Positions 1 through 64,000 of a stretch of DNA of 64,000 nucleotides are shown here, piece by piece. Position 1 is the stretch's first letter. Every line of letters starts with the position of its first letter. The stretch lies in IMG/VR virus record IMGVR_UViG_3300045988_123953; one strand, 5' to 3'. Origin of the DNA: a virus. The notes under the pieces were generated by a model, which was not told where the DNA came from, searched no databases, and worked only from the letters and a program-made list of their open reading frames with translations. The position numbers and the translations under genes were made by a program.

Positions 1-2199
1 GAAAAACTTGCCAAGGAGCGTCGTCAGCAATTCATCAAGTGGGAACGTGAAGGTGGTGGCGTGAATTTAGGTAACGGTCAGAAGATGGATACGTCTGATA
101 TGACCGGCGAATATATTTATCCTCTTCCCAAGTCTATGGAAGATGCTGCGAATGTAGAGATAGAGAAAGGCGAGTACGTGCTGACTCCTGACTCCGTAGG
201 GCCTATGGAAGCCAAAGGGAACAGACATGAAAATGGTGGCACTCCGGTTGATTTGCCAGAGGCTTATATTGTTTCCGATTATCGTAAGATAGATGATGAG
301 TTTGCCTCTTACGTTAGAGAAAATTATGGTATTAAGGCAACGTCAAAAGATACGTATGCTACACTCCTTGATCGATATAAGAAGAAGATTGGTTTGTCTG
401 ATAAGTACGAAGATCAGGAGCGTGTATATAAGAGATTAGAGAAAAATGAAGATGTAAAAGACAAAAACACATCTAATCTTAATGCTTCTATTCTTTCCAA
501 GTACGTCAATGAAAACCAGAAAGAGATAGACGAGCTTGAAGCACAATTTCGTTCTTTCGCTGAAATCGTTTATGGCAAACAGGAAGAATCTAAGCGTAAC
601 GAGAAGATGGATGCTTTTTTCAGGGATGGCGGGGTTGTTGATCTGAATCAGGTAAAGAAACAAGCTAAGGCTTTTAATATTGCAGAATCAGATGCTAAGA
701 ACTGGATATATGACGAGTATGTTAAGCAAACCAGGAAAATGGCTGAAGGTGGACCTACTCAGAAGGAGCTGGAGGAACTTAGAAAGAATGCTATCGGCTA
801 CAATAAGCTTATCAATCAGTTATTTGGACGAACTCTTAATATGACTGTATCTGATGTTAGTGGTCGTGAGCAGATTCTTAATCCTGATTCCAGTGTCAAT
901 GCCAACCAGAATCTCCAACATAGAAGCAATTTAGGATACGGCAGGGTAAATGATAAGGCGGTATCTAATTTGCTCGACATAAACCGATGGGCTAACAAGT
1001 ACAATACGGATGGTGATTTTGATACAGAAGGTTTCCAGAAAGGATACAACAGGCAATTAAATGCATTGTGGGCGTTAGCTGATGTAGGTGCTATCACGAA
1101 TGCTGATGCAGCCAAGAAATTCAGAGATGAGTACGGATTCTGGGGCCAGGATGCCGGAAGCTACGGAGGTAATCAGGCTTATAATTCATTTGCCGTAGAT
1201 GATAAGTTTGGTCAGACAACAGCCACCCGTTCTTATTATGGATTGGACGTTGTTTCGGCAGAGCAAAAAAGATTGTTAAACGAAAAAGGGATAAAGAATT
1301 ATGTTGACTTATTTGGTGATAAATCTGATGCCGCTAAGAAGATTCTGGGCTCCGATTATAATAAGTTTGTTGCTTTAAGAGATAGTGGGTTAATGCCGGA
1401 AATAGACTTCGTTCTTGAGTCTGTTAAACCAGAAATGAAGCCTATTGAGGCCGGTCCCATAGCACCAGACCTTACACCGCAAGCAAGTACGCCTGCGACT
1501 GCAACCGACACCGATACAGAGGAGGTGGTTGAAGACAACGGACCTAAAGGACAGGGCAGACCGGCGGCGTTCGGTCCTATCTTCCCGGAAATGCTAAGAA
1601 CCCTTGACACTGGCTTGGAGATAGAAGGCCTGGAAAGACATCAGGCTCCGAGAATAGACCCGGTTCTTCAATCTGCTGATCAGTATATCAACGAGCTCAA
1701 CCGTGCGACATCGGCTCAGTTAGACGCAGTAGGTGACGTGCCCGACTCCCAGCGGGCTGCTATTCTGGCTAATATGAACGCCATAGCTGGAAGCAATATA
1801 GCCAAGTATGTTAATGAAGTAAATTTCAATAACGCAAGGCAAATAAACGAAGCTGATAGGTTTAATGAAATGGCTTATGTTCAGACAGATGATAAGAACA
1901 TAGCAGAAAGGCAACGTTATGAATCTGGGTTGTTGAAAGCTATGGCTATAAGGGATGAAAATCTTGCTCGTTATTATGATAGTATAAACAGCGAGATACA
2001 GAATAAGTTTAATGTTCGTACATCGTTGAATACCATAGCTTCCATAGCCCCGAATATGAGAATGCTTCCAAGTGGTCAAATTATTTACGTTCAAGGCAAT
2101 CAGGATGTGATGAATATGGGTGATTATTCTACACCTTATTTGAAGAGCTTGGAGGATGATGAAGAAGATAAATATAAAAAGAGAAGGAGAAATAGCTGA
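1..2199 (+). CDS. Large hypothetical structural-module protein, 5'-partial (reading frame open to window edge)
   Basis: ORF track 61..2199 (712 aa) but the same frame has no stop from nt 1, so the true start is upstream of the window; stop TGA overlaps next start (TGATG at 2197-2201). Confidence 0.6.
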   Translation, partial: EKLAKERRQQFIKWEREGGGVNLGNGQKMDTSDMTGEYIYPLPKSMEDAANVEIEKGEYVLTPDSVGPMEAKGNRHENGGTPVDLPEAYIVSDYRKIDDEFASYVRENYGIKATSKDTYATLLDRYKKKIGLSDKYEDQERVYKRLEKNEDVKDKNTSNLNASILSKYVNENQKEIDELEAQFRSFAEIVYGKQEESKRNEKMDAFFRDGGVVDLNQVKKQAKAFNIAESDAKNWIYDEYVKQTRKMAEGGPTQKELEELRKNAIGYNKLINQLFGRTLNMTVSDVSGREQILNPDSSVNANQNLQHRSNLGYGRVNDKAVSNLLDINRWANKYNTDGDFDTEGFQKGYNRQLNALWALADVGAITNADAAKKFRDEYGFWGQDAGSYGGNQAYNSFAVDDKFGQTTATRSYYGLDVVSAEQKRLLNEKGIKNYVDLFGDKSDAAKKILGSDYNKFVALRDSGLMPEIDFVLESVKPEMKPIEAGPIAPDLTPQASTPATATDTDTEEVVEDNGPKGQGRPAAFGPIFPEMLRTLDTGLEIEGLERHQAPRIDPVLQSADQYINELNRATSAQLDAVGDVPDSQRAAILANMNAIAGSNIAKYVNEVNFNNARQINEADRFNEMAYVQTDDKNIAERQRYESGLLKAMAIRDENLARYYDSINSEIQNKFNVRTSLNTIASIAPNMRMLPSGQIIYVQGNQDVMNMGDYSTPYLKSLEDDEEDKYKKRRRNS

Positions 2200-5100
2200 T
2201 GGCTTCACAATATAGTATTTTAAGGCAATATGCCCCGTATGTTAGTCCTTACAACATAGATCTTGTTAAGGACGTCATGATGTACAAACAGCAGAAGGTT
2301 GATGCTGCTCGTGAAAAGATCTATACCCAGGTAGATTATCTTATGGGTCAAGAGATAGATAAGCCTGAAGCCCGCGCTTATATGGAAGATAAGATGTCAG
2401 GTGTGATTGCTAACATCAATCAAAAATTCAAAGGCGTGGATCTTTCTTCTGATGGTGTTACGAGAGCCATACAAGGAGAGATAAGTTCGGTGTTAGATGA
2501 TACGGTCATTAACGCGATTGCCGGCACAAAAGAAGGCAAGAGGGTTATGAAGGAAATAGAATCTATAAAACAGAATCATCCTGAACTTTATTCTCCTATT
2601 AATGAATGGCATGCTTTGGACCCTTATTACAAATGGAGGTCAGATGGTAAAGCAGGATCAAGGTTGGGAGGTCTTCATTATTCTCCTTATGTCGATTATA
2701 CTAAGGAGATAAATAAGCTGGTCAGTGATTTTAGGAAAAACAACGAAGGCAAGAAGATTCAGACAACAGAATATGATGTTAAAGGTAATCCTACTGGTGG
2801 AATCATAGAAGTCAACGTAGATGAGCTTACTGATTCCCAGATAAGGAATTTTGTGTCTGCTAACTTATCTGAAAACATGAGGAATCAGATGAGAATAGAA
2901 GCATCATACATGGCAGCTACCAATCCGGTGTTCAGTAATCCGGATTTGGTTAGTCAATACATTGGGTCTTATGTCGAAAGATACGATAGGCATATAGGAG
3001 CATTGGAAGCAAAAAAGAAATCAGTAGGGGATAATAAGGATATTATTGATCGTATTGACAGTCAGATACAGGAAGCTAAAAATCAGAAAGCAGAAGCCAA
3101 GAGGGAGGCAGATATGATAATAGCTTCATCAGATCCGGTAGCGGCTGCTAATTTTGTTGTTACCAATAATCTTTTCGATAAGATGACTGATGCATGGAGA
3201 TACGACAATACAAGTTTTGAAAGGAAGAAAGATGATCTTTATTTTGCAAGGTTGGCAGAGGATAGGGCTCAGCAAAAGTTTTTGACTGACAATGCCAAGT
3301 CTATGGTTGAAATATCATTGGCGAATGAGCAGCTTGCTCAGGCTAAGATTGAAACCGAATACATGCGTACTTACGGTTCCAAGATGGGCACTGAAAGCTC
3401 ATCCGGAGGCACAAGAGGAGCAGGCGGTGTAGGAGTGCCGATGGCTCCTATGGACGGGCCTACGGCTATCAATTCTGGAACGGGTAAGATAGGATCTGTT
3501 AATTTGGCTAATATCCCTTATGAACAACTCACATCTTCTTCCACAGAGCGTAGAGCAAATTTATTGAAATTATATAATTCATTATCTCCTACAGACAGAA
3601 GCAATATCGTTGCAGCATCATACGAAGAAGAAAAAACTGACCCAGGATTGTATGCTAATATGACTCCTGAAGAACGGATATATTCTTATTTAAAAAATAA
3701 TGGAGGTCAGAAAAACGGATATTTCGGACAAGGAAATAACAGATTGTCTGAAGCTTATGATGCTTTACTTCTTTCTGATTCTAAGGCAAATGGAGCTGCA
3801 AAGGCTATAAATAACATAACTGATTATCAAATAGATAATATAGTTACTAAAAAAAATAAGGATATTATCAGGAAAGTTCGTAATGCTAAGTTTATGAAAG
3901 GAAATTCTTTTATGAATCTTACCAATACAGATGATAAGGCTGGAGCCTTCCTGCTCGCCACAGCCATAACAACTGGTGTATCTGATGCCGTAGGGTTCAG
4001 AGAATACATGATGGATCCTTCAAGAGGAATAGATATTCTTAGTGCTATATCTCCGTCATTAGGAGCTAAGGTGAGTGCCGGCAAGTTGGGGAAAAACATA
4101 TCTGATGCTATTACAAGCGAGAATAATGGTTCTTCTACTGGTACATTGGCTCTTATTAATGGAATGAAGAAACTCAATGGCGATCCTGATTTTAATATAT
4201 CTGATTATATGACCATAGATAAGGATGGTGATATAGATTTAAAAGATTATCAGGAAGGTGAACCATTGACTATTACCCAGCTAAGATATGCTGAGAAAAA
4301 CAGTAGGGTGTCTGATATGATAGCAAGTCAGATGCAGGATGAGATAAAAATGTCTGTATCTCCCGATCAGATTTCTGATAAGTTATCCCAGTATCATTAC
4401 CTTGATTCTTACAAAAGATACAATTGGAATGCCGATTCGCCGGAAAAGTCTTTGCAGAAGGCTCAGTTTAGAAGATTGTCTGGTTACATGGCAGGAAAGG
4501 TAAATAATCTGGATCCTACTGCTATTAATGCCATTAATATGGATGCCGAGATAGATAATGGCACCGTTAGAAGATTCTTGACTGCTCAAGTAGGTTTCGG
4601 TAAAAATTCTTATGTTACAGAAAGGGTTGAGATTACGAATGACGAGCTTCTTAAGGCGGGTATAGATCCTTCGGTCGAGGAGCGCAATTATCCGGTAGAT
4701 GGCTACAAATCAAGTTTTGAAACCTGTGATTTTGTAGATACCGGAAAGAAGGAAGGTTATTCTTATGATAAGTATCTTATACGTAATGGCCTTCCTCGTT
4801 TGGCTTCTAAGGCTGATGTTAAGAATGATCTTTATGATATAGTAAAGGTTCATGGTTCTTACCTTAAGCCAGAAGAAATGAATGTTGTTAAAACCCTTGT
4901 TGATAATTTTATTGACATGTCTGATAATATATCAGTTCAGTTGGAGGGAATGGACGATAGGGGTTCAAGAGAGGTAGCGGTCAATTTCTATGACAAAAGG
5001 ACTAAAAATTCTAAAAATCCTGCATTGTTGTTCTCGGATTTTGTTCCTTTGGATCCAGGTAATGATGAGTATGCGGATTACTGGAATAGCATTCACCAGA

Positions 5101-5258
5101 AGTGTCCTCAGTACTTCTTTGTAAAATACGTGAAGGAGGCTGTTCAAGAACGTCTTGATCAGATGAGGGATCCGTATATGAGAGGAATAAATATCACGCC
5201 CAACATGAATGACAAGTTTAGTAAGTTGAACGATTTTTTGCAGAAAATTTATGGCTGA
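2199..5258 (+). CDS. Hypothetical large protein (1019 aa), structural module
   Basis: Long uninterrupted ORF; GAAGGAGA Shine-Dalgarno-like sequence ~10 nt upstream; start overlaps previous stop and its stop overlaps next start (ATGGCTGA at 5251-5258). Confidence 0.65.
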   Translation: MASQYSILRQYAPYVSPYNIDLVKDVMMYKQQKVDAAREKIYTQVDYLMGQEIDKPEARAYMEDKMSGVIANINQKFKGVDLSSDGVTRAIQGEISSVLDDTVINAIAGTKEGKRVMKEIESIKQNHPELYSPINEWHALDPYYKWRSDGKAGSRLGGLHYSPYVDYTKEINKLVSDFRKNNEGKKIQTTEYDVKGNPTGGIIEVNVDELTDSQIRNFVSANLSENMRNQMRIEASYMAATNPVFSNPDLVSQYIGSYVERYDRHIGALEAKKKSVGDNKDIIDRIDSQIQEAKNQKAEAKREADMIIASSDPVAAANFVVTNNLFDKMTDAWRYDNTSFERKKDDLYFARLAEDRAQQKFLTDNAKSMVEISLANEQLAQAKIETEYMRTYGSKMGTESSSGGTRGAGGVGVPMAPMDGPTAINSGTGKIGSVNLANIPYEQLTSSSTERRANLLKLYNSLSPTDRSNIVAASYEEEKTDPGLYANMTPEERIYSYLKNNGGQKNGYFGQGNNRLSEAYDALLLSDSKANGAAKAINNITDYQIDNIVTKKNKDIIRKVRNAKFMKGNSFMNLTNTDDKAGAFLLATAITTGVSDAVGFREYMMDPSRGIDILSAISPSLGAKVSAGKLGKNISDAITSENNGSSTGTLALINGMKKLNGDPDFNISDYMTIDKDGDIDLKDYQEGEPLTITQLRYAEKNSRVSDMIASQMQDEIKMSVSPDQISDKLSQYHYLDSYKRYNWNADSPEKSLQKAQFRRLSGYMAGKVNNLDPTAINAINMDAEIDNGTVRRFLTAQVGFGKNSYVTERVEITNDELLKAGIDPSVEERNYPVDGYKSSFETCDFVDTGKKEGYSYDKYLIRNGLPRLASKADVKNDLYDIVKVHGSYLKPEEMNVVKTLVDNFIDMSDNISVQLEGMDDRGSREVAVNFYDKRTKNSKNPALLFSDFVPLDPGNDEYADYWNSIHQKCPQYFFVKYVKEAVQERLDQMRDPYMRGINITPNMNDKFSKLNDFLQKIYG

Positions 5259-8200
5259 CAATAATATAGATAGATATAATCCTGCTGCTAAAACCACTTA
5301 CGAAGATGTGGCAAGGCAAAGAAAATTAGCCGAAGAAGAGAATTATACTCCGGCTACACTACCAGAGACGACAACGCCTCTGGTTCCTAATTATATGCCT
5401 GGTGAAGGTGTGTATGCCCAACCTAAATTTCCGGATTACGCATCAAGGATAGCTGCTGCCGAATACGAAGAACCGTATATAGCCAAGGAGATAAGCAACA
5501 GCTACTCGGAGGCACTGGCTCGTAACAGCTACAGGGGGGCTACACCTGCCCCGCCGCCTCTTAATCCCTATGGACCAAAGGTAAGTATCCGTGAAAGTCA
5601 TCAGATGGGTAATGATGGGGTATGGCGTACAAAATATCCCAACTATATTCCGGGTATAAACAATGAGGATTATTATGCCAGGAGACAGAGCGGATGGAGT
5701 AAGTTTTGGAATGGTGTAGGCAAATTCGCTTTAAAGTCTGCATTGTACGGTGCACAAGGAGTTGTGTCATTGCCTGACAAACTTATCAATATGGCATCTG
5801 AGGGAAGTTATAAAGCTGCGTTAAACACTAACATGGATAAGTTTGTAGGTGATCTTGACCAGCAAATAGACATGCTTCTTCCTCATTATTACAAGAAAGA
5901 GGTAGAAGATTATAATTTTGGTCAGAAGCTTTTTAAGGATACCGGTAATTTCTTATGGAATGATGTCCTTGGTAATGGTATGTCTTTTACCGTAGGAGCC
6001 ATGATATCAGCGTACATGACCGGAGGACTTGGAGTTGGATCATTGGGCAATATAGGTGCTAAATTAGGTGGAAGAATCGGAGCTAAGTTAGCAGCAAGGC
6101 AAGCTGCCAATAGGGGCATAGGAAGCCTTAAAGGTGTGTTTAACGACTATGTAAGAAAAGGAGTTGCTACCGGAAGAAATGTAGGGGAGGCGGCTAAGAC
6201 CATGACGTTGTTGGCTACCAGTGCCGGATTCGAGTCATCGGTTGAAGCAAATTCTTTTATGAAGCAATCCGAGTCTGATTTCAAGGATTATTATCGTAAG
6301 ATTTATGGTCGTGATCCCAATGCAGAGGAAATGGCTGTTTTTCGTAATTCTAATGCTGATGTAGGTAGTGCTATATTTGCCGCCAATATGGGTATAGTAG
6401 GATTATCTAACTGGCTTCTTTTTGGTAAGTATATAGGGTTAGGAGGAAAGGCTATACCTGGGTTGGAAAAGAGGCTCAACAAGCATTTATTTGGATTAGG
6501 GACGGAAGTTGCGAAGCCGGGAGAGATGGCTATTAAAATAACCAATCCTAATATAGGACAGAAGATAGCAGGCAATGTTTTCAATATCATGAAAAGACCT
6601 GTATCCGAAGGCTTATGGGAAGAAGGATCTCAAGGTGCTGTTCAGAATACGGCTGAGGAATATGTTAAGTCAAGATATGATAATGTAGCCATGAACGGAG
6701 CCGTTGATGTTCTTGATGCTATTTCTGAAGGATTTAAAAAGCAATATACGTCTAAAGAAGGATGGACTGAAATAGGAATCGGTGCTATTATCGGTTCTTT
6801 GTTTGGTATGAGGGAAGGCTTCTTTGGGGTGAAAGAGTATAGCAATAGTCAGATCTTGCTGGAAAGGCAAGTGAATGAATATAACAAAGCATCTTCTAAT
6901 CTTAACACGGCGGCTTTGAATACGTTGAAAAAATCAATGAGTTTAGGGCCTCAAGTTCGTTCCGATGCCCAGTCTATGACTGGCAAGGAGCTTGATGATG
7001 CTATGTTTGAAAAGATGTCTATTGACAACCAAATGGGAACCTTAGAGGATTCGGCTGAAAATTTTAGGCAGATGATTGATATGATGCCTATTTCGGAAAT
7101 AGCCGAAGCTAATGGAATGTCTTTGGAAGAGGCAAAGAAATACAAGGATTCTATTATTGATAATTATAACAATCGTCTTTCGGATTTCAGATCTGCCCAG
7201 AGTTTTGCCGAAGATCTTATAGGTGATGATTCTAAGATTGAGTTTAGGAAATACGTGGCTCGTAATGCCTTCCTTGGTCTTCAATCAGAATCAAGAATGA
7301 AAGACATAGCTTCTGTCATAGAAACGCTTTCGGGGCAGCCTCGCGTGGCGGATGCTCTAAGTACGTTCTCCCGGCTGTCGGACAGGGCAAGGGAGCGGGC
7401 GATGGCTATCCGTGGCATACGGTCAAGAATAGAAGAACTTGAATCCGAAATAGAAGATCTTGCTACCCGCCCTCGTAACGTAGAAGGGAAAGATCCACAA
7501 GCTGAATACATACAACGAAAAACCAAAGAATTGGAAAGTCTTAGAACCAATTACAACAATTCGTTGTCTGAGTTATCAACGTTAATAGGAAAAGAGTTTT
7601 CGATAGAAGAGTTGGTAAGTAAAACCGAATCTGTTTTATCATCTCCTCTTTCTCCCATAAGTTCACAAGATGTGATAGAAGCCTATGATACGCTTGTGGC
7701 TTTTGATGATTATTTTAATGTAAAATCAAGACAGGAAAAGAAGTTTACAGCCAAAGACAAAGCCATGAGATCCTTGGTAAATGAATACCGAAGGAGTTTG
7801 ATGGGCTATAGGAATATGAATAACTTCTTGTCCAAGATGCTTGATAAAAGATTCTTAGCTGAGGAAAACAGGGGATTTTCAAAAGCGCTGTCTTCTCTAT
7901 GGTCTACTCCTTATAAGGGGGATGATAAGGTTCCTGATTTTGCAGAGCCTAATAAAGTTGGTGAATATGATACTGATGAGGTAGTAGATCAAGCTGTGTC
8001 AGAAGGTAAGATTTCGGAAGACGAAGCTTGGACTATCAAGGCTTTTATGCATGCTCTTGATAAAGTAAGGGAAGATAGGATGAAGGAAGCAGAAGATGAT
8101 ATAAAAGAGTCACCGCTTACGGAGTCTGTATCGGATGAAGATTATGAGGCTGCTATGGATAATCCTATTATGGTTCCGGCCGTAAGGCAGTCTATAATTG

Positions 8201-11200
8201 ATAAACTATATACAGGCAATGCCGATCTTCTTACTGCGAGAGAAAAAGATGTGTATGATAAATACAAACAAGATTTTGATGATTATGTATCATCTTTGGG
8301 TGACAGTCCTGTTAATCTCATAAAATCATTATCTGAGAAGGCTGATAGGCTTACAAGTCCGAGATCTGTGTATGAGGATAATAAAGCTATTATTGATATG
8401 GCTAAATCCAATTTAGAACCAGATCAAAGGAAGGAACTTGATGATGCTATTTCTTCGTATGTTGACATAATGAACAGACGGGATAAAGGGGAGAGGGTTG
8501 ACGAAGATAAGCTTGCCGATTCGGTATTTACCATAGAAGATCTTGGCCAGGTTGGAAACATCACAGATCTCCTTCCTTATATCGAACAAAACAGGATTAT
8601 TGATAAAGGTCGTATTTCCGAATCTACGTTAAGTAATTTTGGGGAGGATGATGCTAATATAGATTCTCTTGTAAATGAGTTAGACGAATCCGATAATACG
8701 CCGGGAGCCAATATAGATAGCGCCCAGAATCCAGAGACGTTGATGGTTAGAAGAATATCCAACGATGGCAACGAAAGGTATGAAATTGCAGGTCTTAGAG
8801 CCGATAAATTTATATCTTCTATAAAATCATTGGTTCCTATTCAAATAAGCTCTGAAACGAACGCTAATGGCACTAAAAGGTATTCTCTTAACATAGGTGG
8901 AGAAACGGCTACCGTGATAGAACTGCCTTATCATGCGAGATGGTCTATAGACAAAGAATCGGCTCGTGTTCTTAACCGTTACACAGATGTGTCTATTCAG
9001 GACGTGGGTAATTCCTATTCTTTGGTTTATAAGCGTCTTGATTCAGATGAGTTGGTTCCGTACAGAACGGGTGTCGGATTCGGAGAGAATGAGGTAGATA
9101 AAATAGATCAGGAAGCATTATCTTCTTTGAAAAAAGGAGATAAGGTTAATCTCGAAATAGATGTAAATGATACCTATAATCAGTCTCTTTTTGCCGAATA
9201 CAATGATGCTGTTCAGTCCGGAGATAAAAAAAGAATAGAATCTGCTGAAAATAAACTGGTTTCCAATATGGTTATCAAGGTCATGAGTGGAAACAGATTC
9301 GTTTCTGTTGTAAAAGCTGACACAGGGGGCATAGATGGTATAAGTAAGATAAGAAGAACGGCTTTCGACAAGTGGAAGAAGGACGCCGGCCGGTCGGCTA
9401 CCATCGGCGTCGGCACGCATGTTGTTGCCCAGACCCTTCCCGGAAGACCGGTGTTTAACATGAAGGTGAACGGTCAAGGATATGGCCAGGTAGAAAATCT
9501 CCCTATTACCGAAAAAGGTGCTGAAAAAGTATCTGATGTCGGATATGTATTAAATGGCAAAGTCGTGCTTAAGAACGGATCTAAATACACAGGCTTCCCA
9601 TTTGCTTATTCTATATTAAATGACAAGGGGAATAATTACAAAAATGTAAGAGTTCCGGTAGTTGTCATCAAAGGTAAAAACGGTCTTAATTATCTTTTCC
9701 CGGTTAGCCTACGTTCTGTAGAATCAGAGGAAGGGCGGAAATGGATGTCTTTTATAGATATGCTGCTTGAATCCGGTGATTCTGAATTGCCACAGATGGG
9801 TCAAGATGATATACAAGATCTTAATGCGTATCTAACCAAGTTAGGTCTTGATCCGGCTTCGTATCAAGTATCGTATTTGAATCCTATTTCAGGTCTTAGA
9901 AAAGCTCGTGAGGCTATAGAAGAATTATCTACAGTTCCTGATGTTGTTAAGTGGGTAGAAGATGGAAGTAGGAGTGTGAAAGACATTGTGACGTCTGAAG
10001 TAGAATCTGGAATAGATTTCGAAGGTGAGATGTTTGTCGCTCCTAAGATCAGGATTCAGTTTGGTAAATCATCTTCCAGCCCTAAGTCGCTTATAGAGGA
10101 TGATCTTCCTTTCTCTGATGAGGGTAAGACCGTTACTTCTAAAGAATACGTGGATGTTTATGAAGAGGAAATGCCAGAGGAAGGGACTATCCTGGGGACT
10201 CAGCCGGCGCCATTAGCTCAGCCGACTCCTGCGGCACAAGCTGCGCAGTCTTTACCTGGCAAGAAGCGCACCTCCAGGAAAAACTTCTCTCTTATGTTAA
10301 ACGAAATAGAATCTCATATAGAAAAAGAAGGATTACCGCCTTATGCTAATATTTTTGATTTTATAGCAAGGAAGATTGTAGGAGGTGACTTGAGGTTTCT
10401 TCGTGAGAGAGGTAATCCTAAAAGTCTTAAGGAAGAAATGGGATTAGAACCTAAAGGAACAGTAGGTGATAAAATATCCACTCCTTCCAGTAAAGGTGGT
10501 AAGACCTTAGAAGAATACGTTTCTTGGCTTCGTTCTCAAACAGATCAGGTGGTGGTTGATTATGTTGGGCCAAGATCTGACGAACAAATTATATCAGAGT
10601 TGAAAAACTTTTTGAAATATATTAATTTTGTTCCAAGCAAGGCTTTGAATTATTCTCTTAGAGTCAATGGCATGGATACCCTAAAAGAATATGGCACAAA
10701 AGAGGAAGTAGAAAAAATGGAATCTGATATCAATAGTTTGGTTTCTAAAGTTTTGCCTACGGTGGATAACCAAACTATAGAAGATGTTTCTACTGCAATA
10801 AAATCAAACAACTTGCCTGCTATATGGGAGCCCGTGGAAAGCCTTAATATGACAAATGAGGAAAAAATAGAGTTTTTGAATAACATAGCGGATTTCCTTA
10901 GCGGCATACCAGAGTATGATGCTGTTGTGGAGTCTATAGAGTCAGAATCAGATAATATTTTAAATGATGGAAAAGAAGGAAGTGCAGAAGGCGGTGCAGT
11001 ACGCGCTGAGGAAGATGGCGATAAAAAGGGAGATGGAGAAGGCAAAGGACAATCCAGAACAAATGTCGAAGTTAAAGGAAATATCGAATTACCTGGATAT
11101 GAAGAAGGAAGAGTAGATAACTATAGGAAGAACGGAGATAAGTTCTCTGACATTGCTGAAGTCACTTTATGGCTACTTAGAAGGGCTGCCGGCATAACCT

Positions 11201-11892
11201 CTATCCCGGAAGGAGAAGAGGTTTATGTAGAGGGAGATGAGGTTAATAGTATTATGACCGATATGGAATCAAGGTATGGTATAGACACCATCAATCACTC
11301 GCATACGACTAAGGCTATAAGGGATCTTAACGGCGTATCAGGTTATAAAGTAGAATACGGCTTAACCTTTTTGACATACGATCCTTTTATTAGGATATCC
11401 AATCCAAGGGAAGAATATAAGGCTGCGAAAGACGAGCCTCGTATATCCGAAGGACCTCTTACTCACATATCAAGGGTGACAACCCCTTATTTCCTGTACG
11501 GCGGTGATGAAGCATATACATCTGTTCCGGCTAAGGTAGAACCTATACCGGAGAAGATAATGGGTCGTAATGGCATTAAATTTGGTATGAGTGTAGTCGA
11601 GTTAACCAAATTAGGGTACAAAAAAGCTGGTGGAAACTGGATATATAAATTCTATATGAACTCAGGTGTGTATGATTTGTATAATATCAGTACCGGTGAA
11701 GCGTTTAGGGCAAAACCGGATCTTGGAGTTAAGATAAGTTCCAGTGCATTCATCCGCTCTTTATCTCAATCTGGTAGAAAAATACAAAATATGATGAGTA
11801 ATATGAGCCAGGAAGAGATAGATAGGAATAAGAATCTCGTAGAAGGTTCTGATAATTCGGATTCGATAAATGAGTTAAATAAGGAGTGTTGA
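5251..11892 (+). CDS. Giant hypothetical protein (2213 aa), probably virion-associated (tail/ejected-protein class); contains Gly/Ala-rich hydrophobic segments and long coiled-coil-like stretches
   Basis: 6.6-kb uninterrupted ORF translationally coupled to upstream gene; no recognisable catalytic motif by eye. Confidence 0.65.
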   Translation: MADNNIDRYNPAAKTTYEDVARQRKLAEEENYTPATLPETTTPLVPNYMPGEGVYAQPKFPDYASRIAAAEYEEPYIAKEISNSYSEALARNSYRGATPAPPPLNPYGPKVSIRESHQMGNDGVWRTKYPNYIPGINNEDYYARRQSGWSKFWNGVGKFALKSALYGAQGVVSLPDKLINMASEGSYKAALNTNMDKFVGDLDQQIDMLLPHYYKKEVEDYNFGQKLFKDTGNFLWNDVLGNGMSFTVGAMISAYMTGGLGVGSLGNIGAKLGGRIGAKLAARQAANRGIGSLKGVFNDYVRKGVATGRNVGEAAKTMTLLATSAGFESSVEANSFMKQSESDFKDYYRKIYGRDPNAEEMAVFRNSNADVGSAIFAANMGIVGLSNWLLFGKYIGLGGKAIPGLEKRLNKHLFGLGTEVAKPGEMAIKITNPNIGQKIAGNVFNIMKRPVSEGLWEEGSQGAVQNTAEEYVKSRYDNVAMNGAVDVLDAISEGFKKQYTSKEGWTEIGIGAIIGSLFGMREGFFGVKEYSNSQILLERQVNEYNKASSNLNTAALNTLKKSMSLGPQVRSDAQSMTGKELDDAMFEKMSIDNQMGTLEDSAENFRQMIDMMPISEIAEANGMSLEEAKKYKDSIIDNYNNRLSDFRSAQSFAEDLIGDDSKIEFRKYVARNAFLGLQSESRMKDIASVIETLSGQPRVADALSTFSRLSDRARERAMAIRGIRSRIEELESEIEDLATRPRNVEGKDPQAEYIQRKTKELESLRTNYNNSLSELSTLIGKEFSIEELVSKTESVLSSPLSPISSQDVIEAYDTLVAFDDYFNVKSRQEKKFTAKDKAMRSLVNEYRRSLMGYRNMNNFLSKMLDKRFLAEENRGFSKALSSLWSTPYKGDDKVPDFAEPNKVGEYDTDEVVDQAVSEGKISEDEAWTIKAFMHALDKVREDRMKEAEDDIKESPLTESVSDEDYEAAMDNPIMVPAVRQSIIDKLYTGNADLLTAREKDVYDKYKQDFDDYVSSLGDSPVNLIKSLSEKADRLTSPRSVYEDNKAIIDMAKSNLEPDQRKELDDAISSYVDIMNRRDKGERVDEDKLADSVFTIEDLGQVGNITDLLPYIEQNRIIDKGRISESTLSNFGEDDANIDSLVNELDESDNTPGANIDSAQNPETLMVRRISNDGNERYEIAGLRADKFISSIKSLVPIQISSETNANGTKRYSLNIGGETATVIELPYHARWSIDKESARVLNRYTDVSIQDVGNSYSLVYKRLDSDELVPYRTGVGFGENEVDKIDQEALSSLKKGDKVNLEIDVNDTYNQSLFAEYNDAVQSGDKKRIESAENKLVSNMVIKVMSGNRFVSVVKADTGGIDGISKIRRTAFDKWKKDAGRSATIGVGTHVVAQTLPGRPVFNMKVNGQGYGQVENLPITEKGAEKVSDVGYVLNGKVVLKNGSKYTGFPFAYSILNDKGNNYKNVRVPVVVIKGKNGLNYLFPVSLRSVESEEGRKWMSFIDMLLESGDSELPQMGQDDIQDLNAYLTKLGLDPASYQVSYLNPISGLRKAREAIEELSTVPDVVKWVEDGSRSVKDIVTSEVESGIDFEGEMFVAPKIRIQFGKSSSSPKSLIEDDLPFSDEGKTVTSKEYVDVYEEEMPEEGTILGTQPAPLAQPTPAAQAAQSLPGKKRTSRKNFSLMLNEIESHIEKEGLPPYANIFDFIARKIVGGDLRFLRERGNPKSLKEEMGLEPKGTVGDKISTPSSKGGKTLEEYVSWLRSQTDQVVVDYVGPRSDEQIISELKNFLKYINFVPSKALNYSLRVNGMDTLKEYGTKEEVEKMESDINSLVSKVLPTVDNQTIEDVSTAIKSNNLPAIWEPVESLNMTNEEKIEFLNNIADFLSGIPEYDAVVESIESESDNILNDGKEGSAEGGAVRAEEDGDKKGDGEGKGQSRTNVEVKGNIELPGYEEGRVDNYRKNGDKFSDIAEVTLWLLRRAAGITSIPEGEEVYVEGDEVNSIMTDMESRYGIDTINHSHTTKAIRDLNGVSGYKVEYGLTFLTYDPFIRISNPREEYKAAKDEPRISEGPLTHISRVTTPYFLYGGDEAYTSVPAKVEPIPEKIMGRNGIKFGMSVVELTKLGYKKAGGNWIYKFYMNSGVYDLYNISTGEAFRAKPDLGVKISSSAFIRSLSQSGRKIQNMMSNMSQEEIDRNKNLVEGSDNSDSINELNKEC

Positions 11893-11894
11893 GT

Positions 11895-12425
11895 ATGAGA
11901 AGGAGATTTTTTAATGCTGCGGATAATTTCGTGGGAGGATGTTATAATAAGTTATCCAATGAAGATATAAAAAGGCTTGGAGGAAAAAGACCTTATGTAT
12001 GTCAGTTTAATAAAATTCATATACATATAGGACCTGTATTAAAAGATCATGATTCTGATGTTAGTTACATAATGTTTAATAGTAATTGGAATTATGGTGG
12101 TTATGAATCTATGGTTTATAATCATAGCAATAATGGTATTTTTATATTAGGTGAAAACAAAATTGGTAACATAGAAGATCATATACAAGATCTAACATAT
12201 TGGTACGAATATGATCCAAGCATTAATGAAAATTATTGTTATTTTTATTATGAGGCTAATAACAGCGGAAATGCTATCAAGTTGAATGGTGAGTTTGGTG
12301 ATACCAGTACTGTTTTCAACATTCCCAGCTTGGAAGTCACCACTCTTCGTGATGGCAGTTTGAGTTTTCCGGAGATTTATATAGAAGGAATTTGGGATCC
12401 GTCATTGTATAAGTCGGTTTTATAA
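11895..12425 (+). CDS. MRRRF-N-terminus family protein, paralog 1 (176 aa)
   Basis: ATG at 11895 preceded by AAGGAG (11879-11884); ORF track starts at an earlier TTG (11886). Shares the N-terminal motif MRRRF with genes at 27989 and 28611. Confidence 0.55.
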   Translation: MRRRFFNAADNFVGGCYNKLSNEDIKRLGGKRPYVCQFNKIHIHIGPVLKDHDSDVSYIMFNSNWNYGGYESMVYNHSNNGIFILGENKIGNIEDHIQDLTYWYEYDPSINENYCYFYYEANNSGNAIKLNGEFGDTSTVFNIPSLEVTTLRDGSLSFPEIYIEGIWDPSLYKSVL

Positions 12426-12451
12426 TTAACTTTGCAAAAAAGTTAATTACA

Positions 12452-14710
12452 ATGGGTGTCAAATGTCAGATAGAAAAAAAGGAAAATGAAATAAAACGGG
12501 TTAAGGCTCCTAACGGGGAGCCTTCCGTTCTTTACGAAAGTGCTTTAAAAGTATTAGGAAACAGCGAGCGGGCTCTTCAGGTATGGGCTAAGGCTTACAC
12601 TCCTGGTTTTTTGTCGTATTACGGTCATTGGAATAACCCGGCTCCAGGAGAGATGTTTAATACCGATCCCAATGGTGAACCTCTTTTAGAAGACGTGCTG
12701 TCGTATATGAAGCGTCAGACTTATTTTGCTGATCCTTTAACGGCTCAGGATGTTAAGGATGTAAGGGATTTCCTTTTGTCTACTCATTATTTTTTCAATG
12801 CGTCTTCATTGTCTAATGCTATTCTCTTCGATTTTTATGTAGATGGCAGTTTGATACTGAATGAGCAGAAATTAAGGAGATCCGGTTTGTATGATGAAAC
12901 AGAAATAAGTCGTATTTTATCCGATCCTTCTGTTTTAAACGAGGTTTCGACTTCCATGAGAAAGTTAATAGATTCTTCTATTAACGAACATGATAGGGAA
13001 AAAGATAATTATTTTATGTCTATTGACTATCAGTATGGTCCTATTGTTTACAAGGAGGGAGTGTTTAACCAATTTGGTAAAAAAGTACCATATAATCCTT
13101 CTGAGCTTTATTATGCTATGCGTAAAACAGTAGCCGGCATAAAAAACTTTTCTGAATTTTCATCTGCTTTTGAATCGTTGAGAAATTCATATCCTGAACT
13201 GGTTGAGAAATTCGTTTCTGATAAAGAATTTGCCGAATCTATGTTTGATGAGTTCTCATCTACGAATAAGATTCCGGTAATAAACATAGAAGGGGATGAT
13301 GTGGTGGAAGGCAAGAGAAGATCTTTGTCTAAGCTACAAGATCTTTCTTATTACAATTCCGGCAAAATAGAGTTCCTAAGAGCTCGTATATCAGCTTATT
13401 TACATAGGGCTAATGCCGACACCGAATCCGATTTAAGAAGCATGATATGGGATATAGAAGAGGCTTGTACGTGGTTTGGCATAGATATAATAGGGACATC
13501 GGAAACTTATGATGGCACAGAAGAATCTTTGAATAAGATAGATAATTTGATGCTGGATCTTGATATTTATGTGGCCAGGCATAATGATGTAAATTATGCT
13601 CCAACGCTGGCATCTTCTATAGATGATGTTCTTGGTGATAGTACAGACTATTATTTTGGATTATTGCCGGAGTATATGGATAATTTGAATATCGTTTATT
13701 CTGAATCCGATATAGACCCAGTAGAGGCATTTGAGAAACATTCATTGCTTAAGGTAGGAGATAATCTATATCAAAGGATCAGCAAAGATGATCTTAACGA
13801 GATGTATCAAATATCAACAGTATTAGCCAAGCACAACCTAACTCATTTTTCTACTAAAATATATCCTGAATCTTGTTTTAAGAACGGCGTTTTGGATAAA
13901 GAGAAAGTACGGAACGTAGATAATAATACGCTCATGGCTTCCATTAAAAAATACGTCAGATCGTTCATGGATTCTCAGAACACAGAGGACATGATAATGA
14001 CCAGGATGGCGTTTGGGCACCCTGCGGTACTTGACGTTCCTTACGTGGATGTGGATCGGGAGTATAGTCGATACATGAACAAAAAACAAGATAGCGAAAA
14101 CCCATTATCCTTATTCGATTTATACCAATCTTACCTTGACAACAAACTCCATAAAACAAAATTATATGATAATGCCTATAAGTATCTTGACTTCAAACCT
14201 GGTCCATCTTTGGGTCTTATTTCTGATGATCCTGATATTTTGAAATCAATAGAATTATCTTTATCTGGAAAAGACAGGTTGATGTTGTTTGATTATAGCA
14301 TGACCAGTACCGACCCTTCTTTATCAGAATTGTTTTATTTGGAGAGGTATGACCCTTCGTATGCTGGGAATGATTTTGAACACTATTTTTACACCAGGCA
14401 CCCGTATTTGTTAAAAGAAAAATCGGGTTCTAATATCGTAGAGCAAGATGGTGTTATAACAGCAGAAGGTATTTATGATAATTTTATAAGAGTAGGTAAT
14501 AAGATATGGTCTAAAGTAAGCGAGAGTAGTTCCGGCTCTATCTACCAAAATCTGACAGGAACCGAATCGGAGGTGAAATACGATTCTACTCAGAAGGTAA
14601 AGACGGTAGAAACCGATTACGCTCCATACCAAAACAGATCTGGCTTGACGCAAGATATGATCGTAAGCAAGTCTGAATTGGATGATCTTAACAAATTAGA
14701 ATGCAAATAA
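12452..14710 (+). CDS. Hypothetical protein (752 aa)
   Basis: Long ORF continuing the + strand operon; weak hairpin plus T-run after stop. Confidence 0.6.
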   Translation: MGVKCQIEKKENEIKRVKAPNGEPSVLYESALKVLGNSERALQVWAKAYTPGFLSYYGHWNNPAPGEMFNTDPNGEPLLEDVLSYMKRQTYFADPLTAQDVKDVRDFLLSTHYFFNASSLSNAILFDFYVDGSLILNEQKLRRSGLYDETEISRILSDPSVLNEVSTSMRKLIDSSINEHDREKDNYFMSIDYQYGPIVYKEGVFNQFGKKVPYNPSELYYAMRKTVAGIKNFSEFSSAFESLRNSYPELVEKFVSDKEFAESMFDEFSSTNKIPVINIEGDDVVEGKRRSLSKLQDLSYYNSGKIEFLRARISAYLHRANADTESDLRSMIWDIEEACTWFGIDIIGTSETYDGTEESLNKIDNLMLDLDIYVARHNDVNYAPTLASSIDDVLGDSTDYYFGLLPEYMDNLNIVYSESDIDPVEAFEKHSLLKVGDNLYQRISKDDLNEMYQISTVLAKHNLTHFSTKIYPESCFKNGVLDKEKVRNVDNNTLMASIKKYVRSFMDSQNTEDMIMTRMAFGHPAVLDVPYVDVDREYSRYMNKKQDSENPLSLFDLYQSYLDNKLHKTKLYDNAYKYLDFKPGPSLGLISDDPDILKSIELSLSGKDRLMLFDYSMTSTDPSLSELFYLERYDPSYAGNDFEHYFYTRHPYLLKEKSGSNIVEQDGVITAEGIYDNFIRVGNKIWSKVSESSSGSIYQNLTGTESEVKYDSTQKVKTVETDYAPYQNRSGLTQDMIVSKSELDDLNKLECK

Positions 14711-14935
14711 TTTTTGTACACATATAATATAGTTTTTTCATAATTACGATTTGGGAAGTGGGGCTTGTGAAAGTCTCACTTTTCTTATATATGCACGTAT
14801 ATCAACAACATACAAGAAAAGTTAGATTTTCATTGTTTATGGATTATTTTTATTAAGTTTGCGATATTAGTTTCAGGAAGGGATTATAGAAAATAGGAAA
14901 AAGTAAGAACCGAACGTAACTAATAACAGTAGGAA

Positions 14936-15133
14936 ATGAGAATCAGTACCATCAAACGTAACAACAGCATTCATCTTATGTATAAAAACATTATGAATGA
15001 TTTAGGTCAATTAAGAACTGTAGTTTCAAAATCCTATATTTATAATCTGATACAAAATCAAACCGGATTAAGTATCAGAACTGTATCCCATGTACTTAAC
15101 CATACCAAAGAACAGGATACGGATTCTTTGTGA
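14936..15133 (+). CDS. Small putative helix-turn-helix DNA-binding protein (65 aa)
   Basis: Segment NLIQNQTGLSIRTVSHVLN resembles the LacI/Xre-type HTH recognition helix (xSxxTVSRVLN); lies in a 680-nt non-coding gap and is followed by a terminator-like hairpin. Confidence 0.35.
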   Translation: MRISTIKRNNSIHLMYKNIMNDLGQLRTVVSKSYIYNLIQNQTGLSIRTVSHVLNHTKEQDTDSL

Positions 15134-15219
15134 AAAGCATGTATTTTCATACATTTGTTCGTTCTTTAGTTTTAGTAGGGAAAAGCTTTTCATGGTATTT
15201 TGGTTTAGATTAGTTGAGG

Positions 15220-15249
15220 CAGGATTCGCAGTGATGCGGATCCTGTTTT
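15220..15249 (+). terminator. Rho-independent terminator-like hairpin (10-bp stem CAGGATTCGC/GCGGATCCTG, loop AGTGAT, then TTTT)
   Basis: Stem pairing read directly from sequence (one G-U pair) followed by T4. Confidence 0.5.
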
Positions 15250-15301
15250 GATTTACAGCGCTTTACCCAAAAAAAGAAAAGCGAAAGTTGCTGATTATCA
15301 A

Positions 15302-15323
15302 TTTTTCCCCATAAATGGGGAAA
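15302..15323. promoter_or_regulatory. Perfect 9-bp palindromic hairpin TTTTCCCCA-TAAA-TGGGGAAAA upstream of the Gly/Asn/Cys-rich gene
   Basis: Seen directly; no T-run, so more likely an operator/RNA structure than a terminator. Confidence 0.4.
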
Positions 15324-15468
15324 ACTACTCGTTGTATATTATATTTCCGTTTTTACTGAAAATCCTTCCATTTTATCGGAAACAAACTCAGCCTTGTTCC
15401 ACCCTGCAATCATGATCTTTGTTACGTGCTTCATGCACGTATGTTTAACAATTAAATACTATAAAATT

Positions 15469-16476
15469 ATGGGTGGTGATAAAATCGTCCTTTTAGATGG
15501 AGCCGGGGCTAACGGTGGTGGTGCAGCCACTAACGGTCTTCTTTCAATGATTCCCGGCATGTTTGCTAATTTGATAGGTGGTAATAAAATGGATCCGAAT
15601 CTGGTGGCGGCTTTGATGAACGGTCGTAACAACCAGGACGGTTTCGGTGGGGCTAACGGTTGGTGGCTCTGGATAATTGTTTTGTTCTGGCTGTGGGGTG
15701 GACGCGGCTTCGGTAACGGTTTTGGAAATGGCGGTGATTGTTGTGCCAATGGTTTGCCGGCTCAGTTGAATAACGATTACGGTCGTGAACTTTTGATGCA
15801 GGCAATTCAAGGTAATCGTAGCGCCATAGATCAGATTGCTTCTGCTTTGAACTGTTCTACTACTCAACTTCAGAACGCTATCTGCAACGTACAGGGTGCT
15901 ATTGATAAAGTAGCTGGTCAGGTAGGTATGACTTCTCAGGCTGTTATCAACGCAGTTCAACAACAAGGTTGTGAAATAGGAAATCAAATCAGCTCTTGCT
16001 GCTGCAATCTGAGTTCGTTGATCAATCAAAGCACTTGCCAGACTCAGGGAATGATTACTCAGCAAGGTTTTGATAACCAGCTTCGCACGTTGGAACAAAC
16101 CAATGTCTTGCAGAACGGTCTCAACCAAGGTCTGGCTAACAATCGTGAGCAAGCTACAAGCCAATTCAATATCTTGTCTGCGAAACTTGACGCCCAAACC
16201 GTTATGATCAACGACAAATTCTGTCAGTTGGAAATGAGGGAAATGCAGAACACTATTGCTCAACTTCGTGAAGAAAAAGCGGCTTTGACAGCTTCGGCAT
16301 TATCTCAGCAACAAACCCAGAATATCGTTGGTCAATTACGCCCGACGGCCGTCCCGGCCTACCCCTCTTGTTCTCCTTACCAGGCTTATACTTGGGGACA
16401 GGTATTCGGAGGAGGTTGCTGTAATAACGGATGCGGATGTAACAACGGATGTTGCAATAACAACGCTGCTGTCTGA
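15469..16476 (+). CDS. Gly/Asn/Gln/Cys-rich low-complexity membrane protein (Trp-rich TM segment WWLWIIVLFWLW; C-terminal GGGCCNNGCGCNNGCCNNN)
   Basis: ORF open from 15394, but the first 25 codons look non-coding-like, so the start is assigned to ATG 15469 (MGGDKIVLL). Extreme composition read from the translation. Confidence 0.5.
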   Translation: MGGDKIVLLDGAGANGGGAATNGLLSMIPGMFANLIGGNKMDPNLVAALMNGRNNQDGFGGANGWWLWIIVLFWLWGGRGFGNGFGNGGDCCANGLPAQLNNDYGRELLMQAIQGNRSAIDQIASALNCSTTQLQNAICNVQGAIDKVAGQVGMTSQAVINAVQQQGCEIGNQISSCCCNLSSLINQSTCQTQGMITQQGFDNQLRTLEQTNVLQNGLNQGLANNREQATSQFNILSAKLDAQTVMINDKFCQLEMREMQNTIAQLREEKAALTASALSQQQTQNIVGQLRPTAVPAYPSCSPYQAYTWGQVFGGGCCNNGCGCNNGCCNNNAAV

Positions 16477-16499
16477 TTTTATTAAGAAAGGAGGCTAAT

Positions 16500-16913
16500 A
16501 TGGCTTGTGTTTCTAAAATAGGATCGTTGTATGAGATGGTTACGAAGAATGTTATTGTCAGTACGACAAATACAGTCTTCGGTATTAACCCACGGGCTTG
16601 GATCGCCCTTCCGTGTGAGGGTCTTATCCTTCTTAAGATAAGGCAAGTAGTCCCCACAGCCGGAAGTGCTCTACCGGTACAGATTGCGGTCCCGGCAAAC
16701 AGCACAGTTTCAACAGTAGGAGCCGACACCTGTTGCCCGGTTACGGGAGTGAATGTCGTGAACCCTATTAACGTAGCTGTCACGGGTGCTGCTATGGTAA
16801 ATGGCACAGAACGCCTTCTGTACTTCAATAAAGTTCGTGGCGTGTTAAGATTAATGGATTGTTGTGTTCCGACAACAACAGCCCAGGCGTCTGAAGTTAA
16901 AGCAGGTAAATGA
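16500..16913 (+). CDS. Hypothetical protein (137 aa), Thr/Val/Ala-rich
   Basis: ATG preceded by AAAGGAGG 7 nt upstream; followed by a strong terminator. Confidence 0.65.
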   Translation: MACVSKIGSLYEMVTKNVIVSTTNTVFGINPRAWIALPCEGLILLKIRQVVPTAGSALPVQIAVPANSTVSTVGADTCCPVTGVNVVNPINVAVTGAAMVNGTERLLYFNKVRGVLRLMDCCVPTTTAQASEVKAGK

Positions 16914-16920
16914 TTTCAGT

Positions 16921-16950
16921 AGGGTGATGAAGATCATCACCCTATTTTCA
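16921..16950 (+). terminator. Rho-independent terminator (9-bp stem AGGGTGATG/CATCACCCT, loop AAGAT, then ATTTTCA)
   Basis: Perfect stem read from sequence, T-run downstream. Confidence 0.55.
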
Positions 16951-16963
16951 CCTAACTAATATT

Positions 16964-17458
16964 TTGATCATGTTTTCAGATTTGAAGAAAGGGTTTCAGG
17001 TACATACCCTTGATACTAATACAGTACCTAAATACGAATTGGGAAAGGTAGTAGCCGTATCCGAACCCAGGTATCTTCCTCCTCAGCCAGGTCAGTATCA
17101 GGCGATGCAGACCCGCGTGGTGGATCTGACGGTAGAGCTCACTGGCGAAACCAAGACCTATACGGTCCCGGAATCCCAGAATGTGGCTAAGGCTATGGGC
17201 ATAACATTATCTACCAGCATAGATCCGATTATGAACGAACTGAATGCTATAAAAAACACCAGTCAAGACATAATAAACAGCGTAGATGCCCATCGTGCCA
17301 AGATAGAGGCTTGTGAATCTATATTAGAAGACATCAATCCGGCATTCAAACAAACGAGAGAGCAGGATCGTAAAATAGCTGGTATAGAAAATAAGGTGAA
17401 TGACCTTACTGATTCATTCGAAGATTTAAAGAAGTTAATTGTAGAACGTTTGAAATAA
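16964..17458 (+). CDS. Hypothetical protein (164 aa)
   Basis: ORF; TTG at 16964 or ATG at 16970 as start. Confidence 0.55.
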   Translation: MIMFSDLKKGFQVHTLDTNTVPKYELGKVVAVSEPRYLPPQPGQYQAMQTRVVDLTVELTGETKTYTVPESQNVAKAMGITLSTSIDPIMNELNAIKNTSQDIINSVDAHRAKIEACESILEDINPAFKQTREQDRKIAGIENKVNDLTDSFEDLKKLIVERLK

Positions 17459-17465
17459 GTGTAAT

Positions 17466-17834
17466 ATGATAGTATATGATTTAAATTCAGGACACAGAGA
17501 ATATCCTGGATATGACGAGATAGAAGACAGACGAGGTGGAGGCAGAGGCAGAAGCCGGCGTTCTGATGGGACGTACATGGGGTACGGTGGTGGTATTTAC
17601 GACCATTACGGTATGCATGAGAAGATGAAGGAAATGGAAGAACGCGAAAACGAGCTGGAAGAAAGGGAAAGAAGGCTTGAAGAGCGCGAACGTCGTCATG
17701 AAATGGAGGACCGGGAATACCGGAGGATGGGTTACGAATCCTACCCGACCGATTACTATGGAGACGACAGATACTACGGTGACGGACCTCAGATGCGTAG
17801 AGGTCGCGGACGTGGCAGAGGTCGTTCTTATTGA
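17466..17834 (+). CDS. RGG/RG-repeat and Glu/Arg-rich low-complexity protein (122 aa)
   Basis: Translation contains GGGRGRSRR, ERERRLEERERR, DRYYGDG and a C-terminal GRGRGRGRSY; ends with TGA, and the same frame stays open for a further 128 codons. Confidence 0.5.
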   Translation: MIVYDLNSGHREYPGYDEIEDRRGGGRGRSRRSDGTYMGYGGGIYDHYGMHEKMKEMEERENELEERERRLEERERRHEMEDREYRRMGYESYPTDYYGDDRYYGDGPQMRRGRGRGRGRSY

Positions 17835-17927
17835 GGAGCAGACGCAGAGGATCCAGCTTATCAGAAATATGTAGATACTTACGGCTACCATTTTTCTAAT
17901 GCTCTCGCTGATGAGGCGGTAAAGAAG

Positions 17928-18221
17928 ATGGTCAACGTCGATGGATCCAAGAGGATCTGGAAGCAGCCGGAAATAAAAGATATTTTTGAAAAGTGCGGAG
18001 CGAAGAAGCCGGATAAAGCGACATGGGGCGATGTCCAATATGTCTTTGCAATGTACTATTCGGATGGTTTTCCGAAGGTCTTCAAATGTGAGAACGAGTT
18101 GGTGAAAGCTACGTTAATGTATTTGGATGATCCGGATGCTCCCGAAGGAGTAGCCTTTATAAGATGGCTTGCCGTGCAAGATTACCTCGGCGAAAAAATA
18201 AACTGGAAGGATCTGACCTGA
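17928..18221 (+). CDS. Hypothetical protein (97 aa from first ATG; frame open back to the TGA at 17833-17835)
   Basis: Same frame as the upstream RGG gene, separated by a single TGA. Confidence 0.4.
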   Translation: MVNVDGSKRIWKQPEIKDIFEKCGAKKPDKATWGDVQYVFAMYYSDGFPKVFKCENELVKATLMYLDDPDAPEGVAFIRWLAVQDYLGEKINWKDLT

Positions 18222-18272
18222 GATCCAGATCCAGGTCCTTCCGGTGGTGCGGGAGCCATAGTAAAAAATATG

Positions 18273-18298
18273 ATTCCCGCATTCCCGTTTTTCCCGTT
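18273..18298. repeat. Three direct TTCCCG repeats (gaTTCCCGcaTTCCCGtttTTCCCGttt)
   Basis: Seen directly in the intergenic region after the 17928..18221 ORF. Confidence 0.4.
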
Positions 18299-18384
18299 TG
18301 GAAAAAAAAGAATAAAAATATTATACCGGTCGGCGGGCAATAGAATACCCGTGGCCGGTTTGTTTCACATAACTTTTTTTTGAC

Positions 18385-18561
18385 ATGAATATAGCACACG
18401 AATCTAAATCGAATAAAACCCCATTGTATTTAATAGGAGAGTTGATTGGCGTACCGAATACGGTTATGGACTCAGCATTGCATGAACTAAAAGATAGAAT
18501 AGACAAAGACCCTAAGTATAAAGATGTTAAAAATTGGCTCGAATCTTTACCCAAGATCTGA
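18385..18561 (+). CDS. Small hypothetical protein (58 aa), not in ORF track (below length cutoff)
   Basis: ATG 18385 immediately after a TTGACA box; stop TGA 18559-18561 followed by a terminator. Confidence 0.35.
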   Translation: MNIAHESKSNKTPLYLIGELIGVPNTVMDSALHELKDRIDKDPKYKDVKNWLESLPKI

Positions 18562-18584
18562 ACCTATTTTTTTTCAATACCAGG

Positions 18585-18620
18585 CCCGATGCGATTTTAA
18601 CGTATCGGGTTTTTATTTTA
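18585..18620 (+). terminator. Rho-independent terminator (stem CCCGATGCG/CGTATCGGG, then TTTTTATTTT)
   Basis: Hairpin with one mismatch plus a long T-run. Confidence 0.55.
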
Positions 18621-19012
18621 ATTCATATTGTTTTATTTTAAATCTAATTAATTCATGAATGTCGTACTTTTGTTGAAAAAGTATTCTATATGGAAAATAA
18701 GGAAGATTACGTTGGTTACGAAGATCAAGAACTGTGTAACCGGTATTACAAAGAGGCTGAAGCCATGAGGCAAAAGCAGGACTGGTCTCGGCTTAGGGCT
18801 GTCCCTGCTCCGGCCAAGGGAACGCCATCGCCCGGCTGGGGTCAGCTTGGACGTGGAAATGGTGTCCGTGTTAAGTATGTGAGTATCAATTCAGGATTGG
18901 GAGGAGATAGGTTATGACCGTAGAAGAATTAGCTAATAAAAGATACGGTGGCGAATTTGTTTTCATATCCGAAATAACATTAAAACAATATAATTTCATT
19001 ATAAGGTTTTAA

Positions 19013-19256
19013 TATCCGGACCATAAATGGTCCGGATATTAGCCTAAGCCTTGAAACGAAGGCTACGTTATTTGAGAATAGATAGTTATCTACGGATGTT
19101 TGCCCAAGTCTGTAGCTCTAAGGTGGGTGATTAAACAGGAGTAGTGTATTTGCGAAACAGTGTTGCTTACGAAAAACCTTAAATAACATTGGCGATGGGT
19201 ACTAACAGAGTTTTACTCTGACTTATGTTGAATAAACATTGAAAACGTTTGTAAGT
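19013..19256 (+). ncRNA. Putative omega-RNA (IscB guide-RNA scaffold), copy 1
   Basis: Non-coding segment immediately 5' of iscB, about 90% identical to the segment 5' of the second iscB copy; the differences include two fully compensatory changes in a 6-bp hairpin (AGCCTT-GAAACG-AAGGCT vs AGTGTT-GAAACA-AACACT) and loop-only changes in a second hairpin (CAGAGT-TTT-ACTCTG); begins with a 9-bp hairpin ATCCGGACC-ATAAAT-GGTCCGGAT. Confidence 0.55.
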
Positions 19257-20477
19257 ATGGTGTACGTACAGGATATAAATGGTAAACCTATGATGCCTAC
19301 AACGAGGCATGGTAAGGTAAGGAGACTGCTTAAAGACAAAAAGGCAATCGTTGTAAACCTATGTCCGTTTACCATCAAATTAATGTACGTTACATCTGAT
19401 TACAAACAAGAAATCGTGTTAGGCGTTGATGCTGGTACTAAACATGTTGGTTTATCAGCTACAACGAAAAGCAAAGAACTTTACAGTAGTGAAGTGATCC
19501 TTAGAAATGATATCGTAGATCTTTTGTCTACCAGAAGGGAGCTACGAAGAACAAGACGGAATAGGTTGAGGTATAGAAAACCTCGTTTCAATAATAGAAT
19601 AAAAAGCAAGCGTCCAGGATGGGTAGCACCTTCGGTGAAGTACAAAATAGACGCCCATATTCGTGTTATTGACAATGTATGTTCTATATTACCAATATCT
19701 CGTATTGTTATTGAAGTAGCTCAATTTGATACCCAAAAAATCAAGAATCCCGATATCTCCGGTAACGAATATCAGGAAGGGGATCAACTTGGTTTTTGGA
19801 ACACAAGGGAATATGTCTTGGCAAGGGATGGGCATAAATGTCAGTATTGTAAAGGGAAGTCAAAAGATAAGATCCTTAATGTCCATCATCTTGAATCCCG
19901 AAAAACGGGAGGTGATTCCCCTTCTAATCTTATTACCTTATGTGAAACTTGTCACAAAGAATACCATAAAGGTAATATAGATTTAAAGATCAGAAGAGGC
20001 AAGTCGCTCCGCGACGCAGCCGTAATGGGAATCATGAAATGGAGGTTGTATGAAGAACTAAAATCTAAATACGACAATGTTTCTATGACTTTCGGGTATG
20101 TTACAAAATACAATAGGATTAATCATGGTATTGAAAAATCCCATGTTTCTGATGCCTTTGTCATTTCTAAGAACTTCAACGCGAAACGAATCGGATGTCA
20201 ATATTTAAAACGTTTAATTCGTAGACATAACAGGCAAATACATAAAATGAAAATTTTAAAAGGAGGAAAGAAGAAAAACAATCAAGCTCCTTTTGAGGTT
20301 TTCGGTTTTAGATTGTTTGATAAAGTGTTGTATAACAATGAAATATTCTTTGTTTATGGAAGGAGGAAATCAGGGAGTTTCAATATCAGGGATTTCAACG
20401 GAGAAAATTCAAAAGATGTTTCACACAAAAAGTTTAAACTCATTAGAGGGAAGAGGCATCCGATTATATTAAAGTAA
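19257..20477 (+). CDS. iscB: IscB RNA-guided nuclease (OMEGA system), intact, 406 aa from ATG 19257
   Basis: Domain order read from the translation: PLMP-like N-terminus (NGKPMMPT), RuvC-I (VLGVDAGTKHVGLS), Arg-rich bridge helix (RRELRRTRRNRLRYRKPRF), RuvC-II (IVIEVAQFD), HNH (CQYCKGK...NVHHLESRKTGGD...LITLCETCHKEYH), RuvC-III (KSHVSDAFVIS). ORF track starts at an upstream TTG (19239); copy 2 starts at the ATG. Confidence 0.9.
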   Translation: MVYVQDINGKPMMPTTRHGKVRRLLKDKKAIVVNLCPFTIKLMYVTSDYKQEIVLGVDAGTKHVGLSATTKSKELYSSEVILRNDIVDLLSTRRELRRTRRNRLRYRKPRFNNRIKSKRPGWVAPSVKYKIDAHIRVIDNVCSILPISRIVIEVAQFDTQKIKNPDISGNEYQEGDQLGFWNTREYVLARDGHKCQYCKGKSKDKILNVHHLESRKTGGDSPSNLITLCETCHKEYHKGNIDLKIRRGKSLRDAAVMGIMKWRLYEELKSKYDNVSMTFGYVTKYNRINHGIEKSHVSDAFVISKNFNAKRIGCQYLKRLIRRHNRQIHKMKILKGGKKKNNQAPFEVFGFRLFDKVLYNNEIFFVYGRRKSGSFNIRDFNGENSKDVSHKKFKLIRGKRHPIILK

Positions 20478-20514
20478 ATGAATAGATTTAATAAATTTAA
20501 TATAAAAACGTATC

Positions 20515-20820
20515 ATGTATAATAAAGAAATAGTAATATGCGCCGCCATCTGGGTGCAGGACGGCAAGAAGCGTCCCCATCAGCCCACCAATATACCATC
20601 CGGCGCCGTGTTCTGTGGATTGAGACATTGTTCTATCATTTCTCAGTTTGTAGCTTATGGTATTGCTCATAAAAACCGCAGTGTTCAAGGATTTTTGACG
20701 AGCAAGAACCGGTTTTTAACAAGAGAGGAAGCGTCTGAACTTGTTAGAAATAATAATCAAGAAATGGTAGTAGATAGGAGTGCCATTAGAGAACAATTGT
20801 ATTCAGAAGATCTATATTAA
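20515..20820 (+). CDS. Hypothetical protein (101 aa) immediately downstream of the iscB element
   Basis: ORF; followed by a terminator. Confidence 0.45.
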   Translation: MYNKEIVICAAIWVQDGKKRPHQPTNIPSGAVFCGLRHCSIISQFVAYGIAHKNRSVQGFLTSKNRFLTREEASELVRNNNQEMVVDRSAIREQLYSEDLY

Positions 20821-20841
20821 CTAAAAACAAAACAACAAATA

Positions 20842-20872
20842 AAGTCGGATACTTAAGTTATCCGACTTTTTA
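20842..20872 (+). terminator. Rho-independent terminator (10-bp stem AAGTCGGATA/TATCCGACTT, then TTTTT)
   Basis: Perfect stem and T-run read from sequence. Confidence 0.55.
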
Positions 20873-20885
20873 GTATATTTGTGGC

Positions 20886-21209
20886 ATGGCAAGAGGTTAT
20901 TATTGGATACCGCAGACAGATGAAACGTTAAATGGCATAAGCTATTACGTGACTAAGGTAGTAGGAGATATAGTGTTTGATACTAAACGAAAAAGAATAG
21001 TGTTTCAAACTACCAGGTATTTCCCAGTAGGCTCCGTATTCCATTTTACTCACAACTGCTTTAAATACGTCATAACCTGCCGGCTCCGTAAGCCGGGGCT
21101 TTGGTTTGAAGCCAGGAGAGAAGATTCGGGCCCTATTTGCCCTGAAGATATTGAGCGCTTTGAATCGGGAAGGTTTATTCACCGAGATGGGTACATGCAT
21201 TACATATAA
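20886..21209 (+). CDS. Hypothetical protein (107 aa), bracketed by terminators
   Basis: ORF between two intrinsic terminators. Confidence 0.4.
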   Translation: MARGYYWIPQTDETLNGISYYVTKVVGDIVFDTKRKRIVFQTTRYFPVGSVFHFTHNCFKYVITCRLRKPGLWFEARREDSGPICPEDIERFESGRFIHRDGYMHYI

Positions 21210-21213
21210 GCCG

Positions 21214-21252
21214 AACTTGACAATTGGCGTCAAGTTATAATTATTTTTTTTT
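21214..21252 (+). terminator. Rho-independent terminator (stem AACTTGAC/GTCAAGTT, then T-rich run)
   Basis: Perfect 8-bp stem and T9 tract. Confidence 0.5.
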
Positions 21253-21352
21253 CATATTATTTTTAAGCCATCAGACTGAGAAGTTAGATGGCTTTGTTTT
21301 ATCATATGCTTGATTTTTAACTACCTTTGTCTTATAACAAAAATGTTTTACT

Positions 21353-24300
21353 ATGACATCAACGTGTATTATTAAAAGAGATAATAAAAAGAAAGTTGTT
21401 TCTGTCTCTACCAGATCAGGGGACAGGTCTATGTTGTTTGATAAAATAGCATCTATTCCTCTTATGGAGAACAGGGAACGGGCTACTACTGTTTTTAAAA
21501 CCGTATTTTCTAATAAGTTCTTAAAGGCTTTTGGTGACTGGAGAAGGAATGTACCTGTTAATAAACAGGCTTATAATAAGGTAAAATCCAACATCGGCCT
21601 TATTCCGGAAGCCTATAGAGAAAGGGTGCTGGATAAGGCTTCTAAGATGAGTAATCCTATTCTTGTGTCAAAATCAGATGCACCTTATGAAATCCGAGAA
21701 TCGGGCTTTGGATTTTACAGCCAAGATCTGGGTGATAATATTATGTTGGTGGATGCTATGGTCCCGTCAAGTATTTCTGTACCGGAAGGACCGGGAATAG
21801 ACGCCGGACAGTATCTACAAGATGCTATATCTTCGGACTTCACTCCCGTATCTATGGTACAGGATAAGGGTGTTAATTATATGGTTATAAAAGACGGTCT
21901 TAAGATATTTAGCCCAGAAGAGTTACCACAGACAGATTCTAATCCTGTGGGTGTAACGTATCAGACCGGAGAGCCTCGTTTGTTTTTCATGAACGATCGT
22001 AATCAATTATTTGAAGATTACGGAGAAGCTCTTCGCTCTGGCGGGAATGATATTAGAATAGGATTCTTATCAGGCACCGTTCAAGAATCTGCCTGGGATG
22101 GCGTGGCAGACATTACTTACAAAGCTGGAAGGTATGTTCTTAATAATCCCAAATCTTTTATACCGGTCATGACCGCTTCTGCTTCTACTTCTTTATCAAC
22201 AAAAGGTGGTATAATTAACTACCTTATAAAGAAAGGTCTTTTGTCCGGATCTAAGATATTCGATCCTGAAACAAGAAGCTATTATCTTACAGGAGAAGGT
22301 CATACAGGACAAATTAGACTTTTCAATTCAGCCTTATCCTACACCGAGCTCCGTAATCATTTTGGTTCAGATGTTTCCATGAACGACCAAGGTATGATAA
22401 CCATAAGCTCGTTGGATAATAGTAAGGTAACTATGAGGCTCGCCACCGGAGGAACGGAAAGGGTTAGCAAAGAGCAGATAAAGAACGATCTCAAGTCAGG
22501 AAGATACAATGAATTGGACGCCAAGTACGATCATTTTGATGCGCTTGTAGTTTCATTCATATTAGAAGACAACGATCTTTATGCTGATACTAAAGCTAAG
22601 ATCGTATCAGATTATAGCAGGCAGGAACGTGATCAACGAAATTCTATTGTCGAGATACTGAAAACGCTTGGCGTTAGTGTCATAGGTATGACCGATTATA
22701 TAGAGAAGTACCAAACCAAATACGGGCATGAACCTTCTGCTAAGGCATTGGCGGATATTGCTAATAACGTAATAGCAGTTGGTGAAGATGCTACTTTATC
22801 TGATTTAGTAGAAGAAACAGCCCACTTCCTTGTAGAGGCATACAGAGACCAGAATGCTGTTGAGGCTGTTCTGCAAGATGTAGAAGGTACGGAAGAGTGG
22901 AACCAGTATGCAGGTCAGTATTATAATACATACGGTAAGGTATATGAAGGAGCTGAGCTTGATAATGCTGTTAGGAGAGAAATTCTTGGAAAGATCCTTG
23001 CCAGGGAGATGCAGACCGGCACAGCACAGGCGCCGGTAGAGCCCACCTCCTTCCTGGGGCGCGTCCGGCAGCTTCTCTCTGGAATCGTAAACTGGCTTAA
23101 ATCAGCTTTATCTACCCAAAGACAAGATTTGAATAACGTTATTAAAAACATTCGTGATCTTGCTATTACCGACATAGATAAAGGATTTGATACTTCTCTT
23201 TTAAAGGATAATGATTTTACATTATACTCTCTTTCCTCTATGAACAAGAACAAGTTTCTTGAGTCTAAGATCCGGGCATTGAGAAAAACATTGAGAGACT
23301 TACGTCAGATAAGCTCTGATAGGGCTGTAACTACATCTATGACCCTTGCTCAGCTTAAGACCATAGAAGATAAGATAAATAAGGTAGAGACCGAAATAGA
23401 CAAAAATGAGATGGCGGCTGCCATGAATAGCATGATCTCCACAGCCGAAGCTCAGGTCAGATACTTAAGCAATGTAGTAAATACTATCCTTCATGGTGAT
23501 ACCAAAGACGGTAAGCTTCATTTCAATACCAATGATCGAAAGAACGTAGATATTATCAACAATCAGGTTCTTCCGATCATGAACGATCTTCGAGGATATA
23601 TCCGTAACAGAAGTACCGAATTTGATGAACGTGAAAAGCAGGATTATACAAATAGGATCAATACCGTCATTGCCGACATCAATGGTATTCAGTCTGATAT
23701 TAAGTCAGTGCAAGACCTTGATGAAAGTACGTTGCTTGATAAGTTAATGAACGAACTTCATGTGCCGGCAGATAAGGTAAAGAGAGTAAAAGAATTTTTT
23801 GACAAGGTTCAACACGATGTTTCTTGGATAAGTAGGTGGTTCGGTATATTAGAGCATTCCTCCAGCCCGTTCAACAACGCTCTCGGAGCTATGATTGCCA
23901 AAGATAATTACAATGCGATGGTAAATGCCCAGCCCGCTATATCTGATTTCCTGGCATATGCTAAAAAGCATGGTTTTAACAAATCTGAATTTGAAAAACT
24001 GCTTCAGAAAGTAGACGGCAAAACTTCCAATTACCTTCGTAGTGCTCTTGATATGGCTAAATATGATCGTAATAAGAAGTTGGCACAGATGCGTGCGTTT
24101 GCTACTGCCATGAACATAGAAATATCAGAAGAAGAAATCAATGATGTGGTTGACAATAACCGTAATTACGTATTTAAAAGAGAAGTAGTTGACAAGGACG
24201 GAAATACGGTTACTGAAAACGCTAAATTTAAGCCCTCATCTGACAGGGTTAATACTGATATTTTTACCATCGAGCAGGAAAAGATCTATACAGAACAGAT

Positions 24301-27300
24301 GGAAAAGTGGGATGCTGAAAATTCAGAATTGGAATTTAGTGAAAGTTATGCCACAAGAATGGAATCCATATACAAAAAGGCTGAAGAAGAATTGGGGTAT
24401 CCGGTTTCTCAAACAACCAAAGAATACCTTAATGCCCTATCCCGGCAAAAACGGATATTGAGGCAGCCTTTTATTGATAGCGGTGGTAATTTTGATGAGG
24501 TTGCTTACTATAAGAGTAGTAACTACGAAGAAGAAGGACTGCTTCGTAAACAACGTAAGGAAGCAGCTTCGGAATACATATATGTAGGGACCAGACGTGT
24601 TGAAAAAACCGGCGACCAACTGATGATGGCCAAAGAAATACAAGCCATAAATGAAGTTTGGAGAAAAGAATCAAATAATGCCACTAATGCCGTATCAGAA
24701 TCGTTTTTGCAAAAATTAAGAACGATTCAGAACGAGTCAGGAGGAGAAGCTGCGTTGAAGACACTTATGTTGGGAGGTCACCTGTCATTCAACGATCGGT
24801 TTTGGAATGATGTAGAATCAGAACAGTCGGCACGTACCGAATCAAATAACAAGGCTTCGTATCTTAAAATGGCGCATGATATCATTAGTTCTACGACAAG
24901 TGATAGAGATGCGACTGACGTGGATTCTATTGTGAAAGATATAGAAAAAAATAAGGCTATTATCAAGGAAATAATCGGAAACAATCGCGATGTGGCTGAT
25001 ATCGGAGAAATTAACGAAGCGACATTTACCTCATCCGAAAGAGATGCTTTTAGGGCCGCATCTGAAGCTATTGAAGCCGATTACGCTATTTTGATAGATT
25101 ATGCTAAGATGGTGGGTCTTGAAGATATTGATAAGTACCTTACTAAAAGCAGTAAGGCTGAAAACGAAGTAAATCAGTCTTATTTAAATGCTCTTGCTGA
25201 CTCCAAGGAAGTGGAATGGAAGTTCGTACAACGTCATACTACGGCGAAGAAAGCAAAAAGGATTCAGGCTTTAAGGGATAAGCTGTTTAAGGCTGCTGAT
25301 AACCGATATCTGTTTACCGTATCTGAAACCAACTACCTGTCAGAAAAGCTTGGTATAAGCAAAGAATTAGACGGTAGAGATTTCAGGAATGCTGTTAATG
25401 CTAAGATGGCCAGCTTATTTTTAAATAATACAAGAGAAGAGGGCGTAGAAGAAGCTAATGCTATTGTTAATGAATTTGCCAGAAGCCAGGTTTTTTCGTA
25501 CTATAAACGCATGGCGCCTACCGGATATGCAGCTATGATCGACAAAATCGGTCGAGGTGAGATAGATGTGGCGCAAATGGTTAAAGACGTACAGAACGGA
25601 ACATCCACCCAAGATTACGGTATGGACATATCATACCTGTCTTTTGACCCTGCAAGGGCATGGGTGGCTGAATCTGAAGCCGAAAATAGCGGCCGTAATC
25701 CTGATTATGTAAAAGATCATGGGTATGGTCATCGCATGCCCAAGAAAAGCCTGTATCGTGATGAATCGTATTTTAATGACTTTGGTATCAAGTATGATGC
25801 TGACGGTAATGAGGTCGCTACTAAAAACGTAGAGCAGTGGAATATGATTCAAAAACTCAAGGAAATAAAAAGACAATCCCTTGATCTATACAAAGAGCAG
25901 AGCCCGAACCTGTATGCTATTCCACAGATATCAAAACAAGACATAGAACGTGTAGAAGGATTGGGTATTAACTTCAAAAATACGGTTCGTAATTTTGTAT
26001 CAGATCTCTGCCTGGACAGAGTAGACGATTCTCTATACGGTAAAACCAGACAAGGGGAAGTATATGATCCGGAAGATAGGGTTCGGTCCATACCTAAATA
26101 CTACATATATGAATTAGAGAACCAAGATAACGTATCTCATGATTTTGGTTACTCTTATTCGATGCTTATGATGCAATCATCATTATACAACGAAAAGCAG
26201 AAATCTATAGAGCTTGCCCAAGGACTGGAGCAGATGTTACTGAATAAGCAATTTGAAGGCGGTAAGAAAGCTGAAGCAACCCAAGCATATCAGATGTTCA
26301 GGGACTTCTTCAATGACCATTATTATGGCATTAGGATGAACACCAAAAAACTTACGGTGAACATCGGTGGGTACACAGTAGACCTTACCAGGATAATGAT
26401 GGCCGTTGAAAGATTTATGTCGGTTATGAACCTGGCGCTGTCCCCGTTTGTGGCAGCTACCGGCGCCCTTACAGGTCATATCAACCTCATCATGGAATCT
26501 GCCGTAGGACAGTATATAAGCAAAGACTCCCTTAAATACGCATCGGCTGAATTTTCACGCCTTGCTCCATCTTGTATAGCAGAAACCGGAGACATAGATA
26601 GGAAAAGCAAATTATATGTCATAGGTGAGAGAATGGGGATATTCAATATCCGAAATCGTATGTATGGTGCCGGATATAATAGAGTGGCCAGGACCTTAAT
26701 GCGTTCACCTATGTATGCTTTTATGGAAATCCTGAACTACCCTCTTGATCCGCAGGTTATGATTGCTACTATGGACAATGTTCGTTATTACAAAGGCCGG
26801 TTCTACACGTTCCAAGATTTCAAGATGGAAAAAGAACGCAATAAAGAACAGAGTACCATAAAAAGAGAATGGAACGCATTAAAAGATCGTACTTTATGGA
26901 GTATGGTAGACGTCGTGGATGGAAAGGTGGTTGTAAAGCCCGGATCAGGTGTTACTGTTGAGGAAGTTGAAACCCAGATGGCTATAACCAGGAATCAAGT
27001 CCGTAGCTTGTCGCAGATATGTAACGGATCTTTGAATGAAGAAAACCGAACTGCCGCATCGCGCAACTGGATAGCCAGGTTCATGATCGCCCACCGAGGA
27101 TGGTTGGTGCTGGCGGCTCAACGTCTGTGGAAAAGACGTGGCTTCAATTTCCAGACAATGCAAGAAGAGGAAGGGTTGTCAATTACGTTAAAGAATATGA
27201 TAGCCAAAACATTTAGCTTAGCTTCCGAGTCTGGTATGAAAAACATCATAGATGCCTGGAACGAAAATAAAGACAATATGAATGAGGTAGAGAAAACCAA

Positions 27301-27775
27301 TCTCAAACGTCTCAGTGTCTATGCCGGCACGTTTCTTATCATGCAAGCCGTATCTATGCTTCTTGCCGGATGGCGTGATGATGATGAAAACGAAGAAAGT
27401 TGGCTTACTCAATTCGGATCCTATGTAGGATTCAGAACCATAAACGAAATAGCTTCACAGATGCCGTTTATTATGGAGCTTAACGTTGTAGATATCATTA
27501 ACGACCCGTTTGTTATGGGACGGAAGCTGAAGGATCTTACCGATCTTAGGAATTATTCACTTGATAAAGTAACATCCGGTACATACAAGGGAGAGTCTAA
27601 GTTATTTAGGCAACTCGTCAAACAGACGTTTATCAAACAATGGTATAACATTAAGACGCCGGAAGACGTAGCACGCGCCTATAACTGGTGGCAGCAGACG
27701 AACAACAAGTCAATGATGTTTTTCATCGGTGCCACTCCTGATTCAGAAGGAGACGATGATGTGAGCTACAAGTAG
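21353..27775 (+). CDS. Giant hypothetical protein (2140 aa), probably virion-associated; coiled-coil-rich with a C-terminal hydrophobic segment
   Basis: 6.4-kb uninterrupted ORF after a promoter-like AT-rich gap. Confidence 0.65.
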   Translation: MTSTCIIKRDNKKKVVSVSTRSGDRSMLFDKIASIPLMENRERATTVFKTVFSNKFLKAFGDWRRNVPVNKQAYNKVKSNIGLIPEAYRERVLDKASKMSNPILVSKSDAPYEIRESGFGFYSQDLGDNIMLVDAMVPSSISVPEGPGIDAGQYLQDAISSDFTPVSMVQDKGVNYMVIKDGLKIFSPEELPQTDSNPVGVTYQTGEPRLFFMNDRNQLFEDYGEALRSGGNDIRIGFLSGTVQESAWDGVADITYKAGRYVLNNPKSFIPVMTASASTSLSTKGGIINYLIKKGLLSGSKIFDPETRSYYLTGEGHTGQIRLFNSALSYTELRNHFGSDVSMNDQGMITISSLDNSKVTMRLATGGTERVSKEQIKNDLKSGRYNELDAKYDHFDALVVSFILEDNDLYADTKAKIVSDYSRQERDQRNSIVEILKTLGVSVIGMTDYIEKYQTKYGHEPSAKALADIANNVIAVGEDATLSDLVEETAHFLVEAYRDQNAVEAVLQDVEGTEEWNQYAGQYYNTYGKVYEGAELDNAVRREILGKILAREMQTGTAQAPVEPTSFLGRVRQLLSGIVNWLKSALSTQRQDLNNVIKNIRDLAITDIDKGFDTSLLKDNDFTLYSLSSMNKNKFLESKIRALRKTLRDLRQISSDRAVTTSMTLAQLKTIEDKINKVETEIDKNEMAAAMNSMISTAEAQVRYLSNVVNTILHGDTKDGKLHFNTNDRKNVDIINNQVLPIMNDLRGYIRNRSTEFDEREKQDYTNRINTVIADINGIQSDIKSVQDLDESTLLDKLMNELHVPADKVKRVKEFFDKVQHDVSWISRWFGILEHSSSPFNNALGAMIAKDNYNAMVNAQPAISDFLAYAKKHGFNKSEFEKLLQKVDGKTSNYLRSALDMAKYDRNKKLAQMRAFATAMNIEISEEEINDVVDNNRNYVFKREVVDKDGNTVTENAKFKPSSDRVNTDIFTIEQEKIYTEQMEKWDAENSELEFSESYATRMESIYKKAEEELGYPVSQTTKEYLNALSRQKRILRQPFIDSGGNFDEVAYYKSSNYEEEGLLRKQRKEAASEYIYVGTRRVEKTGDQLMMAKEIQAINEVWRKESNNATNAVSESFLQKLRTIQNESGGEAALKTLMLGGHLSFNDRFWNDVESEQSARTESNNKASYLKMAHDIISSTTSDRDATDVDSIVKDIEKNKAIIKEIIGNNRDVADIGEINEATFTSSERDAFRAASEAIEADYAILIDYAKMVGLEDIDKYLTKSSKAENEVNQSYLNALADSKEVEWKFVQRHTTAKKAKRIQALRDKLFKAADNRYLFTVSETNYLSEKLGISKELDGRDFRNAVNAKMASLFLNNTREEGVEEANAIVNEFARSQVFSYYKRMAPTGYAAMIDKIGRGEIDVAQMVKDVQNGTSTQDYGMDISYLSFDPARAWVAESEAENSGRNPDYVKDHGYGHRMPKKSLYRDESYFNDFGIKYDADGNEVATKNVEQWNMIQKLKEIKRQSLDLYKEQSPNLYAIPQISKQDIERVEGLGINFKNTVRNFVSDLCLDRVDDSLYGKTRQGEVYDPEDRVRSIPKYYIYELENQDNVSHDFGYSYSMLMMQSSLYNEKQKSIELAQGLEQMLLNKQFEGGKKAEATQAYQMFRDFFNDHYYGIRMNTKKLTVNIGGYTVDLTRIMMAVERFMSVMNLALSPFVAATGALTGHINLIMESAVGQYISKDSLKYASAEFSRLAPSCIAETGDIDRKSKLYVIGERMGIFNIRNRMYGAGYNRVARTLMRSPMYAFMEILNYPLDPQVMIATMDNVRYYKGRFYTFQDFKMEKERNKEQSTIKREWNALKDRTLWSMVDVVDGKVVVKPGSGVTVEEVETQMAITRNQVRSLSQICNGSLNEENRTAASRNWIARFMIAHRGWLVLAAQRLWKRRGFNFQTMQEEEGLSITLKNMIAKTFSLASESGMKNIIDAWNENKDNMNEVEKTNLKRLSVYAGTFLIMQAVSMLLAGWRDDDENEESWLTQFGSYVGFRTINEIASQMPFIMELNVVDIINDPFVMGRKLKDLTDLRNYSLDKVTSGTYKGESKLFRQLVKQTFIKQWYNIKTPEDVARAYNWWQQTNNKSMMFFIGATPDSEGDDDVSYK

Positions 27776-27988
27776 ACGAAGAATATCGGACTTGCATTGT
27801 TTTTGTATGATTCCAATATGTTATATTAGCATCGTCAAAGAGTAGATTGTACGTTTTTTGTTCTTACTTGAAAGATTATGCAGGTTAAATTTTTTCTGAA
27901 ATTGTTTTCTTACCGGTTCTCAGTCAGAGATGATAGGGAACCGGTTTCTTTTATGTTGTCAATTATTGCTATCTTGCAAACAAAAATC

Positions 27989-28606
27989 ATGAGACGAAGA
28001 TTTCAAATAGGGATGGGGGTAAATCCCTCGCTTATAATCAATAAAGGCATATACATCCAACATGTAGATGGAGGATTATATACAAAAGAAAATTGGTCTA
28101 ATAAAGGATATTCCAATGATCTATGCAATGGAATAGCTCTTGTAGATAAAGTGTGTTTTGTTATAGCCACCGAATATATTGGCACATTTAGTTGGGGTAA
28201 GGATGGAAGAGTAGACAATGTATTTGCACAAAATAGTTCTTATATGGAGACCGTTAAAAAGGATTATTGGGGGCGTGAAAATCAGAATGCGTATCTTGAA
28301 TATGATACCAGTAATGAAAATTACGCTTTTAATAAAGCTAATAGCTATTTATTTAAAAATGGTCAAAATGGATATGTAGGTGGCGCCGGAGAGTTTTTTT
28401 TGATATCATTGTATGCGAATGAAATAAACGAATGCCTTTTAATGGTAGGAGGTACGATAATGAGTAATAAAATGTGGACATCCACTCAATCTACACAATT
28501 TACCTATTCGTGGTATTATGATATAAACATCCAAGGAGATCATTTGGATACAAGTACAAGGAGTAATCCACGTTATGTCCGCCCCTTTACCGAATTAATT
28601 TTATGA
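27989..28606 (+). CDS. MRRRF-N-terminus family protein, paralog 2 (205 aa)
   Basis: ORF track opens at 27878, but the conserved MRRRF start maps to ATG 27989; contains a T8 tract in frame (28393-28400). Confidence 0.5.
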   Translation: MRRRFQIGMGVNPSLIINKGIYIQHVDGGLYTKENWSNKGYSNDLCNGIALVDKVCFVIATEYIGTFSWGKDGRVDNVFAQNSSYMETVKKDYWGRENQNAYLEYDTSNENYAFNKANSYLFKNGQNGYVGGAGEFFLISLYANEINECLLMVGGTIMSNKMWTSTQSTQFTYSWYYDINIQGDHLDTSTRSNPRYVRPFTELIL

Positions 28607-28610
28607 AATT

Positions 28611-29346
28611 ATGAGAAGAAGATTTGAAAATAATGCTAAACTATATGAGTATAAGATAGTTAGCAATTGTATAGGGGGGGGTAATCGTAGAAGGAAAGAA
28701 AGTAGGCACCATTCCACAGGGCGGGCAATTTATCTTTCTGTCTAAAAAAGAACGGCTGGATTCCATAAGTGTCCAAGGCGGTGTTCCAATGGAAGATAGG
28801 CAAGAGATCGATAGTCAGGTTGATACGACAGAGGAATTGCTTGAACAGGATTCGGTGGTTCTTTATATTGTTTTAACAACCTCTCCTCATTATGGATTTG
28901 GAGTAAGTGTGATAGCACCTGATGAGTTTACGCTAAGAACAACCAATAGGATTAATAGAACCTTTTTAATAACAAGCTTTACTCCACCTGCTGCTATATA
29001 CGGTGTAAACTTTGGTGATCCTATTGTCCTTAATTATGATAGTTACCAATATGAGATGCCAGATCTTGTAATTGATGGACCTCATGATAGAATAGTTAGG
29101 GCAGATCCTAATCTTACTTGGGTTGTAAGATGTACAGACGCCGACTTTAAACCTTTGCCATATCCAGAATCATGGTCTGGCCAAGGTTTAAATTCTATGT
29201 TCTTATCAGATATAAAACGTCTTGCTCCTGGTGATCATCATGTATCATATACAGCTTATATTAATTTGGACTTGATAGATGATGGCGGAAGTAAAGTTCA
29301 TACTGAATATCTGATATTAGAAAAAACACTTAATTTTACGATATGA
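28611..29346 (+). CDS. MRRRF-N-terminus family protein, paralog 3, split by a frameshift at a G8 tract (frame A 28611..28745, frame A+1 28675..29346)
   Basis: ATG 28611 (MRRRFENNAKLYEYKIVSNCIGG) runs into 8 consecutive G at 28674-28681. The +1 frame opens immediately after a TAG at 28672-28674 and continues for 221 codons, matching ORF track 28789..29346. Removing one G gives a single ~244-aa product. Confidence 0.5.
28674..28681 (+). repeat. G8 homopolymer tract at the frame junction of the gene above; candidate slipped-strand phase-variation site or programmed frameshift site
   Basis: Counted directly; G8 is highly unexpected in this AT-rich sequence. Confidence 0.85.
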
Positions 29347-29392
29347 CAACAATCCCCAACCGTACGCCTATTGTATGGTTGGGGATTGTTGT
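29346..29392. repeat. Perfect 16-bp inverted repeat (ACAACAATCCCCAACC ...15-nt loop... GGTTGGGGATTGTTGT) at the convergence point of the + and - modules
   Basis: Read directly; lies between the stop of the + gene ending 29346 and the stop of the - gene ending 29436. Confidence 0.8.
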
Positions 29393-29435
29393 AGTTACCA
29401 TCTTTTCTTGTATAAGCAGAACATGAAATAAGTTT

Positions 29436-29924
29436 CTAAGCATTAACTTCATGACCTCCCCTATCTGTGAAAACTAAACCAATACCTTCTATGATATGTC
29501 CTACTACAGGAGCTTTGTCAAATTCCTCCTTCGTAGCCCAAGTAGCATTATCAGGCATAAGATCCTTGAATGCGTCCGAAACATCACCTTGACACCAGCA
29601 GTTATTTGATGTAACAATGCCTTTCCCTTCGATATTGATATACATTTTTCTTCCACCACATCCAAGGCTGTTCCATCCGCTCGGTACGTTTTCCACCATA
29701 GGCTTAAGCACCCAGCTTACACCGTCTATCCTAACCCATCCAGGATCGTCTTTGTGCTTGTCGTACAAGTTTTGCCAAAAAGAGCATTCGTAGCACCATC
29801 CCCTGTCTTCCATGACAGTTCTTATCTCACTCCTTTCAAATCCATCTGCATCCATCGTGTGCGGAGAATGAGGCTGGTGAGGGGTGCCACATTTTGGACA
29901 TATGAGTTTTAAATTCTTTTCCAT
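29436..29924 (-). CDS. Hypothetical Cys/Trp-rich protein (162 aa)
   Basis: ORF; N-terminal CPKCG...H...H zinc-ribbon-like. Confidence 0.5.
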   Translation of the reverse strand: MEKNLKLICPKCGTPHQPHSPHTMDADGFERSEIRTVMEDRGWCYECSFWQNLYDKHKDDPGWVRIDGVSWVLKPMVENVPSGWNSLGCGGRKMYINIEGKGIVTSNNCWCQGDVSDAFKDLMPDNATWATKEEFDKAPVVGHIIEGIGLVFTDRGGHEVNA

Positions 29925-29925
29925 A

Positions 29926-30162
29926 TTATTTAACTTTTACGATCTTAATAGAATCTCCGATATTGTATTCCCCTTGGTATCCAACGAATTTTATAAGCCT
30001 ATTATTATAAAATATTGAAATTCTTTCGTCTTTACCATAATACATTATACATCCATCTTCTAAAGGACATAGATCATATATAACCCATCCGTTATTAACC
30101 TGACTATCATCATGCGAACATGATGATAACACAAGTGCCATCAATAAAATAAAATACCTCAT
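29926..30162 (-). CDS. Small putative lipoprotein (78 aa)
   Basis: N-terminus MRYFILLMALVLSSCSH has a signal peptide plus a lipobox-like LSSC. Confidence 0.45.
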   Translation of the reverse strand: MRYFILLMALVLSSCSHDDSQVNNGWVIYDLCPLEDGCIMYYGKDERISIFYNNRLIKFVGYQGEYNIGDSIKIVKVK

Positions 30163-30169
30163 ATTATTT

Positions 30170-30361
30170 TCAACATAAAAATTTATAACCTGTTTTTACA
30201 GCTTCCGCTTCTTCTCTCGTATCAAACATTAAGGTAGTGACAGCTCCTATGCCACAACAAACGTAAGATACTTTCACCCACCACCTAAAAATCCCAGAGC
30301 CATAATCATCATAGTACGGCTCGGAAAGAATCTCTTCTACATACCCATCCAAATAATTCAC
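30170..30361 (-). CDS. Hypothetical small protein (63 aa)
   Basis: ORF overlapping the upstream gene by 4 nt. Confidence 0.35.
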   Translation of the reverse strand: MNYLDGYVEEILSEPYYDDYGSGIFRWWVKVSYVCCGIGAVTTLMFDTREEAEAVKTGYKFLC

Positions 30362-31071
30362 GATCGCTCCTCCTTATTTTTATATTCTGCCTCTTCGAGT
30401 ATGCTGATCACCTTATCAACAATATCCGAATCAGACATTTTCTCAATAAAAACATCCATTGCCTTAGTTATATCATTGGCTTCTTTTTCTTCAAGAGCTA
30501 TTTCCCCACCGGTAATAGCATCAGATAATGATGTAGATAAGTGTCTTATCTTATCAATGCTCATAAACGTAAATGGATTACCACCCCAGCCACCACCCAT
30601 TTCTTTCATGATCTGATATCCACCTGAGATAAGTCTGCCTGATGTCGTGGCCAAGGAGGATACGATTAGGGACAGTACCGCCGCTTCCGTCCGCTCCTCG
30701 GACACACCCCTCGACCACACGGCTGCCCTTATAGCGCCGGCCAGGTCGTCTATGTATGGCATGAGGCAATCTTCCATCGCTTGTGTTATATCAGCTATAA
30801 CCTCACTACGCTCTTTATTTATGTAGTAGATAGAAGCATTGTACCTCTTTATCTCTTTGTCCATGTCATTTAAAAGACGCTTGATATTGTGCTTATACAT
30901 AGGACTGGTTTTAATTACTTCCTTTAGTTTAAGAATGTAATTATAAGCCTGGTCATTTACGAACAACGTCATGGTTTCAACCGTTGAATGAAGCGTGTTG
31001 AGGCTGTTAAGAATCTTATCGAAATTGTTTATCAAATAAGCTTTTCTGGCTTTTGCTGCATAGTTAATCAT
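30358..31071 (-). CDS. Hypothetical protein (237 aa)
   Basis: ORF in a tightly packed minus-strand array. Confidence 0.55.
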   Translation of the reverse strand: MINYAAKARKAYLINNFDKILNSLNTLHSTVETMTLFVNDQAYNYILKLKEVIKTSPMYKHNIKRLLNDMDKEIKRYNASIYYINKERSEVIADITQAMEDCLMPYIDDLAGAIRAAVWSRGVSEERTEAAVLSLIVSSLATTSGRLISGGYQIMKEMGGGWGGNPFTFMSIDKIRHLSTSLSDAITGGEIALEEKEANDITKAMDVFIEKMSDSDIVDKVISILEEAEYKNKEERS

Positions 31072-31606
31072 CGCATTCGAATTTTAGATTTTCAAGTTCA
31101 TGTATTTGTAACCTAAGAGACTTAATTAAATTCGTTCTCTGTTCCTCTGCATGTTTTAAAGCCTCTTCCTTGCTTTCAAAAGCACAATCCCCTATCTGAT
31201 AAGGGGTGTAACGACCAGGAGTGTCAGCTAATAAAAGACCACCACAATCTTCTATTCTGGCTTTTACCTTTCTTATTTTCCCATCTTTTAGACACATGTC
31301 TGTAACCCATACGAATTTACCATATAATTTATCATACTCTTCTGATCTCTCTTCTTGCAATTCATACCATTTAGGCTTAGGAAATCTTAATGTGAATTTA
31401 ACCTCAGTATCTTTTTCTAAGACATTAATATCGTATGCTTCCGGCCACAGCTCTTTTATGCTGTCTTCGTCTTCGGCATACGCTACAAGTATGAATGAAT
31501 CATCGGATTCACCACTACACCAATATGGATATTTTATAGGCCATTTGACTGGACGGTAGTCGTTACCGCAGTCGGATTTTTTAATGTAAAATCTTGCTCT
31601 AATCAT
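31064..31606 (-). CDS. Hypothetical protein (180 aa)
   Basis: ORF. Confidence 0.55.
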   Translation of the reverse strand: MIRARFYIKKSDCGNDYRPVKWPIKYPYWCSGESDDSFILVAYAEDEDSIKELWPEAYDINVLEKDTEVKFTLRFPKPKWYELQEERSEEYDKLYGKFVWVTDMCLKDGKIRKVKARIEDCGGLLLADTPGRYTPYQIGDCAFESKEEALKHAEEQRTNLIKSLRLQIHELENLKFECDD

Positions 31607-31613
31607 ATCGTTA

Positions 31614-31925
31614 TTAATCTGATAATTTTTCTATTTTAATTAATTTTGATGATAGATACATATTCCATTTCCCTCTGCCTCTGTCACCTTTTTCGTTTTG
31701 TTTTTGGATTGTCAAGTACAGATCTCCGTCTTCACATACTTCAACTTTTTTCAAGAAGCCTATCATTTCATCTCCTGCTTCGTGTAAAATACGGATCTTA
31801 TCTCCTTCTTTTAACCCATAATTGGAATCAAAGTATTCTTTTTTGATTCTATCAATATTGTCTTTATGGTTTTTTATAGCATAAAGCTCTTTTCTTAATA
31901 AATAATTTAGTTGTTCTATTGTCAT
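31614..31925 (-). CDS. Hypothetical protein (103 aa)
   Basis: ORF. Confidence 0.5.
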   Translation of the reverse strand: MTIEQLNYLLRKELYAIKNHKDNIDRIKKEYFDSNYGLKEGDKIRILHEAGDEMIGFLKKVEVCEDGDLYLTIQKQNEKGDRGRGKWNMYLSSKLIKIEKLSD

Positions 31926-32479
31926 TTCTTTTCCTCCTTGTTTAATGGTATCAACCCTTTTCCATGCTTGTCATACCACAGCATAGCTATACAGTTCCAT
32001 GCACATTGTGCAAGATGAAAACATCCTGTATCGGAATCCACTCTTTCCCCTTTCATGTATTCCATTAGGTGTCTGGCAGCCGCAGCACGATACCGTTCAA
32101 ACCCGTTGTCAAGGTTCTGCCATTTATTGGGTCCGTACTTCTTTGCACCAGCATGATAGACTCTTACAATGTCCTCAATCTCTTCCATTGGAAGCAAATC
32201 CCATCGTAGTTTATCGTCTATGATGTCATTCTTCACCGATTTATTTTCTACGGGGTCTTTGGAAAGAATAATATCCATAATATCCGTTTCTATGACGAAC
32301 GTCTCCCCATTACAACAAACCTCAGCATATTTATCATTTACTTCTATGTCTGATACTGCCTCCGCTATAGCTCCTTTGGCTATTTTAAATTCTGCACTGA
32401 TTATATCATCTTTCAATATGCGAAAAATAGATCCTTTTGGATAAAGGATATTTTTAGTATTATCATCCATCTTTTCCAT
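31922..32479 (-). CDS. Hypothetical protein (185 aa); possibly the phage dATP/dGTP pyrophosphohydrolase-like N-domain family (very tentative)
   Basis: ORF; segment WDLLPMEEIEDIVRVYHAGAKKYGPNKWQNL vaguely recalled as similar to that family; unverified. Confidence 0.5.
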   Translation of the reverse strand: MEKMDDNTKNILYPKGSIFRILKDDIISAEFKIAKGAIAEAVSDIEVNDKYAEVCCNGETFVIETDIMDIILSKDPVENKSVKNDIIDDKLRWDLLPMEEIEDIVRVYHAGAKKYGPNKWQNLDNGFERYRAAAARHLMEYMKGERVDSDTGCFHLAQCAWNCIAMLWYDKHGKGLIPLNKEEKK

Positions 32480-32531
32480 TGCTTTATCGTTGTTTTACCT
32501 CATTTCGATAGTAATATAATCCATCTTCGTC

Positions 32532-32819
32532 TTATACCCTATCATTTCTGTTTTTCTCAAAATACTGTCTTACGGCTTCAATCGCCTTATCGTCATCAAA
32601 AGCCTCTACAAACCCCTCATAGAATCTATTTCGCTCCATAGAGAACGTATTGCTTCCATCCGGAATGGTTCTGAACACAACTACCTTCTCTCCATCTACG
32701 TTCGTTCCTATGATGTTGTTATGGAGAATAATAGAATACCGCCCAGAGTTTTTGTTCTGGACGACACTATGTTCGAGATTGTAGAGTCTAAGTAGTTCTC
32801 TTATTTCTTTTACTCCCAT
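32532..32819 (-). CDS. Hypothetical protein (95 aa)
   Basis: ORF. Confidence 0.5.
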   Translation of the reverse strand: MGVKEIRELLRLYNLEHSVVQNKNSGRYSIILHNNIIGTNVDGEKVVVFRTIPDGSNTFSMERNRFYEGFVEAFDDDKAIEAVRQYFEKNRNDRV

Positions 32820-32820
32820 A

Positions 32821-33588
32821 TTATTTTACGTTTTTAGAAGTTACAGCCTCTTCTCCCCATTTCTTTACATATATAGATCTCATCATGTTCATTAAATTAG
32901 AGAAAGAAGAGATGGTTCCCATCTCTATGCAGAATGCAAGATTAGACTGTAGGGTTTCAAGTTCTTTCAACTGCTCCTGTGTAGCCCTATTTCTTATCAT
33001 GCTTTCATGCTCATTAAATACAATCCAATTTAAGCCTTTAGCCATCTTGGAGTAATCGGCATCCGGAAATCTTGATATAGCTCTTGACAAGACATTGTAT
33101 TTATCACCTGCCTCTATTCGGTTTAAGATAAGCTTATCTGTTAACCACGTAACAACCTCAGCATACAACATAGGGTTTAGTTCCATAGCTACAAGCACCC
33201 ATATATATGGATTACACATAGTTCTCCTATTCTCTCCTCTACCCATTGTCTTATAAGCTCCCATTTTTTTCATCACTTTTATAAGTGACTCTTTTTCAAC
33301 AGATTGTATAAAACCAGGAAATCCTGATTCTATCTTATATCCTTGTTTTTCAAGGATATAGTAAACACGTTCCGCACTCTCCTTATTAGATAGGATATTC
33401 TCTATTCTCTTTTCATTCCACCCCATCTCAACCCTCTTCTTCGTATAGGCTTCCTGAAGGTCTGTTAAGGACATAAACGAAGTTTTAGTGTCCTGCTTAA
33501 TTATTACGCCAAATAATTCTCGGTCTTTTGATACCATTGTAACATTTGTTTTCATAAAATATAACACATAAAAAATAATACGATACAA
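32821..33588 (-). CDS. Hypothetical protein (up to 255 aa; the true start is probably an internal Met)
   Basis: ORF; the first ~12 residues are hydrophobic junk-like. Confidence 0.5.
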   Translation of the reverse strand: MYRIIFYVLYFMKTNVTMVSKDRELFGVIIKQDTKTSFMSLTDLQEAYTKKRVEMGWNEKRIENILSNKESAERVYYILEKQGYKIESGFPGFIQSVEKESLIKVMKKMGAYKTMGRGENRRTMCNPYIWVLVAMELNPMLYAEVVTWLTDKLILNRIEAGDKYNVLSRAISRFPDADYSKMAKGLNWIVFNEHESMIRNRATQEQLKELETLQSNLAFCIEMGTISSFSNLMNMMRSIYVKKWGEEAVTSKNVK

Positions 33589-33653
33589 AAAATATGTATC
33601 GTATTATATCTATACAAATATATTGTGTTAAATTTTATGATTATATTTTTACG

Positions 33654-34016
33654 TTATGCGCCTATGGCTGCCTCTAAATTCCCTATAATACCAGTTTCTA
33701 TGTCATTGATTTTATCATCAATGGTTGAAACCGCATTCTCTAAATCCCCTACAATACTTTCTATATCATCAACAACCGCCTCCATATTAGCTACAGCCTC
33801 ATCTGATTGATAATATCTTTCTGTATCTTGTAACGACTCCGGCATATTATCTCTTGCTTCCGTCTCTTCGTCTAAAATCATATCAACATCATCCTTGGCT
33901 GAATCCAGATTATGCCTAACCTCTGACAGCTTTGATTTGATAAACTCAAGATCTGTTTTATGCTTTTCCAAATTGGAAATAATATCCTCTATTTTCTTAC
34001 GTCTTTTGCTGTTCAT
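33654..34016 (-). CDS. Coiled-coil protein (120 aa)
   Basis: ORF; heptad-like, acidic. Confidence 0.5.
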   Translation of the reverse strand: MNSKRRKKIEDIISNLEKHKTDLEFIKSKLSEVRHNLDSAKDDVDMILDEETEARDNMPESLQDTERYYQSDEAVANMEAVVDDIESIVGDLENAVSTIDDKINDIETGIIGNLEAAIGA

Positions 34017-35434
34017 GCTTTTATTCTATTATAATATTCGATAATCTTTTCTTTCCTGTCTCCTGGTTTTACTGCCATATTCTCAGCCAAGAACCTAAAA
34101 TACGACACTGGTATGTCCTTGAATCTAATTCCTTCATATTTTCCAAACCACATTATTATGCTGTCAAGATCGTCTTCTCTCCTACCATCTCCATTCACAG
34201 ATTTAAGCGAGGCTGCCCGACGAAGGATCTCGTCTTTGGTAATAATATCACCCATCCTTATATTAGACAGAAGTTGATCGCCGGCAAACATACACCAGCC
34301 CTTAGAAGGGAATTGCTCGATTGTCAGGTCTTCTATCCGACCAAAGCGTCTCATGTTGTCGCAGCAATCAACTATCAGCGCCTCTTTCTTGTCAGGATGG
34401 ATGCGGACGGCGCGGCCTAATATTTGGTAATAAGTTGAATATGAGAAAGTTGGTCGACCAAACATCACACAATCAAGTTCAGGAAAATCAAATCCGGTAG
34501 CAAGCGTTGAATAATTAAAAACCACCTTCAACTTACCTTCTTTGAAATCGGATATGATTTGCTCTCTTTTCTTTTTGGTTGTTAGCGATGTTACGACACC
34601 GGTTATGGCTCCCATCCTGGCATTCATGAACTCTGATATTCTATTACATGATTCGATAGAATCCATGCAAACCAAAATGGCTTTACGCTCGTTCATAAGT
34701 TGAAGAAGGCGCTTGTAGATAGAGTTGTTTAAGCCGTTTCGTACAATACTTTCTTTAATAGATTCGTTGGTGTATTCGGCTCCGGTACTGTTTAACATCA
34801 GAGCCGATTCATCAAACGACCATCGTTCGTACTTAAGTGGACACCAAAACCCTTGAGAAGTTAGTTCTTGTATTTGAGTCACATGAACTATTTTCTTGAA
34901 GAAGTTATGCTCGTCTTTCGTCAGCATATTGAGCTTGCTATAGTTCCCTTCCAGCATGGAACTGTAGGTTCGGAGGCGGCAGGGAGTGGCGGTGAAGCCC
35001 AGCACCTTCGCCTCTGGAAACCCGTTCATAAACTCCATAAATTCAGAACCTTCCTCCGGGGAATACCCCGAGTGGCATTCGTCCACCAATAAGGTGTCTA
35101 TCCCTATATCTTTCAACCTTGCTACGTCTTTCTTTATGCTTTTAAGTGTAGCATAAGTCATAGCCGACAGTTCCTTTATACCACATGAAGCAGAATATAT
35201 AGTAGGTTTAGAACCGAATGATACGGCCTTTGCATAATTCTGCTCCAGAATCTCTTTTGAGGGCTGTAATACTAATGTCGGTCTATTTATTTCATGTGCT
35301 ATCTTGGATATCAGAAGGCTCTTTCCACATCCGCATGGGGCTACGATTATGCCAGGCTTCTTAGATCTTCCTGTAAGAAACTTAAGCCCGGCATCTACTG
35401 CCTCTTTTTGGTAAGGTCTAAGTTCAAAGCCCAT
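34013..35434 (-). CDS. Superfamily-2 DNA/RNA helicase (DEAD/DEAH-like)
   Basis: Motifs read from the translation: LRPYQ (Q-motif), Walker A APCGCGKS, motif II LVDECH, motif III TATP, plus C-terminal helicase-domain arginines. Confidence 0.75.
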   Translation of the reverse strand: MGFELRPYQKEAVDAGLKFLTGRSKKPGIIVAPCGCGKSLLISKIAHEINRPTLVLQPSKEILEQNYAKAVSFGSKPTIYSASCGIKELSAMTYATLKSIKKDVARLKDIGIDTLLVDECHSGYSPEEGSEFMEFMNGFPEAKVLGFTATPCRLRTYSSMLEGNYSKLNMLTKDEHNFFKKIVHVTQIQELTSQGFWCPLKYERWSFDESALMLNSTGAEYTNESIKESIVRNGLNNSIYKRLLQLMNERKAILVCMDSIESCNRISEFMNARMGAITGVVTSLTTKKKREQIISDFKEGKLKVVFNYSTLATGFDFPELDCVMFGRPTFSYSTYYQILGRAVRIHPDKKEALIVDCCDNMRRFGRIEDLTIEQFPSKGWCMFAGDQLLSNIRMGDIITKDEILRRAASLKSVNGDGRREDDLDSIIMWFGKYEGIRFKDIPVSYFRFLAENMAVKPGDRKEKIIEYYNRIKA

Positions 35435-35801
35435 CGCAATCTATTTTACTGTTTTTTGAAAGTTCTATTATCGCCTCTTTCAACATTTCCCTTGCTTTAT
35501 TCTCATTATCTTCGAGCAAGCATACACTGCACGATATGCCCATACGATCTCCATAAGCCTCGGCATTACCTAATGTGAATGCGCAGCAGTAATCATAATC
35601 CATGTTTTTTGCTACGGCAATAAACTGATTATCTTCTATCAGTACAGCATATTCAGCATCAGTTTCACACATGATAATGGCTTTATCTTTTTTTATAGAC
35701 AATACCTTGTTTCTGAAAAGTCCGTTATAAATCCATAGTTCCTTTCCTGCATTTTTATAAAACGCAACCATATCTTCCTTGATTGTAACTTCTTTTTTCA
35801 T
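35424..35801 (-). CDS. Hypothetical protein (125 aa)
   Basis: ORF overlapping the helicase start. Confidence 0.5.
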   Translation of the reverse strand: MKKEVTIKEDMVAFYKNAGKELWIYNGLFRNKVLSIKKDKAIIMCETDAEYAVLIEDNQFIAVAKNMDYDYCCAFTLGNAEAYGDRMGISCSVCLLEDNENKAREMLKEAIIELSKNSKIDCDGL

Positions 35802-35804
35802 GAC

Positions 35805-36125
35805 TTACTTGTGTTTAACATCAGTAATTAAAACATATCTTTTAACAATATCTTCAAGCTCCATAGAAAATAATAAAGTTGGGCTTTTTCCGTACTCGTA
35901 CAGAGCGAACCCTTCCTTTATGTCTAATATCTTAATCACATGCTTGCCTCTTTCAAATGGATCCATGAAGTAGCCTTCGTATTCGTATCTTTGACCGACT
36001 TTTATTTTGTCGGTCTTCTTCTTCATCTTATACCGATCTATTGCCATGCTTATTTTTATAAGAATCGTTACAAACAAGTATAATAATAAAAAGGCCGCTG
36101 CTCCTGCTATCAATACTTCTTTCAT
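35805..36125 (-). CDS. Hypothetical membrane-anchored protein (106 aa)
   Basis: ORF; N-terminal TM helix. Confidence 0.5.
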   Translation of the reverse strand: MKEVLIAGAAAFLLLYLFVTILIKISMAIDRYKMKKKTDKIKVGQRYEYEGYFMDPFERGKHVIKILDIKEGFALYEYGKSPTLLFSMELEDIVKRYVLITDVKHK

Positions 36126-36291
36126 TGCACCTCTTTTAAGTAGTTAAACCATATATCCTCCAGTCTTTCCTGAAGCTCAAATGCTTTCTTAAAATTCCCG
36201 CTTCTTACAGCAACGTCTCTCATGTATTCTACGTTTATAACCTCCGGATCTTGCCGGTATTTTGTTCTTAACTTTTGAACATCCTCGTATT

Positions 36292-37311
36292 TCATCGTTT
36301 TATCTTTTTAGACGGATCCCAATCTGAAGAGAAAGGGCATTCGTTTTTGTTATGTAATCCAAAGTCACAATAATAACACAGTGCTGACGGGCAGGGCAGC
36401 TTGTTTTGCGAAACAGGCTGGCTTAGGGTGGCACGCCTCTTGCTATACCTGGTTCCTTCTGCTCCCTGGATGTATGCTTGAAATGCTTTTACACTATTAT
36501 CTTCAAAATCATACATTTTAGACAAAGTGTCATTTAGCATCTCTATAGATTTTGTTTTACGTTCCTCATCTACCTTAACCTTTTGGTACTGTCTGGTCCT
36601 GGTAAAGAAATAGATGTTCATATCTGGCAGAACTCCGCCATATCTTCTATAGATGTAAAATGAATATATAGGATGCTGTAAATTTGTTTCCAACTTCTTA
36701 GAGTCAAAAACCTTATTACCGGATTTCCAATCTATGACATAATGGTGAACTACGTTCTTGCTTTTTATAGCCAGATGAAGGTCTACCGATCCTACTATGT
36801 ACACATGAGTATGAACGGTCCCATTTATATCAACAGGCTTAGGAAGACGGTACGGCAGCACAAAATCTTCTTCGACTCCAACTATGGCGCCGTGTCTGAT
36901 AAGTTTCTCGCAGGGATTAAGATCACTATCAGCTATCATAAACCTATTGCCGTCTTTTTTGAACAGATCCACAATCCAAGCAAGAAGTTCCCCAGATTGC
37001 TTCATGGCCATCATCATATTTTCCGGTGATTGCCAAGGTATGTCCTCCTGGTAAGCATAGTAACTTATTGCTTCTCCAAGGTCTTTACCAGAAGGCTGTC
37101 TTCCGTTCTTAAAGAAGTATTCCAGTGTCTTATGGATAACCGTACCATAGGATGTAGCTTCTTGTTTTTCCGTAGACCTTTTGCCCTCCACGTAAGTCTT
37201 ATACCATTTCATTGGACAGGTAAGAAACGTATCTATCTGGGAATAAGATATGGCAAGACGTTTCACACCATTAAACTCCTTATATAGCAAATGCGTTTCC
37301 GGGACCATCAT
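36292..37311 (-). CDS. PD-(D/E)XK nuclease, Cas4/RecB-like with a 4-Cys (Fe-S-type) cluster
   Basis: N-terminal Cys (LTCPMKWY), core IVGSVDLH ... VIDWKSG (D...D/E-x-K), and a C-terminal CPSALCYYCDFGLHNKNEC triad. Confidence 0.65.
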   Translation of the reverse strand: MMVPETHLLYKEFNGVKRLAISYSQIDTFLTCPMKWYKTYVEGKRSTEKQEATSYGTVIHKTLEYFFKNGRQPSGKDLGEAISYYAYQEDIPWQSPENMMMAMKQSGELLAWIVDLFKKDGNRFMIADSDLNPCEKLIRHGAIVGVEEDFVLPYRLPKPVDINGTVHTHVYIVGSVDLHLAIKSKNVVHHYVIDWKSGNKVFDSKKLETNLQHPIYSFYIYRRYGGVLPDMNIYFFTRTRQYQKVKVDEERKTKSIEMLNDTLSKMYDFEDNSVKAFQAYIQGAEGTRYSKRRATLSQPVSQNKLPCPSALCYYCDFGLHNKNECPFSSDWDPSKKIKR

Positions 37312-37667
37312 AAGTCATTGTCTTTAAATCCTTCCGGGTAATATACGACATACTTCTTACCGTCTTCTGGTGTCATGGCAAACTGCATGTAGTTATTACG
37401 ATTACGATGCTTGCCATCTAATCCTCGCTTCCAATACAGAATCCCGTCTATATCCACATAAGATCTACCGCGTTCGGCTCTAACTACGTCCGTGTGTAGC
37501 AGATACCCGTCGGAAGACACGATCCATACTTTATCACCTTTGTTTAAATAAGATATTCTTTTTCTTACAATAACCTTTTTCTTATTATCCAATACAAATT
37601 CCTCATCAGTCATACTCTTCATCCTCCTCTTCTTCTGTTTCAAAATCAATTCCATAACACTGATCAT
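37308..37667 (-). CDS. Hypothetical protein (119 aa)
   Basis: ORF. Confidence 0.5.
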   Translation of the reverse strand: MISVMELILKQKKRRMKSMTDEEFVLDNKKKVIVRKRISYLNKGDKVWIVSSDGYLLHTDVVRAERGRSYVDIDGILYWKRGLDGKHRNRNNYMQFAMTPEDGKKYVVYYPEGFKDNDL

Positions 37668-37830
37668 AATGCTTGGTCAGTTCTTCTGGTTCTAAATCTT
37701 GTCCAAAATCCATATTAAAAATATATTAATCAATAAAGCACTAAAAATCACTATTCCTGCTGGCATGAAATCTATAAATGCTGCTTTTATTTCTTCAATT
37801 AGGCCCAAGTGTAACCTTGGGCCATTGTAT

Positions 37831-47376: not shown

Positions 47377-47898
47377 CTATTTGGGGTTATATCTGTCAAT
47401 TATTTCAATAATCAACCTACCTCTTTCTTTAATCATTCCCCTGCTTTCCATATCCAGTACCTTCTTTACCGCATATTTCCACACAAAAGGAAATTCTGTT
47501 TCAAGTTTATCAAATTCTATCCGGTCAAGATACATGTCGAATACCGTATGCTCCGATTCATGTAGAAAAACTATATTATCTCTGCAAGTGGCAACCGACT
47601 TATATATCCTTTTCGGAAGTATGTGACATACGTTACATACTGTAGGAAAATGAATAGCCCTACCAGTCATAGACATCCGAATACTATTTAGCTCTTCCAG
47701 CATAAGACGAAAAAACCCGGATAAATCCGGGCTCTCTAACTTTTTCTTCTTGCTGCTGTTTTTAATGGATGTAATTCTGTTTTTCTTCTTCGGAGTCAAC
47801 TCTTTGCTCCTGCAAGCCTGGCATAAGCCATGACTTCTTATCATCACTTTTCGTCCGCATCGTTCGCAGACGTATAGCTTCTTTTCCTTGCTTTCCAT
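47377..47898 (-). CDS. Zinc-ribbon protein (173 aa)
   Basis: CERCG...CQAC at the N-terminus. Confidence 0.5.
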   Translation of the reverse strand: MESKEKKLYVCERCGRKVMIRSHGLCQACRSKELTPKKKNRITSIKNSSKKKKLESPDLSGFFRLMLEELNSIRMSMTGRAIHFPTVCNVCHILPKRIYKSVATCRDNIVFLHESEHTVFDMYLDRIEFDKLETEFPFVWKYAVKKVLDMESRGMIKERGRLIIEIIDRYNPK

Positions 47899-48083
47899 TC
47901 GAATAATAATGATATTATTGAAAAGAACAATCCCGCTGAAGCCAGTAGATAAGGTACGTTCATTAATAATTTAGATACCTCGTCTGTCTTAATCACTATC
48001 AGAAGGAAAGCGCCTGCTGAAAGCAATGATATTATCGCCACAACAAGCGCTATGTTGGAAACTACATCAGCCTTACTCTTCAC
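47844..48083 (-). CDS. Small two-TM membrane protein (79 aa)
   Basis: Two hydrophobic helices. Confidence 0.4.
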   Translation of the reverse strand: MKSKADVVSNIALVVAIISLLSAGAFLLIVIKTDEVSKLLMNVPYLLASAGLFFSIISLLFEWKARKRSYTSANDADEK

Positions 48084-48570
48084 TCTTCTTCTCGCCTAAT
48101 TTTTCAGCTCCCTTCTGAAGATCATATTTGAATACGTCAATGATCTTCGTTTCAGCAATAGCTTCGCAATTCCAGTCGCCTAACGTGCCCTGCATACCTT
48201 TAGTCAACACAGCTTCGGCATCCTTAGGATTGCCGGCCTGGACATACATATAGCATGGAGTTTTCTTTTCTTTACCTTTCTTTTCATCCAGTGTAATGTA
48301 ATTTACCTTACACTTATACCAGTACTCAGCTTCTCCGTTGAAGAAGATTTCCGACACTTTAATAGGATTTATTTTAACAATGTCGAACACTTGAAATAAA
48401 TCCTTGAAAATCTCTAAAGATCTTGATTCTGCCTCTGTATAAGATAAGGCATCTACCAAATACTTTTCAGTTACCTTCTTTTTTTTGCCGTTCTCGATAT
48501 TATCAATCTCGGCTTTTACTGTGATTTCAAACCAACGATTCATGTCTATATTTTTATTCAAATTAATCAA
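48073..48570 (-). CDS. Hypothetical protein (165 aa) abutting the iscB copy-2 stop
   Basis: ORF; TTG start, or ATG at MNRWFEI. Confidence 0.5.
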   Translation of the reverse strand: MINLNKNIDMNRWFEITVKAEIDNIENGKKKKVTEKYLVDALSYTEAESRSLEIFKDLFQVFDIVKINPIKVSEIFFNGEAEYWYKCKVNYITLDEKKGKEKKTPCYMYVQAGNPKDAEAVLTKGMQGTLGDWNCEAIAETKIIDVFKYDLQKGAEKLGEKKSEE

Positions 48571-49793
48571 TCCATTTCCTTTTGTACCATAAAGCGTTTA
48601 CACCTTGATAATTTCAATTTCTTGTATGTAATATCTCTTTGGTTTTTACCATCAATATCTCGAATATTAAAACTACCGGTTTTACGCCTTGCGAATATAA
48701 AATAATAACTGTTTTCAAACATAACCCTATCAAACAATCGGAAACCAAAAACTTCAAAAGGAGATTGATTTGGTCTTTTTATCCCTCCTTTTGGAATCTT
48801 TTGTTTATGGATCTGACGATTATGTCTTCTTACTAATCTTACTTTATAATAATATCCTAACCTTATAGCATCAAAGTTTTTAGAAATAACAAATGCATCG
48901 AAAACATGAGATTTTTCAATACCATGTTTAATCCTATTGTATTTTGTAACATAACCGAAAGTCATAGAAACTCTGTTGTATTTAGACCTTAGTTCTTCAT
49001 ACAATCTCCATTTCATTATTCCCATTACGGCTGCGTCGCGAAGCGACGATCCCCGTTTGATCTTTAAATCTATATTACCTTTATGGTATTCTTTATGACA
49101 AGTTTCACATAAGGTAATAAGATTAGATGGGGAATCTCCACCTGTCTTTCGTGATTCAATATGATGAACATTCAATACTGGGTCTTTTGACTTTCCCTTA
49201 CAATGCTAGCATTTATGTCCATCTCTTGCTAAAACATATTCCCTAACGTTCCAAAATCCAAGTTGATCACCCTCCTGATATTCTTTACCTGATATATTAG
49301 GATTGTTAATCTTTTGAGTATCAAATTGAGCTACTTCGATAACAATACGAGATATTGGTAATATAGAACATACATTGTCAATAACACGAATATGGGCGTC
49401 TACTTTGTATTTCACCGAAGGTGCTACCCATCCCGGACGCTTACTTTTTATTCTATTATCAAAACGAGGTTTTCTATATCTCAATCTATTTCGTCTTGAT
49501 CTTCGTAGCTCCCTTCTGGTAGACAAAAGATCTACGATATCATTTCTAAGAATAACTTCACTGCTGTAAAGTTCTTTGCTTTTCGTTGTAGCCGATAGAC
49601 CAACATGTTTAGTACCAGCATCAACGCCTAACACAATTTCTTGTTTGTAATCAGATGTTACGTACATTAATTTGATGGTAAACGGACATAGGTTTACAAC
49701 GATTGCCTTTTTATCTTTAAGCAGTCTCCTAACCTTACCATGCCTTGTTGTAGGCATCATAGGTTTACCATTTATGTCTTGTACGTACACCAT
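48567..49793 (-). pseudogene. iscB: iscB copy 2, interrupted by a single in-frame TAG (49203-49205) at the position of Gln in copy 1 (HKC*HCKGK vs HKCQYCKGK)
   Basis: ORF track splits it into 49206..49793 (PLMP, RuvC-I, bridge helix, RuvC-II) and 48567..49175 (HNH, RuvC-III) in the same frame; ~93% aa identity to copy 1, with nucleotide differences mostly synonymous. Confidence 0.75.
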
Positions 49794-50055
49794 ATCTACA
49801 AACGTTTTTAATGTTTATTCAACATAAGTCAGAGTGAAACTCTGTTAGTACCCATCGCCAATGTTATTTAAGGTTTTTTTTGTAAGCAACACTGTTCCTG
49901 AATACCAGAACTGTTTAATCACTTACCTTAGAGCTACGAACTTGGGCAAACATCCGTAGGTAACTATCTATTCTTAAATAACGTAGTGTTTGTTTCAACA
50001 CTTAGGCTAATAATCGGAATAGCTTTTGGCTATTATGCATAATACAATACAAATT
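49794..50055 (-). ncRNA. Putative omega-RNA, copy 2 (minus strand)
   Basis: Reverse complement aligns to 19037-19256 with covarying hairpins; begins with a 6-bp hairpin AATAGC-CAAA-GCTATT, then the shared ATTAGCCTAAG. Confidence 0.5.
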
Positions 50056-50167
50056 GTTTATGATTTGTATGGGTTATGCATTATTCTCGATTATTCTGTT
50101 TGTTTTTTTGGACAAAGATATGTCTTTTGATAATAAAAAAGATTCAAAATGATTTAATTTAGCTTAA

Positions 50168-50755
50168 TTACTGCTCTTTTGATTCGTCCGGTATAGGCAT
50201 GTCAAACTTTTTTCTGATAAACGACTCTGTTTCTTCGTTGAATGGATAGGCCTCCTTGATAAAATTCATAGCTACCTCCATGTCACCGTCTGCTATATCT
50301 TTATACCTTTCAAAGATACCAACCAGGTCATTGTTGTATGAACGTTCTTGTTTTATGTTGTACACGTATTTCAATACCCTGTCTTTGATTTCATTGGCTT
50401 TTTTCACAGTATCATTGAAAGAATTTATACTTTCCAATTCTGGATCTTTGTTTTCCTTGTTTACCTTATCAAACTCTTCCTTGCTATATCCCGCTTCTCC
50501 TGTAATGGCTGGGCAAACACTTCCATTTATGATCCAAAACCGCTCATACGATCCTATCAGAAACTTTGATTCCATTTTAAATGCATTATATTTAATAAGC
50601 AAATTAGCCACCTCAGTTGCACCTTCTATGGTTCTAAAACCGATACCGATATCTTTTAACATAAATACTGGAACTCCAGTTCTTGGATACACGACTTCTT
50701 TTTCGTTCTTTATATTCCAGTTTTTTAGCTTCAATTGGAATACCTTTACCAGCAA
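50168..50755 (-). CDS. Hypothetical protein (195 aa)
   Basis: ORF; preferred over the overlapping + strand ORF 50256..50798 for strand consistency. Confidence 0.55.
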   Translation of the reverse strand: MLVKVFQLKLKNWNIKNEKEVVYPRTGVPVFMLKDIGIGFRTIEGATEVANLLIKYNAFKMESKFLIGSYERFWIINGSVCPAITGEAGYSKEEFDKVNKENKDPELESINSFNDTVKKANEIKDRVLKYVYNIKQERSYNNDLVGIFERYKDIADGDMEVAMNFIKEAYPFNEETESFIRKKFDMPIPDESKEQ

Positions 50756-50833
50756 GCTCTTTGTCTATATACAGATATATCTCTTTGCATGTCAATGACA
50801 CAATCTCATCTCTGCTTAAATCAAAAACTGTTT

Positions 50834-51037
50834 TCATTTCTTTTTATTTATTAAATTAAACAATCTACCTCTTTGTTCGGGCTCCGTATATTCCACCCAT
50901 ATATCGGCTGCTACATTTCTAAGAAATTCCATAAAGTCTTGATGATCCCTGTATTCAGCAGAATCAACTTTTCTCACAAAACTTAGAATTTCCTTTAACA
51001 TCTTATTGTTTTCTTCAAGAAGTTCTCTGTCGGTCAT
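50834..51037 (-). CDS. Hypothetical protein (67 aa)
   Basis: ORF. Confidence 0.4.
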   Translation of the reverse strand: MTDRELLEENNKMLKEILSFVRKVDSAEYRDHQDFMEFLRNVAADIWVEYTEPEQRGRLFNLINKKK

Positions 51038-51043
51038 AACCTT

Positions 51044-51292
51044 TCAAATTTTCTTCTTATGGTGTTGATTCTTTACCGCTCCGGCTACCGCCGACAACTC
51101 CACGTCCCTTTCCATTGTTACCCGAAGATCTTCTTCTGTTAAAGAAAAAGACATAGTTAACACAGGAGTATCCTTAAAATACCAATCACATAATTCTTTT
51201 AACTCTTTACGTTCATCCTCGTTTTTACATTTATGAATGGTAAGGTAATTCATTCTTTCCTCTTTTTCTTTGTCTGTTAAATATTTTTTCAT
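51044..51292 (-). CDS. Hypothetical protein (82 aa)
   Basis: ORF. Confidence 0.4.
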   Translation of the reverse strand: MKKYLTDKEKEERMNYLTIHKCKNEDERKELKELCDWYFKDTPVLTMSFSLTEEDLRVTMERDVELSAVAGAVKNQHHKKKI

Positions 51293-51325
51293 AATTCTAA
51301 CTTTTAAAATTGAGTATATAATTAC

Positions 51326-51586
51326 CTAAGGTAATAGATCATCCAAATAAGCCCATGATTCCATTTCATCTAATCTGCATAAAATACATCCTGGACGGCT
51401 GGATATAAAAGTTTTGTTCTCTTCCAATATACCCATAATTGGATTCTTTGATCCTATTGTTGATTTCTTAGGGAGAAACACAATAAAACGGTGGCAATCT
51501 GGAATTACTGTTATAGAATGCCACACGCTGTTAATGCGCCACTCTGCACCAGCTTTAAAAAGAGGAATAGCATATTCTTGTTCCAT
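51326..51586 (-). CDS. Hypothetical protein (86 aa)
   Basis: ORF. Confidence 0.4.
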   Translation of the reverse strand: MEQEYAIPLFKAGAEWRINSVWHSITVIPDCHRFIVFLPKKSTIGSKNPIMGILEENKTFISSRPGCILCRLDEMESWAYLDDLLP

Positions 51587-51729
51587 GTCTATTTAGTTTT
51601 GAATTAATGTGAAAAGGGCAATTATAGTCGCAACTGATATAATAGATAAAATAACGTTTGCCAATATATGCTTTAAGAGGCGCCTTTCAATTCTTTCCAA
51701 GTCATGATTTTCAAAAGATGATTAATAGT

Positions 51730-52152
51730 TTATTCTACATCAAAAAGCTGATCTAACACCAATAATTCGGCATCCATATCTTCATCTTTCGGAAAACGAA
51801 CTTTTATGTTTCCGAACTTAGATGTCTTGAATAAGATGTAGGGGTTCATGTCTTCGGCAGTCACCGGCTTATATTCCTTAACCTCCGACATCTTGAGATA
51901 CCAGTCGCCTATTTTTACAAATCTGGAGAAGATAGAACACAGATGCGCTTTTACGGACTGTATCTCCTTTTTATCTTTGAAAGGTATAATTTCGTCCTTT
52001 CCCCTTATCCTGATTGACAGAAAAGGACGAATGTTATCTGTTTCATTTTGGAACTTGAAGCCTGTTATAGCTTGCTTGGGGATTCTTCTTCCCATTAATA
52101 TGAAATAAGCCATTGCGATAAGTTTATGTAAAATAGTATATAATTGTTTCAA
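51730..52152 (-). CDS. Hypothetical protein (140 aa), downstream partner of the ATPase
   Basis: Start abuts the ATPase stop (52152/52153). Confidence 0.5.
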   Translation of the reverse strand: MKQLYTILHKLIAMAYFILMGRRIPKQAITGFKFQNETDNIRPFLSIRIRGKDEIIPFKDKKEIQSVKAHLCSIFSRFVKIGDWYLKMSEVKEYKPVTAEDMNPYILFKTSKFGNIKVRFPKDEDMDAELLVLDQLFDVE

Positions 52153-52950
52153 TTAAATAGATGCAAATATGCGAATTTTGTTTAGATATCCTTCTGTCAT
52201 CTCTATAAAATTCACACAATCTAATTTGCTTAACTTGTAAATCAACACTGGATTGTGTACTATGGCTATAATTTGTGTTTGTGGTTTATGGAATGACAAT
52301 ACATTATAAATTTGCATTATGTTGTCAATGTCAAGATTTCTGTCTGGCTCATCCATGAGAACCGTGTATTCAAAACTGCTTTTTGTTAATGTTATGCGGT
52401 TTCTTTTATAATACTTCAACAGGTTATCAATTCTTTTAATCCAAAACGCATTTGATTTTTTCTTGTATTCTACAAGATCTTGTATTGGAAATGTATAATC
52501 CTTTTGACCGAACATTAAATTGAAAAGTGATTCCAATGATAACACCACTTTCTCTCCATAAGATCTTCGAATATTATTCACATACAAATCTAAGTTGCTG
52601 ATGTTTTTCAATACGCTATCTCGATTCATCTCCGCCGATGGCAATAAACGGAATACCTTTCCTGCATAATCGGATAATATGTCAATCCCATCAAGAACCT
52701 TGTCATCATCATCAAATATAGGTGGAAAATCCAGTGCCTCGATCGGTATTTCAGAGCACATAGACTTCTCGCATAACGCATACATTGATATGATATTAAG
52801 TAAGGTCGATTTTCCACTACCGTTTTCACCTATAATCACATTCACTCCTGGCTTGAAAATAAATTCTCTGCCATTTTCAAACGCTTCTATGTCCGAAACA
52901 TATTCAAATGGAGTTTTTGTATTGTCTTTTATTTTTACTGATGTTATCAT
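52153..52950 (-). CDS. ABC/AAA_21-type P-loop ATPase (265 aa)
   Basis: Walker A VIIGENGSGKST, Walker B/D-loop VLMDEPDRNLD. Confidence 0.65.
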   Translation of the reverse strand: MITSVKIKDNTKTPFEYVSDIEAFENGREFIFKPGVNVIIGENGSGKSTLLNIISMYALCEKSMCSEIPIEALDFPPIFDDDDKVLDGIDILSDYAGKVFRLLPSAEMNRDSVLKNISNLDLYVNNIRRSYGEKVVLSLESLFNLMFGQKDYTFPIQDLVEYKKKSNAFWIKRIDNLLKYYKRNRITLTKSSFEYTVLMDEPDRNLDIDNIMQIYNVLSFHKPQTQIIAIVHNPVLIYKLSKLDCVNFIEMTEGYLNKIRIFASI

Positions 52951-52962
52951 ATGTAATCCTTT

Positions 52963-53817
52963 TTAAAAATCAATTACCGCCCGAACCATGTCTCCGATGT
53001 GCTTGTTGCCAGTGCCCGTGAGGCCATTGGAGAAGACCACGTACCACGCGACGGCCTGGCTGCTCTCAGTACTGGACCAATACCACGTCGAGGAGAGGGG
53101 AGATGCCGAAACATAAGCGAATGCTTTGTTTAGTTCGTTCATATAATGGGCCATTAAATTTAATTGACCAAGAGATGGTATATACTCGCCATCTTCCAGC
53201 AGATTTCTCAATTTTGGATTTCTGGTTACAAGGCGTTCCGTATTGCCGCGTCCGTCAATGTCAAACAGCGCATCACATTCACGTTCGTAATATGTCCCAC
53301 TTCCGGATTCTTCACGGCTATCATCGTCAAGCAATTGTATGATATCATGCTCCGTCAGTGAGATTGCAAATGACATGTATCTGTGCTTCAACCCAATGTA
53401 TCGTACACAATCTTTGGAGTTATCGCCGGTAAACGGCTCTGCATGTCCGTCTTTGTAGATTATATACAGTCCGTCAGTTGACTCTTTCTTATCCTCTTCG
53501 GATGGTACTCTGTTTTCACATGTACATTTCTCACTTTTGGATCTTACGATTATATTCAACTCATTTAATACATGATCCCTGATGACGCTCTCGCACGCTT
53601 TTCTTACAAAATCATGATCTCTTCGTTTGAGTTCATCATTCACCATGCATCTGATCCAGTTTTCTATCTGGTTGTCACCTCCATATGTATTAATCATGTA
53701 CCGTTTTACGTGTTTCTCCAATAACGGCTCTATGTTTTTGATTATATCTTCTTTGGTAAGGTGAAGTTCATTTAATATACAGTTCCTTACTGCCTTGCAT
53801 TCTTTACTTGTGCTCAT
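52963..53817 (-). CDS. Protein with a C-terminal DUF1566 (Lcl C-terminal)-like domain (284 aa)
   Basis: C-terminus IPSLGQL...WYWSSTES...AWYVVFSNG...VRAV resembles the DUF1566 consensus (LPt.eEL ... yWSSt ... aw.v.f.nG ... vR.V) from memory. Confidence 0.5.
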   Translation of the reverse strand: MSTSKECKAVRNCILNELHLTKEDIIKNIEPLLEKHVKRYMINTYGGDNQIENWIRCMVNDELKRRDHDFVRKACESVIRDHVLNELNIIVRSKSEKCTCENRVPSEEDKKESTDGLYIIYKDGHAEPFTGDNSKDCVRYIGLKHRYMSFAISLTEHDIIQLLDDDSREESGSGTYYERECDALFDIDGRGNTERLVTRNPKLRNLLEDGEYIPSLGQLNLMAHYMNELNKAFAYVSASPLSSTWYWSSTESSQAVAWYVVFSNGLTGTGNKHIGDMVRAVIDF

Positions 53818-53828
53818 GATATGCCCAT

Positions 53829-54296
53829 TTAATACTGTGAATCATATTTTCTTTCTCTCCCGCTGTCTTCCCCTATAGGATTATCCCATCCGTATTTTAC
53901 AGCCGTAGCTTTAAATAGAGGTAGCCCGTAAAATCCATAATCATCCTCATCCCAGTCTTCAAGACCTTCTTCCAGGATGTAGTTCCACATCATTACACAT
54001 TCAAACATTAAACTGGCTGATATTCCTCTCTGATTTAATGCCTTTTCAAAACCGAATCTTACATCTTCTTCAAGCTGTTTCAAAACATTCTCCCTGGTAA
54101 ATTCAACTACAGTACTGTTCCACCTTTCTTCGTTATTGTATTCTTCGTTCGGCTCCATACCGAAATCCTTTATCATGTTATATGGGATAAATTTAGCCAG
54201 TCTGTTAAAATCTCTACCGTCTAAACATTTTGATGCTAATTCTTTAAGTTGTTTTAATGTTTTCATAAGCAATTTTGTTTTATAGGTTAATCCCAT
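53829..54296 (-). CDS. Hypothetical protein (155 aa)
   Basis: ORF. Confidence 0.5.
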   Translation of the reverse strand: MGLTYKTKLLMKTLKQLKELASKCLDGRDFNRLAKFIPYNMIKDFGMEPNEEYNNEERWNSTVVEFTRENVLKQLEEDVRFGFEKALNQRGISASLMFECVMMWNYILEEGLEDWDEDDYGFYGLPLFKATAVKYGWDNPIGEDSGRERKYDSQY

Positions 54297-54802
54297 CCTC
54301 CAGTAGTGTACAAAGATACATCTTCCTCCTCTACGTTTACACCTTTAATAGCCTGTAGAAGTTTTTTCTTTGTCTCCCGGCACATATTGTAACCATATCC
54401 TTTATACCGATATGAGCGCTCCCATGTACTTACTGGAAAAGGGATATTTTCGTCAATAACCAGCCTCTTCATATGAAGATGTTCGAAGAATTTCTCATGA
54501 TAGAGTAGTTTGTACTCGTATGCTACTATACTTGCAGATGAGAATGGAAAATAATCATCTTCTTTTTCTTCGTATTTGGGCTCCTTATAGTAAGCCATTT
54601 TTGTCACAGTAAAATCGAAGCTCCTAAGAATCTCTTTCGGCTTTCCAAACTCTGACTCTATGAACTCTATCCATACCTTTTCTCCCTCTTTCTGGAACGC
54701 ACATACCTTCTCATTGAAACAACGGTTGTAATCCCATCTTACAATACGAAACAATGTTTCAAAATCCAATCTTTCCATATCCTGTATTTTATTTAAGCTC
54801 AA
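54287..54802 (-). CDS. Hypothetical protein (171 aa)
   Basis: ORF. Confidence 0.5.
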   Translation of the reverse strand: MSLNKIQDMERLDFETLFRIVRWDYNRCFNEKVCAFQKEGEKVWIEFIESEFGKPKEILRSFDFTVTKMAYYKEPKYEEKEDDYFPFSSASIVAYEYKLLYHEKFFEHLHMKRLVIDENIPFPVSTWERSYRYKGYGYNMCRETKKKLLQAIKGVNVEEEDVSLYTTGGWD

Positions 54803-55685
54803 ACTTAATACCTTCCGGCAACTGAGAGCGGTCTACCTTATTCACAAAATCATCAAACTCTTCCTGTGTGATTTTTTCTCCATAACCGTTCCAGTTGAAA
54901 GACAAAGTGTTCGTGTGAGAATAATATATAACATTATCGGTAGACAACCCATAATCAAACACACAGAGCATTATCTTCTTTTCTGCTTCTGCTTGTCTGA
55001 TTTTCTTATCGTATCGCTCACAAATTTCAGCACGTTTTGCCGCCATCTTTGCTTTATGGGCTTCCACTCTGCGTTTCTCTATATTTTCTGAGGAATAATG
55101 CCCGGCTTTAATACGCTCTTCAATAAGAGATCGTTCCTCGTCCGTTAGTGTTAAAACAAATCTTTCTTCTTCCGGCTTATATGGATTAACCCACTTCTTA
55201 CCACACAATTTTTCAAGTTCCGCAATAAGTTCTTCTGATTCTCTTTTCCATCTATCCACGATCCCCAGATTGAAAAGCATATACCTGAAATACAACTTAT
55301 CCTCAGAGGCTTTATATAATTCTACGCATTCTTGTTCTGATATACGCAAATACTCCATTGCCACAGACATACCACTTCTTCTAACGTGATATATGCCATT
55401 TTCCACCGGATACATAGGAGCACCATAATGGTTACAAAGATGCAACGATATGAATTTTGCCAATTCCGGAAAATGTTTTGCAACTTCATCATGGCAGCAG
55501 CCTCCTAAGTAATCCTCATATTTTCCATGCTTGTTTTTCCAGTCAACGTCGGCTGTTATGCTCCAGTCGCATATGTTATTTTTGCAGTCATCATCCAAAG
55601 AGATTCTAACTGTTATTCTATAATCTTCTTCATTTTCTGTAAAGAATTTTGTACTTAAATAAGTTAGTTTGTTTGTAGTTTCCAT
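54789..55685 (-). CDS. Hypothetical protein (298 aa)
   Basis: ORF. Confidence 0.55.
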   Translation of the reverse strand: METTNKLTYLSTKFFTENEEDYRITVRISLDDDCKNNICDWSITADVDWKNKHGKYEDYLGGCCHDEVAKHFPELAKFISLHLCNHYGAPMYPVENGIYHVRRSGMSVAMEYLRISEQECVELYKASEDKLYFRYMLFNLGIVDRWKRESEELIAELEKLCGKKWVNPYKPEEERFVLTLTDEERSLIEERIKAGHYSSENIEKRRVEAHKAKMAAKRAEICERYDKKIRQAEAEKKIMLCVFDYGLSTDNVIYYSHTNTLSFNWNGYGEKITQEEFDDFVNKVDRSQLPEGIKFELK

Positions 55686-55696
55686 ATTATTTCAAT

Positions 55697-55930
55697 TTAA
55701 TCATTACACTTATGAAAAATAAAATCTGCACACTCTCCAGGAAGTGTTCCTGCGTCATTGCAACGGTAAAATCCCTGTGTTCCCAGGTCTACATCTACTG
55801 GATAACCTTCTGCTGCTTCCAAGAAGCGTTTGATTTCCTCACATTCTTCATCCGTTAATCCAGTGTAATCATCGTTGATTAACGGGCAAGCCCAATAAGA
55901 AGGCAGTCTGTATCTTATTATCTCTATCAT
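55697..55930 (-). CDS. Hypothetical protein (77 aa)
   Basis: ORF. Confidence 0.4.
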   Translation of the reverse strand: MIEIIRYRLPSYWACPLINDDYTGLTDEECEEIKRFLEAAEGYPVDVDLGTQGFYRCNDAGTLPGECADFIFHKCND

Positions 55931-56024
55931 GGCTTTATCAGTTTACAATTTGCATCTTCAAATACCGGAACCATACCCTGTTCCCTGAAATAAGCAGTGG
56001 CCACTTTAAAAGCATACAAAGGAT

Positions 56025-56474
56025 TTACCTTCTTAATTTTTCTTCGATAAATTCATCTATTACATCATAGTATGAGCCATCAAAATCCCCATATTTCTCT
56101 GTAAACTCTTTAGCCCACTCTTGAATGATGGCAAATGCCTCTTCCCTGCTACATTCTTTTAATCCCATTAGATCATCCACGGCTATCACCGACATCTCTT
56201 GCAGATTTCGTAAATAATTCAAATCTATGCTATATGGTAGCTTGCCTACTTCTATACATACATAATGACCTTGTTTAAAGGCATCCTGCAAGTCTTCAAG
56301 ACTCTCTATCAATGACTCAGACTCATCATCTATTCTTATCTTGTATAACTCAAAATCTTCATTTTCTGCCGACACCCATATCTTATAGGCTTTTTCGTTG
56401 GACAATCTTTTCCAAACAAATCCGTCACTGAATACAATTAGGCTACCTGTTACTATCGTATTTTTCATAACCAC
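56025..56474 (-). CDS. Hypothetical acidic protein (149 aa)
   Basis: ORF. Confidence 0.5.
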   Translation of the reverse strand: MVMKNTIVTGSLIVFSDGFVWKRLSNEKAYKIWVSAENEDFELYKIRIDDESESLIESLEDLQDAFKQGHYVCIEVGKLPYSIDLNYLRNLQEMSVIAVDDLMGLKECSREEAFAIIQEWAKEFTEKYGDFDGSYYDVIDEFIEEKLRR

Positions 56475-56476
56475 TT

Positions 56477-56791
56477 TTAATCTGTTATTCTGTAATAATA
56501 ATCAAGTTCTTCTCCCTTAAAGTTGTTCATGGCATACTCGTCAGCTTCTCGCCACAACCGGTCATACAATGCAGCCAGTTCGCGATCACCTTCATAATGC
56601 TGCCAGATTTTATGATTCAATACAAGCGTTAATTCCGTGAAAAACTTATAATCATCTTTCCATTCATTAAACGCACGTCTGTAGGTATCCTTGACACCTG
56701 CTATACCATACTTGTCGGCTATGCTGAAATCTTCCCAAAAGGTAGTCATTAGGTTATAGCCCACTTCTTTCATAAATTCTTTGAATGTCAT
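56477..56791 (-). CDS. Hypothetical protein (104 aa)
   Basis: ORF. Confidence 0.5.
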   Translation of the reverse strand: MTFKEFMKEVGYNLMTTFWEDFSIADKYGIAGVKDTYRRAFNEWKDDYKFFTELTLVLNHKIWQHYEGDRELAALYDRLWREADEYAMNNFKGEELDYYYRITD

Positions 56792-56822
56792 AAGCTATTA
56801 TTTTAGGTATATAATTACCTCA

Positions 56823-57113
56823 TTAAATTTTTGAATTGTCATATAATTCCCCTGAATATGGACTGTATATTGTTCCGGCTTCCACCGCTCCAGGTTCTAC
56901 CGCCATCAGTCCTACACCTACTTCATAATACAGTTCAAGATCTATTGGCTCCATCGCCATCCTCTCAGCTTCTTTCTTGCTAAGACCTGAAAGCATTAAA
57001 CATTTCACCTTATTTGCGTACGCAATAGGATACTCTTCTGGAGTTAATCTTATTAAGACTACTTCTGCTTCTTCTGCGCTGTTAAGTTTTAATTCGTTTC
57101 CCATTTTATGCAT
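56823..57113 (-). CDS. Hypothetical protein (96 aa)
   Basis: ORF. Confidence 0.45.
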   Translation of the reverse strand: MHKMGNELKLNSAEEAEVVLIRLTPEEYPIAYANKVKCLMLSGLSKKEAERMAMEPIDLELYYEVGVGLMAVEPGAVEAGTIYSPYSGELYDNSKI

Positions 57114-57196
57114 TGTTTTCGCTGTTCACTATCTGACTAATGTACGGTCCTGGTCACGAACAGCCAGGCCGACCTCATGGCAGGGCAGGCGTCGCC

Positions 57197-57385
57197 TTAC
57201 CCTGGCTGTTCTACCCACTCCCTGTACCCTACATTAAAACCAATAGGATCATACCTTTTGATCATAGTGCCATAATTCTCTCTACCGCAATACCTGTTCT
57301 TTCCTCCAATAACCCATGCTTCATCGTCTCTATCTGGAGATATGGAGTTAAGAAACTTCTCATAATCTTTTCTACTCTTTCCCAT
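57197..57385 (-). CDS. Hypothetical small protein (62 aa)
   Basis: Short ORF filling a gap; weak. Confidence 0.3.
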   Translation of the reverse strand: MGKSRKDYEKFLNSISPDRDDEAWVIGGKNRYCGRENYGTMIKRYDPIGFNVGYREWVEQPG

Positions 57386-57716
57386 CTTTGTCTTGATTTA
57401 AACAATAGTTAATAAAATAAGCAACCTGTTCATTTTCCCCTGTATTATCATAATCCAGCAGAACTATACGAAAATCGTTTTTTTTGACATACACTTCCGT
57501 TAAATACATAGGAATCCCAGCAATTTCTATTATCACCGGAAACTGATCATCGAAGTCAAACGCATCATTAGTTTCTTTAAACTCTTTAAATTCTTTGAAT
57601 TTTAGCTTTATACTTCCACCGTTCTCCACTAATGCCTCTTTGATGTACTTTAATCTTTTTGCATTCAGATCAACCTCTGCTTTTTCTATTTCTTTGTACA
57701 ATTCATTCAGATCCAT
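57372..57716 (-). CDS. Hypothetical protein (114 aa)
   Basis: ORF. Confidence 0.5.
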   Translation of the reverse strand: MDLNELYKEIEKAEVDLNAKRLKYIKEALVENGGSIKLKFKEFKEFKETNDAFDFDDQFPVIIEIAGIPMYLTEVYVKKNDFRIVLLDYDNTGENEQVAYFINYCLNQDKDGKE

Positions 57717-58218
57717 ATTCCACTATATTTATGTTGTCAAATTTTTCTTTTATAACATCCAAGGCGCCACACTCGTTTGTTACCATAGCATACTTTCCTG
57801 GCTTCATTCTCCACAGATTAAAATATCTTGTCACATTTATAATGTTGTTAAATAATGATATTTCGTATCTTGTGTTCCCATTTTCACCATGTCCCGCTTT
57901 TTTAAAATAACATAGGGTCGGCTTGTATTTGAAATAATTAAAAAGCCTATACCATCCCTTCCCGTTACATGTTTCACGATTCCATATTCCAGTAAGCTTC
58001 CTATATCCCCTTACTGGTATTTTCTCTATTTCTTTTGGTACAATCTTGACATACTCTCCTTCTCCGATTGGTATAGTCATATTGCCTGCCTTTTCCGTGC
58101 AAAAGTATTCTATTTCAGATGCCATGCCTTTATATACATAGAACCGGTATAGGTTCCCGTCAGGGTCTACCCGATCCATGTAATATAATATCACTTTGTC
58201 TACTTTTATCTTTTTCAT
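57703..58218 (-). CDS. Hypothetical protein (171 aa)
   Basis: ORF. Confidence 0.5.
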   Translation of the reverse strand: MKKIKVDKVILYYMDRVDPDGNLYRFYVYKGMASEIEYFCTEKAGNMTIPIGEGEYVKIVPKEIEKIPVRGYRKLTGIWNRETCNGKGWYRLFNYFKYKPTLCYFKKAGHGENGNTRYEISLFNNIINVTRYFNLWRMKPGKYAMVTNECGALDVIKEKFDNINIVEYGSE

Positions 58219-58466
58219 TCCTTTATTCTCCTTATCTTTAAATCGTTATTCCCACAGTATTCCTTCAGCCAACTATCCGTTAGATAACGATTAACTCTAT
58301 CGTATTTCTTTTTCGGGCCCTTGCTCCAGAATTTCCATTCTTTTGTGATATTGTACCCATATTTATCAAACCAATAGATATAATACACTACGTTACCGTA
58401 TAAATCCACTCTTTTTCTTTCCTGTATGACTACCTCGTAAGGCATCTTCTTGTCTCTTTTCTCCAT
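58215..58466 (-). CDS. Hypothetical protein (83 aa)
   Basis: ORF. Confidence 0.45.
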   Translation of the reverse strand: MEKRDKKMPYEVVIQERKRVDLYGNVVYYIYWFDKYGYNITKEWKFWSKGPKKKYDRVNRYLTDSWLKEYCGNNDLKIRRIKE

Positions 58467-58544
58467 CTTTGTCCTCCTTTCTTGAATAAAAAAAACGGCA
58501 CCTATCTTCGCAGACCAGTGCCGGTAACTAACTTACATGGAAAA

Positions 58545-58955
58545 CTACTTAACCTCAACTAATTCTACAGAGTTGTAGAATTTAGTGAAGCTACCAACAA
58601 ATTCTCTTATATTTTTATATTCTTCTGGTCGTTTTCTGTTACCGTCTTTTATGTAATTCACCCACAGTCTATCCTCTATGTTCTTAATCGCATTTTCTAT
58701 AGTAAATTCGTCGCTGACACACATTAAACACGAAGATCCGGTTTTCTTATGTGGTTTATACACCCTTGAAAAAGACCACATTTTTATCCTGTCGTATATA
58801 TATCCGTTGTTTGGATAAACGAATCCTATCCGGCTGTCACCTTCTTTGGCATAAAATACACCTGGCTCCTTCCCGCCCTTTCTATATACTACGAATCCTT
58901 TTTCTTTTAGGATCTTAACCACTTTATTTAATTTATTTTCTACGTTCATTTTCAT
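58545..58955 (-). CDS. Hypothetical protein (136 aa)
   Basis: ORF. Confidence 0.5.
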   Translation of the reverse strand: MKMNVENKLNKVVKILKEKGFVVYRKGGKEPGVFYAKEGDSRIGFVYPNNGYIYDRIKMWSFSRVYKPHKKTGSSCLMCVSDEFTIENAIKNIEDRLWVNYIKDGNRKRPEEYKNIREFVGSFTKFYNSVELVEVK

Positions 58956-59406
58956 GCAAAAATTTAAAAACGACCTTCATTACATTTCCAAAGTTCTCCA
59001 CCTTAACCCACTCGTGAGCTACTGCTCTAAGTACGGATGTTTCGTATGTCGGAATATCGTCTTCTTCAACCACCTTACAAGAAGCCAGAACTCCTTCAGT
59101 CGGCTTTAGTCCGAGGTCATGCAGCTCGCAGAGACCGCCCGGCTGGCGGAATGCGCACCACCCGTCTTTCTCTGTTGGCTGGATCATCGCTATTGGTTTT
59201 TCTTTCACTGCAAGATACCCTACCATCCACATTGTTTCTTTTAACCTGTCAGCGTATCCGGCATCTATGATAGCCTCTATGTCTTTTGGCGTACCAATAC
59301 AAGGAACTTTACACATGTTTTTACATTTATCACATGTACAAGGTTGCTCCCATCTGTTATGATCTATGCCTACCAACTTCTTTATCCGTTCTACTTCTTC
59401 TTTCAT
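58933..59406 (-). CDS. Cys-cluster protein (157 aa; CTCDKCKNMCKVPC)
   Basis: ORF with a clustered Cys motif. Confidence 0.5.
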   Translation of the reverse strand: MKEEVERIKKLVGIDHNRWEQPCTCDKCKNMCKVPCIGTPKDIEAIIDAGYADRLKETMWMVGYLAVKEKPIAMIQPTEKDGWCAFRQPGGLCELHDLGLKPTEGVLASCKVVEEDDIPTYETSVLRAVAHEWVKVENFGNVMKVVFKFLHENERRK

Positions 59407-59407
59407 A

Positions 59408-59692
59408 TTATACTATCTCTGTTAGTTTTTCATAATACAACTTCATTTCCGGTGAAGCATATTCCATGAATGCTTCGAATAAGTAGGGTACCTCTATTAT
59501 CATATTCACATTACAACCTTCTGCCTGTGAAAGAGATTCAAGATCATTGCTGTATGAACACGTTACATGAGCTCCTACATTAAACACATGTAAATCTAAT
59601 CTTACATATTCCATACATAAATCTAACGCTTTAAACAAGTTTTCTACCTCAATCTCCTGAAATAGGTCTATAAACATCCTTAAATCCATCAT
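59408..59692 (-). CDS. Hypothetical protein (94 aa)
   Basis: ORF. Confidence 0.45.
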   Translation of the reverse strand: MMDLRMFIDLFQEIEVENLFKALDLCMEYVRLDLHVFNVGAHVTCSYSNDLESLSQAEGCNVNMIIEVPYLFEAFMEYASPEMKLYYEKLTEIV

Positions 59693-60072
59693 TTTACTAC
59701 CCTTTCTATGTGTTTAATTAATACTACCGCCATTCCATTGCCGGTTTTTATCGCACATTCCGATCCTTTTATCCATTCTACACATCCTACATACTTTTCT
59801 GTAGAATGAAAACCTGGATTGTATTTTCCAGATGTACTGAACTCTACCGTATTCCCCACCTTCAGATCATCAAAAGCAATAGACCATGTGGTCCAAATTC
59901 TATCATGTCTCCCAGGCTGAATAGCTCCGATTACGCCTTTTTTACGACCGTTTTTTATCGCCCTTAGTATTATCTTTCTATCACCTTCGATAAGGCTGCA
60001 AAAGCGCCCGTAAAAGGTCAAATCAACCTGTTTTCCTCCTATTTCTTCTCTTATTTTTGTTATTCTGTTCAT
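59689..60072 (-). CDS. Hypothetical protein (127 aa)
   Basis: ORF. Confidence 0.5.
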   Translation of the reverse strand: MNRITKIREEIGGKQVDLTFYGRFCSLIEGDRKIILRAIKNGRKKGVIGAIQPGRHDRIWTTWSIAFDDLKVGNTVEFSTSGKYNPGFHSTEKYVGCVEWIKGSECAIKTGNGMAVVLIKHIERVVK

Positions 60073-60316
60073 TTTCTGATTTTGTTTTATTTTTTTCCTT
60101 GTTTTTTCTATCTTCTATAGAAGATGATAATAACATTATCTTTTCTATGTTACTTTTTGACTGTAAAAAAGAATCGCATTTCATTACTACTACCACCTTC
60201 TTAAGTTCCCCATTATCGTATAGCGATACACGCATCATGTTTTGCACCTCGTCCACTATCAGACCTGGAGTAGTCTTAGCCATTTTGCGTAGCTTATTAT
60301 ACTCCGGTCTTTCCAT
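60023..60316 (-). CDS. Hypothetical Lys/Asn-rich protein (97 aa)
   Basis: ORF overlapping its neighbour by 50 nt; weak. Confidence 0.35.
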   Translation of the reverse strand: MERPEYNKLRKMAKTTPGLIVDEVQNMMRVSLYDNGELKKVVVVMKCDSFLQSKSNIEKIMLLSSSIEDRKNKEKNKTKSENEQNNKNKRRNRRKTG

Positions 60317-60581
60317 TTCCTCTGTTTATTACTCTATAGTATTTATCCTTATCCCCTTCTTTCAACTTCTCCAGATAGAAAATTCCATCATGTAAATGAG
60401 ACAAACAAAACCTGTATCCGTATTTCTGTACTCTTCTTACATGATCCCGCAGTCTTATCTCTTCACTTTTGTCTTGTACTTTGATTTTAATACTGTCTCC
60501 TTCTTTGATTGTGTATAAAATAGTTTGAATCTCTTCTTTTTTCATCTTATAAAATATTTTAACGGCAGCACCTATACTCAC
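60297..60581 (-). CDS. Hypothetical protein (94 aa)
   Basis: ORF. Confidence 0.45.
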   Translation of the reverse strand: MSIGAAVKIFYKMKKEEIQTILYTIKEGDSIKIKVQDKSEEIRLRDHVRRVQKYGYRFCLSHLHDGIFYLEKLKEGDKDKYYRVINRGNGKTGV

Positions 60582-60608
60582 GCACCACTACTGCCTTATG
60601 TTTAACAA

Positions 60609-61418
60609 TTAAATACTTAACTCTTCAATGGTCAAGCCTTTTTCTTTTGCCCACTTTAGCATCGCGCATAATTCTGTTTCTGACTTATATTTCGGATCAC
60701 GCCACGCCCATCCGAATTTATCCAGGACATGATGATATAATTCGTCGGCCTTTGCCGTGTAAATGTCTTTGAATAAATGCTCCGAACCTTCCGGTATAAG
60801 CATCTCTGTTGTTGCAAAATCGGAATACGATAAACATCCGTAAGCATATTCTGTTATTTCACTCCATGCTTCTCCGGCTTTAAATCCAAATTCTTTTACA
60901 AAAGCCAAAGTTAGATACATATTTAATAATATTGTTACATCATATCCGGAATCCGACTTTCTTTCTATTATTTCCTTTTCAAATTCCTTTAAATCTTCAG
61001 GTCCTAAAAAGATGTATCCTGATACCGACCGGTAATTAGTCTCCGCATACTTCTTGCATTTATCATCATTGACAATCTTACTAATGTTAGATAACATCTT
61101 TTGCCTCCATTCATCACAAAACTCTACCTCTACGTTCATCCAATCAGTACCATAATTATATTCTTTCGGATATCCGACCGATGTTACCTTTATACTATTC
61201 ACGCCATATCCGTAAAGGCGTTCACTTACCTCATTCGCCCATTCCTGTACAAAAGGAATAAACTTATTGTAATAAGAATCAAAATCAAAATCCGATTCCT
61301 CCTCATATTCTGGCATCTCTTCATAATCCTGTTCAAAGAAATGACGAGGATCTGCTATTGTTTCGTAGAAACTTACGTTAATGAAACAAAACTCGTTGGT
61401 TGTCGTTTTTAATATCAT
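60609..61418 (-). CDS. Hypothetical protein (269 aa) with an acidic Glu/Asp/Tyr/Phe patch near the N-terminus
   Basis: ORF; the acidic patch DYEEMPEYEEESDFDFDSYY suggests a possible DNA-mimic-type anti-restriction role (speculative). Confidence 0.5.
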   Translation of the reverse strand: MILKTTTNEFCFINVSFYETIADPRHFFEQDYEEMPEYEEESDFDFDSYYNKFIPFVQEWANEVSERLYGYGVNSIKVTSVGYPKEYNYGTDWMNVEVEFCDEWRQKMLSNISKIVNDDKCKKYAETNYRSVSGYIFLGPEDLKEFEKEIIERKSDSGYDVTILLNMYLTLAFVKEFGFKAGEAWSEITEYAYGCLSYSDFATTEMLIPEGSEHLFKDIYTAKADELYHHVLDKFGWAWRDPKYKSETELCAMLKWAKEKGLTIEELSI

Positions 61419-61669
61419 AACTTTTTGTATTTACGTACATTTTTCTTGCCATAGAATCTACACATGGCACGAATCTGACTATAAAATACTTTTGTCCTCC
61501 TGGCCTCAAAGTATTTAAACATTTCTTCATTCTTTGTTTCCCAAACGTAATCCGTTTGGGAACTCATGCGATCTTTCTCCTTGCGTGAATAATGGTAATA
61601 TGATACCACAACACGTTTCATACCATTCTTTACAGGTACGATATTTACGTCTATACTATTCTCTGTCAT
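61415..61669 (-). CDS. Hypothetical protein (84 aa)
   Basis: ORF. Confidence 0.4.
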   Translation of the reverse strand: MTENSIDVNIVPVKNGMKRVVVSYYHYSRKEKDRMSSQTDYVWETKNEEMFKYFEARRTKVFYSQIRAMCRFYGKKNVRKYKKL

Positions 61670-61788
61670 ATTATTATTGTTTTATGCATTATACAAATAC
61701 AAAGAGCGCATACCTTCACAGGCCGGCGCTCCTTTCAATAAAAATGAAAAAACTAATATTACATAAACATATTGTTTTCTACTCTTTA

Positions 61789-62022
61789 TTACAATACTTT
61801 TGTTCCGCAATTATTATATCTTCCGTACTCTTTTTTCGTATCATTCAAGATTTCAAAAACCATCTTCTTGTGATCTTCGTTTGGTAACCTATCCTTAACA
61901 GCCGATATTACGCCCGCTATAGACGTAAAGCCTGAATCTGTTATTGAACACAGCAACACGCCTCTGTCGGCTCCGGTGCTTATTGCTGACGCCTTTATAA
62001 TATCATTCTTATATATTCTCAT
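61789..62022 (-). CDS. Hypothetical protein (77 aa)
   Basis: ORF. Confidence 0.4.
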   Translation of the reverse strand: MRIYKNDIIKASAISTGADRGVLLCSITDSGFTSIAGVISAVKDRLPNEDHKKMVFEILNDTKKEYGRYNNCGTKVL

Positions 62023-62042
62023 AACTTTTTTGTTTTATTGTT

Positions 62043-62139
62043 TGTGAGATGCCCAGAATCGAACCAGGACCGGCACATACGCACCGGCACGCCGCGTCAT
62101 CCCCTCTATGATGCAGAAATAGGCATGCCTATCCTCACG
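62043..62139 (-). other. tRNA-like element 1 (T-arm GGTTCGATTC plus a 3' acceptor-like CATCTCAC on the minus strand) inside a GC-rich island; a full cloverleaf could not be built by hand
   Basis: + strand GTGAGATGCCCAGAATCGAACCAGG; 5'/3' pairing GTGAGG/CTCAC about 95 nt apart; the internal segment is ~60% GC against an AT-rich background. Confidence 0.25.
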
Positions 62140-62197
62140 AACCGACATGCCAAAACCCAAAACTTAATTTGATGAATAAAATAGATTAACAAAAATA

Positions 62198-62512
62198 CTA
62201 TTCTAATTCTTTTATAATATCTTTCACAATATTCAGCCTTACCTCCTTCGTTTCTGGACTAAGACAACCAAACCACCCATAAAACGTTCTTGTTTCCTCT
62301 GGTTCTGTGGCCATACTTATCTTCTCCTCCAATTCCGGGAAATATATTCTCACCATTTCGTCTGAACGAAACTCATAGATATTTTTATGTGTTTTGAAAT
62401 ACATAAACACTACATTTCTTAACGCAACACATATGTATTCCCCATCCTCTAACCTATCAATCATCTCATATACCTTTTTCCATATGAATAATCGCTCTTC
62501 TTTTGTAAACAT
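62198..62512 (-). CDS. Hypothetical protein (104 aa)
   Basis: ORF. Confidence 0.5.
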   Translation of the reverse strand: MFTKEERLFIWKKVYEMIDRLEDGEYICVALRNVVFMYFKTHKNIYEFRSDEMVRIYFPELEEKISMATEPEETRTFYGWFGCLSPETKEVRLNIVKDIIKELE

Positions 62513-62520
62513 ATCTTTCT

Positions 62521-62868
62521 TTATTTTTGTGGTATTATTTGACTGTACGCAGACTTTTCCATGTACACAATACTATGCTCCTGTCCAAGTATTTTCTTTG
62601 CTGCTTCTTTCTTTATCGCGCAATATCTCCCTGTACGATACGGATTCTTTTGATCTGATCCATCCTCAACTTCGATAATAAAACAACCTCCGTCATCTAT
62701 TATCTTTTTGCAATTGTCACATATTTCTCCCGTGCATATATGATGCGGCGCCTGCCCTTTGATGTTATTCCCTAATAAAGCAATCCCCATCTCTTCACCG
62801 CATACTATGCATAGTTCTATGGATGGATTCAACCCATGCTCTGGATGCAATACAATACCGTCTTTCAT
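62521..62868 (-). CDS. Zinc-binding protein (115 aa; CIVCG ... HHICTGEICDNC)
   Basis: ORF with paired Cys/His motifs. Confidence 0.5.
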   Translation of the reverse strand: MKDGIVLHPEHGLNPSIELCIVCGEEMGIALLGNNIKGQAPHHICTGEICDNCKKIIDDGGCFIIEVEDGSDQKNPYRTGRYCAIKKEAAKKILGQEHSIVYMEKSAYSQIIPQK

Positions 62869-63269
62869 TTTCTATCCTCCTTTATTAATTCTATTATAAA
62901 CTTTTTATCTTGTTCCCACAATGGCAGCCCTTCTTTTACTGTGTATGCCACTGTTTCCCTCTCTCCTATTAATCGCACGGCAATCTCTCTTGCTTTCAAG
63001 TCATCCTCCTCATGCGATTTGTTTATTAAATCATAGGCACATGATTCCACCTTTTGCCTTTCGATTATTATCGAACCCATTAACTCGCTTATATGCGATC
63101 CTAAAAACGATAAGACATTAATAGCTTTCCCAATATCATTTGAAATAGCACTTGCTAAATACATCTTATCCATATACTCCGGCAAAGCCTCGTATGCCGT
63201 TTCTATGTTTTTATACTGATTTTCGTTTACCTCCCTTTTAATCAGTTCTTCAAATTCTTCTTTTAACAT
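62865..63269 (-). CDS. Hypothetical protein (start assigned to the internal Met MLKEEF; ORF track extends to 63416 across the tRNA-like element)
   Basis: The N-terminal 50 codons of the long ORF overlap tRNA-like element 2 and look non-coding. Confidence 0.45.
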   Translation of the reverse strand: MLKEEFEELIKREVNENQYKNIETAYEALPEYMDKMYLASAISNDIGKAINVLSFLGSHISELMGSIIIERQKVESCAYDLINKSHEEDDLKAREIAVRLIGERETVAYTVKEGLPLWEQDKKFIIELIKEDRK

Positions 63270-63289
63270 GTTCTTCCCTATTTTAATGT

Positions 63290-63381
63290 TGTGTGAGATC
63301 GCCGGAATCGAACCGACTTGCTGCACCATGAATCCCATAAAGCAAATGCTCCGATCTTCGCAGATGGGAGCATTCTGTCTA
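63290..63381 (-). other. tRNA-like element 2 (T-arm GTCGG-TTCGATT-CCGGC followed by GATCTCAC)
   Basis: + strand GTGAGATCGCCGGAATCGAACCGAC; a minihelix TGGGATT/GATCTCA can pair, but no complete D/anticodon arms were found. Confidence 0.25.
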
Positions 63382-63416
63382 AAGCATAAGAAAATTAATG
63401 AAGAAATTTTTCTCAC

Positions 63417-63497
63417 TTACGCCATAGCATCTAAAATAGCTATCAGCACTATTTCTATGACAAACATAATAGAAAATATCTTAAATGCCTTTTTCAT
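63417..63497 (-). CDS. 26-aa hydrophobic peptide (MKKAFKIFSIMFVIEIVLIAILDAMA) with a strong Shine-Dalgarno
   Basis: AGGAGG 10 nt upstream of the ATG; not in the ORF track (too short); lies between a GC-rich island and tRNA-like element 2. Confidence 0.3.
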   Translation of the reverse strand: MKKAFKIFSIMFVIEIVLIAILDAMA

Positions 63498-63604
63498 ATC
63501 GCTATCTCCTCCTTTTTATTTTTTTTAGTTCCACAATAAACTGTTCCGGCTCTGCTCCGACCTACGTTCCACCTACAACCGCAGGCCTTAGCCCAAGGCG
63601 CCGC

Positions 63605-63874
63605 CTACTCCCCCTCTATGGCAGCCTGTTCGTACCTACAAATCCAATCTCCATCTATACAACTATCACTACGCGGTAATAAACATTTATCCTTATAACA
63701 ATCATAAAAAATACACCTATCACAACTGTAATCCTTAACGTCTACACAGCTAACTACCTTAGCATATACTATTCCATCACTGCCTTCTATTCCTTTTACC
63801 CTGAAAATAGAACCTTCTACCTCCTTACTCAAATCTAAGTCAGGCGCAAAGTCATATACGTTCATACCATCCAT
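63605..63874 (-). CDS. Small Cys-rich protein (89 aa), CDRCIF-motif family
   Basis: C-terminal SCVDVKDYSCDRCIFYDCYKDKC parallels the gene at 41003..41200. Confidence 0.45.
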   Translation of the reverse strand: MDGMNVYDFAPDLDLSKEVEGSIFRVKGIEGSDGIVYAKVVSCVDVKDYSCDRCIFYDCYKDKCLLPRSDSCIDGDWICRYEQAAIEGE

Positions 63875-63965
63875 ATTTTAATTGTTAAACATCCCGCTTA
63901 AAAAAAAATACTCACATAATGCAGTCCTCAACCCTTAATCTGTTGGAAGGAACCTATATAATGCT

Positions 63966-64000
63966 GTTGAATTTTGTTGGTAGGGAGTTGAATTTTGTTG
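63966..64000. repeat. Direct repeat GTTGAATTTTGTTG x2 (63966-63979 and 63987-64000), 21-nt period, running into the window edge
   Basis: Seen directly at the window end; the array may continue beyond nt 64000. Confidence 0.5.

Follow-up and report, generated by a model that had tools for sequence, protein, structure and literature searches.

An intact IscB gene with its guide-RNA gene in a human-gut crAss-like phage: a small mobile element of a known family with a second copy in the same window

Cas9 is presumed to descend from IscB and its ωRNA. To our knowledge, the natural role of IscB–ωRNA is known only from a few bacterial elements that were studied in E. coli. What such a nuclease does on a phage genome is the question raised by the locus described here, which lies in a window of 64,000 nt (IMG/VR record IMGVR_UViG_3300045988_123953; all positions are those of this window). 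A sequence-only reading had described a complete IscB with a putative ωRNA inside a structural region of a phage, and had proposed that the nuclease acts in homing, in interference against competing phages or as a selfish passenger. All of these roles are consistent with the comparative evidence. The locus, called copy 1 here, does contain an intact IscB gene and its guide-RNA gene. It is genuine, but a rather ordinary representative of a known family. The window has two copies of this small mobile element, which has spread through a group of human-gut crAss-like phages by inserting just ahead of ATG codons.

The genome that carries copy 1 is that of an epsilon crAss-like phage. The flanks of copy 1 are ~95-97% identical to crAssE-Sib (OR575929.1, record name 'phage csAssE-Sib'), a human-gut epsilon crAss-like phage of 151 kb, in agreement with the phage setting first proposed, and the carrier, a gut phage, is described as probably lytic. 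crAssE-Sib has other genes at both IscB insertion sites of the window, and tblastn against the phage collection found no match to IscB in OR575929.1. Two TnpB genes were reported in the crAssE-Sib paper, and TnpB genes are present in crAssE-Sib and other Epsilonunovirus phages with no TnpA reported there (PMC11054128). The term HNH did not turn up in a text search of that paper, and the transposases that it describes are of the TnpB type only. The term 'structural region' holds for the large gene next downstream of copy 1 (21353-27775), which matches a virion structural protein PHROG, but not for the immediate neighbours, which are small accessory ORFs with no function assigned by PHROGs.

The protein of copy 1 is a complete IscB, as had been read from its motifs. 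It matches the NCBIfam equivalog guided_IscB (NF040563) with 360.4 bits over aa 2-303 (cut-off 175), Pfam RRXRR over the full model (1.2e-59, aa 2-175) and Pfam HNH (1.1e-9, aa 195-238). The motifs KPMMP, GVDAGTKHVG, IEVAQFD, the HNH module and HVSDAFVIS are all present. An alternative TTG start at 19239 would give a protein of 412 aa. Residue conservation was assessed by alignment to OgeuIscB (7UTN/7XHT) and 13 homologues, in two alignments of 14 sequences. The RuvC residues D58 (GVDAG), E153 (IEVA) and H296/D299 (HVSDAF) align with the catalytic positions of OgeuIscB and are invariant, as are C195/C198, H210/H211, N224 and C229/C232/H233 of the HNH module. The sequence-only reading had named profile searches and the catalytic residues among the points at which it could be checked; the IscB and HEARO matches both lie above curated cut-offs, and D58, E153, H210/H211 and D299 are intact in the alignments. 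The C-terminal residues 335-392 are conserved among the homologues of the same alignments. For this C-terminal domain, PDB sequence searches, a profile search included, found no match to the TAM-interacting domains (TID) of solved IscB proteins. An AlphaFold2 model built on a shallow alignment was poor overall (pLDDT 48.7), with residues 356-389 β-rich at pLDDT ~70, and Foldseek on this poor model ranked IscB structures at the top with a TM of only ~0.2. The dN/dS of relatives compared with copy 1 IscB was 0.05-0.14, and the IscB lineage is under purifying selection.

Membership of a type II CRISPR-Cas9 system was considered and rejected. The Cas9d model scored 16 bits against copy 1 IscB (cut-off 375), no CRISPR array was found near copy 1, where 15000-24000 contains only short chance tandem repeats, and a protein of 406 aa is not of Cas9 length with a REC lobe.

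The ωRNA proposed upstream of iscB on the same strand was recovered by Rfam RF02033 (HEARO) with 89.3 bits (E 5e-18; gathering score 83). Compensatory changes were found at 25 of 39 consensus pairs in an alignment of 22 sequences. The 5' start of the scaffold is a perfect hairpin of 12-13 bp (19012-19039), which forms in the minimum-free-energy fold. A further hairpin follows at the 3' side, and its alignment columns 289-291/307-309 covary (GC, AU, CG, UG). The RF02033 model is described as lacking structural elements that are found downstream of it (Meers et al., bioRxiv 10.1101/2023.03.14.532601). The features of both copies are listed in Table 1.

Table 1. Positions of the features of copy 1 and copy 2 in the window
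Feature	Position	Strand	Remark
Candidate guide A, TGGCGAATTTGTTTTC	18949-18964	+	16 nt of phage flank 5' of the long-form boundary
Long-form ωRNA 5' domain remnant	18965-19011	+	distal P1 strand and small hairpin
Candidate guide B, TCATTATAAGGTTTTA	18996-19011	+	last 16 nt of the long-form remnant
ωRNA scaffold (HEARO)	19012-19206	+	Rfam RF02033, full model
Extra ωRNA 3' hairpin, CAGAG-TTTTA-CTCTG	19206-19220	+	downstream of the Rfam model
iscB (copy 1)	19257-20477	+	ATG start, 406 aa
Regions of the iscB product			PLMP-like N-terminus, split RuvC, Arg-rich bridge helix, HNH, C-terminal β-rich domain
A/T-rich tail, right end of the element	20478-20514	+	LE side in TnpA nomenclature
ATG, putative TAM	20515-20517	+	start codon of phage gene 20515-20820
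Second IscB-ωRNA element (copy 2)	48544-50094	-	85.5% nucleotide identity to copy 1
Copy 2 putative TAM, ATG	48541-48543	-	also start codon of a DUF4494 gene
Copy 2 iscB	48567-49793	-	in-frame TAG at 49206-49208
Copy 2 HEARO match	49844-50036	-	Rfam, 113.1 bits, gathering score 83
Copy 2 ωRNA left end	50094	-	starts ATAATCG
Copy 2 flank-derived guide	50095-50110	-	target CAAAAAAACAAACAGA-ATGG

PHROGs and GenBank label such phage genes 'HNH endonuclease', and copy 1 lies between conserved phage genes, like the genes of free-standing homing endonucleases. Both facts would fit a protein-only, free-standing HNH homing endonuclease of the T4 seg/mob type, to which the structured RNA would be an unrelated regulatory leader. 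This is extremely improbable in view of the guided_IscB equivalog match, the presence of RuvC I-III and a bridge helix, and an upstream RNA that is a HEARO/ωRNA with extensive covariation. The best PDB sequence matches of the protein, like its best fold matches, are also solved IscB structures.

The IscB–ωRNA element is longer than had been thought. An IscB with its ωRNA is indeed present at 19013-20477, but the conserved element extends over 18965-20514. The true left boundary was absent from the sequence-only reading, as were the commonness of the element in related phages, the second copy, the chimeric 5' end with two candidate guides and a ~1.2 kb adjoining deletion. On the left, conservation among relatives starts at ATATCCG (class A) or ATAATCG (class B), and the sequences outside it, more than 20 of them, are unrelated. 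All of the first 7 nt pair (7/7) with the heptamer that precedes the TAGCC pseudoknot strand. This P1 pairing is kept in at least eight sequence versions, so the element begins at the first base of the ωRNA stem P1. The scaffold starts at the element boundary and the guide is derived from the flank, as seen from the more than 20 flanks. The left boundary is the RE side of the transposon; that the ωRNA of IscB elements lies at the RE was reported by Meers et al. (bioRxiv 10.1101/2023.03.14.532601). As DNA, this side has a strong fold (z ~-6). Canonical IS200/IS605 ends carry a hairpin; a hairpin on the LE side here was not significant (z 0.05 and 0.84).

The right end stops immediately 5' of the ATG of a same-strand phage gene, and this holds for ~14 downstream genes, with less clear exceptions in L056-type loci and L081. 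The A/T-rich tail is common to class A copies at four different downstream genes, and the element is oriented in the same direction as the flanking genes. Three clean pairs of empty and occupied alleles were available (L059 vs L006, L040 vs L083, L006 vs L027). The insert is precise in these pairs and reaches the base before the ATG. Two of the three show no target duplication, and the tail of L040 repeats 14-16 nt of the left flank.

The left junctions carry the same motif. At 16 of ~21 distinct left junctions, the flank is followed by ATG in unoccupied relatives; the frequency of ATG in the genome is ~2%, and the probability of this result by chance is ~1.6e-23. In about two thirds of the ATG junctions, A follows as the fourth base. 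Left junctions away from ATG were seen in L061/L058/L064/L068 and L084, among which the site-2 variants L058, L064 and L068 have small deletions of 6-25 nt. Since some of the junction ATGs lie inside genes or outside coding sequence, selection for harmless sites is not the whole cause of the motif, which reflects the mechanism. We infer from the frequency of ATG at the left junctions, together with nearly all right junctions and the three clean pairs, that the TAM is ATG(A), the same as the published TAM of GstIscB. GstIscB and its TnpA share the TAM TTCAT 5' of LE (Meers et al., bioRxiv 10.1101/2023.03.14.532601). Read in the orientation of iscB, TTCAT becomes ATGAA and thus matches the motif found here.

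The left boundary of copy 1 itself can be placed at 18965 or at 19012. The sequence between these two positions starts the element at no fewer than 10 different left flanks in relatives, with the distal 5' strand of P1, ATATCCG, at 18965-18971, and the Rfam HEARO match of L012 and L041 starts at this long-form boundary. Short-form relatives (L019/L088/L093; three IMG/VR loci on two contigs) begin exactly at the hairpin at 19012, and their flank is followed by ATGAC in L103, a locus without the element. The hairpin 19012-19039 gives copy 1 a second, local P1 strand, which is the one used in the minimum-free-energy fold. The junction of copy 1 falls where long-form elements read ...GGTTTTA/ATGTACC (the slash marks the junction here and below). 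The 5' end of copy 1 is chimeric and joins a long-form 5' domain to a short-form hairpin. The effective guide is therefore ambiguous, and may be A or B.

Both candidates have exact targets. Guide A is part of a truncated small ORF that starts at 18915, and the exact 16-mer followed by ATG is found in 35 related loci, crAssE-Sib (L001) included; the sequence at this ATG is ATGCTTGG in 24 of these loci, ATGTTTGG in 8, ATGCTCGG in 2 and ATGCTTGA in 1. Guide B, as an exact match with the ATG, is followed by ATGTACCA in 6 long-form relatives. The chimeric end was otherwise found only in one IMG/VR contig (L128), at the same site and with iscB deleted, and none was found in JGI metagenomes. Two explanations of this end were rejected. 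The ~45 conserved nt upstream of the Rfam start are not a fixed guide internal to the element, because comparison with relatives shows them to be the P1 strand and 5' domain of the long form. Repeated homing into sibling elements does not account for the chimeric end either, given the single other contig at the same site and the absence from JGI metagenomes.

Copy 1 adjoins a deletion of ~1.2 kb relative to crAssE-Sib, which has taken away the rest of the ORF at 18915.., a DUF2829 gene and a further ORF. The left junction of copy 1 lies at codon 17 of this small ORF, where relatives read ...TTTGTTTTC/ATGC. Relatives that share the right junction before gene 20515-20820 have 10 or more different left junctions, and these are former ATGs within 1.2-1.7 kb of accessory genes carried by other relatives. 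The second site in the window has the same left-junction pattern. Relocation of the guide-side end to an upstream ATG, with loss of the DNA between, would explain both the ~1.2 kb absence in the window and the combination of one right junction with many left junctions among relatives. Such relocation could take place by local re-insertion 5' of an upstream ATG followed by recombination between the two direct copies, or by movement of the guide-side end to a new target in a single intramolecular step. Both routes would need transposase chemistry. Neighbouring direct-repeat copies exist in L035, L024 and L082, and recombination between such copies could mediate deletions.

Two other explanations for the nested left junctions were set aside. 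A 'chew-back' by self-targeting or exonuclease was replaced by the ATG-junction result. New junctions formed through off-target cleavage were not supported, as similar left flanks (at least 8/12) were found in 2 pairs compared with 0.5 expected, which is not significant.

The second element in the window lies on the other strand. Its TAG codon stands in place of Gln196, which falls within the first HNH CxxC. Of 82 copies, 81 have CAG or CAA here, and TAG is unique to copy 2. Recoding of TAG to Gln was rejected, since no tRNA genes were found in the 64-kb window and the large ORFs are read in the standard code. Together with the uniqueness of TAG among the 82 copies, the absence of tRNA genes from the window shows that the codon is a nonsense mutation of recent origin. 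Copy 2 retains an intact ωRNA, whose guide has exact ATG-flanked targets in relatives. The IscB protein of copy 1 might serve the ωRNA of copy 2 in trans.

The nonsense codon in copy 2, together with the rarity of the chimeric 5' end and the deletion of iscB in the only other IMG/VR contig that has it, could mean that copy 1 is an inactive relic, a decaying passenger with a scrambled guide end and no current nuclease function. The predicted precise-excision joint of copy 1, ...TTTTC/ATGTATAAT, is also absent from IMG/VR. Nevertheless, copy 1 has an unbroken ORF in which every catalytic residue is kept, its ωRNA passes the gathering score of Rfam, and its lineage is under purifying selection. 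Short-form relatives with the same starting hairpin sit at a new ATG site, and this end appears to work. Decay of copy 1 is therefore quite improbable.

Relatives of copy 1 are abundant. IMG/VR contains 334 loci that encode relatives with 85-95% amino-acid identity; the contigs are mostly 80-160 kb long, and two copies occur together on several of them. The protein database holds at least 8000 relatives, the best 120 of which have identities of 87% or more, and one metagenome protein cluster, named 'MAG: RRXRR protein [Bacteriophage sp.]', is present on 547 contigs. Of 84 copies examined, 72 are full-length, and about six copies, copy 2 included, are disrupted. Among species-representative genomes, the close matches are two short contigs that are apparently phage DNA binned with bacteria, and the remaining matches have 55-59% identity. 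No close bacterial homologues with an adjacent tnpA were found. IscB/HEARO genes are found in 34 deposited phage genomes, where they are mostly labelled HNH endonuclease and form a PHROG family.

No tnpA had been seen near copy 1 in the sequence-only reading, and wider searches gave the same result. Pfam found no Y1 transposase (PF01797) on coding-strand ORFs of 100-700 aa in the window, PHROGs found no tnpA among the neighbours of copy 1, and a six-frame scan of 4-5 kb around the copies in 128 related loci found no ORF with the HUH/Y motif. As there is no tnpA in the window, the element is at most a non-autonomous member of IS200/IS605. Only ~1.5% of iscB genes are near tnpA (Meers et al., bioRxiv 10.1101/2023.03.14.532601).

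Copy 1 is probably a non-autonomous OMEGA element of the IS200/IS605 type, from a lineage that moves within and between the genomes of epsilon crAss-like phages and would spread by RNA-guided homing. By analogy with the family, read-through from upstream genes is the probable source of the ωRNA, and the guide would be the ~16 nt of flank just 5' of P1. IscB–ωRNA would then cut DNA in which the 16-mer is followed by ATG(A). Such a sequence is found in the empty allele of a co-infecting relative, or arises when the element is excised. Repair by recombination with a genome that bears the element would copy the element in, which amounts to homing, or to retention after excision. New ATG sites would be reached with a Y1 transposase TnpA supplied in trans. 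Guides A and B and the guide of copy 2 all have exact natural ATG-flanked targets in related phages. Homing by cleavage of empty alleles and recombinational repair is the best-supported means of spread between genomes, as judged from these comparisons.

The same guides could serve a domesticated phage weapon, an immobile IscB–ωRNA that is kept to cut competing relatives or invaders during co-infection. Their matches lie in related phages with no element at the site concerned, purifying selection on the protein is strong, and no transposase was found. Interference and homing share the same cut, however, and differ only in the outcome. The element occurs at ~14 different sites with precise boundaries and clean empty/occupied pairs, some genomes have two copies, the guide is the local flank and not a fixed sequence, and about six copies including copy 2 are disrupted. 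The many sites, the flank-derived guides and the disrupted copies are typical of a selfish mobile element, and we consider domestication for interference unlikely.

Copy 1 is a standard IscB–ωRNA OMEGA element in every tested respect. The GstIscB elements belong to the ISGst family of IS200/IS605 in Geobacillus stearothermophilus (Meers et al., bioRxiv 10.1101/2023.03.14.532601). The element described here resembles them in having the ωRNA upstream of iscB and bounded by RE, a guide taken from the flank, the TAM TTCAT/ATGAA, a mostly non-autonomous state and the same direction as the upstream gene. It differs in that GstIscB is chromosomal, with an active TnpA encoded elsewhere in the same genome, whereas the carrier here is a gut phage, no TnpA or LE-side hairpin was found, and the element is known from sequence alone. 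The best solved-structure match is OgeuIscB–ωRNA (7UTN, 7XHT; E ~1e-43, or 1e-62 with a profile). The PLMP, RuvC, bridge-helix and HNH regions of the two proteins align and their catalytic residues are identical. OgeuIscB, however, has 496 aa, compared with 406 aa here, the C-terminal domain is not aligned by sequence, and the TAM of OgeuIscB is NWRRNA instead of the putative ATG(A).

Several phage systems are also comparable. HEARO RNA/ORF elements (RF02033) were noted in virulent Staphylococcus Silviavirus phages (PMC13346280), and these have the same RNA family and gene pairing as copy 1. The Silviavirus reports are annotations only, whereas the population data here give boundaries, a target motif and a site history. 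Like the seg/mob genes of T-even phages, copy 1 lies between conserved phage genes and is absent from close relatives, and its expected route of spread in a co-infection is a double-strand break with subsequent repair, with co-conversion or loss of neighbours. Unlike seg/mob, it would recognize its target by an RNA guide and a motif of 3-4 nt, and it has transposon-like ends and many sites. The TnpB of Epsilonunovirus (PMC11054128) is likewise an OMEGA-type RNA-guided nuclease, in the same phage group and with no reported TnpA, but TnpB is a different nuclease family, the Cas12 ancestor, and has its ωRNA at the 3' end.

The element is of an expected kind, and IscB/HEARO is already present in dozens of deposited phage genomes. 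What is new here is modest, namely the lineage itself, its abundance and multi-copy state in epsilon crAss-like phages, the start-codon-like target and the guide-side deletions, none of which was described in the literature searched. The guide-side deletions raise the possibility, put forward here tentatively, that these elements may be population-level gene drives that reshape the accessory gene content of gut phages. Each upstream relocation would delete the intervening genes and rewrite the guide against relatives that keep them, and the targeted relatives would be cut and converted during co-infection. For copy 1, guide A would be directed against the intact small ORF of crAssE-Sib-like phages and guide B against the ωRNA gene of sibling long-form elements, with ATG next to the match in both cases. 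The lineage supplies a compact IscB of 406 aa with a simple putative TAM. It also provides a large natural record in abundant human-gut phages, with hundreds of copies and dozens of empty/occupied alleles. Together with this record, the start-codon-like TAM and the guide-side deletions make OMEGA homing as an inter-phage gene drive directly testable.

The left junction of copy 1, the IscB-ωRNA element at window 18965-20514 (plus strand), recurs in identical form at the related loci L014, L090 and L100. These elements are mosaics in which a class B-type ωRNA 5' domain (ATAATTGTG...) is combined with a class A-type iscB and tail, A and B being the two element types with left ends ATATCCG and ATAATCG. 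Both types coexist in one genome, for example in this window, and the composite make-up of the mosaics suggests that they arose by recombination between the two types. In L128, which also shares the copy 1 junction (table), similarity to the window breaks off at window position 19165 and picks up again at 20839; therefore, iscB and the small downstream gene have been deleted, and the remnant is a solitary ωRNA fragment.

Positions of the second element, the L128 locus and further genes (window coordinates unless stated)
Feature	Position	Strand	Description
Second IscB-ωRNA element (copy 2)	48544-50094	minus	ωRNA intact, 113 bits
L128 (IMGVR_UViG_3300045988_119245)	2857-4010 (locus)	reverse complement	Left junction and chimeric left end (long-form ωRNA 5' domain joined to short-form hairpin start) as in copy 1
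Diphosphohydrolase-domain ORF	31922-32479	minus	dATP/dGTP diphosphohydrolase N-terminal domain (PF18909, 1.2e-24)
SPFH/Band 7-flotillin gene	37831-39531	minus	566-aa phage protein; SPFH/Band 7 (8.9e-25) and flotillin (3.5e-9) domains
Small membrane-protein-like ORF	39564-40058		Adjoins the SPFH/Band 7-flotillin gene

The iscB reading frame of copy 2 is broken by a TAG that replaces Gln196, and a DUF4494 gene lies directly downstream of the element. The close relative crAssE-Sib has an 86-aa ORF at the corresponding position. At this site, the left junctions of L061, L058, L064 and L068 vary by 6, 10 and ~25 nt through deletions that reach up to the boundary of the element, where no ATG adjoins. 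The ATG-target rule, by which the element is inserted directly 5' of an ATG (the inferred TAM), does not explain these variants.

Other element ends are also irregular. Copies of the L040/L034 type have a tail that terminates in AACGCAAAAAAAGGAA, a near-copy of their own left flank AACGCAAAAAGGAA; the two form a direct repeat of 14-16 nt around the element, which the peel-and-paste model does not predict. In L060 and L063 the element opens with a short tandem duplication of its initial 4-13 nt, giving the left ends TAATCGAGGATAT followed by TAATCGAGGATAAT and AATAAT followed by TAATCG.

Elsewhere in the window, the domain of the diphosphohydrolase-domain ORF belongs to a family associated with phage base-modification (Z-genome) clusters. 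For the replication region of a phage, the SPFH/Band 7-flotillin protein is an unusual cargo.

L112, a 20-kb contig of a 'Vibrio olivae' assembly (NZ_JBHMEP010000019.1), encodes an IscB 89% identical to that of copy 1 and has a match to HEARO, the Rfam ωRNA family. Contamination by, or mis-binning of, a crAss-like phage contig is the most likely reason for its place in the Vibrio assembly.

Window 18967-20511 was compared with L001 (the crAssE-Sib locus) 4977-6222 and L001 6548-7374. Gene content here differs among closely related phages, which may have or lack DUF2829 and several small ORFs. The copy 1 stretch is a recombination-prone accessory island, of which the IscB element is one fixed edge.

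Follow-up and report, generated by a model that had tools for sequence, protein, structure and literature searches.

In bacteria, contingency loci are formed by polyG or polyC tracts in the surface-structure genes of Campylobacter, Neisseria and Haemophilus. In phages, receptor-binding proteins (RBPs) and tail fibres have a modular design in which a conserved N-terminal anchor is combined with exchangeable C-terminal domains. Contingency loci in phages are said to have been recognised only recently, in Campylobacter phages in 2021 and in T-even phages in 2025, with laboratory lysates reportedly forming the basis so far. In the Campylobacter phages, a G homopolymer in a coding region reportedly switches the reading frame and gives rise to mixed phage populations, with a link to host recognition. 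Hypermutable polyG tracts in these (Fletchervirus) phages are attributed to Sorensen et al. 2021 (Cell Rep 35:109214), as cited in PMC12823448 and PMC10877375. The contingency loci of T2 and T4 are simple-sequence repeats in which polymerase slippage causes reversible +/-1 frameshifts, which has been read as bet-hedging; these repeats are mostly A runs of 6-9 in the AT-rich T-even genomes, and mutants arise at ~1e-4 to 1e-3 per population (Gomez, Barrick & Waters 2025, PMC12633550). Our literature searches brought up no phase-variation report for crAss-like phages or for the phage lineage described here, and no paper on phage csAssE-Sib. A phage contingency locus is a known kind of element, and the locus that we describe in a 64-kb stretch of viral DNA (64,000 nucleotides, the window) would be a new member in this phage lineage.

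This locus shares with the Campylobacter phages a G run in a coding region, frame switching by tract length and, as proposed, mixed populations and a link to host recognition; however, it belongs to another phage lineage with a host probably from another phylum and encodes an unrelated protein, and our evidence is a census of metagenome assemblies whereas theirs came from clonal lysates. A repeat within a phage gene, frameshifts by slippage and the reading as bet-hedging are shared with T2 and T4, but here the repeat is a run of G9-G10, about half of the natural assemblies have it out of frame in their consensus, and it lies not in agt or rIIA but in an accessory gene of the structural module. 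With the bacterial loci it has in common a 5'-proximal homopolymer in a fast-evolving and, here, probably surface-related gene, ON/OFF switching by frameshift and, possibly, several loci that switch independently; in contrast to them, the present locus is virus-borne, and switching would take place in phage replication and act on properties of the virion or of infection, not on the cell surface. Finally, an N-terminal module on unrelated bodies, an excess of amino acid changes and a gene in the structural block are all in common with modular RBPs and tail fibres, whereas the protein is short (245 aa) and shows no recognisable features of a trimeric fibre or spike.

The nearest GenBank record is phage csAssE-Sib (OR575929, L001), a 151-kb human-gut phage that is ~95% identical in the flanks and the only GenBank phage that shares the locus; the Cellulophaga phages phi4:1 and phi17:2 (~145 kb) are more distant relatives. 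The phage of the window is itself a human-gut podovirus of ~150 kb with a distant relationship to Cellulophaga phages, and the Cellulophaga phage relatives together with BACON-domain relatives of the protein suggest a Bacteroidota host. At the locus (3912-4361), csAssE-Sib keeps the first ~22 nt (MRRRFEN) and continues into an unrelated 149-aa body without a G tract. Compared with 28611-29346 of the window this is a cassette replacement, in which the downstream hairpin is shared, and the stretch after the stop codon of the 149-aa gene resembles positions 28630-28660 of the window.

The locus in the window consists of the following features, where ON and OFF denote alleles in which the 5' part of the gene and its body are in one frame or in different frames.

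27989..28606, + strand: upstream partner gene of 205 aa, which starts MRRRFQ and ends 4 nt before the ATG at 28611
28611..28673, + strand: 5' part of the G-tract gene in frame 0, encoding MRRRFENNAKLYEYKIVSNCI, the first strands of the N-terminal module
28674..28681, + strand: polyG tract, G8, an OFF allele in the window, encoding the Gly-Gly(-Gly) of the module
28675..29346, + strand: gene body in the +1 frame, 223 codons and a stop, recognised by HMM and homologues
28682..28745, + strand: out-of-frame tail of the 44-aa G8 product, in frame 0 to a TAA stop
28745..28750, + strand: A6 run, where some relatives (P0133, L059) have a second, minor frameshift site
29346..29392, no strand: hairpin with 20-nt arms (95% complementary) and a 7-nt loop, between convergent + and - strand gene blocks

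The 5' part, opened by the ATG at 28611, reads MRRRFENNAKLYEYKIVSNCIGGG and is followed by the eight G's; its sequence is identical in 34 related contigs. Frame 0 from this ATG specifies 44 aa and stops at 28745; a TAG at 28672-28674 directly precedes the open +1 frame, which extends from 28675 to the stop at 29346 and has 38 open codons upstream of its first ATG. A preliminary description of this DNA had placed the ATG at 28611, the G8 run after it and the +1 frame at 28675-29346, and all of these coordinates are exact. It had also predicted that a tract of G7 or G10 would yield a single protein of ~244 aa; sequences rebuilt in this way indeed encode one protein of 244 or 245 aa, and those with G8 or G9 encode none. 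A fused product of the 5' part and the body is only possible with G7, G10 or G13, and G10 is the ON length in the sub-family to which the gene of the window belongs (sub-family A, see below). The tract occupies codons 22-24 of the 245-codon gene, and the gene body completes the N-terminal module, which extends to ~residue 60, and also encodes a short helix and two beta-sandwich regions. At the A6 run, the 63-aa protein P0133 switches frame after FLSKK, and L059 shows the same type of truncation.

The G8 run at 28674-28681 is the sole run of G or C of at least 7 in the window, the next longest G run being G6, and there are no C runs of at least 6. The run had been called highly unexpected in this AT-rich genome, which overstates the case as far as composition is concerned: a first-order Markov model expects ~0.19 G runs of at least 8 per window. 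GGG is the rarest Gly codon of the window (12.6% of Gly codons) and GGG-GGG occurs in none of the 48 Gly-Gly pairs of its other genes. The tract is therefore only mildly surprising from base composition but unusual in coding terms.

Several lines of evidence show that the two frames belong to one domain of one gene. Using the fused protein as query, 214 homologues were found, and among the best 120 of these more than 100 are 242-249 aa long, mostly 245 aa, with 100% query cover and 77-94% identity; these intact 245-aa homologues correspond to a G10 tract, and the junctions in the homologues read CIGGGV, CIGGEV, CIGGGEV and similar. Moreover, an HMM of the N-terminal module (alignment A2) matches frame 0 (28599-28742) with its positions 1-24 (E = 1.5e-12) and the +1 frame (28675-29343) with its positions 23-66 (E = 1.2e-13), which places the break exactly at the tract and inside a single domain and bears out the earlier view that the tract sits at the frame junction of one gene. 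In distant proteins the module always runs unbroken across the Gly-Gly site, and every member of the module family has Gly22 and Gly23, the two residues encoded at the tract. Reassignment of TAG to an amino acid was considered as a way of joining the frames and was rejected, given that the giant genes on either side read through without stops in the standard code and that the homologues link the frames via the G tract and not via the TAG.

Pattern scans of IMG/VR and of metagenome contigs recovered 83 copies of the gene, including that of the window, in four sub-families; of the degenerate patterns, the version with AGY serine codons recovered copies and the version with TCN serine codons gave no matches. 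The tract is present in 73 of the 83 copies, from viral as well as metagenome contigs (sub-families A, B and C), and ranges from G7 to G12, with about half of these copies out of frame.

Sub-family A (gene of the window), junction VIVEGKK: 26 ON and 22 OFF; tract forms G10 (18 copies), G9 (13), G8 (3), G8AGG/G8AAG (4), G7AGG (3), G12 (1), GGGGGGC (1) and G11; in-frame substitution variants G5AG4, G6AG3, G5TG4 and G9A
Sub-family B, junction VIIDDE, body ~50% identical: 6 ON and 9 OFF; G9, G10, G11 and G6AG3
Sub-family C, junction CYVNNE, ON length G9: 3 ON and 7 OFF; G8, G9 and G7AGG
Sub-family D, Gly-Gly encoded as GGC GGA ACC: 7 ON and 3 OFF; site invariant in 10 of 10 copies

Not every OFF copy is explained by the tract: two of the seven in sub-family C are broken at other sites, and the three in sub-family D are truncated elsewhere, one of them by a deletion traced to an A6 run that became A5. 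In sub-family A, G10 gives a product of 245 aa, G9 one of 24 aa and G8 one of 44 aa. The preliminary description had proposed comparing tract length in related genomes, and this comparison finds G7 to G12 at the same site within identical flanks: L021 (G10), L032 (G12) and L033 (G9) show no differences over ~1,290 flanking bases. A tree of the 1.3-kb flanks requires at least 7 ON/OFF changes and at least 11 tract changes among 24 taxa, with ON and OFF alleles interleaved among near-identical genomes. Between very close relatives, tract length thus changes at a much higher rate than single bases do, and the scatter of ON and OFF states on this tree of assembled contigs suggests indirectly that the switch may be reversible.

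The gene directly upstream (27989-28606) also contains homopolymers of variable length, G5 at 28015-28019 and T8 at 28394-28401; in 19 of 45 related contigs (42%) its frame is disrupted, mainly at the 5'-proximal G run (G6 in seven contigs, G9 in two and G4 in one) and at the T8 run (T7 or T9). The states of the two genes are independent, the combinations of upstream gene and G-tract gene being ON/ON in 12, ON/OFF in 14, OFF/ON in 11 and OFF/OFF in 8 cases. The upstream gene may be a second switch that operates via its own short G and T runs, and independent switching of both genes would give four combinations. Downstream, the unit likely ends with its transcript at the hairpin at 29346-29392, which is kept in csAssE-Sib; a simple terminator scan does not call this hairpin because it is not followed by a T run.

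Combining the tract census with the homologue and flank data, we suggest that the G tract is a hypermutable simple-sequence repeat that acts as a slipped-strand ON/OFF switch, i.e. a contingency locus, for the gene at 28611-29346, that this switch is OFF in the window and that it controls a modular Ig-like protein. We consider this the best reading and put its probability at about 0.68. In this scheme, the polymerase would slip on the run during phage DNA replication and add or remove G's; alleles with G10 (or with G7, G13 or the in-frame interrupted forms) would produce the 245-aa protein, and in alleles with G8, G9, G11 or G12 translation would end after 24-44 residues. Switching would generate mixed phage populations with and without the protein, that is, a form of bet-hedging, and the in-frame interruptions G5AG4, G6AG3, G5TG4 and G7AGG would lock or stabilise the ON state. 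The features of a contingency locus that are found here are a repeat inside the gene, a raised rate of length change and ON/OFF switching of the frame. The earlier proposal of slipped-strand phase variation is thus well supported at the DNA level, with the states scattered on the tree and the OFF bodies intact.

The tract lengths in the census are consensus lengths in assembled contigs, and if the true tract were always in frame, G8 and G9 would have to be homopolymer errors of sequencing or assembly. Such an artefact is hard to reconcile with an indel map against the window in which 32 of 34 contigs differ at the tract, whereas the adjacent structural gene (21353-27775; 6.4 kb, 2140 aa) has no 1-2-nt indels, its A7 run included, in the 11-30 of the same contigs that cover it. 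Homopolymers are error-prone, and the G12 allele of L032 comes from a contig with 1.1x coverage, but consensus errors are far too rare to account for out-of-frame tracts in about half of 73 independent assemblies, and the in-frame alleles interrupted by substitutions and the G7AGG and G8AGG pairs are not explicable as stutter. In addition, the GGC GGA ACC site of sub-family D is constant in all ten copies, and clusters of OFF-type proteins with falsely called starts (TTG for MYRGG..., 226 aa; MYVNN..., 221 aa) recur on many contigs, as exemplified by P0109 with 51 members on 13 contigs. Taken together, an artefact is highly improbable. Alternatively, the gene might never be truly OFF if ribosomal frameshifting or transcriptional slippage on the G run restored the frame, and a +1 ribosomal slip had indeed been put forward as one route to the fused protein. 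Long G runs can slip in transcription or translation, and the +1 frame with its 38 open codons upstream of the first ATG is compatible with such recoding; the relatives are not, for their majority allele is plainly in frame, their OFF alleles would need different shifts (+1 for G8 and -1 for G9, with G11, G12 and G8AGG also occurring) and the G9 alleles have a TAA stop directly after the tract. Of the hallmarks of programmed ribosomal frameshifting, neither a conserved out-of-frame layout nor a downstream stimulator was found: no stimulatory RNA structure was detected downstream of the tract, the folding of 28664-28790 being no better than that of shuffled sequences (z = 0.39). We therefore regard recoding, and with it the +1 slip, as improbable.

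A serious rival, which we nevertheless consider unlikely, is that the tract is a non-adaptive mutational hotspot in a dispensable accessory gene that undergoes repeated loss of function under weak selection. The G-tract gene and its upstream neighbour may simply be dispensable and often lost, as could be read from the truncation of three of the ten tract-less sub-family D copies by other indels, from the disruption of the upstream gene in 42% of the contigs, from the lack of this gene body altogether in csAssE-Sib and from an omega of at least 1 in the gene body. In 36 full-length sub-family A alleles, 116 nonsynonymous and 28 synonymous changes segregate (omega ~1.6 for the gene body), and this omega could in part come from relaxed constraint. 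The nonsynonymous changes cluster at residues ~85-104 and 165-204 (roughly 28865-28925 and 29105-29225), where blocks of 20 codons hold 17, 17 and 19 of them versus 2-4 synonymous changes. However, the downstream frame of 220 codons is intact to the normal stop in each of the 22 OFF alleles of sub-family A, and the frame is likewise complete in six of seven evaluable OFF alleles in sub-family B and four of six in sub-family C; none of the 144 segregating changes is a nonsense change, compared with 4.6 predicted by a neutral model. The N-terminal module is under purifying selection (dN/dS = 0.2-0.3), and ON and OFF alleles alternate among near-identical genomes. Moreover, the G tract is kept against codon bias in three sub-families with bodies that are only ~50% identical; its retention, even though sub-family D tolerates GGC GGA at the same site and GGG is the rarest Gly codon, is counted in favour of the slipped-strand switch. 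A diversity-generating retroelement was also considered as the cause of body hypervariability and was rejected: the 64-kb window contains neither a repeat of the gene body nor a convincing reverse transcriptase.

What the switch would control is a protein with a conserved N-terminal module and exchangeable bodies. The first ~60 residues have the motif MRRR..Y.Y.I.SNC.GG.V.VDG..VG.I...GGVP, and a profile search of 1.8 billion cluster representatives found this module at the N terminus of many proteins of 190-590 aa with unrelated bodies, and as internal repeats in BACON-domain proteins of 650-1270 aa. Within the present set, L025, L029, L035 and L079 as well as protein P0129 join the sub-family A module to a different body. 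These are recombinants, in which an A module with G10 is followed after ~residue 60 by a D-type 'YEFK' body, and the four recombinants L025, L029, L035 and L079 are all ON.

Pfam, PHROG and PDB sequence searches with the protein gave no match, nor did a tblastn search of GenBank phages. The best Pfam indication for the module as a PEGA domain (PF08308) is below the gathering threshold (best E-value 0.03), and other sub-threshold matches are to TcaA_3rd_4th (E = 0.002) and DUF2846 (E = 0.014); the N-terminal ~60-residue beta module is possibly PEGA-like. An AF2 model of the 245-aa protein is all-beta (pLDDT 75) with a low-confidence loop at residues 129-144, and fold searches with this model returned only generic beta-sandwich and Ig-like/adhesin domain matches.

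The G-tract gene is the last gene of the + strand virion structural block. Its position at the end of this block, the end of the unit at the hairpin, the swapped bodies and the mainly amino-acid-changing variation of the body lead us to suggest that the protein is most likely an accessory protein of the fibre, adhesin or decoration type that acts at the virion surface or in host interaction. The Ig-like and adhesin fold matches and the repeats of the module in BACON-domain proteins are further traits typical of host-interaction proteins. The preliminary description had drawn an analogy to tail-fibre and receptor-binding genes. The layout of such proteins is present, i.e. a conserved N-terminal module, exchangeable and diversifying bodies and a gene in the structural module, and to this extent the analogy is plausible; the searches revealed no characterised RBP that resembles the protein in sequence or in specific fold, with generic Ig-like folds as the only matches, and the analogy is unproven.

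If the slipped-strand switch operates as suggested, the mechanism described for laboratory phages would be at work in natural human-gut phage populations, with OFF as the consensus in about half of the assemblies and not as a rare variant. The interest of the locus lies in the ~50% OFF state at the population scale, in the conservation of the tract across sub-families and in the second variable gene adjoining it, and it provides a concrete case in which to test how a gut phage that is abundant but uncultured varies a protein with a probable role at the surface or in host interaction. More tentatively, and with doubt prevailing over the scheme as a whole, the end of the structural block might, in a widespread human-gut phage lineage, hold two adjacent, independently switching contingency genes, both with an MRRRF start and 5'-proximal G runs and each ~50% OFF, of which one combines a conserved anchor module with swappable, diversifying Ig-like domains, so that (i) four virion-surface states would be generated, (ii) bet-hedging by phase variation would be documented for the first time at the population scale in an uncultured gut phage and (iii) MRRR-Y.Y.I.SNC.GG would be an undescribed attachment domain for accessory virion proteins.

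The locus also carries a warning for annotation. Gene callers turn OFF alleles into proteins of 185, 221 or 226 aa with false starts, or miss the gene. Among database entries of this kind are P0074, P0076 and P0109, and the 221-aa MYVNN-type 'uncharacterised Podoviridae protein' in UniProt/BFVD (BFVD A0A8S5MGK9) is likely a mis-called OFF allele.

Several further observations concern the surroundings of the locus. ATGAGAMGAAGATWT (MRRRF) begins three + strand genes of the window, at 11895-11909, 27989-28003 and 28611-28625, i.e. three matches versus 0.06 expected by chance, and a weaker - strand copy lies at 51060-51042. A giant structural gene precedes each of the genes at 11895 and 27989, and the gene at 28611 follows that at 27989 after 4 nt; the bodies of the three genes are unrelated, and the MRRR start is also kept in distant members of the N-terminal module family. 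The MRRRF start could serve as a signal for virion targeting, provide a context for initiation or mark a site of recombination. At 17834-19239, 1.4 kb contain no ORF of at least 100 aa and yet are 98-99% conserved in relatives; this stretch holds A8 and T8 runs of varying length and is directly followed by an ORF for an HNH endonuclease (phrog_119) at 19239-20477. The stretch might represent an intron or homing element, or else a gene that homopolymer shifts have split up. A tRNA scan of the window found no tRNAs. On the - strand at 37831-39531, the window encodes a 566-aa protein with SPFH/Band 7 and flotillin domains (Pfam E = 2.5e-25), an unusual cargo for a phage.

Follow-up and report, generated by a model that had tools for sequence, protein, structure and literature searches.

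A nonsense mutation in one of two IscB–ωRNA elements of a crAss-like gut phage, probably an instance of routine pseudogenisation

Most iscB loci have no tnpA gene nearby. In the published IscB elements, the ωRNA scaffold constitutes the right end of the transposon, the guide derives from the 5' flank, and the TAM is located beside the other end (PMC10055086). In the case of the Geobacillus ISGst element, this TAM is TTCAT, i.e., ATGAA in reverse complement (PMC10055086). Concerning in-frame stop codons, the recoding of TAG to Gln with suppressor tRNAs has been documented in other crAss-like groups; these tRNAs are reported mainly from groups beta and zeta, and they are at times undetectable (PMC7886860). 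On the presence of IscB in crAss-like phages, our literature search gave a general review only. Here, we describe two IscB–ωRNA elements carried by a crAss-like gut phage, one of which has an in-frame amber codon in its iscB gene.

The whole stretch of DNA that was analysed, hereafter called the window, comprises 64,000 nt of a crAss-like gut phage of ~150 kb. It is matched at 100% identity by public metagenome contigs, one of them a scaffold of 145,840 bp. The sole close phage record in GenBank is csAssE-Sib (OR575929, 151 kb, human gut), which displays ~92% identity to the window across the blocks that they have in common, and whose name and genome size suggest that the phage may belong to the 'epsilon' crAss-like group of PMC7886860. 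A literature search for csAssE-Sib by name gave no match. We considered this genome as a clean empty site and ruled it out: both iscB copies substitute for csAssE-Sib DNA instead of being plainly inserted into it, so that the exact target sites cannot be read from it.

The window contains two paralogous IscB–ωRNA elements (IS605-type OMEGA) in inverted orientation, each made of an Rfam HEARO/ωRNA match followed by an iscB ORF on the same strand (Table 1). The HEARO matches (RF02033) span the full model, with 113.1 bits for copy 2 and 89.3 bits for copy 1, the gathering score being 83. At the protein level, the RRXRR domain (Pfam PF14239) is found with an E-value of 1.2e-59 in copy 1 and of 3.4e-61 in the 195-aa fragment of copy 2, which covers the entire model. 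The HNH domain of Pfam is matched by residues 195-238 of copy 1 (E 1e-9) and, in copy 2, by the frame past the TAG (E 2e-8), this latter match being broken by the TAG at the second residue of the domain. Codons 197-408 of copy 2 carry what is left of the HNH domain, together with the C-terminal region and a segment that aligns with the RuvC-III part of OgeuIscB. Homology extends to IscB proteins of solved structure, with an E-value of 6e-45 for the best chain and of 8e-43 for OgeuIscB (7UTN/7XHT), and the motifs GVDAG, IEVAQF, NVHH, and SHVxDAF align with the matching IscB segments. The catalytic residues of these motifs are assigned by reference to OgeuIscB. Judged by these homologies, both copies encode a bona fide IscB, copy 2 with the exception of its TAG. 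No Pfam match to a Y1 (tnpA) transposase was found in the called genes within ±10 kb of either copy, and the elements thus look non-autonomous.

Table 1. Coordinates of the two IscB–ωRNA elements and of their parts in the window.
Feature	Positions	Strand	Description
iscB copy 1	19257-20477	+	Intact 406-aa ORF, RRXRR + HNH; reference for the Gln codon
ωRNA scaffold, copy 1	18965-19206	+	HEARO match 19012-19206 plus 5' module from 18965
Flank directly 5' of the copy 1 ωRNA scaffold		+	...GGCGAATTTGTTTTC
3' tail, copy 1 element	20478-20514	+	Adjoins the ATG (20515) of a T4_Y16D-like gene (PF26092)
iscB copy 2, whole	48567-49793	-	408 codons in a single frame, one internal stop (TAG)
iscB copy 2, codons 1-195	49209-49793	-	PF14239 RRXRR, N-terminal RuvC region
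Amber codon of copy 2	49206-49208	-	TAG (plus strand CTA); replaces CAG, Gln196
iscB copy 2, codons 197-408 and TGA stop	48567-49205	-	In frame, undamaged
ωRNA scaffold, copy 2	49844-50095	-	HEARO match 49844-50036 plus 5' extension to 50095
3' tail, copy 2 element	48544-48566	-	TTAATTTGAATAAAAATATAGAC; adjoins the ATG (48541-48543) of a DUF4494 gene (PF14902)

Across many upstream flanks, the element starts with ATAATCG (the type of copy 2), ATTCTCG, or ATATCCG (the type of copy 1). This boundary, located ~58 nt upstream of the Rfam match, is conserved across different insertion sites. For copy 1, the homology with csAssE-Sib stops at position 18966 of the window, beside the start of the scaffold at 18965. 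In the minimum-free-energy fold of copy 2, the 5' extension of the ωRNA presents an outer stem, AATAATCG...CGATTATT, around two hairpins, and the initial ATAATCG pairs with CGATTAT, closing a three-way junction. The presumptive guide of copy 2 would be the flank situated 5' of position 50095. At the other extremity, the element ends ~23-37 nt past the iscB stop, with a 3' tail that is conserved at many sites, and an ATG directly follows at ~17 distinct 3' junctions, according to our own grouping of these junctions; in csAssE-Sib, an ATG comes right after the copy 1 guide flank. Wherever this was checked, the ATG opens a phage gene that runs in the same orientation, i.e., DUF4494 for copy 2 and the T4_Y16D-like gene for copy 1, and at other checked sites NrnB-like and Ro60-like genes. 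Read on the opposite strand, this 3' ATG is consistent with a putative ..CAT TAM. More generally, IscB–ωRNA elements are numerous in this ~150-kb crAss-like lineage, with 301 IMG/VR matches, ~17+ sites, and several copies per genome; they are always located directly 5' of an ATG, and their guide-side junctions differ between strains.

The frame of copy 2 contains a single in-frame TAG, which aligns with the CAG (Gln196) of copy 1, as an earlier note on this DNA had described. The position that it gave for the stop, 49203-49205, is that of the next codon (CAT, His); the TAG is the reverse complement of 49206-49208, and the mutated base is 49208. Within the HNH domain, the stop separates the two cysteines of the first CxxC, the sequence there being 'DGHKC-*-HC' in copy 2 and 'DGHKC-Q-YC' in copy 1. 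In the intact allele, TAG can be reached through 6 transition routes, 3 of them from CAG, and Gln codons are the starting point of 12 of the 23 transition-type nonsense routes. Since half of the transition routes to TAG begin at CAG, the coincidence of a TAG with a Gln codon carries no weight.

The comparison with relatives reveals that this stop is private. Used as a query against IMG/VR, the copy 2 protein matched 301 stretches, from which 80 loci were kept. By tblastn, 82 relatives' ORFs (from the 80 IMG/VR loci plus csAssE-Sib) are aligned across the TAG, and they carry Gln in 81 cases and Arg in one; where the codon is readable, it is CAG, CAA, or, once, CGG. A stop at codon 196 was found in none of these 82 ORFs. 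In some other strains (loci L009-L017), the element is located at the very insertion site of copy 2, with flanks 88-99% identical to those of the window, and these are orthologous insertions in separate genomes. Closest to copy 2 are the alleles L009 and L010, from which it is separated by 3 of the 1227 nt, namely two synonymous changes at positions 81 and 243 of the gene and the CAG→TAG change at position 586; at all three, the window has T and the two alleles have C. The base that corresponds to 49208 is a C in L009-L011 and a T in the window. Past the stop, copy 2 and the intact L009 allele show no difference at all, and over the ωRNA and spacer (49794-50095) copy 2 matches strains whose iscB is intact at 100% identity. 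The intact 408-aa protein is found with its exact sequence in 68 public contigs and the truncated 195-aa product in 3-4, these allele counts being counts of exact-sequence contigs only; we did not use cluster sizes, because the 90% cluster of the intact allele also holds unrelated NrnB-like proteins of 319 aa. Every TAG-bearing locus with DNA available for comparison is 100% identical to the window, perhaps originating from one sample or individual, and the allele is hence effectively observed once. The TAG is therefore derived, private to the genome of the window, and very young: apart from it, the element is pristine in its ωRNA, its two ends, and the remainder of its ORF. The reading favored by the earlier note, a very recent C-to-T nonsense mutation, is in this way supported by nearest alleles that carry CAG.

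The two copies of the window are themselves much more distant from each other. They had been described as ~93% identical in protein; our alignment gives 345/406, i.e., 85%, with 188 of 195 residues identical upstream of the stop (96%) and ~75% identity downstream of it. The excess of synonymous third-position changes that had been put forward holds only roughly, third positions accounting for 117 of the 201 nucleotide differences. Nei-Gojobori counts give ~110 synonymous and ~90 non-synonymous differences, and dN/dS per site over the whole alignment is 0.15. The synonymous divergence is moreover a mosaic, with a dS of ~0.2 over codons 1-150 and saturation over codons 300-400, which indicates that the copies are old paralogues and not simple recent duplicates. 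The calculation of dN/dS on each side of the TAG, which had been suggested as a check, gives 0.05 upstream and 0.15 downstream, and it fails as a dating of the lesion. Indeed, nearly all the divergence between the copies is older than the mutation, as the intact L009 allele is only 3 positions away from copy 2, and dN/dS between copies 1 and 2 cannot date it. The age of the lesion was judged instead against the nearest intact allele.

Other copies of the element also bear lesions. Defective copies amount to ~8 among 82, and they include a TGA at codon 41 in L012 and at codon 336 in L033, frameshifts in L026, L079, and L073, and 5' deletions in L048 and L084 that take part of the ωRNA or the start of the ORF. 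In addition, 60 N-terminal fragments that group together at 90% identity end at various points, and some of these fragments are clear products of frameshifts or indels. The lesions of these sister copies show no bias towards TAG. Such a pattern of decay is expected when the copies of a selfish multi-copy element are inactivated at random.

We consider it very probable that copy 2 is an IscB–ωRNA element freshly pseudogenised by one C→T change at 49208, in the course of routine decay. This change makes an amber stop of the Gln196 codon (CAG), inside the CxxC of the HNH domain's first zinc knuckle. As the phage uses the standard code, translation of copy 2 should end after 195 residues. The resulting fragment would keep the N-terminal RuvC region and be deprived of the HNH domain and of the C-terminal half, so that an active nuclease is presumably no longer made from this copy. 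The lifestyle of the element would be that of a selfish one, with a guide derived from its flank and a cleavage of empty sites favoring its own retention. By analogy with known systems, IscB and its ωRNA would cut element-free genomes at the site matching the guide, and recombination would then copy the element in.

Another way to account for the TAG is that a suppressor tRNA inserts Gln and lets copy 2 make a full-length IscB, perhaps only late in infection. Amber suppression of this kind, which the earlier note had offered as an alternative, has its precedent in the suppressor tRNAs, sometimes undetectable, of other crAss-like groups (PMC7886860), and the TAG stands at the exact site where relatives have Gln; a TAG at a Gln codon is, however, also the expected result of a C→T change. 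We scanned for suppressor tRNAs in the window, in csAssE-Sib, and in 240 related loci, for a total of ~3.1 Mb. The 64-kb window, which is the scanned part of the phage's own genome and beyond which lie ~80 kb, contains no tRNA gene. Those of csAssE-Sib are Cys-GCA, Arg-CCU, Gln-UUG, Met, Tyr, and Lys only, with no CUA, UUA, or UCA anticodon over its positions 1-150,000. ARAGORN detected none of these three anticodons either in 88 related loci (1.7 Mb) or in 160 loci over both tRNA clusters of relatives (1.45 Mb), the latter set extending to those contigs (L163, L164) on which the nearest iscB alleles are found. We also searched for other in-frame stops by tblastn, retaining alignments with exactly one stop and, to either side of it, an identity of at least 50% over 40 residues; the unfiltered version of this screen was discarded, as it was swamped by spurious antisense ORFs and N-terminal stop-to-stop extensions. 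Besides the iscB TAG, no in-frame stop was found in the real conserved genes of the window, the remaining matches being antisense-frame ORFs or natural gene ends. Moreover, TAG is in use as a terminator: it ends 10 of the 81 ORFs of the window, including one of 2140 aa, and it is conserved as terminator, at the same position, in 6 genes common to the window and csAssE-Sib. Reading TAG as sense raises the coding density from 0.892 to 0.901, a small gain comparable to that of the TGA and TAA controls. The TAG allele is a singleton among the relatives' ORFs aligned over the site, and TAG does not figure among the lesions of the sister copies, which are TGA stops and frameshifts. Both the lesion and this lack of recoding signals are direct observations, and suppression or recoding appears highly improbable to us; with neither a CUA tRNA in the ~3.1 Mb scanned nor another TAG in a conserved gene of the window, and with TAG as a conserved terminator, this alternative was abandoned. 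Low-level natural read-through of the UAG may nevertheless occur in copy 2. A C→T change at a CAG site yields just such a lone in-frame TAG, and further signs, i.e., other in-frame TAGs or a suppressor tRNA, are needed before recoding is claimed; for the TAG of the window, the idea of a code change can be set aside on direct comparative evidence.

That the TAG could be an artefact of sequencing or assembly, or a minority variant in a population whose true consensus is CAG, is improbable. It is confined to contigs 100% identical to the window, and at each of the three positions where copy 2 departs from the nearest allele, T stands in place of C on one and the same strand, as damage or deamination, or chance, could give. 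Yet the same base is present in at least two differently named assemblies, namely ERZ1304308 NODE_1302, with a coverage of ~28x per contig name, and, in ERZ28596267, the lineage to which the 145.8-kb scaffold belongs. The T at position 243 is common to the independent loci L012 and L013, and not all three differences are thus artefact-like. A mixing of reads with those of copy 1 cannot yield the TAG, because copy 1 has a C there. It had also been proposed that IscB is split, and possibly regulated in this form; the 195-aa fragment and a re-initiated C-terminal fragment would then together make an active nuclease. Both halves of copy 2 are indeed still open and undamaged, and an in-frame TTG is located ~10 codons past the stop (ORF 48567-49175); but the stop breaks the first CxxC of the HNH zinc finger, and a restart at this TTG would drop the whole knuckle, while gene callers set the next start much further downstream, for a product of 132 aa. 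A split architecture is seen in none of the relatives, and the copy 2 allele, being only 3 nt away from an ordinary intact gene, has had no time for adaptation to a split form. We regard this proposal as barely credible and did not retain it.

Within the preferred reading, that of a recent and routine pseudogenisation, the RNA gene may have a fate of its own. The ωRNA of copy 2 is untouched, its 5' flank differs from that of copy 1, and the two ωRNAs share ~88% identity over the aligned repeat arms. Copy 2 could then be a dead protein gene associated with a live RNA gene, its ωRNA being used in trans by the IscB of copy 1; we put this forward tentatively and hold it to be rather unlikely. If it were true, the nonsense allele would be a natural 'guide-only' satellite that still directs cleavage or homing at its own target, and this would explain the temporary persistence of such alleles in multi-copy phage genomes. 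The crAss-like lineage may in any case constitute a natural system for the study of RNA-guided homing and guide turnover in phages.

Compared with the known IscB systems, OgeuIscB (7UTN, 7XHT) and the ISGst element of G. stearothermophilus, the two elements show the same order of parts, with RRXRR/RuvC then HNH and an upstream HEARO/ωRNA on the same strand. The layout of the ISGst IscB elements (PMC10055086) is also found here, with the scaffold at the boundary of the element and the 5' flank as the presumptive guide. The reverse complement of the 3' junction, ..CAT, a candidate TAM, resembles the TTCAT TAM of ISGst (PMC10055086). As at most iscB loci, tnpA is not found nearby, here within ±10 kb. 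On the other hand, the proteins are of 406-408 aa, whereas OgeuIscB has ~495 aa; the host is a phage genome and not a bacterial chromosome; the ωRNA has a 5' module that reaches ~58 nt beyond the Rfam model, in a three-way junction; and copy 2 is nonsense-mutated.

Stop-recoded gut phages (crAss-like beta/zeta, Lak) share with this phage the same ecosystem, the same broad phage assemblage, and the TAG/Gln codon pair. They differ from it in that the window has one private SNP in a gene of a mobile element and not multiple in-frame TAGs, in that a suppressor tRNA was not found in ~3.1 Mb, and in that TAG is kept as a conserved terminator. There is also a resemblance with the decayed or non-autonomous copies of the IS605 family, i.e., tnpB/iscB pseudogenes and guide-RNA-only remnants, in which the ORF is likewise inactivated with the RNA and the ends intact and in which, as here, many sister copies carry independent lesions. 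Compared with them, copy 2 represents the earliest stage, with one nonsense SNP and no secondary decay. Nothing about the nonsense mutation of copy 2 is out of the ordinary, and the element itself is of a known kind.

The two iscB copies of the window are mosaic with respect to each other: their synonymous divergence (dS) goes from about 0.2 over codons 1-150 to saturation over codons 300-400. The modules of these elements are also shuffled among the relatives (IMG/VR loci L009-L088). For instance, a copy 2-type ωRNA 5' module is found at the copy 1 site in L085, a copy 1-like HNH patch (QYCKGKSKDK) at the copy 2 site in L014, and a cluster of changes at nt 737-746 in L013. Taken together, the mosaic dS and the shuffled modules point to gene conversion between the iscB paralogues, a process that could also repair the in-frame TAG of copy 2. 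Compared with the nearest intact allele (L009), copy 2 shows three differences, at 49713, 49551 and 49208, and in all three the coding (minus) strand carries a T in the window and a C in the relatives. This T-for-C pattern could be due to chance, to cytosine deamination or to a damage artefact. Elsewhere in the window, the ORF 60057-60395 (+) stops at a TAA (60393-60395); one relative has a Gln there, and its ORF (in L013) reads past this position to reach 174 aa. The window ORF may be either a genuine gene or a second truncated one.

We compared the 5' extension of the ωRNA across the window copies and loci L009-L088. This extension corresponds to an insertion within P1 of the Rfam HEARO model (i.e., the ωRNA model). 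In the copy 2-type form, it contains two hairpins enclosed in an outer stem (AATAATCG...CGATTATT), and the long inner hairpin appears to have undergone paired changes between element subfamilies.

Coordinates of element features in the window, in related loci and in the csAssE-Sib record
Feature	Record	Position	Strand	Remark
ωRNA 5' extension, copy 2	window	50037-50095	−	~58 nt, 5' of Rfam HEARO match
ωRNA 5' extension, copy 1	window	18965-19011	+	47 nt, 5' of Rfam HEARO match
3' junction, copy 2	window	48541-48566		compared with 3' junctions of L009-L088
3' junction, copy 1	window	20478-20517		compared with 3' junctions of L009-L088
Guide-side junction, copy 2	window	50093-50100
Guide-side junction, copy 2 site	L009-L026	near 9600-9700
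Guide-side junction, copy 2 site	L001	5250-5460
Third iscB element	L009	16302-17607		~75% identical
Third iscB element	L013	16343-17648		~75% identical
TnpB gene	csAssE-Sib	58986-60125		annotated
TnpB gene	csAssE-Sib	64190-65413		annotated
Diversity-generating retroelement	csAssE-Sib	45751-47816		VR/TR and reverse transcriptase

Directly 5' of the copy 2 scaffold, the flank presumed to act as guide varies among strains by nested deletions, all of which stop at the scaffold start or within one base of it. In the L009-type flank, 82 nt of a small ORF survive as a stub; L013 has lost 10 nt, L016 6 nt and L015 roughly 40 nt, and the entire stub (84 nt) is absent from the window, L017, L021, L022 and L024. 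L019 carries a duplication in this flank. Since strains differ by nested deletions, the presumptive guide is undergoing turnover, possibly through self-targeting scars or through recombination between neighbouring insertions.

Relative to the nearest GenBank phage, csAssE-Sib (OR575929), both elements substitute for DNA and are not simple insertions. The copy 1 element (18965-20514) takes the place of 1.25 kb (csAssE-Sib 100173-101418), including a DUF2829 gene, and the copy 2 element replaces most of an 86-aa ORF (window 48584-50096 versus L001 5123-5357). A possible route is that two same-orientation insertions occurred beside different ATGs and then recombined with each other.

At the other end, an ATG directly follows the conserved 3' tail at about 17 distinct insertion sites, by our own grouping. 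Where checked, a co-oriented phage gene (DUF4494, NrnB-like, Ro60-like or T4_Y16D-like) begins with this ATG, and in csAssE-Sib an ATG likewise follows the copy 1 guide flank. These junction sequences suggest ..CAT/ATG as a putative target or target-adjacent motif, and a mode of insertion that spares genes by landing immediately 5' of their start codons. At one of the insertion sites (L031-L033, L046), an NrnB-like phosphodiesterase gene lies directly downstream of iscB. When proteins are clustered at 90% identity, the intact IscB allele falls together with unrelated NrnB-like phosphodiesterases of 318-319 aa (cluster 2; P0018, P0021); because the two genes adjoin, fused gene calls may have bridged this mixed cluster.

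The number and location of iscB copies differ from strain to strain. Several IMG/VR contigs carry two copies at different sites, and some close relatives harbour a third element, whose site is empty in the window (equivalent to ~42916-42951). In csAssE-Sib, iscB is absent from both window sites; the presence of TnpB genes in this phage thus indicates that the lineage is populated by different OMEGA-type elements.

Follow-up and report, generated by a model that had tools for sequence, protein, structure and literature searches.

Our results show that a minus-strand gene block in an epsilon crAss-like phage has just two long intergenic gaps, each holding a tRNA-like RNA (elements A and B), that neither of these is a tRNA or tmRNA gene, and that the two form, together with a third element, C, a three-member family of paralogous tRNA-like RNAs. 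The window, i.e., the whole 64,000-nt stretch of DNA that was analysed, is 96.5% identical to the phage crAssE-Sib, and its source is an epsilon crAss-like phage, abundant in the human gut; C lies outside the window. We see about an even chance that A and B are tRNA-derived, non-decoding modules of transcript punctuation and stability, which would be handled by RNase P, RNase Z and the CCA-adding enzyme.

Two T-arm elements in the gaps of an early gene block

The gap holding A lies between ORFs 61789-62022 and 62198-62512 and the gap holding B between ORFs 62865-63269 and 63605-63874, all in a minus-strand block of early genes, for which searches of the neighbouring proteins against Pfam and PHROGs gave nothing useful on function. 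The minus strand is the gene-sense strand for both elements. An earlier note on this DNA had pointed out GTGAGAT-GCC-RGAATCGAACC in both gaps and read its minus strand as a T arm followed by an acceptor-like 3' strand, and this reading, including tRNA-like RNA as the class of both elements, is borne out: GGTTCGATTCNGGNNATNTCAC has exactly two matches in the 64-kb window (0.01 expected by chance), both on the minus strand, at 62044-62065 (copy A, GGTTCGATTCTGGGCATCTCAC) and 63293-63314 (copy B, GGTTCGATTCCGGCGATCTCAC). When the 64 kb were scanned for hairpins with a 5-bp stem and a TTCRANN loop that a G-C pair closes, A and B were again the only ones (0.22 expected), and both possess the 5-bp stem and 7-nt UUCRANY loop of a T arm. 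The GC-rich islands described by the same note are also real, with a GC fraction of 0.58 at 62050-62149 and 0.59 at 63550-63649 vs. about 0.3-0.4 around them. The sequence that the islands share, CCCCTCTATG, occurs exactly twice (0.05 expected), at 62101-62110 and at 63611-63620, the latter 9 nt away from the 63602-63611 given before and overlapping the final codons of ORF 63605-63874. Folds in the minus sense are 8-11 kcal/mol stabler than in the plus sense.

Element A is an oversized cloverleaf

Element A spans 62044..62159 on the minus strand, with U1 at 62159 and the discriminator C73 at 62044. The MFE structure of 62165-62036(-) is a 5-way cloverleaf of -42.8 kcal/mol, and RNAalifold recovered the same arms from 41 distinct A homologues, 99.3% of the 1353 stem cells being paired. 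Eighteen of the 33 pairs vary on one side with pairing kept, 19 extra pair types are compatible with the structure and about 5 incompatible, 10 of the 33 pairs are G·U, and 11 of 13 transitions at Watson-Crick pairs preserve pairing (hand count; binomial about 0.01). Covariation in A is one-sided only because nearly all of the variation comes from relatives at least 93% identical. A complete cloverleaf, which had been considered beyond reach by hand, can be built for A, with UGGG (62159-62156) as the 5' partner of the acceptor.

The 5' acceptor strand UGGGUUU (62153..62159, minus) pairs as U1-A72, G2-C71, G3·U70 and G4-C69 with 62048-62045, the 3' strand being CAUCUCA plus C73 (62051-62044, minus). 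The four pairs (19:135, 20:134, 21:133 and 22:132 in the RNAalifold numbering) are present in 41/41 sequences and the 5' strand shows no variation among 59 genomes; the stem consists of 4 contiguous pairs plus 1, with U5·U68 and U7·C66 mismatched. The arm at the D-arm position, H1 (62122..62151, minus; GGCAUGUC-G-GUUC-GUGA-GGAU-A-GGCAUGCC), has 12 pairs, 100% of them paired across homologues and 5 one-sidedly variable, and is homologous to arm H1 of C through the common UUCGU..AGGAUAGGMAUGC. Arm H2, at the anticodon-arm position (62092..62116, minus; CUGC-A-UCAU / AUGA-C-GCGG), bears CAUAGAGGGG, which is CCCCTCTATG on the plus strand. Its loop, AGAGGGG, has a G at position 33 and ranges from 6 to 9 nt between genomes (G-run of 3-6 nt), and is therefore not a decoding loop. 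Arm H3, at the variable-arm position (62069..62088, minus; GCCGGUGC-GUAU-GUGCCGGU), has 8 pairs, 5 of which vary one-sidedly and still pair; H3 is missing in 2 variants, deleted via a GTGCCGG direct repeat, and hence is dispensable. The T arm (62052..62068, minus; CCUGG-UUCGAUU-CUGGG) has stem variants UCUGG/CCAGG and CCCGG/CCGGG that still pair, and its loop is unchanged in 77 loci anchored by the neighbouring protein (a 78th match covers the tail only). Past the discriminator follows a conserved A/C-rich trailer (62023..62043, part of 62023..62051, minus; AAACAAUAAAAC), which runs up to the start codon of ORF 61789-62022 and is similar to the trailer of B (ACAACAUUAAAA). Gene insertions and deletions in relatives join precisely after TAAAAC of the A trailer.

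GTGAG, the complement of CTCAC, was implied earlier as the 5' acceptor strand and was initially attractive, with 6 bp in both copies and an MFE structure of B's 129 nt that closes with GTGAG (z = -2.5). In A, GUGAG sits in the loop of arm H1, which has its homologue in H1 of C; in B, the GUGAG at 63416-63412 is absent from three variant types with no compensation and is therefore not the acceptor partner. Two further variants, L016 and L059, fit UGGG better: in L016 (CAUUCAAC, a variant of A) pairing with UGGG is kept after a register shift, while the GUGAGG pairing would break. UGGG takes the 5' acceptor position in both A and B.

Element B is a minimal acceptor/T-arm domain

Element B (63293..63337, minus) consists of a 7-bp acceptor stem (5' strand UGGGAUU, 63337-63331; 3' strand GAUCUCA, 63300-63294, followed by C73 at 63293), a 13-nt linker (CAUGGUGCAGCAA, 63330-63318) and the T arm GUCGG-UUCGAUU-CCGGC (63317-63301), with no anticodon arm. 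The acceptor stem, with its G3·U70 and U7·G66 wobbles, is retained in 187 instances comprising 16 variants, one of which exchanges G3·U70/G4-C69 for G3-C70/G4·U69. The 5' acceptor strand and CAUGGUG are invariant while CAGCAA is hypervariable. The fold of the minimal domain has -10.2 kcal/mol vs. -11.2 for the MFE, that is, single-sequence MFE favours other pairings by about 1 kcal/mol.

Just 5' of the tRNA-like domain stands a GNRA-capped hairpin (63344..63375, minus; GAAUGCUCC-C-AUCU-GCGA-AGAU-C-GGAGCAUUU), in which 3 pairs have changed on both sides (AU/GC, UA/CG and CG/AU) and the loop appears as GCGA, GAGA or GUGA. It is preceded by a highly conserved AU-rich spacer (63376..63416, minus), starting with the GUGAG discussed above and having a pi of 0.012 vs. 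0.06-0.085 at third codon positions. Farther upstream, the GC-rich 5' island of B (63530..63625, minus; pi 0.025) is nearly invariant across 63627-63575 and folds 11 kcal/mol better in the minus than in the plus sense. It includes the hairpin GCUGCC-AUAGAGGGGGAGUA-GGCGGC (63625-63600, minus), in whose loop both the second copy of CAUAGAGGGG and the ORF 63605-63874 stop codon are located. Some relatives have a divergent island without this hairpin, and a consensus over the two versions retains in common only a small GGGC-UAAG-GCCU hairpin.

A paralogous family under purifying selection

RNAalifold folds C as an acceptor, an H1 and a T arm (three-way junction), with 549 of 551 cells paired and compensatory changes in the T stem and in H1. 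Its acceptor is tRNA-Cys-like (GGUUGU/RCAACC-U73), and its acceptor stem plus trailer matches that of the phage tRNA-Cys minus one base pair; C clearly derives from a tRNA-Cys-like gene. The arrangement thus ranges from the cloverleaf of A through the three-way junction of C to the bare acceptor/T-arm domain of B, and A and B have in common the acceptor helix 5'-UGGG/CUCA-3' with G3·U70. All three elements belong to the sense strand of a polycistronic gene block, with the next start codon 20-31 nt 3' of each, and they lie between protein genes, several kb downstream of the phage tRNAs; the 5' half of C and the upstream hairpin of B overlap the ends of upstream ORFs. We also considered A and B as copies of the phage's own tRNAs, where their acceptor strands match none of Cys, Arg, Gln and Met and only C resembles tRNA-Cys, and as ends of an IS200/IS605 (IscB) element, where BLAST against the window plus 50 kb of crAssE-Sib matched only A and B to each other and to C.

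All three elements recur in more than 100 related phage contigs, with a spread of at least 116 IMG/VR stretches. Among 80 loci retrieved via the neighbouring protein, 0 of 14 T-loop positions are polymorphic, whereas in the adjacent ORF 47 of 116 third codon positions are (41%), an invariance with a probability of about 6e-4 if neutral, and many non-coding segments have a pi of 0.004-0.025 vs. 0.06-0.085 at third positions. Hence, the A, B and C modules are under purifying selection. In the search for more distant homologues, GenBank phages yielded only crAssE-Sib to blastn and tblastn, a protein-anchored search returned only relatives at least 93% identical, and a GAATC-loop variant pattern gave one chance match.

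A candidate role in transcript processing

Under the hypothesis we favour, host tRNA machinery would recognise the modules, with RNase P cutting 5' of position 1 and RNase Z cutting after the discriminator, the latter because the phage's own tRNAs also lack an encoded CCA; the CCA-adding enzyme, TruB and TrmA would then act on the released RNA. Such cuts would punctuate a long polycistronic transcript: the upstream mRNA would end just past a hairpin that protects it (for B, this is the GNRA-capped one, 6 nt ahead of the cut), the conserved A/C-rich leader would come first in the downstream mRNA, and a small stable tRNA-like RNA of about 116 nt (A) or 45 nt (B) would be released. RNase P recognition depends mainly on a 7-bp acceptor stem, and in vivo a Y RNA resembling tRNA undergoes RNase P cleavage and CCA-tailing (PMC4201824). 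Counting against processing, good pairs in the acceptor stem of A number no more than 4-5, the upstream gene would lose its stop codon if RNase P cut efficiently at C, and a pure processing signal does not need the conserved trailer past the discriminator.

The MALAT1-mascRNA and MEN-beta transcripts carry tRNA-like structures that serve as RNase P and RNase Z processing signals within longer transcripts. A and B resemble them in being non-decoding acceptor plus T-arm mimics in a longer sense transcript, and we infer by analogy that the A/B/C arrangement may work like the MALAT1-mascRNA unit or like plant-mitochondrial t-elements. With t-elements (PMC1920247), the likeness covers the acceptor plus T-arm mimic with neither a decoding anticodon nor an encoded CCA, as well as the position in a polycistronic sense strand, between an upstream RNA with a protective end structure and a downstream RNA. 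Unlike these systems, A, B and C belong to a bacterial phage and their cleavage is a candidate one; further, the cloverleaf of A is full and oversized, trailers are conserved, and two of the elements overlap upstream ORF ends. Phage T4 encodes the small stable RNAs C and D (species 1 and 2), which have tRNA-like 3' parts, are co-processed with the phage tRNAs and lie inside the tRNA cluster, whereas A, B and C are found several kb downstream of the tRNAs, between protein genes.

If this model is true, these would be the first signals of processing or mimicry to be reported from epsilon crAss-like phages, which are common in the human gut and of which most genes and all non-coding RNAs are uncharacterised, and they would add a bacterial virus to the list of tRNA-like punctuation that includes plant mitochondria, MALAT1-mascRNA and Y RNAs. 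They would also be linked to the tRNA-related cargo of the phage, which encodes CCA-less tRNAs, Ro60 with a YrlA-like RNA, and a polynucleotide kinase. A and B, which were previously unannotated, escape standard tRNA finders and Rfam; for judgements on stop-codon recoding, we recommend against annotating them as tRNAs or suppressors.

Alternative explanations

It is unlikely that A, B and C are instead extra T-arm-bearing Y RNAs of the phage Ro60 (Rsr), tethering Rsr to an effector or protected by it like Deinococcus Yrn1 and RNAs a and b. The near-identical crAssE-Sib does encode a Ro sixty-related protein, and bacterial Y RNAs (YrlA, RF02553; Deinococcus Yrn1, RF01053) mimic tRNA, with several RNAs per genome bearing a canonical T arm and with RNase P, CCA addition and TruB acting on them in tested cases (PMC4201824). 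The best local Rfam match of A is the Deinococcus Y RNA, aligning H2, H3 and the T arm (CA.C.U..A.GGG..GA.GCGGCG...GCCG.UCC.GGUUCGAUUC..GGCAU); however, this RF01053 match reaches only 16 bits vs. a gathering score of 80 (E=1.1), and RF02553 gave no match on A or B. By inspection, both elements lack the Ro-binding motif GNCGAAN0-1G near the 5' end, in a stem of the termini; nor does a conserved hairpin or D arm follow the T arm on its 3' side, as in the permuted T-AS-D order. Moreover, the known Y RNAs are encoded on the strand of rsr and no more than about 4 kb from it, whereas rsr is at 73091-74725 (+) in crAssE-Sib and A and B are at about 148-150 kb (-), about 75 kb away, and a proper YrlA-like RNA already adjoins rsr.

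We are similarly doubtful that the elements act in cis as 5' UTRs, with the T-arm hairpin and an unstructured A/C-rich leader stabilising the mRNA or boosting its translation and the tRNA likeness reflecting ancestry only. The constant 20-31 nt distance to a start codon, the gene downstream of A, which has no SD, and the trailer ATCTCACA(C)AACAWTAAAA, common to A and B past the would-be tRNA end, all agree with such a role, but it leaves the invariant 7-nt T loop, the conserved 5' acceptor strands and the cloverleaf arms 60-115 nt upstream unexplained, and the downstream gene differs among relatives while the element remains.

A variant of the processing hypothesis to which we assign a low probability makes A and B alanine-accepting RNAs that are processed, CCA-tailed, charged by AlaRS on the G3·U70 helix and active in trans, as the phage equivalent of the 3' tRNA-like structures of plant viruses or of the tRNA-like domain of tmRNA. 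Charged or not, the mimic might for example titrate tRNA-binding host factors or anti-phage tRNA-targeting enzymes, or be protected by them, or else feed the Ro60 RNA-surveillance module of the phage; in B, the cut would at the same time yield the mature mRNA of a small membrane peptide (below).

That the elements are functionless, decaying tRNA pseudogenes at junctions of gene-cassette gain and loss is quite improbable. The origin of C from a tRNA-Cys-like gene, the cassette indels adjoining the elements, single genomes that lost H3 or the entire 5' half of A, and the one-sided variation of A in a young population would suit decay, but neutral drift is at odds with T loops that stay invariant next to highly variable third codon positions, with the compensatory changes in the T stem and H1 of C and in the B hairpin, and with the pairing-preserving transitions in A.

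Sites acting at the DNA level, whether attP cores copied from a host tRNA 3' end (as the earlier note had offered), cassette-exchange recombination sites or hairpin promoters for a virion RNA polymerase, are very improbable. A and B are direct repeats around a 1.25-kb three-gene segment, indel junctions adjoin them, and the RNA polymerase that crAss-like phages inject has early promoters that are unknown (bioRxiv 10.1101/2020.03.07.982082). Exact matching of the 22-mer against one genome per species found, in 185,579 species, 5 matches, none in a tRNA gene and one of them the same phage mis-binned. Further, the stems of the repeats differ, and they drift by changes that preserve pairing, as is not expected of an att core; each 151-kb genome has no more than two or three copies. 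An N4-type template-strand promoter fares no better: the A hairpin is poor on the template (+) strand, where no more than 3 of its 5 pairs remain, and folding is strand-specific.

Hardly credible is a divergent tmRNA-like RNA composed of B, its 5' island and the internal ORF, with alanine-accepting ends and a frame ending ...DAMA. Like the tmRNA tRNA-like domain or an alanine minihelix, B stacks a G3·U70 acceptor stem of 7 bp on a T arm, with a GG-containing linker replacing the D arm (A shares the G3·U70); the last residues of the ORF are AMA, a distal 5' strand could come from UUGGGCU in the 5' island, and the crAss-like phage phi14:2 has a genuine tmRNA (tag ...KLAMVA) in an early intergenic region. 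Against this, the best 5' strand lies after the ORF, which therefore falls outside the loop, 5' of both acceptor strands, and which has a strong conserved SD and AUG rather than being an SD-less, AUG-less tag frame; the distal strand is unconserved in the divergent island variant, pseudoknots are absent, the first pair is U1-A72, the discriminator is C and not A, ARAGORN is negative, and only the T arm aligns to the Rfam tmRNA model RF00023, at 6-10 bits vs. a gathering score of 47.

We practically dismiss genuine decoding tRNAs, whether divergent, intron-containing or suppressing the TAG in iscB as proposed earlier, since, despite the canonical T arm, the cloverleaf outline of A and phage tRNAs elsewhere, ARAGORN reports 0 tRNA or tmRNA genes in the 64-kb window while ARAGORN and Rfam detect the six real tRNAs of the phage outside it, Rfam tRNA and tmRNA searches, among the checks the earlier note had called for, are negative at gathering and E-value thresholds on the whole and on short slices (RF00005 has no match at E<=10 on 61700-64000, 62030-62170 or 63280-63350), B has no anticodon arm, and H2 of A lacks the U33 and the fixed length of an anticodon arm (5-bp stem, 7-nt loop) and offers no CUA, UUA or UCA anticodon context.

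A small hydrophobic peptide gene upstream of B

The 26-aa ORF noticed earlier (MKKAFKIFSIMFVIEIVLIAILDAMA; 63417..63497, minus) is indeed a conserved small hydrophobic peptide gene led by an SD (AGGAGG at 63508-63513). It starts with AUG, is intact in 175 of 180 instances with replacements mostly hydrophobic-for-hydrophobic, and retains its SD despite spacer indels; diversity is not in excess at third positions. The ORF is conserved and probably translated. A family search matched nothing except DUF5362, below threshold. There is no convincing conserved antisense promoter or antitoxin RNA, as a type I toxin-antitoxin system would have, at the ORF; one weak plus-strand promoter-like site (63410-63437) has its spacing altered in 4-nt deletion variants among relatives. 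The product may be a toxin or a leader peptide: with its MKK start, single hydrophobic helix and strong SD, and with highly structured RNA and a strong 3' hairpin flanking the ORF, it resembles type I toxins and small phage membrane peptides.

Phage context and confirmation of the motifs

The region 61700-64000 of the window is 96.5% identical to a human-gut phage deposited as 'csAssE-Sib' (OR575929, 151 kb). The paper on it (PMC11054128) names it crAssE-Sib, classes it among the epsilon crAss-like phages and counts 196 ORFs and 6 tRNAs. Every gene of this region is 'hypothetical' in that record, and both gaps considered here are without annotation. The two T-arm motifs proposed for these gaps in the earlier note are present: GGTTCGATTCNGGNNATNTCAC has two exact matches, both on the minus strand, at 62044-62065 (element A) and 63293-63314 (element B), against 0.01 expected by chance, and when the window was scanned for any 5-bp hairpin with a G-C-closed TTCRANN loop, only A and B came up (0.22 expected). 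The GC-rich islands are equally real (both gaps reach a GC content of 0.58-0.59), and the 26-aa ORF and its AGGAGG were both found in the sequence. The shared CCCCTCTATG occurs exactly twice (0.05 expected), at 62101-62110 as claimed and at 63611-63620, the latter 9 positions from where the note had put it. Since genes lie on the minus strand from ~32.8 kb to the window end, the RNA-sense strand of the motifs is the minus strand; minus-sense folds of A, B's 3' part and B's 5' island are 8-11 kcal/mol more stable than the plus-sense ones.

Structure of the three elements

The MFE fold of A (62165-62036, minus strand) is a five-way cloverleaf of -42.8 kcal/mol, with a weak acceptor stem (U1 G2 G3 G4 with C69 U70 C71 A72) extended by leader-trailer pairs, arms H1 (62151-62122), H2 (62116-62092, loop AGAGGGG) and H3 (62088-62069) at the D-arm, anticodon-arm and variable-arm positions, a T arm (62068-62052) and a discriminator C at 62044. 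The RNAalifold consensus of 41 distinct homologues has identical arms and the UGGG/CUCA pairing. Pairing holds in 99.3% of cells over the 33 arm pairs, as opposed to 35-50% when the partners are slid, and 18 of the 33 show one-sided variation with pairing kept; two-sided changes occur in none, because the relatives are all close, and a shuffle control was uninformative. In Watson-Crick pairs, 11 of 13 transitions are of the pairing-preserving kind (our own count; binomial ~0.01). H2 is not a decoding arm: its loop lacks U33, and the G-run in it is 3 to 6 nt long depending on the genome. Two variants have lost H3 by deletion, and the 5' half of A is gone in one genome.

Element B (63293-63337, minus strand) consists of a 5' acceptor strand UGGGAUU (63337-63331), a 13-nt linker and the T arm, the acceptor being closed over 7 bp with GAUCUCA (63300-63294) and including G3·U70 as in A. 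The helix is retained in 187 instances (16 variants); in one variant G3·U70/G4-C69 has become G3-C70/G4·U69 and U7·G66 has become U7-A66, with the terminal pair sacrificed. This fold has an energy of -10.2 kcal/mol vs. -11.2 for the MFE. The 5' strand and linker bases 1-7 (CAUGGUG, possibly a D-loop stand-in) are invariant, and nowhere in the region is variation greater than in the six bases that follow. A GNRA-capped hairpin just upstream (63375-63344, minus strand) shows three two-sided compensatory pairs. A different acceptor, GUGAG...CUCAC, had the appeal of forming 6 bp in both A and B and of closing B's 129-nt MFE fold (z = -2.5). It was rejected: GUGAG as the 5' strand is lost uncompensated in three B variant types and falls within the H1 loop in A, and UGGG fits two of the compared sequences, L016 and L059, better.

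When the remainder of crAssE-Sib was searched with B by BLAST, a third paralogue, C, came to light outside the window, with its T arm at OR575929 ~575-483 on the minus strand (483-575 of the compared sequence L203); it recurs in ~95 fetched IMG/VR stretches. Its layout is GGUUGU-A-[GCAU..AUUC-GUACA-GGAU..AUGC]-GYG-[UCCGG-UUCGAUU-CCGGA]-RCAACC-U, and RNAalifold recovers the GGUUGU/RCAACC acceptor, H1 and the T arm with 549 of 551 cells paired. The T stem (UCCGG/CCGGA, UCUGG/CCAGA, UUCGG/CCGAA) and H1 both vary in a compensatory manner. The acceptor stem, U73 and trailer (CAACCUCUAAA) match the phage tRNA-Cys (GGCUUGU...ACAAGCC-U-CUAAAAA) less one base pair, which identifies C as tRNA-derived. 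C shares with A the H1 sequence UUCGU..AGGAUAGGMAUGC, and in its 5' half it overlaps with the upstream ORF's stop codon.

As for A and B, CAUAGAGGGG lies in a hairpin loop both times, in A's H2 and in GCUGCC-AUAGAGGGGGAGUA-GGCGGC (63625-63600) of B's island. This sharing suggests that B may have descended from an A-like element split by ~260 nt including the ORF; the window-wide count of CCCCTCTATG is clearly non-random, and a restricted local alignment is marginal (score 23, equalled by 18 of 500 shuffles). Some relatives have a divergent island version without the AUAGAGGGGGAGUA hairpin, and hence the hairpin is not needed for the unit of ORF and T arm. The GC-rich 5' island also carries GGAAC three times (63540-63600, minus strand; spacing 22 and 10 nt), upstream of the small ORF.

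Conservation among relatives and the 26-aa ORF

The 22-mer pattern occurs in at least 116 IMG/VR stretches, and nearly all of the matches listed have both copies, ~850 or 1250 nt apart. In an independent sample of 80 loci fetched via the neighbouring 115-aa protein, the B T arm was present in all 80 and the A T arm in 77, with one further match to A's tail only. Many non-coding segments have a nucleotide diversity of 0.004-0.025, far under that of third codon positions (0.06-0.085). One compared sequence carrying B and C (L120, NZ_DXLG01000138.1, 3.9 kb), a piece of this very phage, is a contig of a 'Veillonella sp.' MAG, reflecting either mis-binning or a faint hint of the host.

Of 180 instances of the 26-aa ORF (63417-63497, minus strand), 175 have the frame intact; most replacements exchange one hydrophobic residue for another, and the SD is retained through spacer indels. 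An excess of third-position diversity is absent, perhaps because RNA constraints overlap the reading frame or because the peptide evolves fast. Searches against Pfam and PHROGs gave no match above threshold, and a conserved antisense unit at the ORF was looked for and not found. The ORF probably encodes a real small membrane peptide, possibly a toxin.

Proposed role and alternative explanations

A, B and C are conserved, strand-specific, tRNA-derived and tRNA-shaped RNA structures that are unable to decode. We infer with moderate confidence that RNase P, RNase Z and the CCA-adding enzyme would handle them; the tRNAs of crAssE-Sib lack an encoded CCA, and its genes also include a polynucleotide kinase/phosphatase. 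The predicted processing would punctuate the polycistronic transcript and free small stable tRNA-like RNAs, and at B the end of the ORF mRNA, if RNase P cuts as predicted, would come to lie 6 nt past a strong hairpin. Such a role would resemble that of MALAT1-mascRNA or of plant-mitochondrial t-elements (PMC1920247). The weak acceptor stem of A and the overlap of C with an upstream stop codon count against this reading. Bacterial Y RNAs mimic tRNAs, and a Y RNA with a 7-bp acceptor stem undergoes RNase P cleavage and receives a CCA tail in vivo (PMC4201824).

Alternatively, the elements might be partners of Ro60. crAssE-Sib does encode a Ro60 orthologue (rsr, 73091-74725) and, directly ahead of tRNA-Tyr, tRNA-Lys and rsr, an unannotated YrlA-like RNA (OR575929 72601-72705, plus strand; 22601-22705 of the compared sequence L204) with T arm, acceptor-like hairpin and D arm arranged in YrlA order, which matches RF02553 at 28.5 bits (E=0.0024; gathering score 69 not reached). 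The best local Rfam match of A itself is the Deinococcus Y RNA, but at 16 bits (E=1.1). The elements might also be 5'-UTR modules; the next start codon lies 20-31 nt downstream of each of the three. Were they neutral relics, the UUCGAUU loop should have varied, but it is unchanged in every T arm of the protein-anchored loci, where the adjacent ORF is polymorphic at 47 of 116 third codon positions, and 14 invariant loop positions have a neutral expectation of ~6e-4.

Action as DNA sites fares worse. G·U pairs account for 10 of the 33 pairs of A and would read A·C on the opposite strand, which argues against an N4-type template-strand DNA hairpin promoter, and the attP core from a host tRNA suggested in the earlier note is removed by a search of 185,579 bacterial and archaeal species (one genome per species), where the 22-mer had five matches, none inside a tRNA and one of them this phage, mis-binned. 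Nor do true tRNAs, also suggested there, find support: ARAGORN found neither tRNA nor tmRNA in the window, and Rfam in E-value mode gave no tRNA down to 141- and 71-nt slices, while the same tools recovered the Met, Gln, Arg, Cys, Tyr and Lys tRNAs of the phage. A tmRNA-like B is improbable; with tmRNA models the bare T arm is all that aligns.

A genuine tmRNA is found in the crAss-like Cellulophaga phage phi14:2 (NC_021806, compared as L205; 4031-4500, plus strand; ARAGORN tag GSSVQKLAMVA*; Rfam 46 bits, E=2.6e-16). A preprint had described a very abundant non-coding RNA of unexplained function from the early intergenic region where this tmRNA is located (bioRxiv 10.1101/2020.03.07.982082), a stretch without a RefSeq feature. 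A second, lone T-arm hairpin occurs in this phage at ~1821-1837.

Additional features of the region

At gathering thresholds, Rfam returned for the window two HEARO (IscB omega-RNA) matches and nothing else, one at 19012-19206 (plus strand, 89.3 bits), upstream of a long ORF (19239-20477, plus strand), and one at 49844-50036 (minus strand, 113.1 bits). Just past ORF 61789-62022 lies a terminator-like hairpin (61690-61745, minus strand), GGAGCGC...GCGCUCU with UUGUAUUUGUAU behind it, which would end the transcription unit holding B and A. Upstream of ORF 63605-63874, CAACAAAATTCAAC forms a tandem direct repeat of two copies ~22 nt apart (~63950-64000, minus strand), possibly an operator or promoter element. 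Finally, crAssE-Sib (L001 2711-3136) has an additional 141-aa gene exactly behind A's trailer (compare window 62023-62043), flanked by AATAAAAC repeats and with an N-terminus paralogous to ORF 63605-63874, which precedes B. The 134-aa gene directly after B is absent in other relatives; together, the two cases show cassette gain and loss at the elements' 3' edge.
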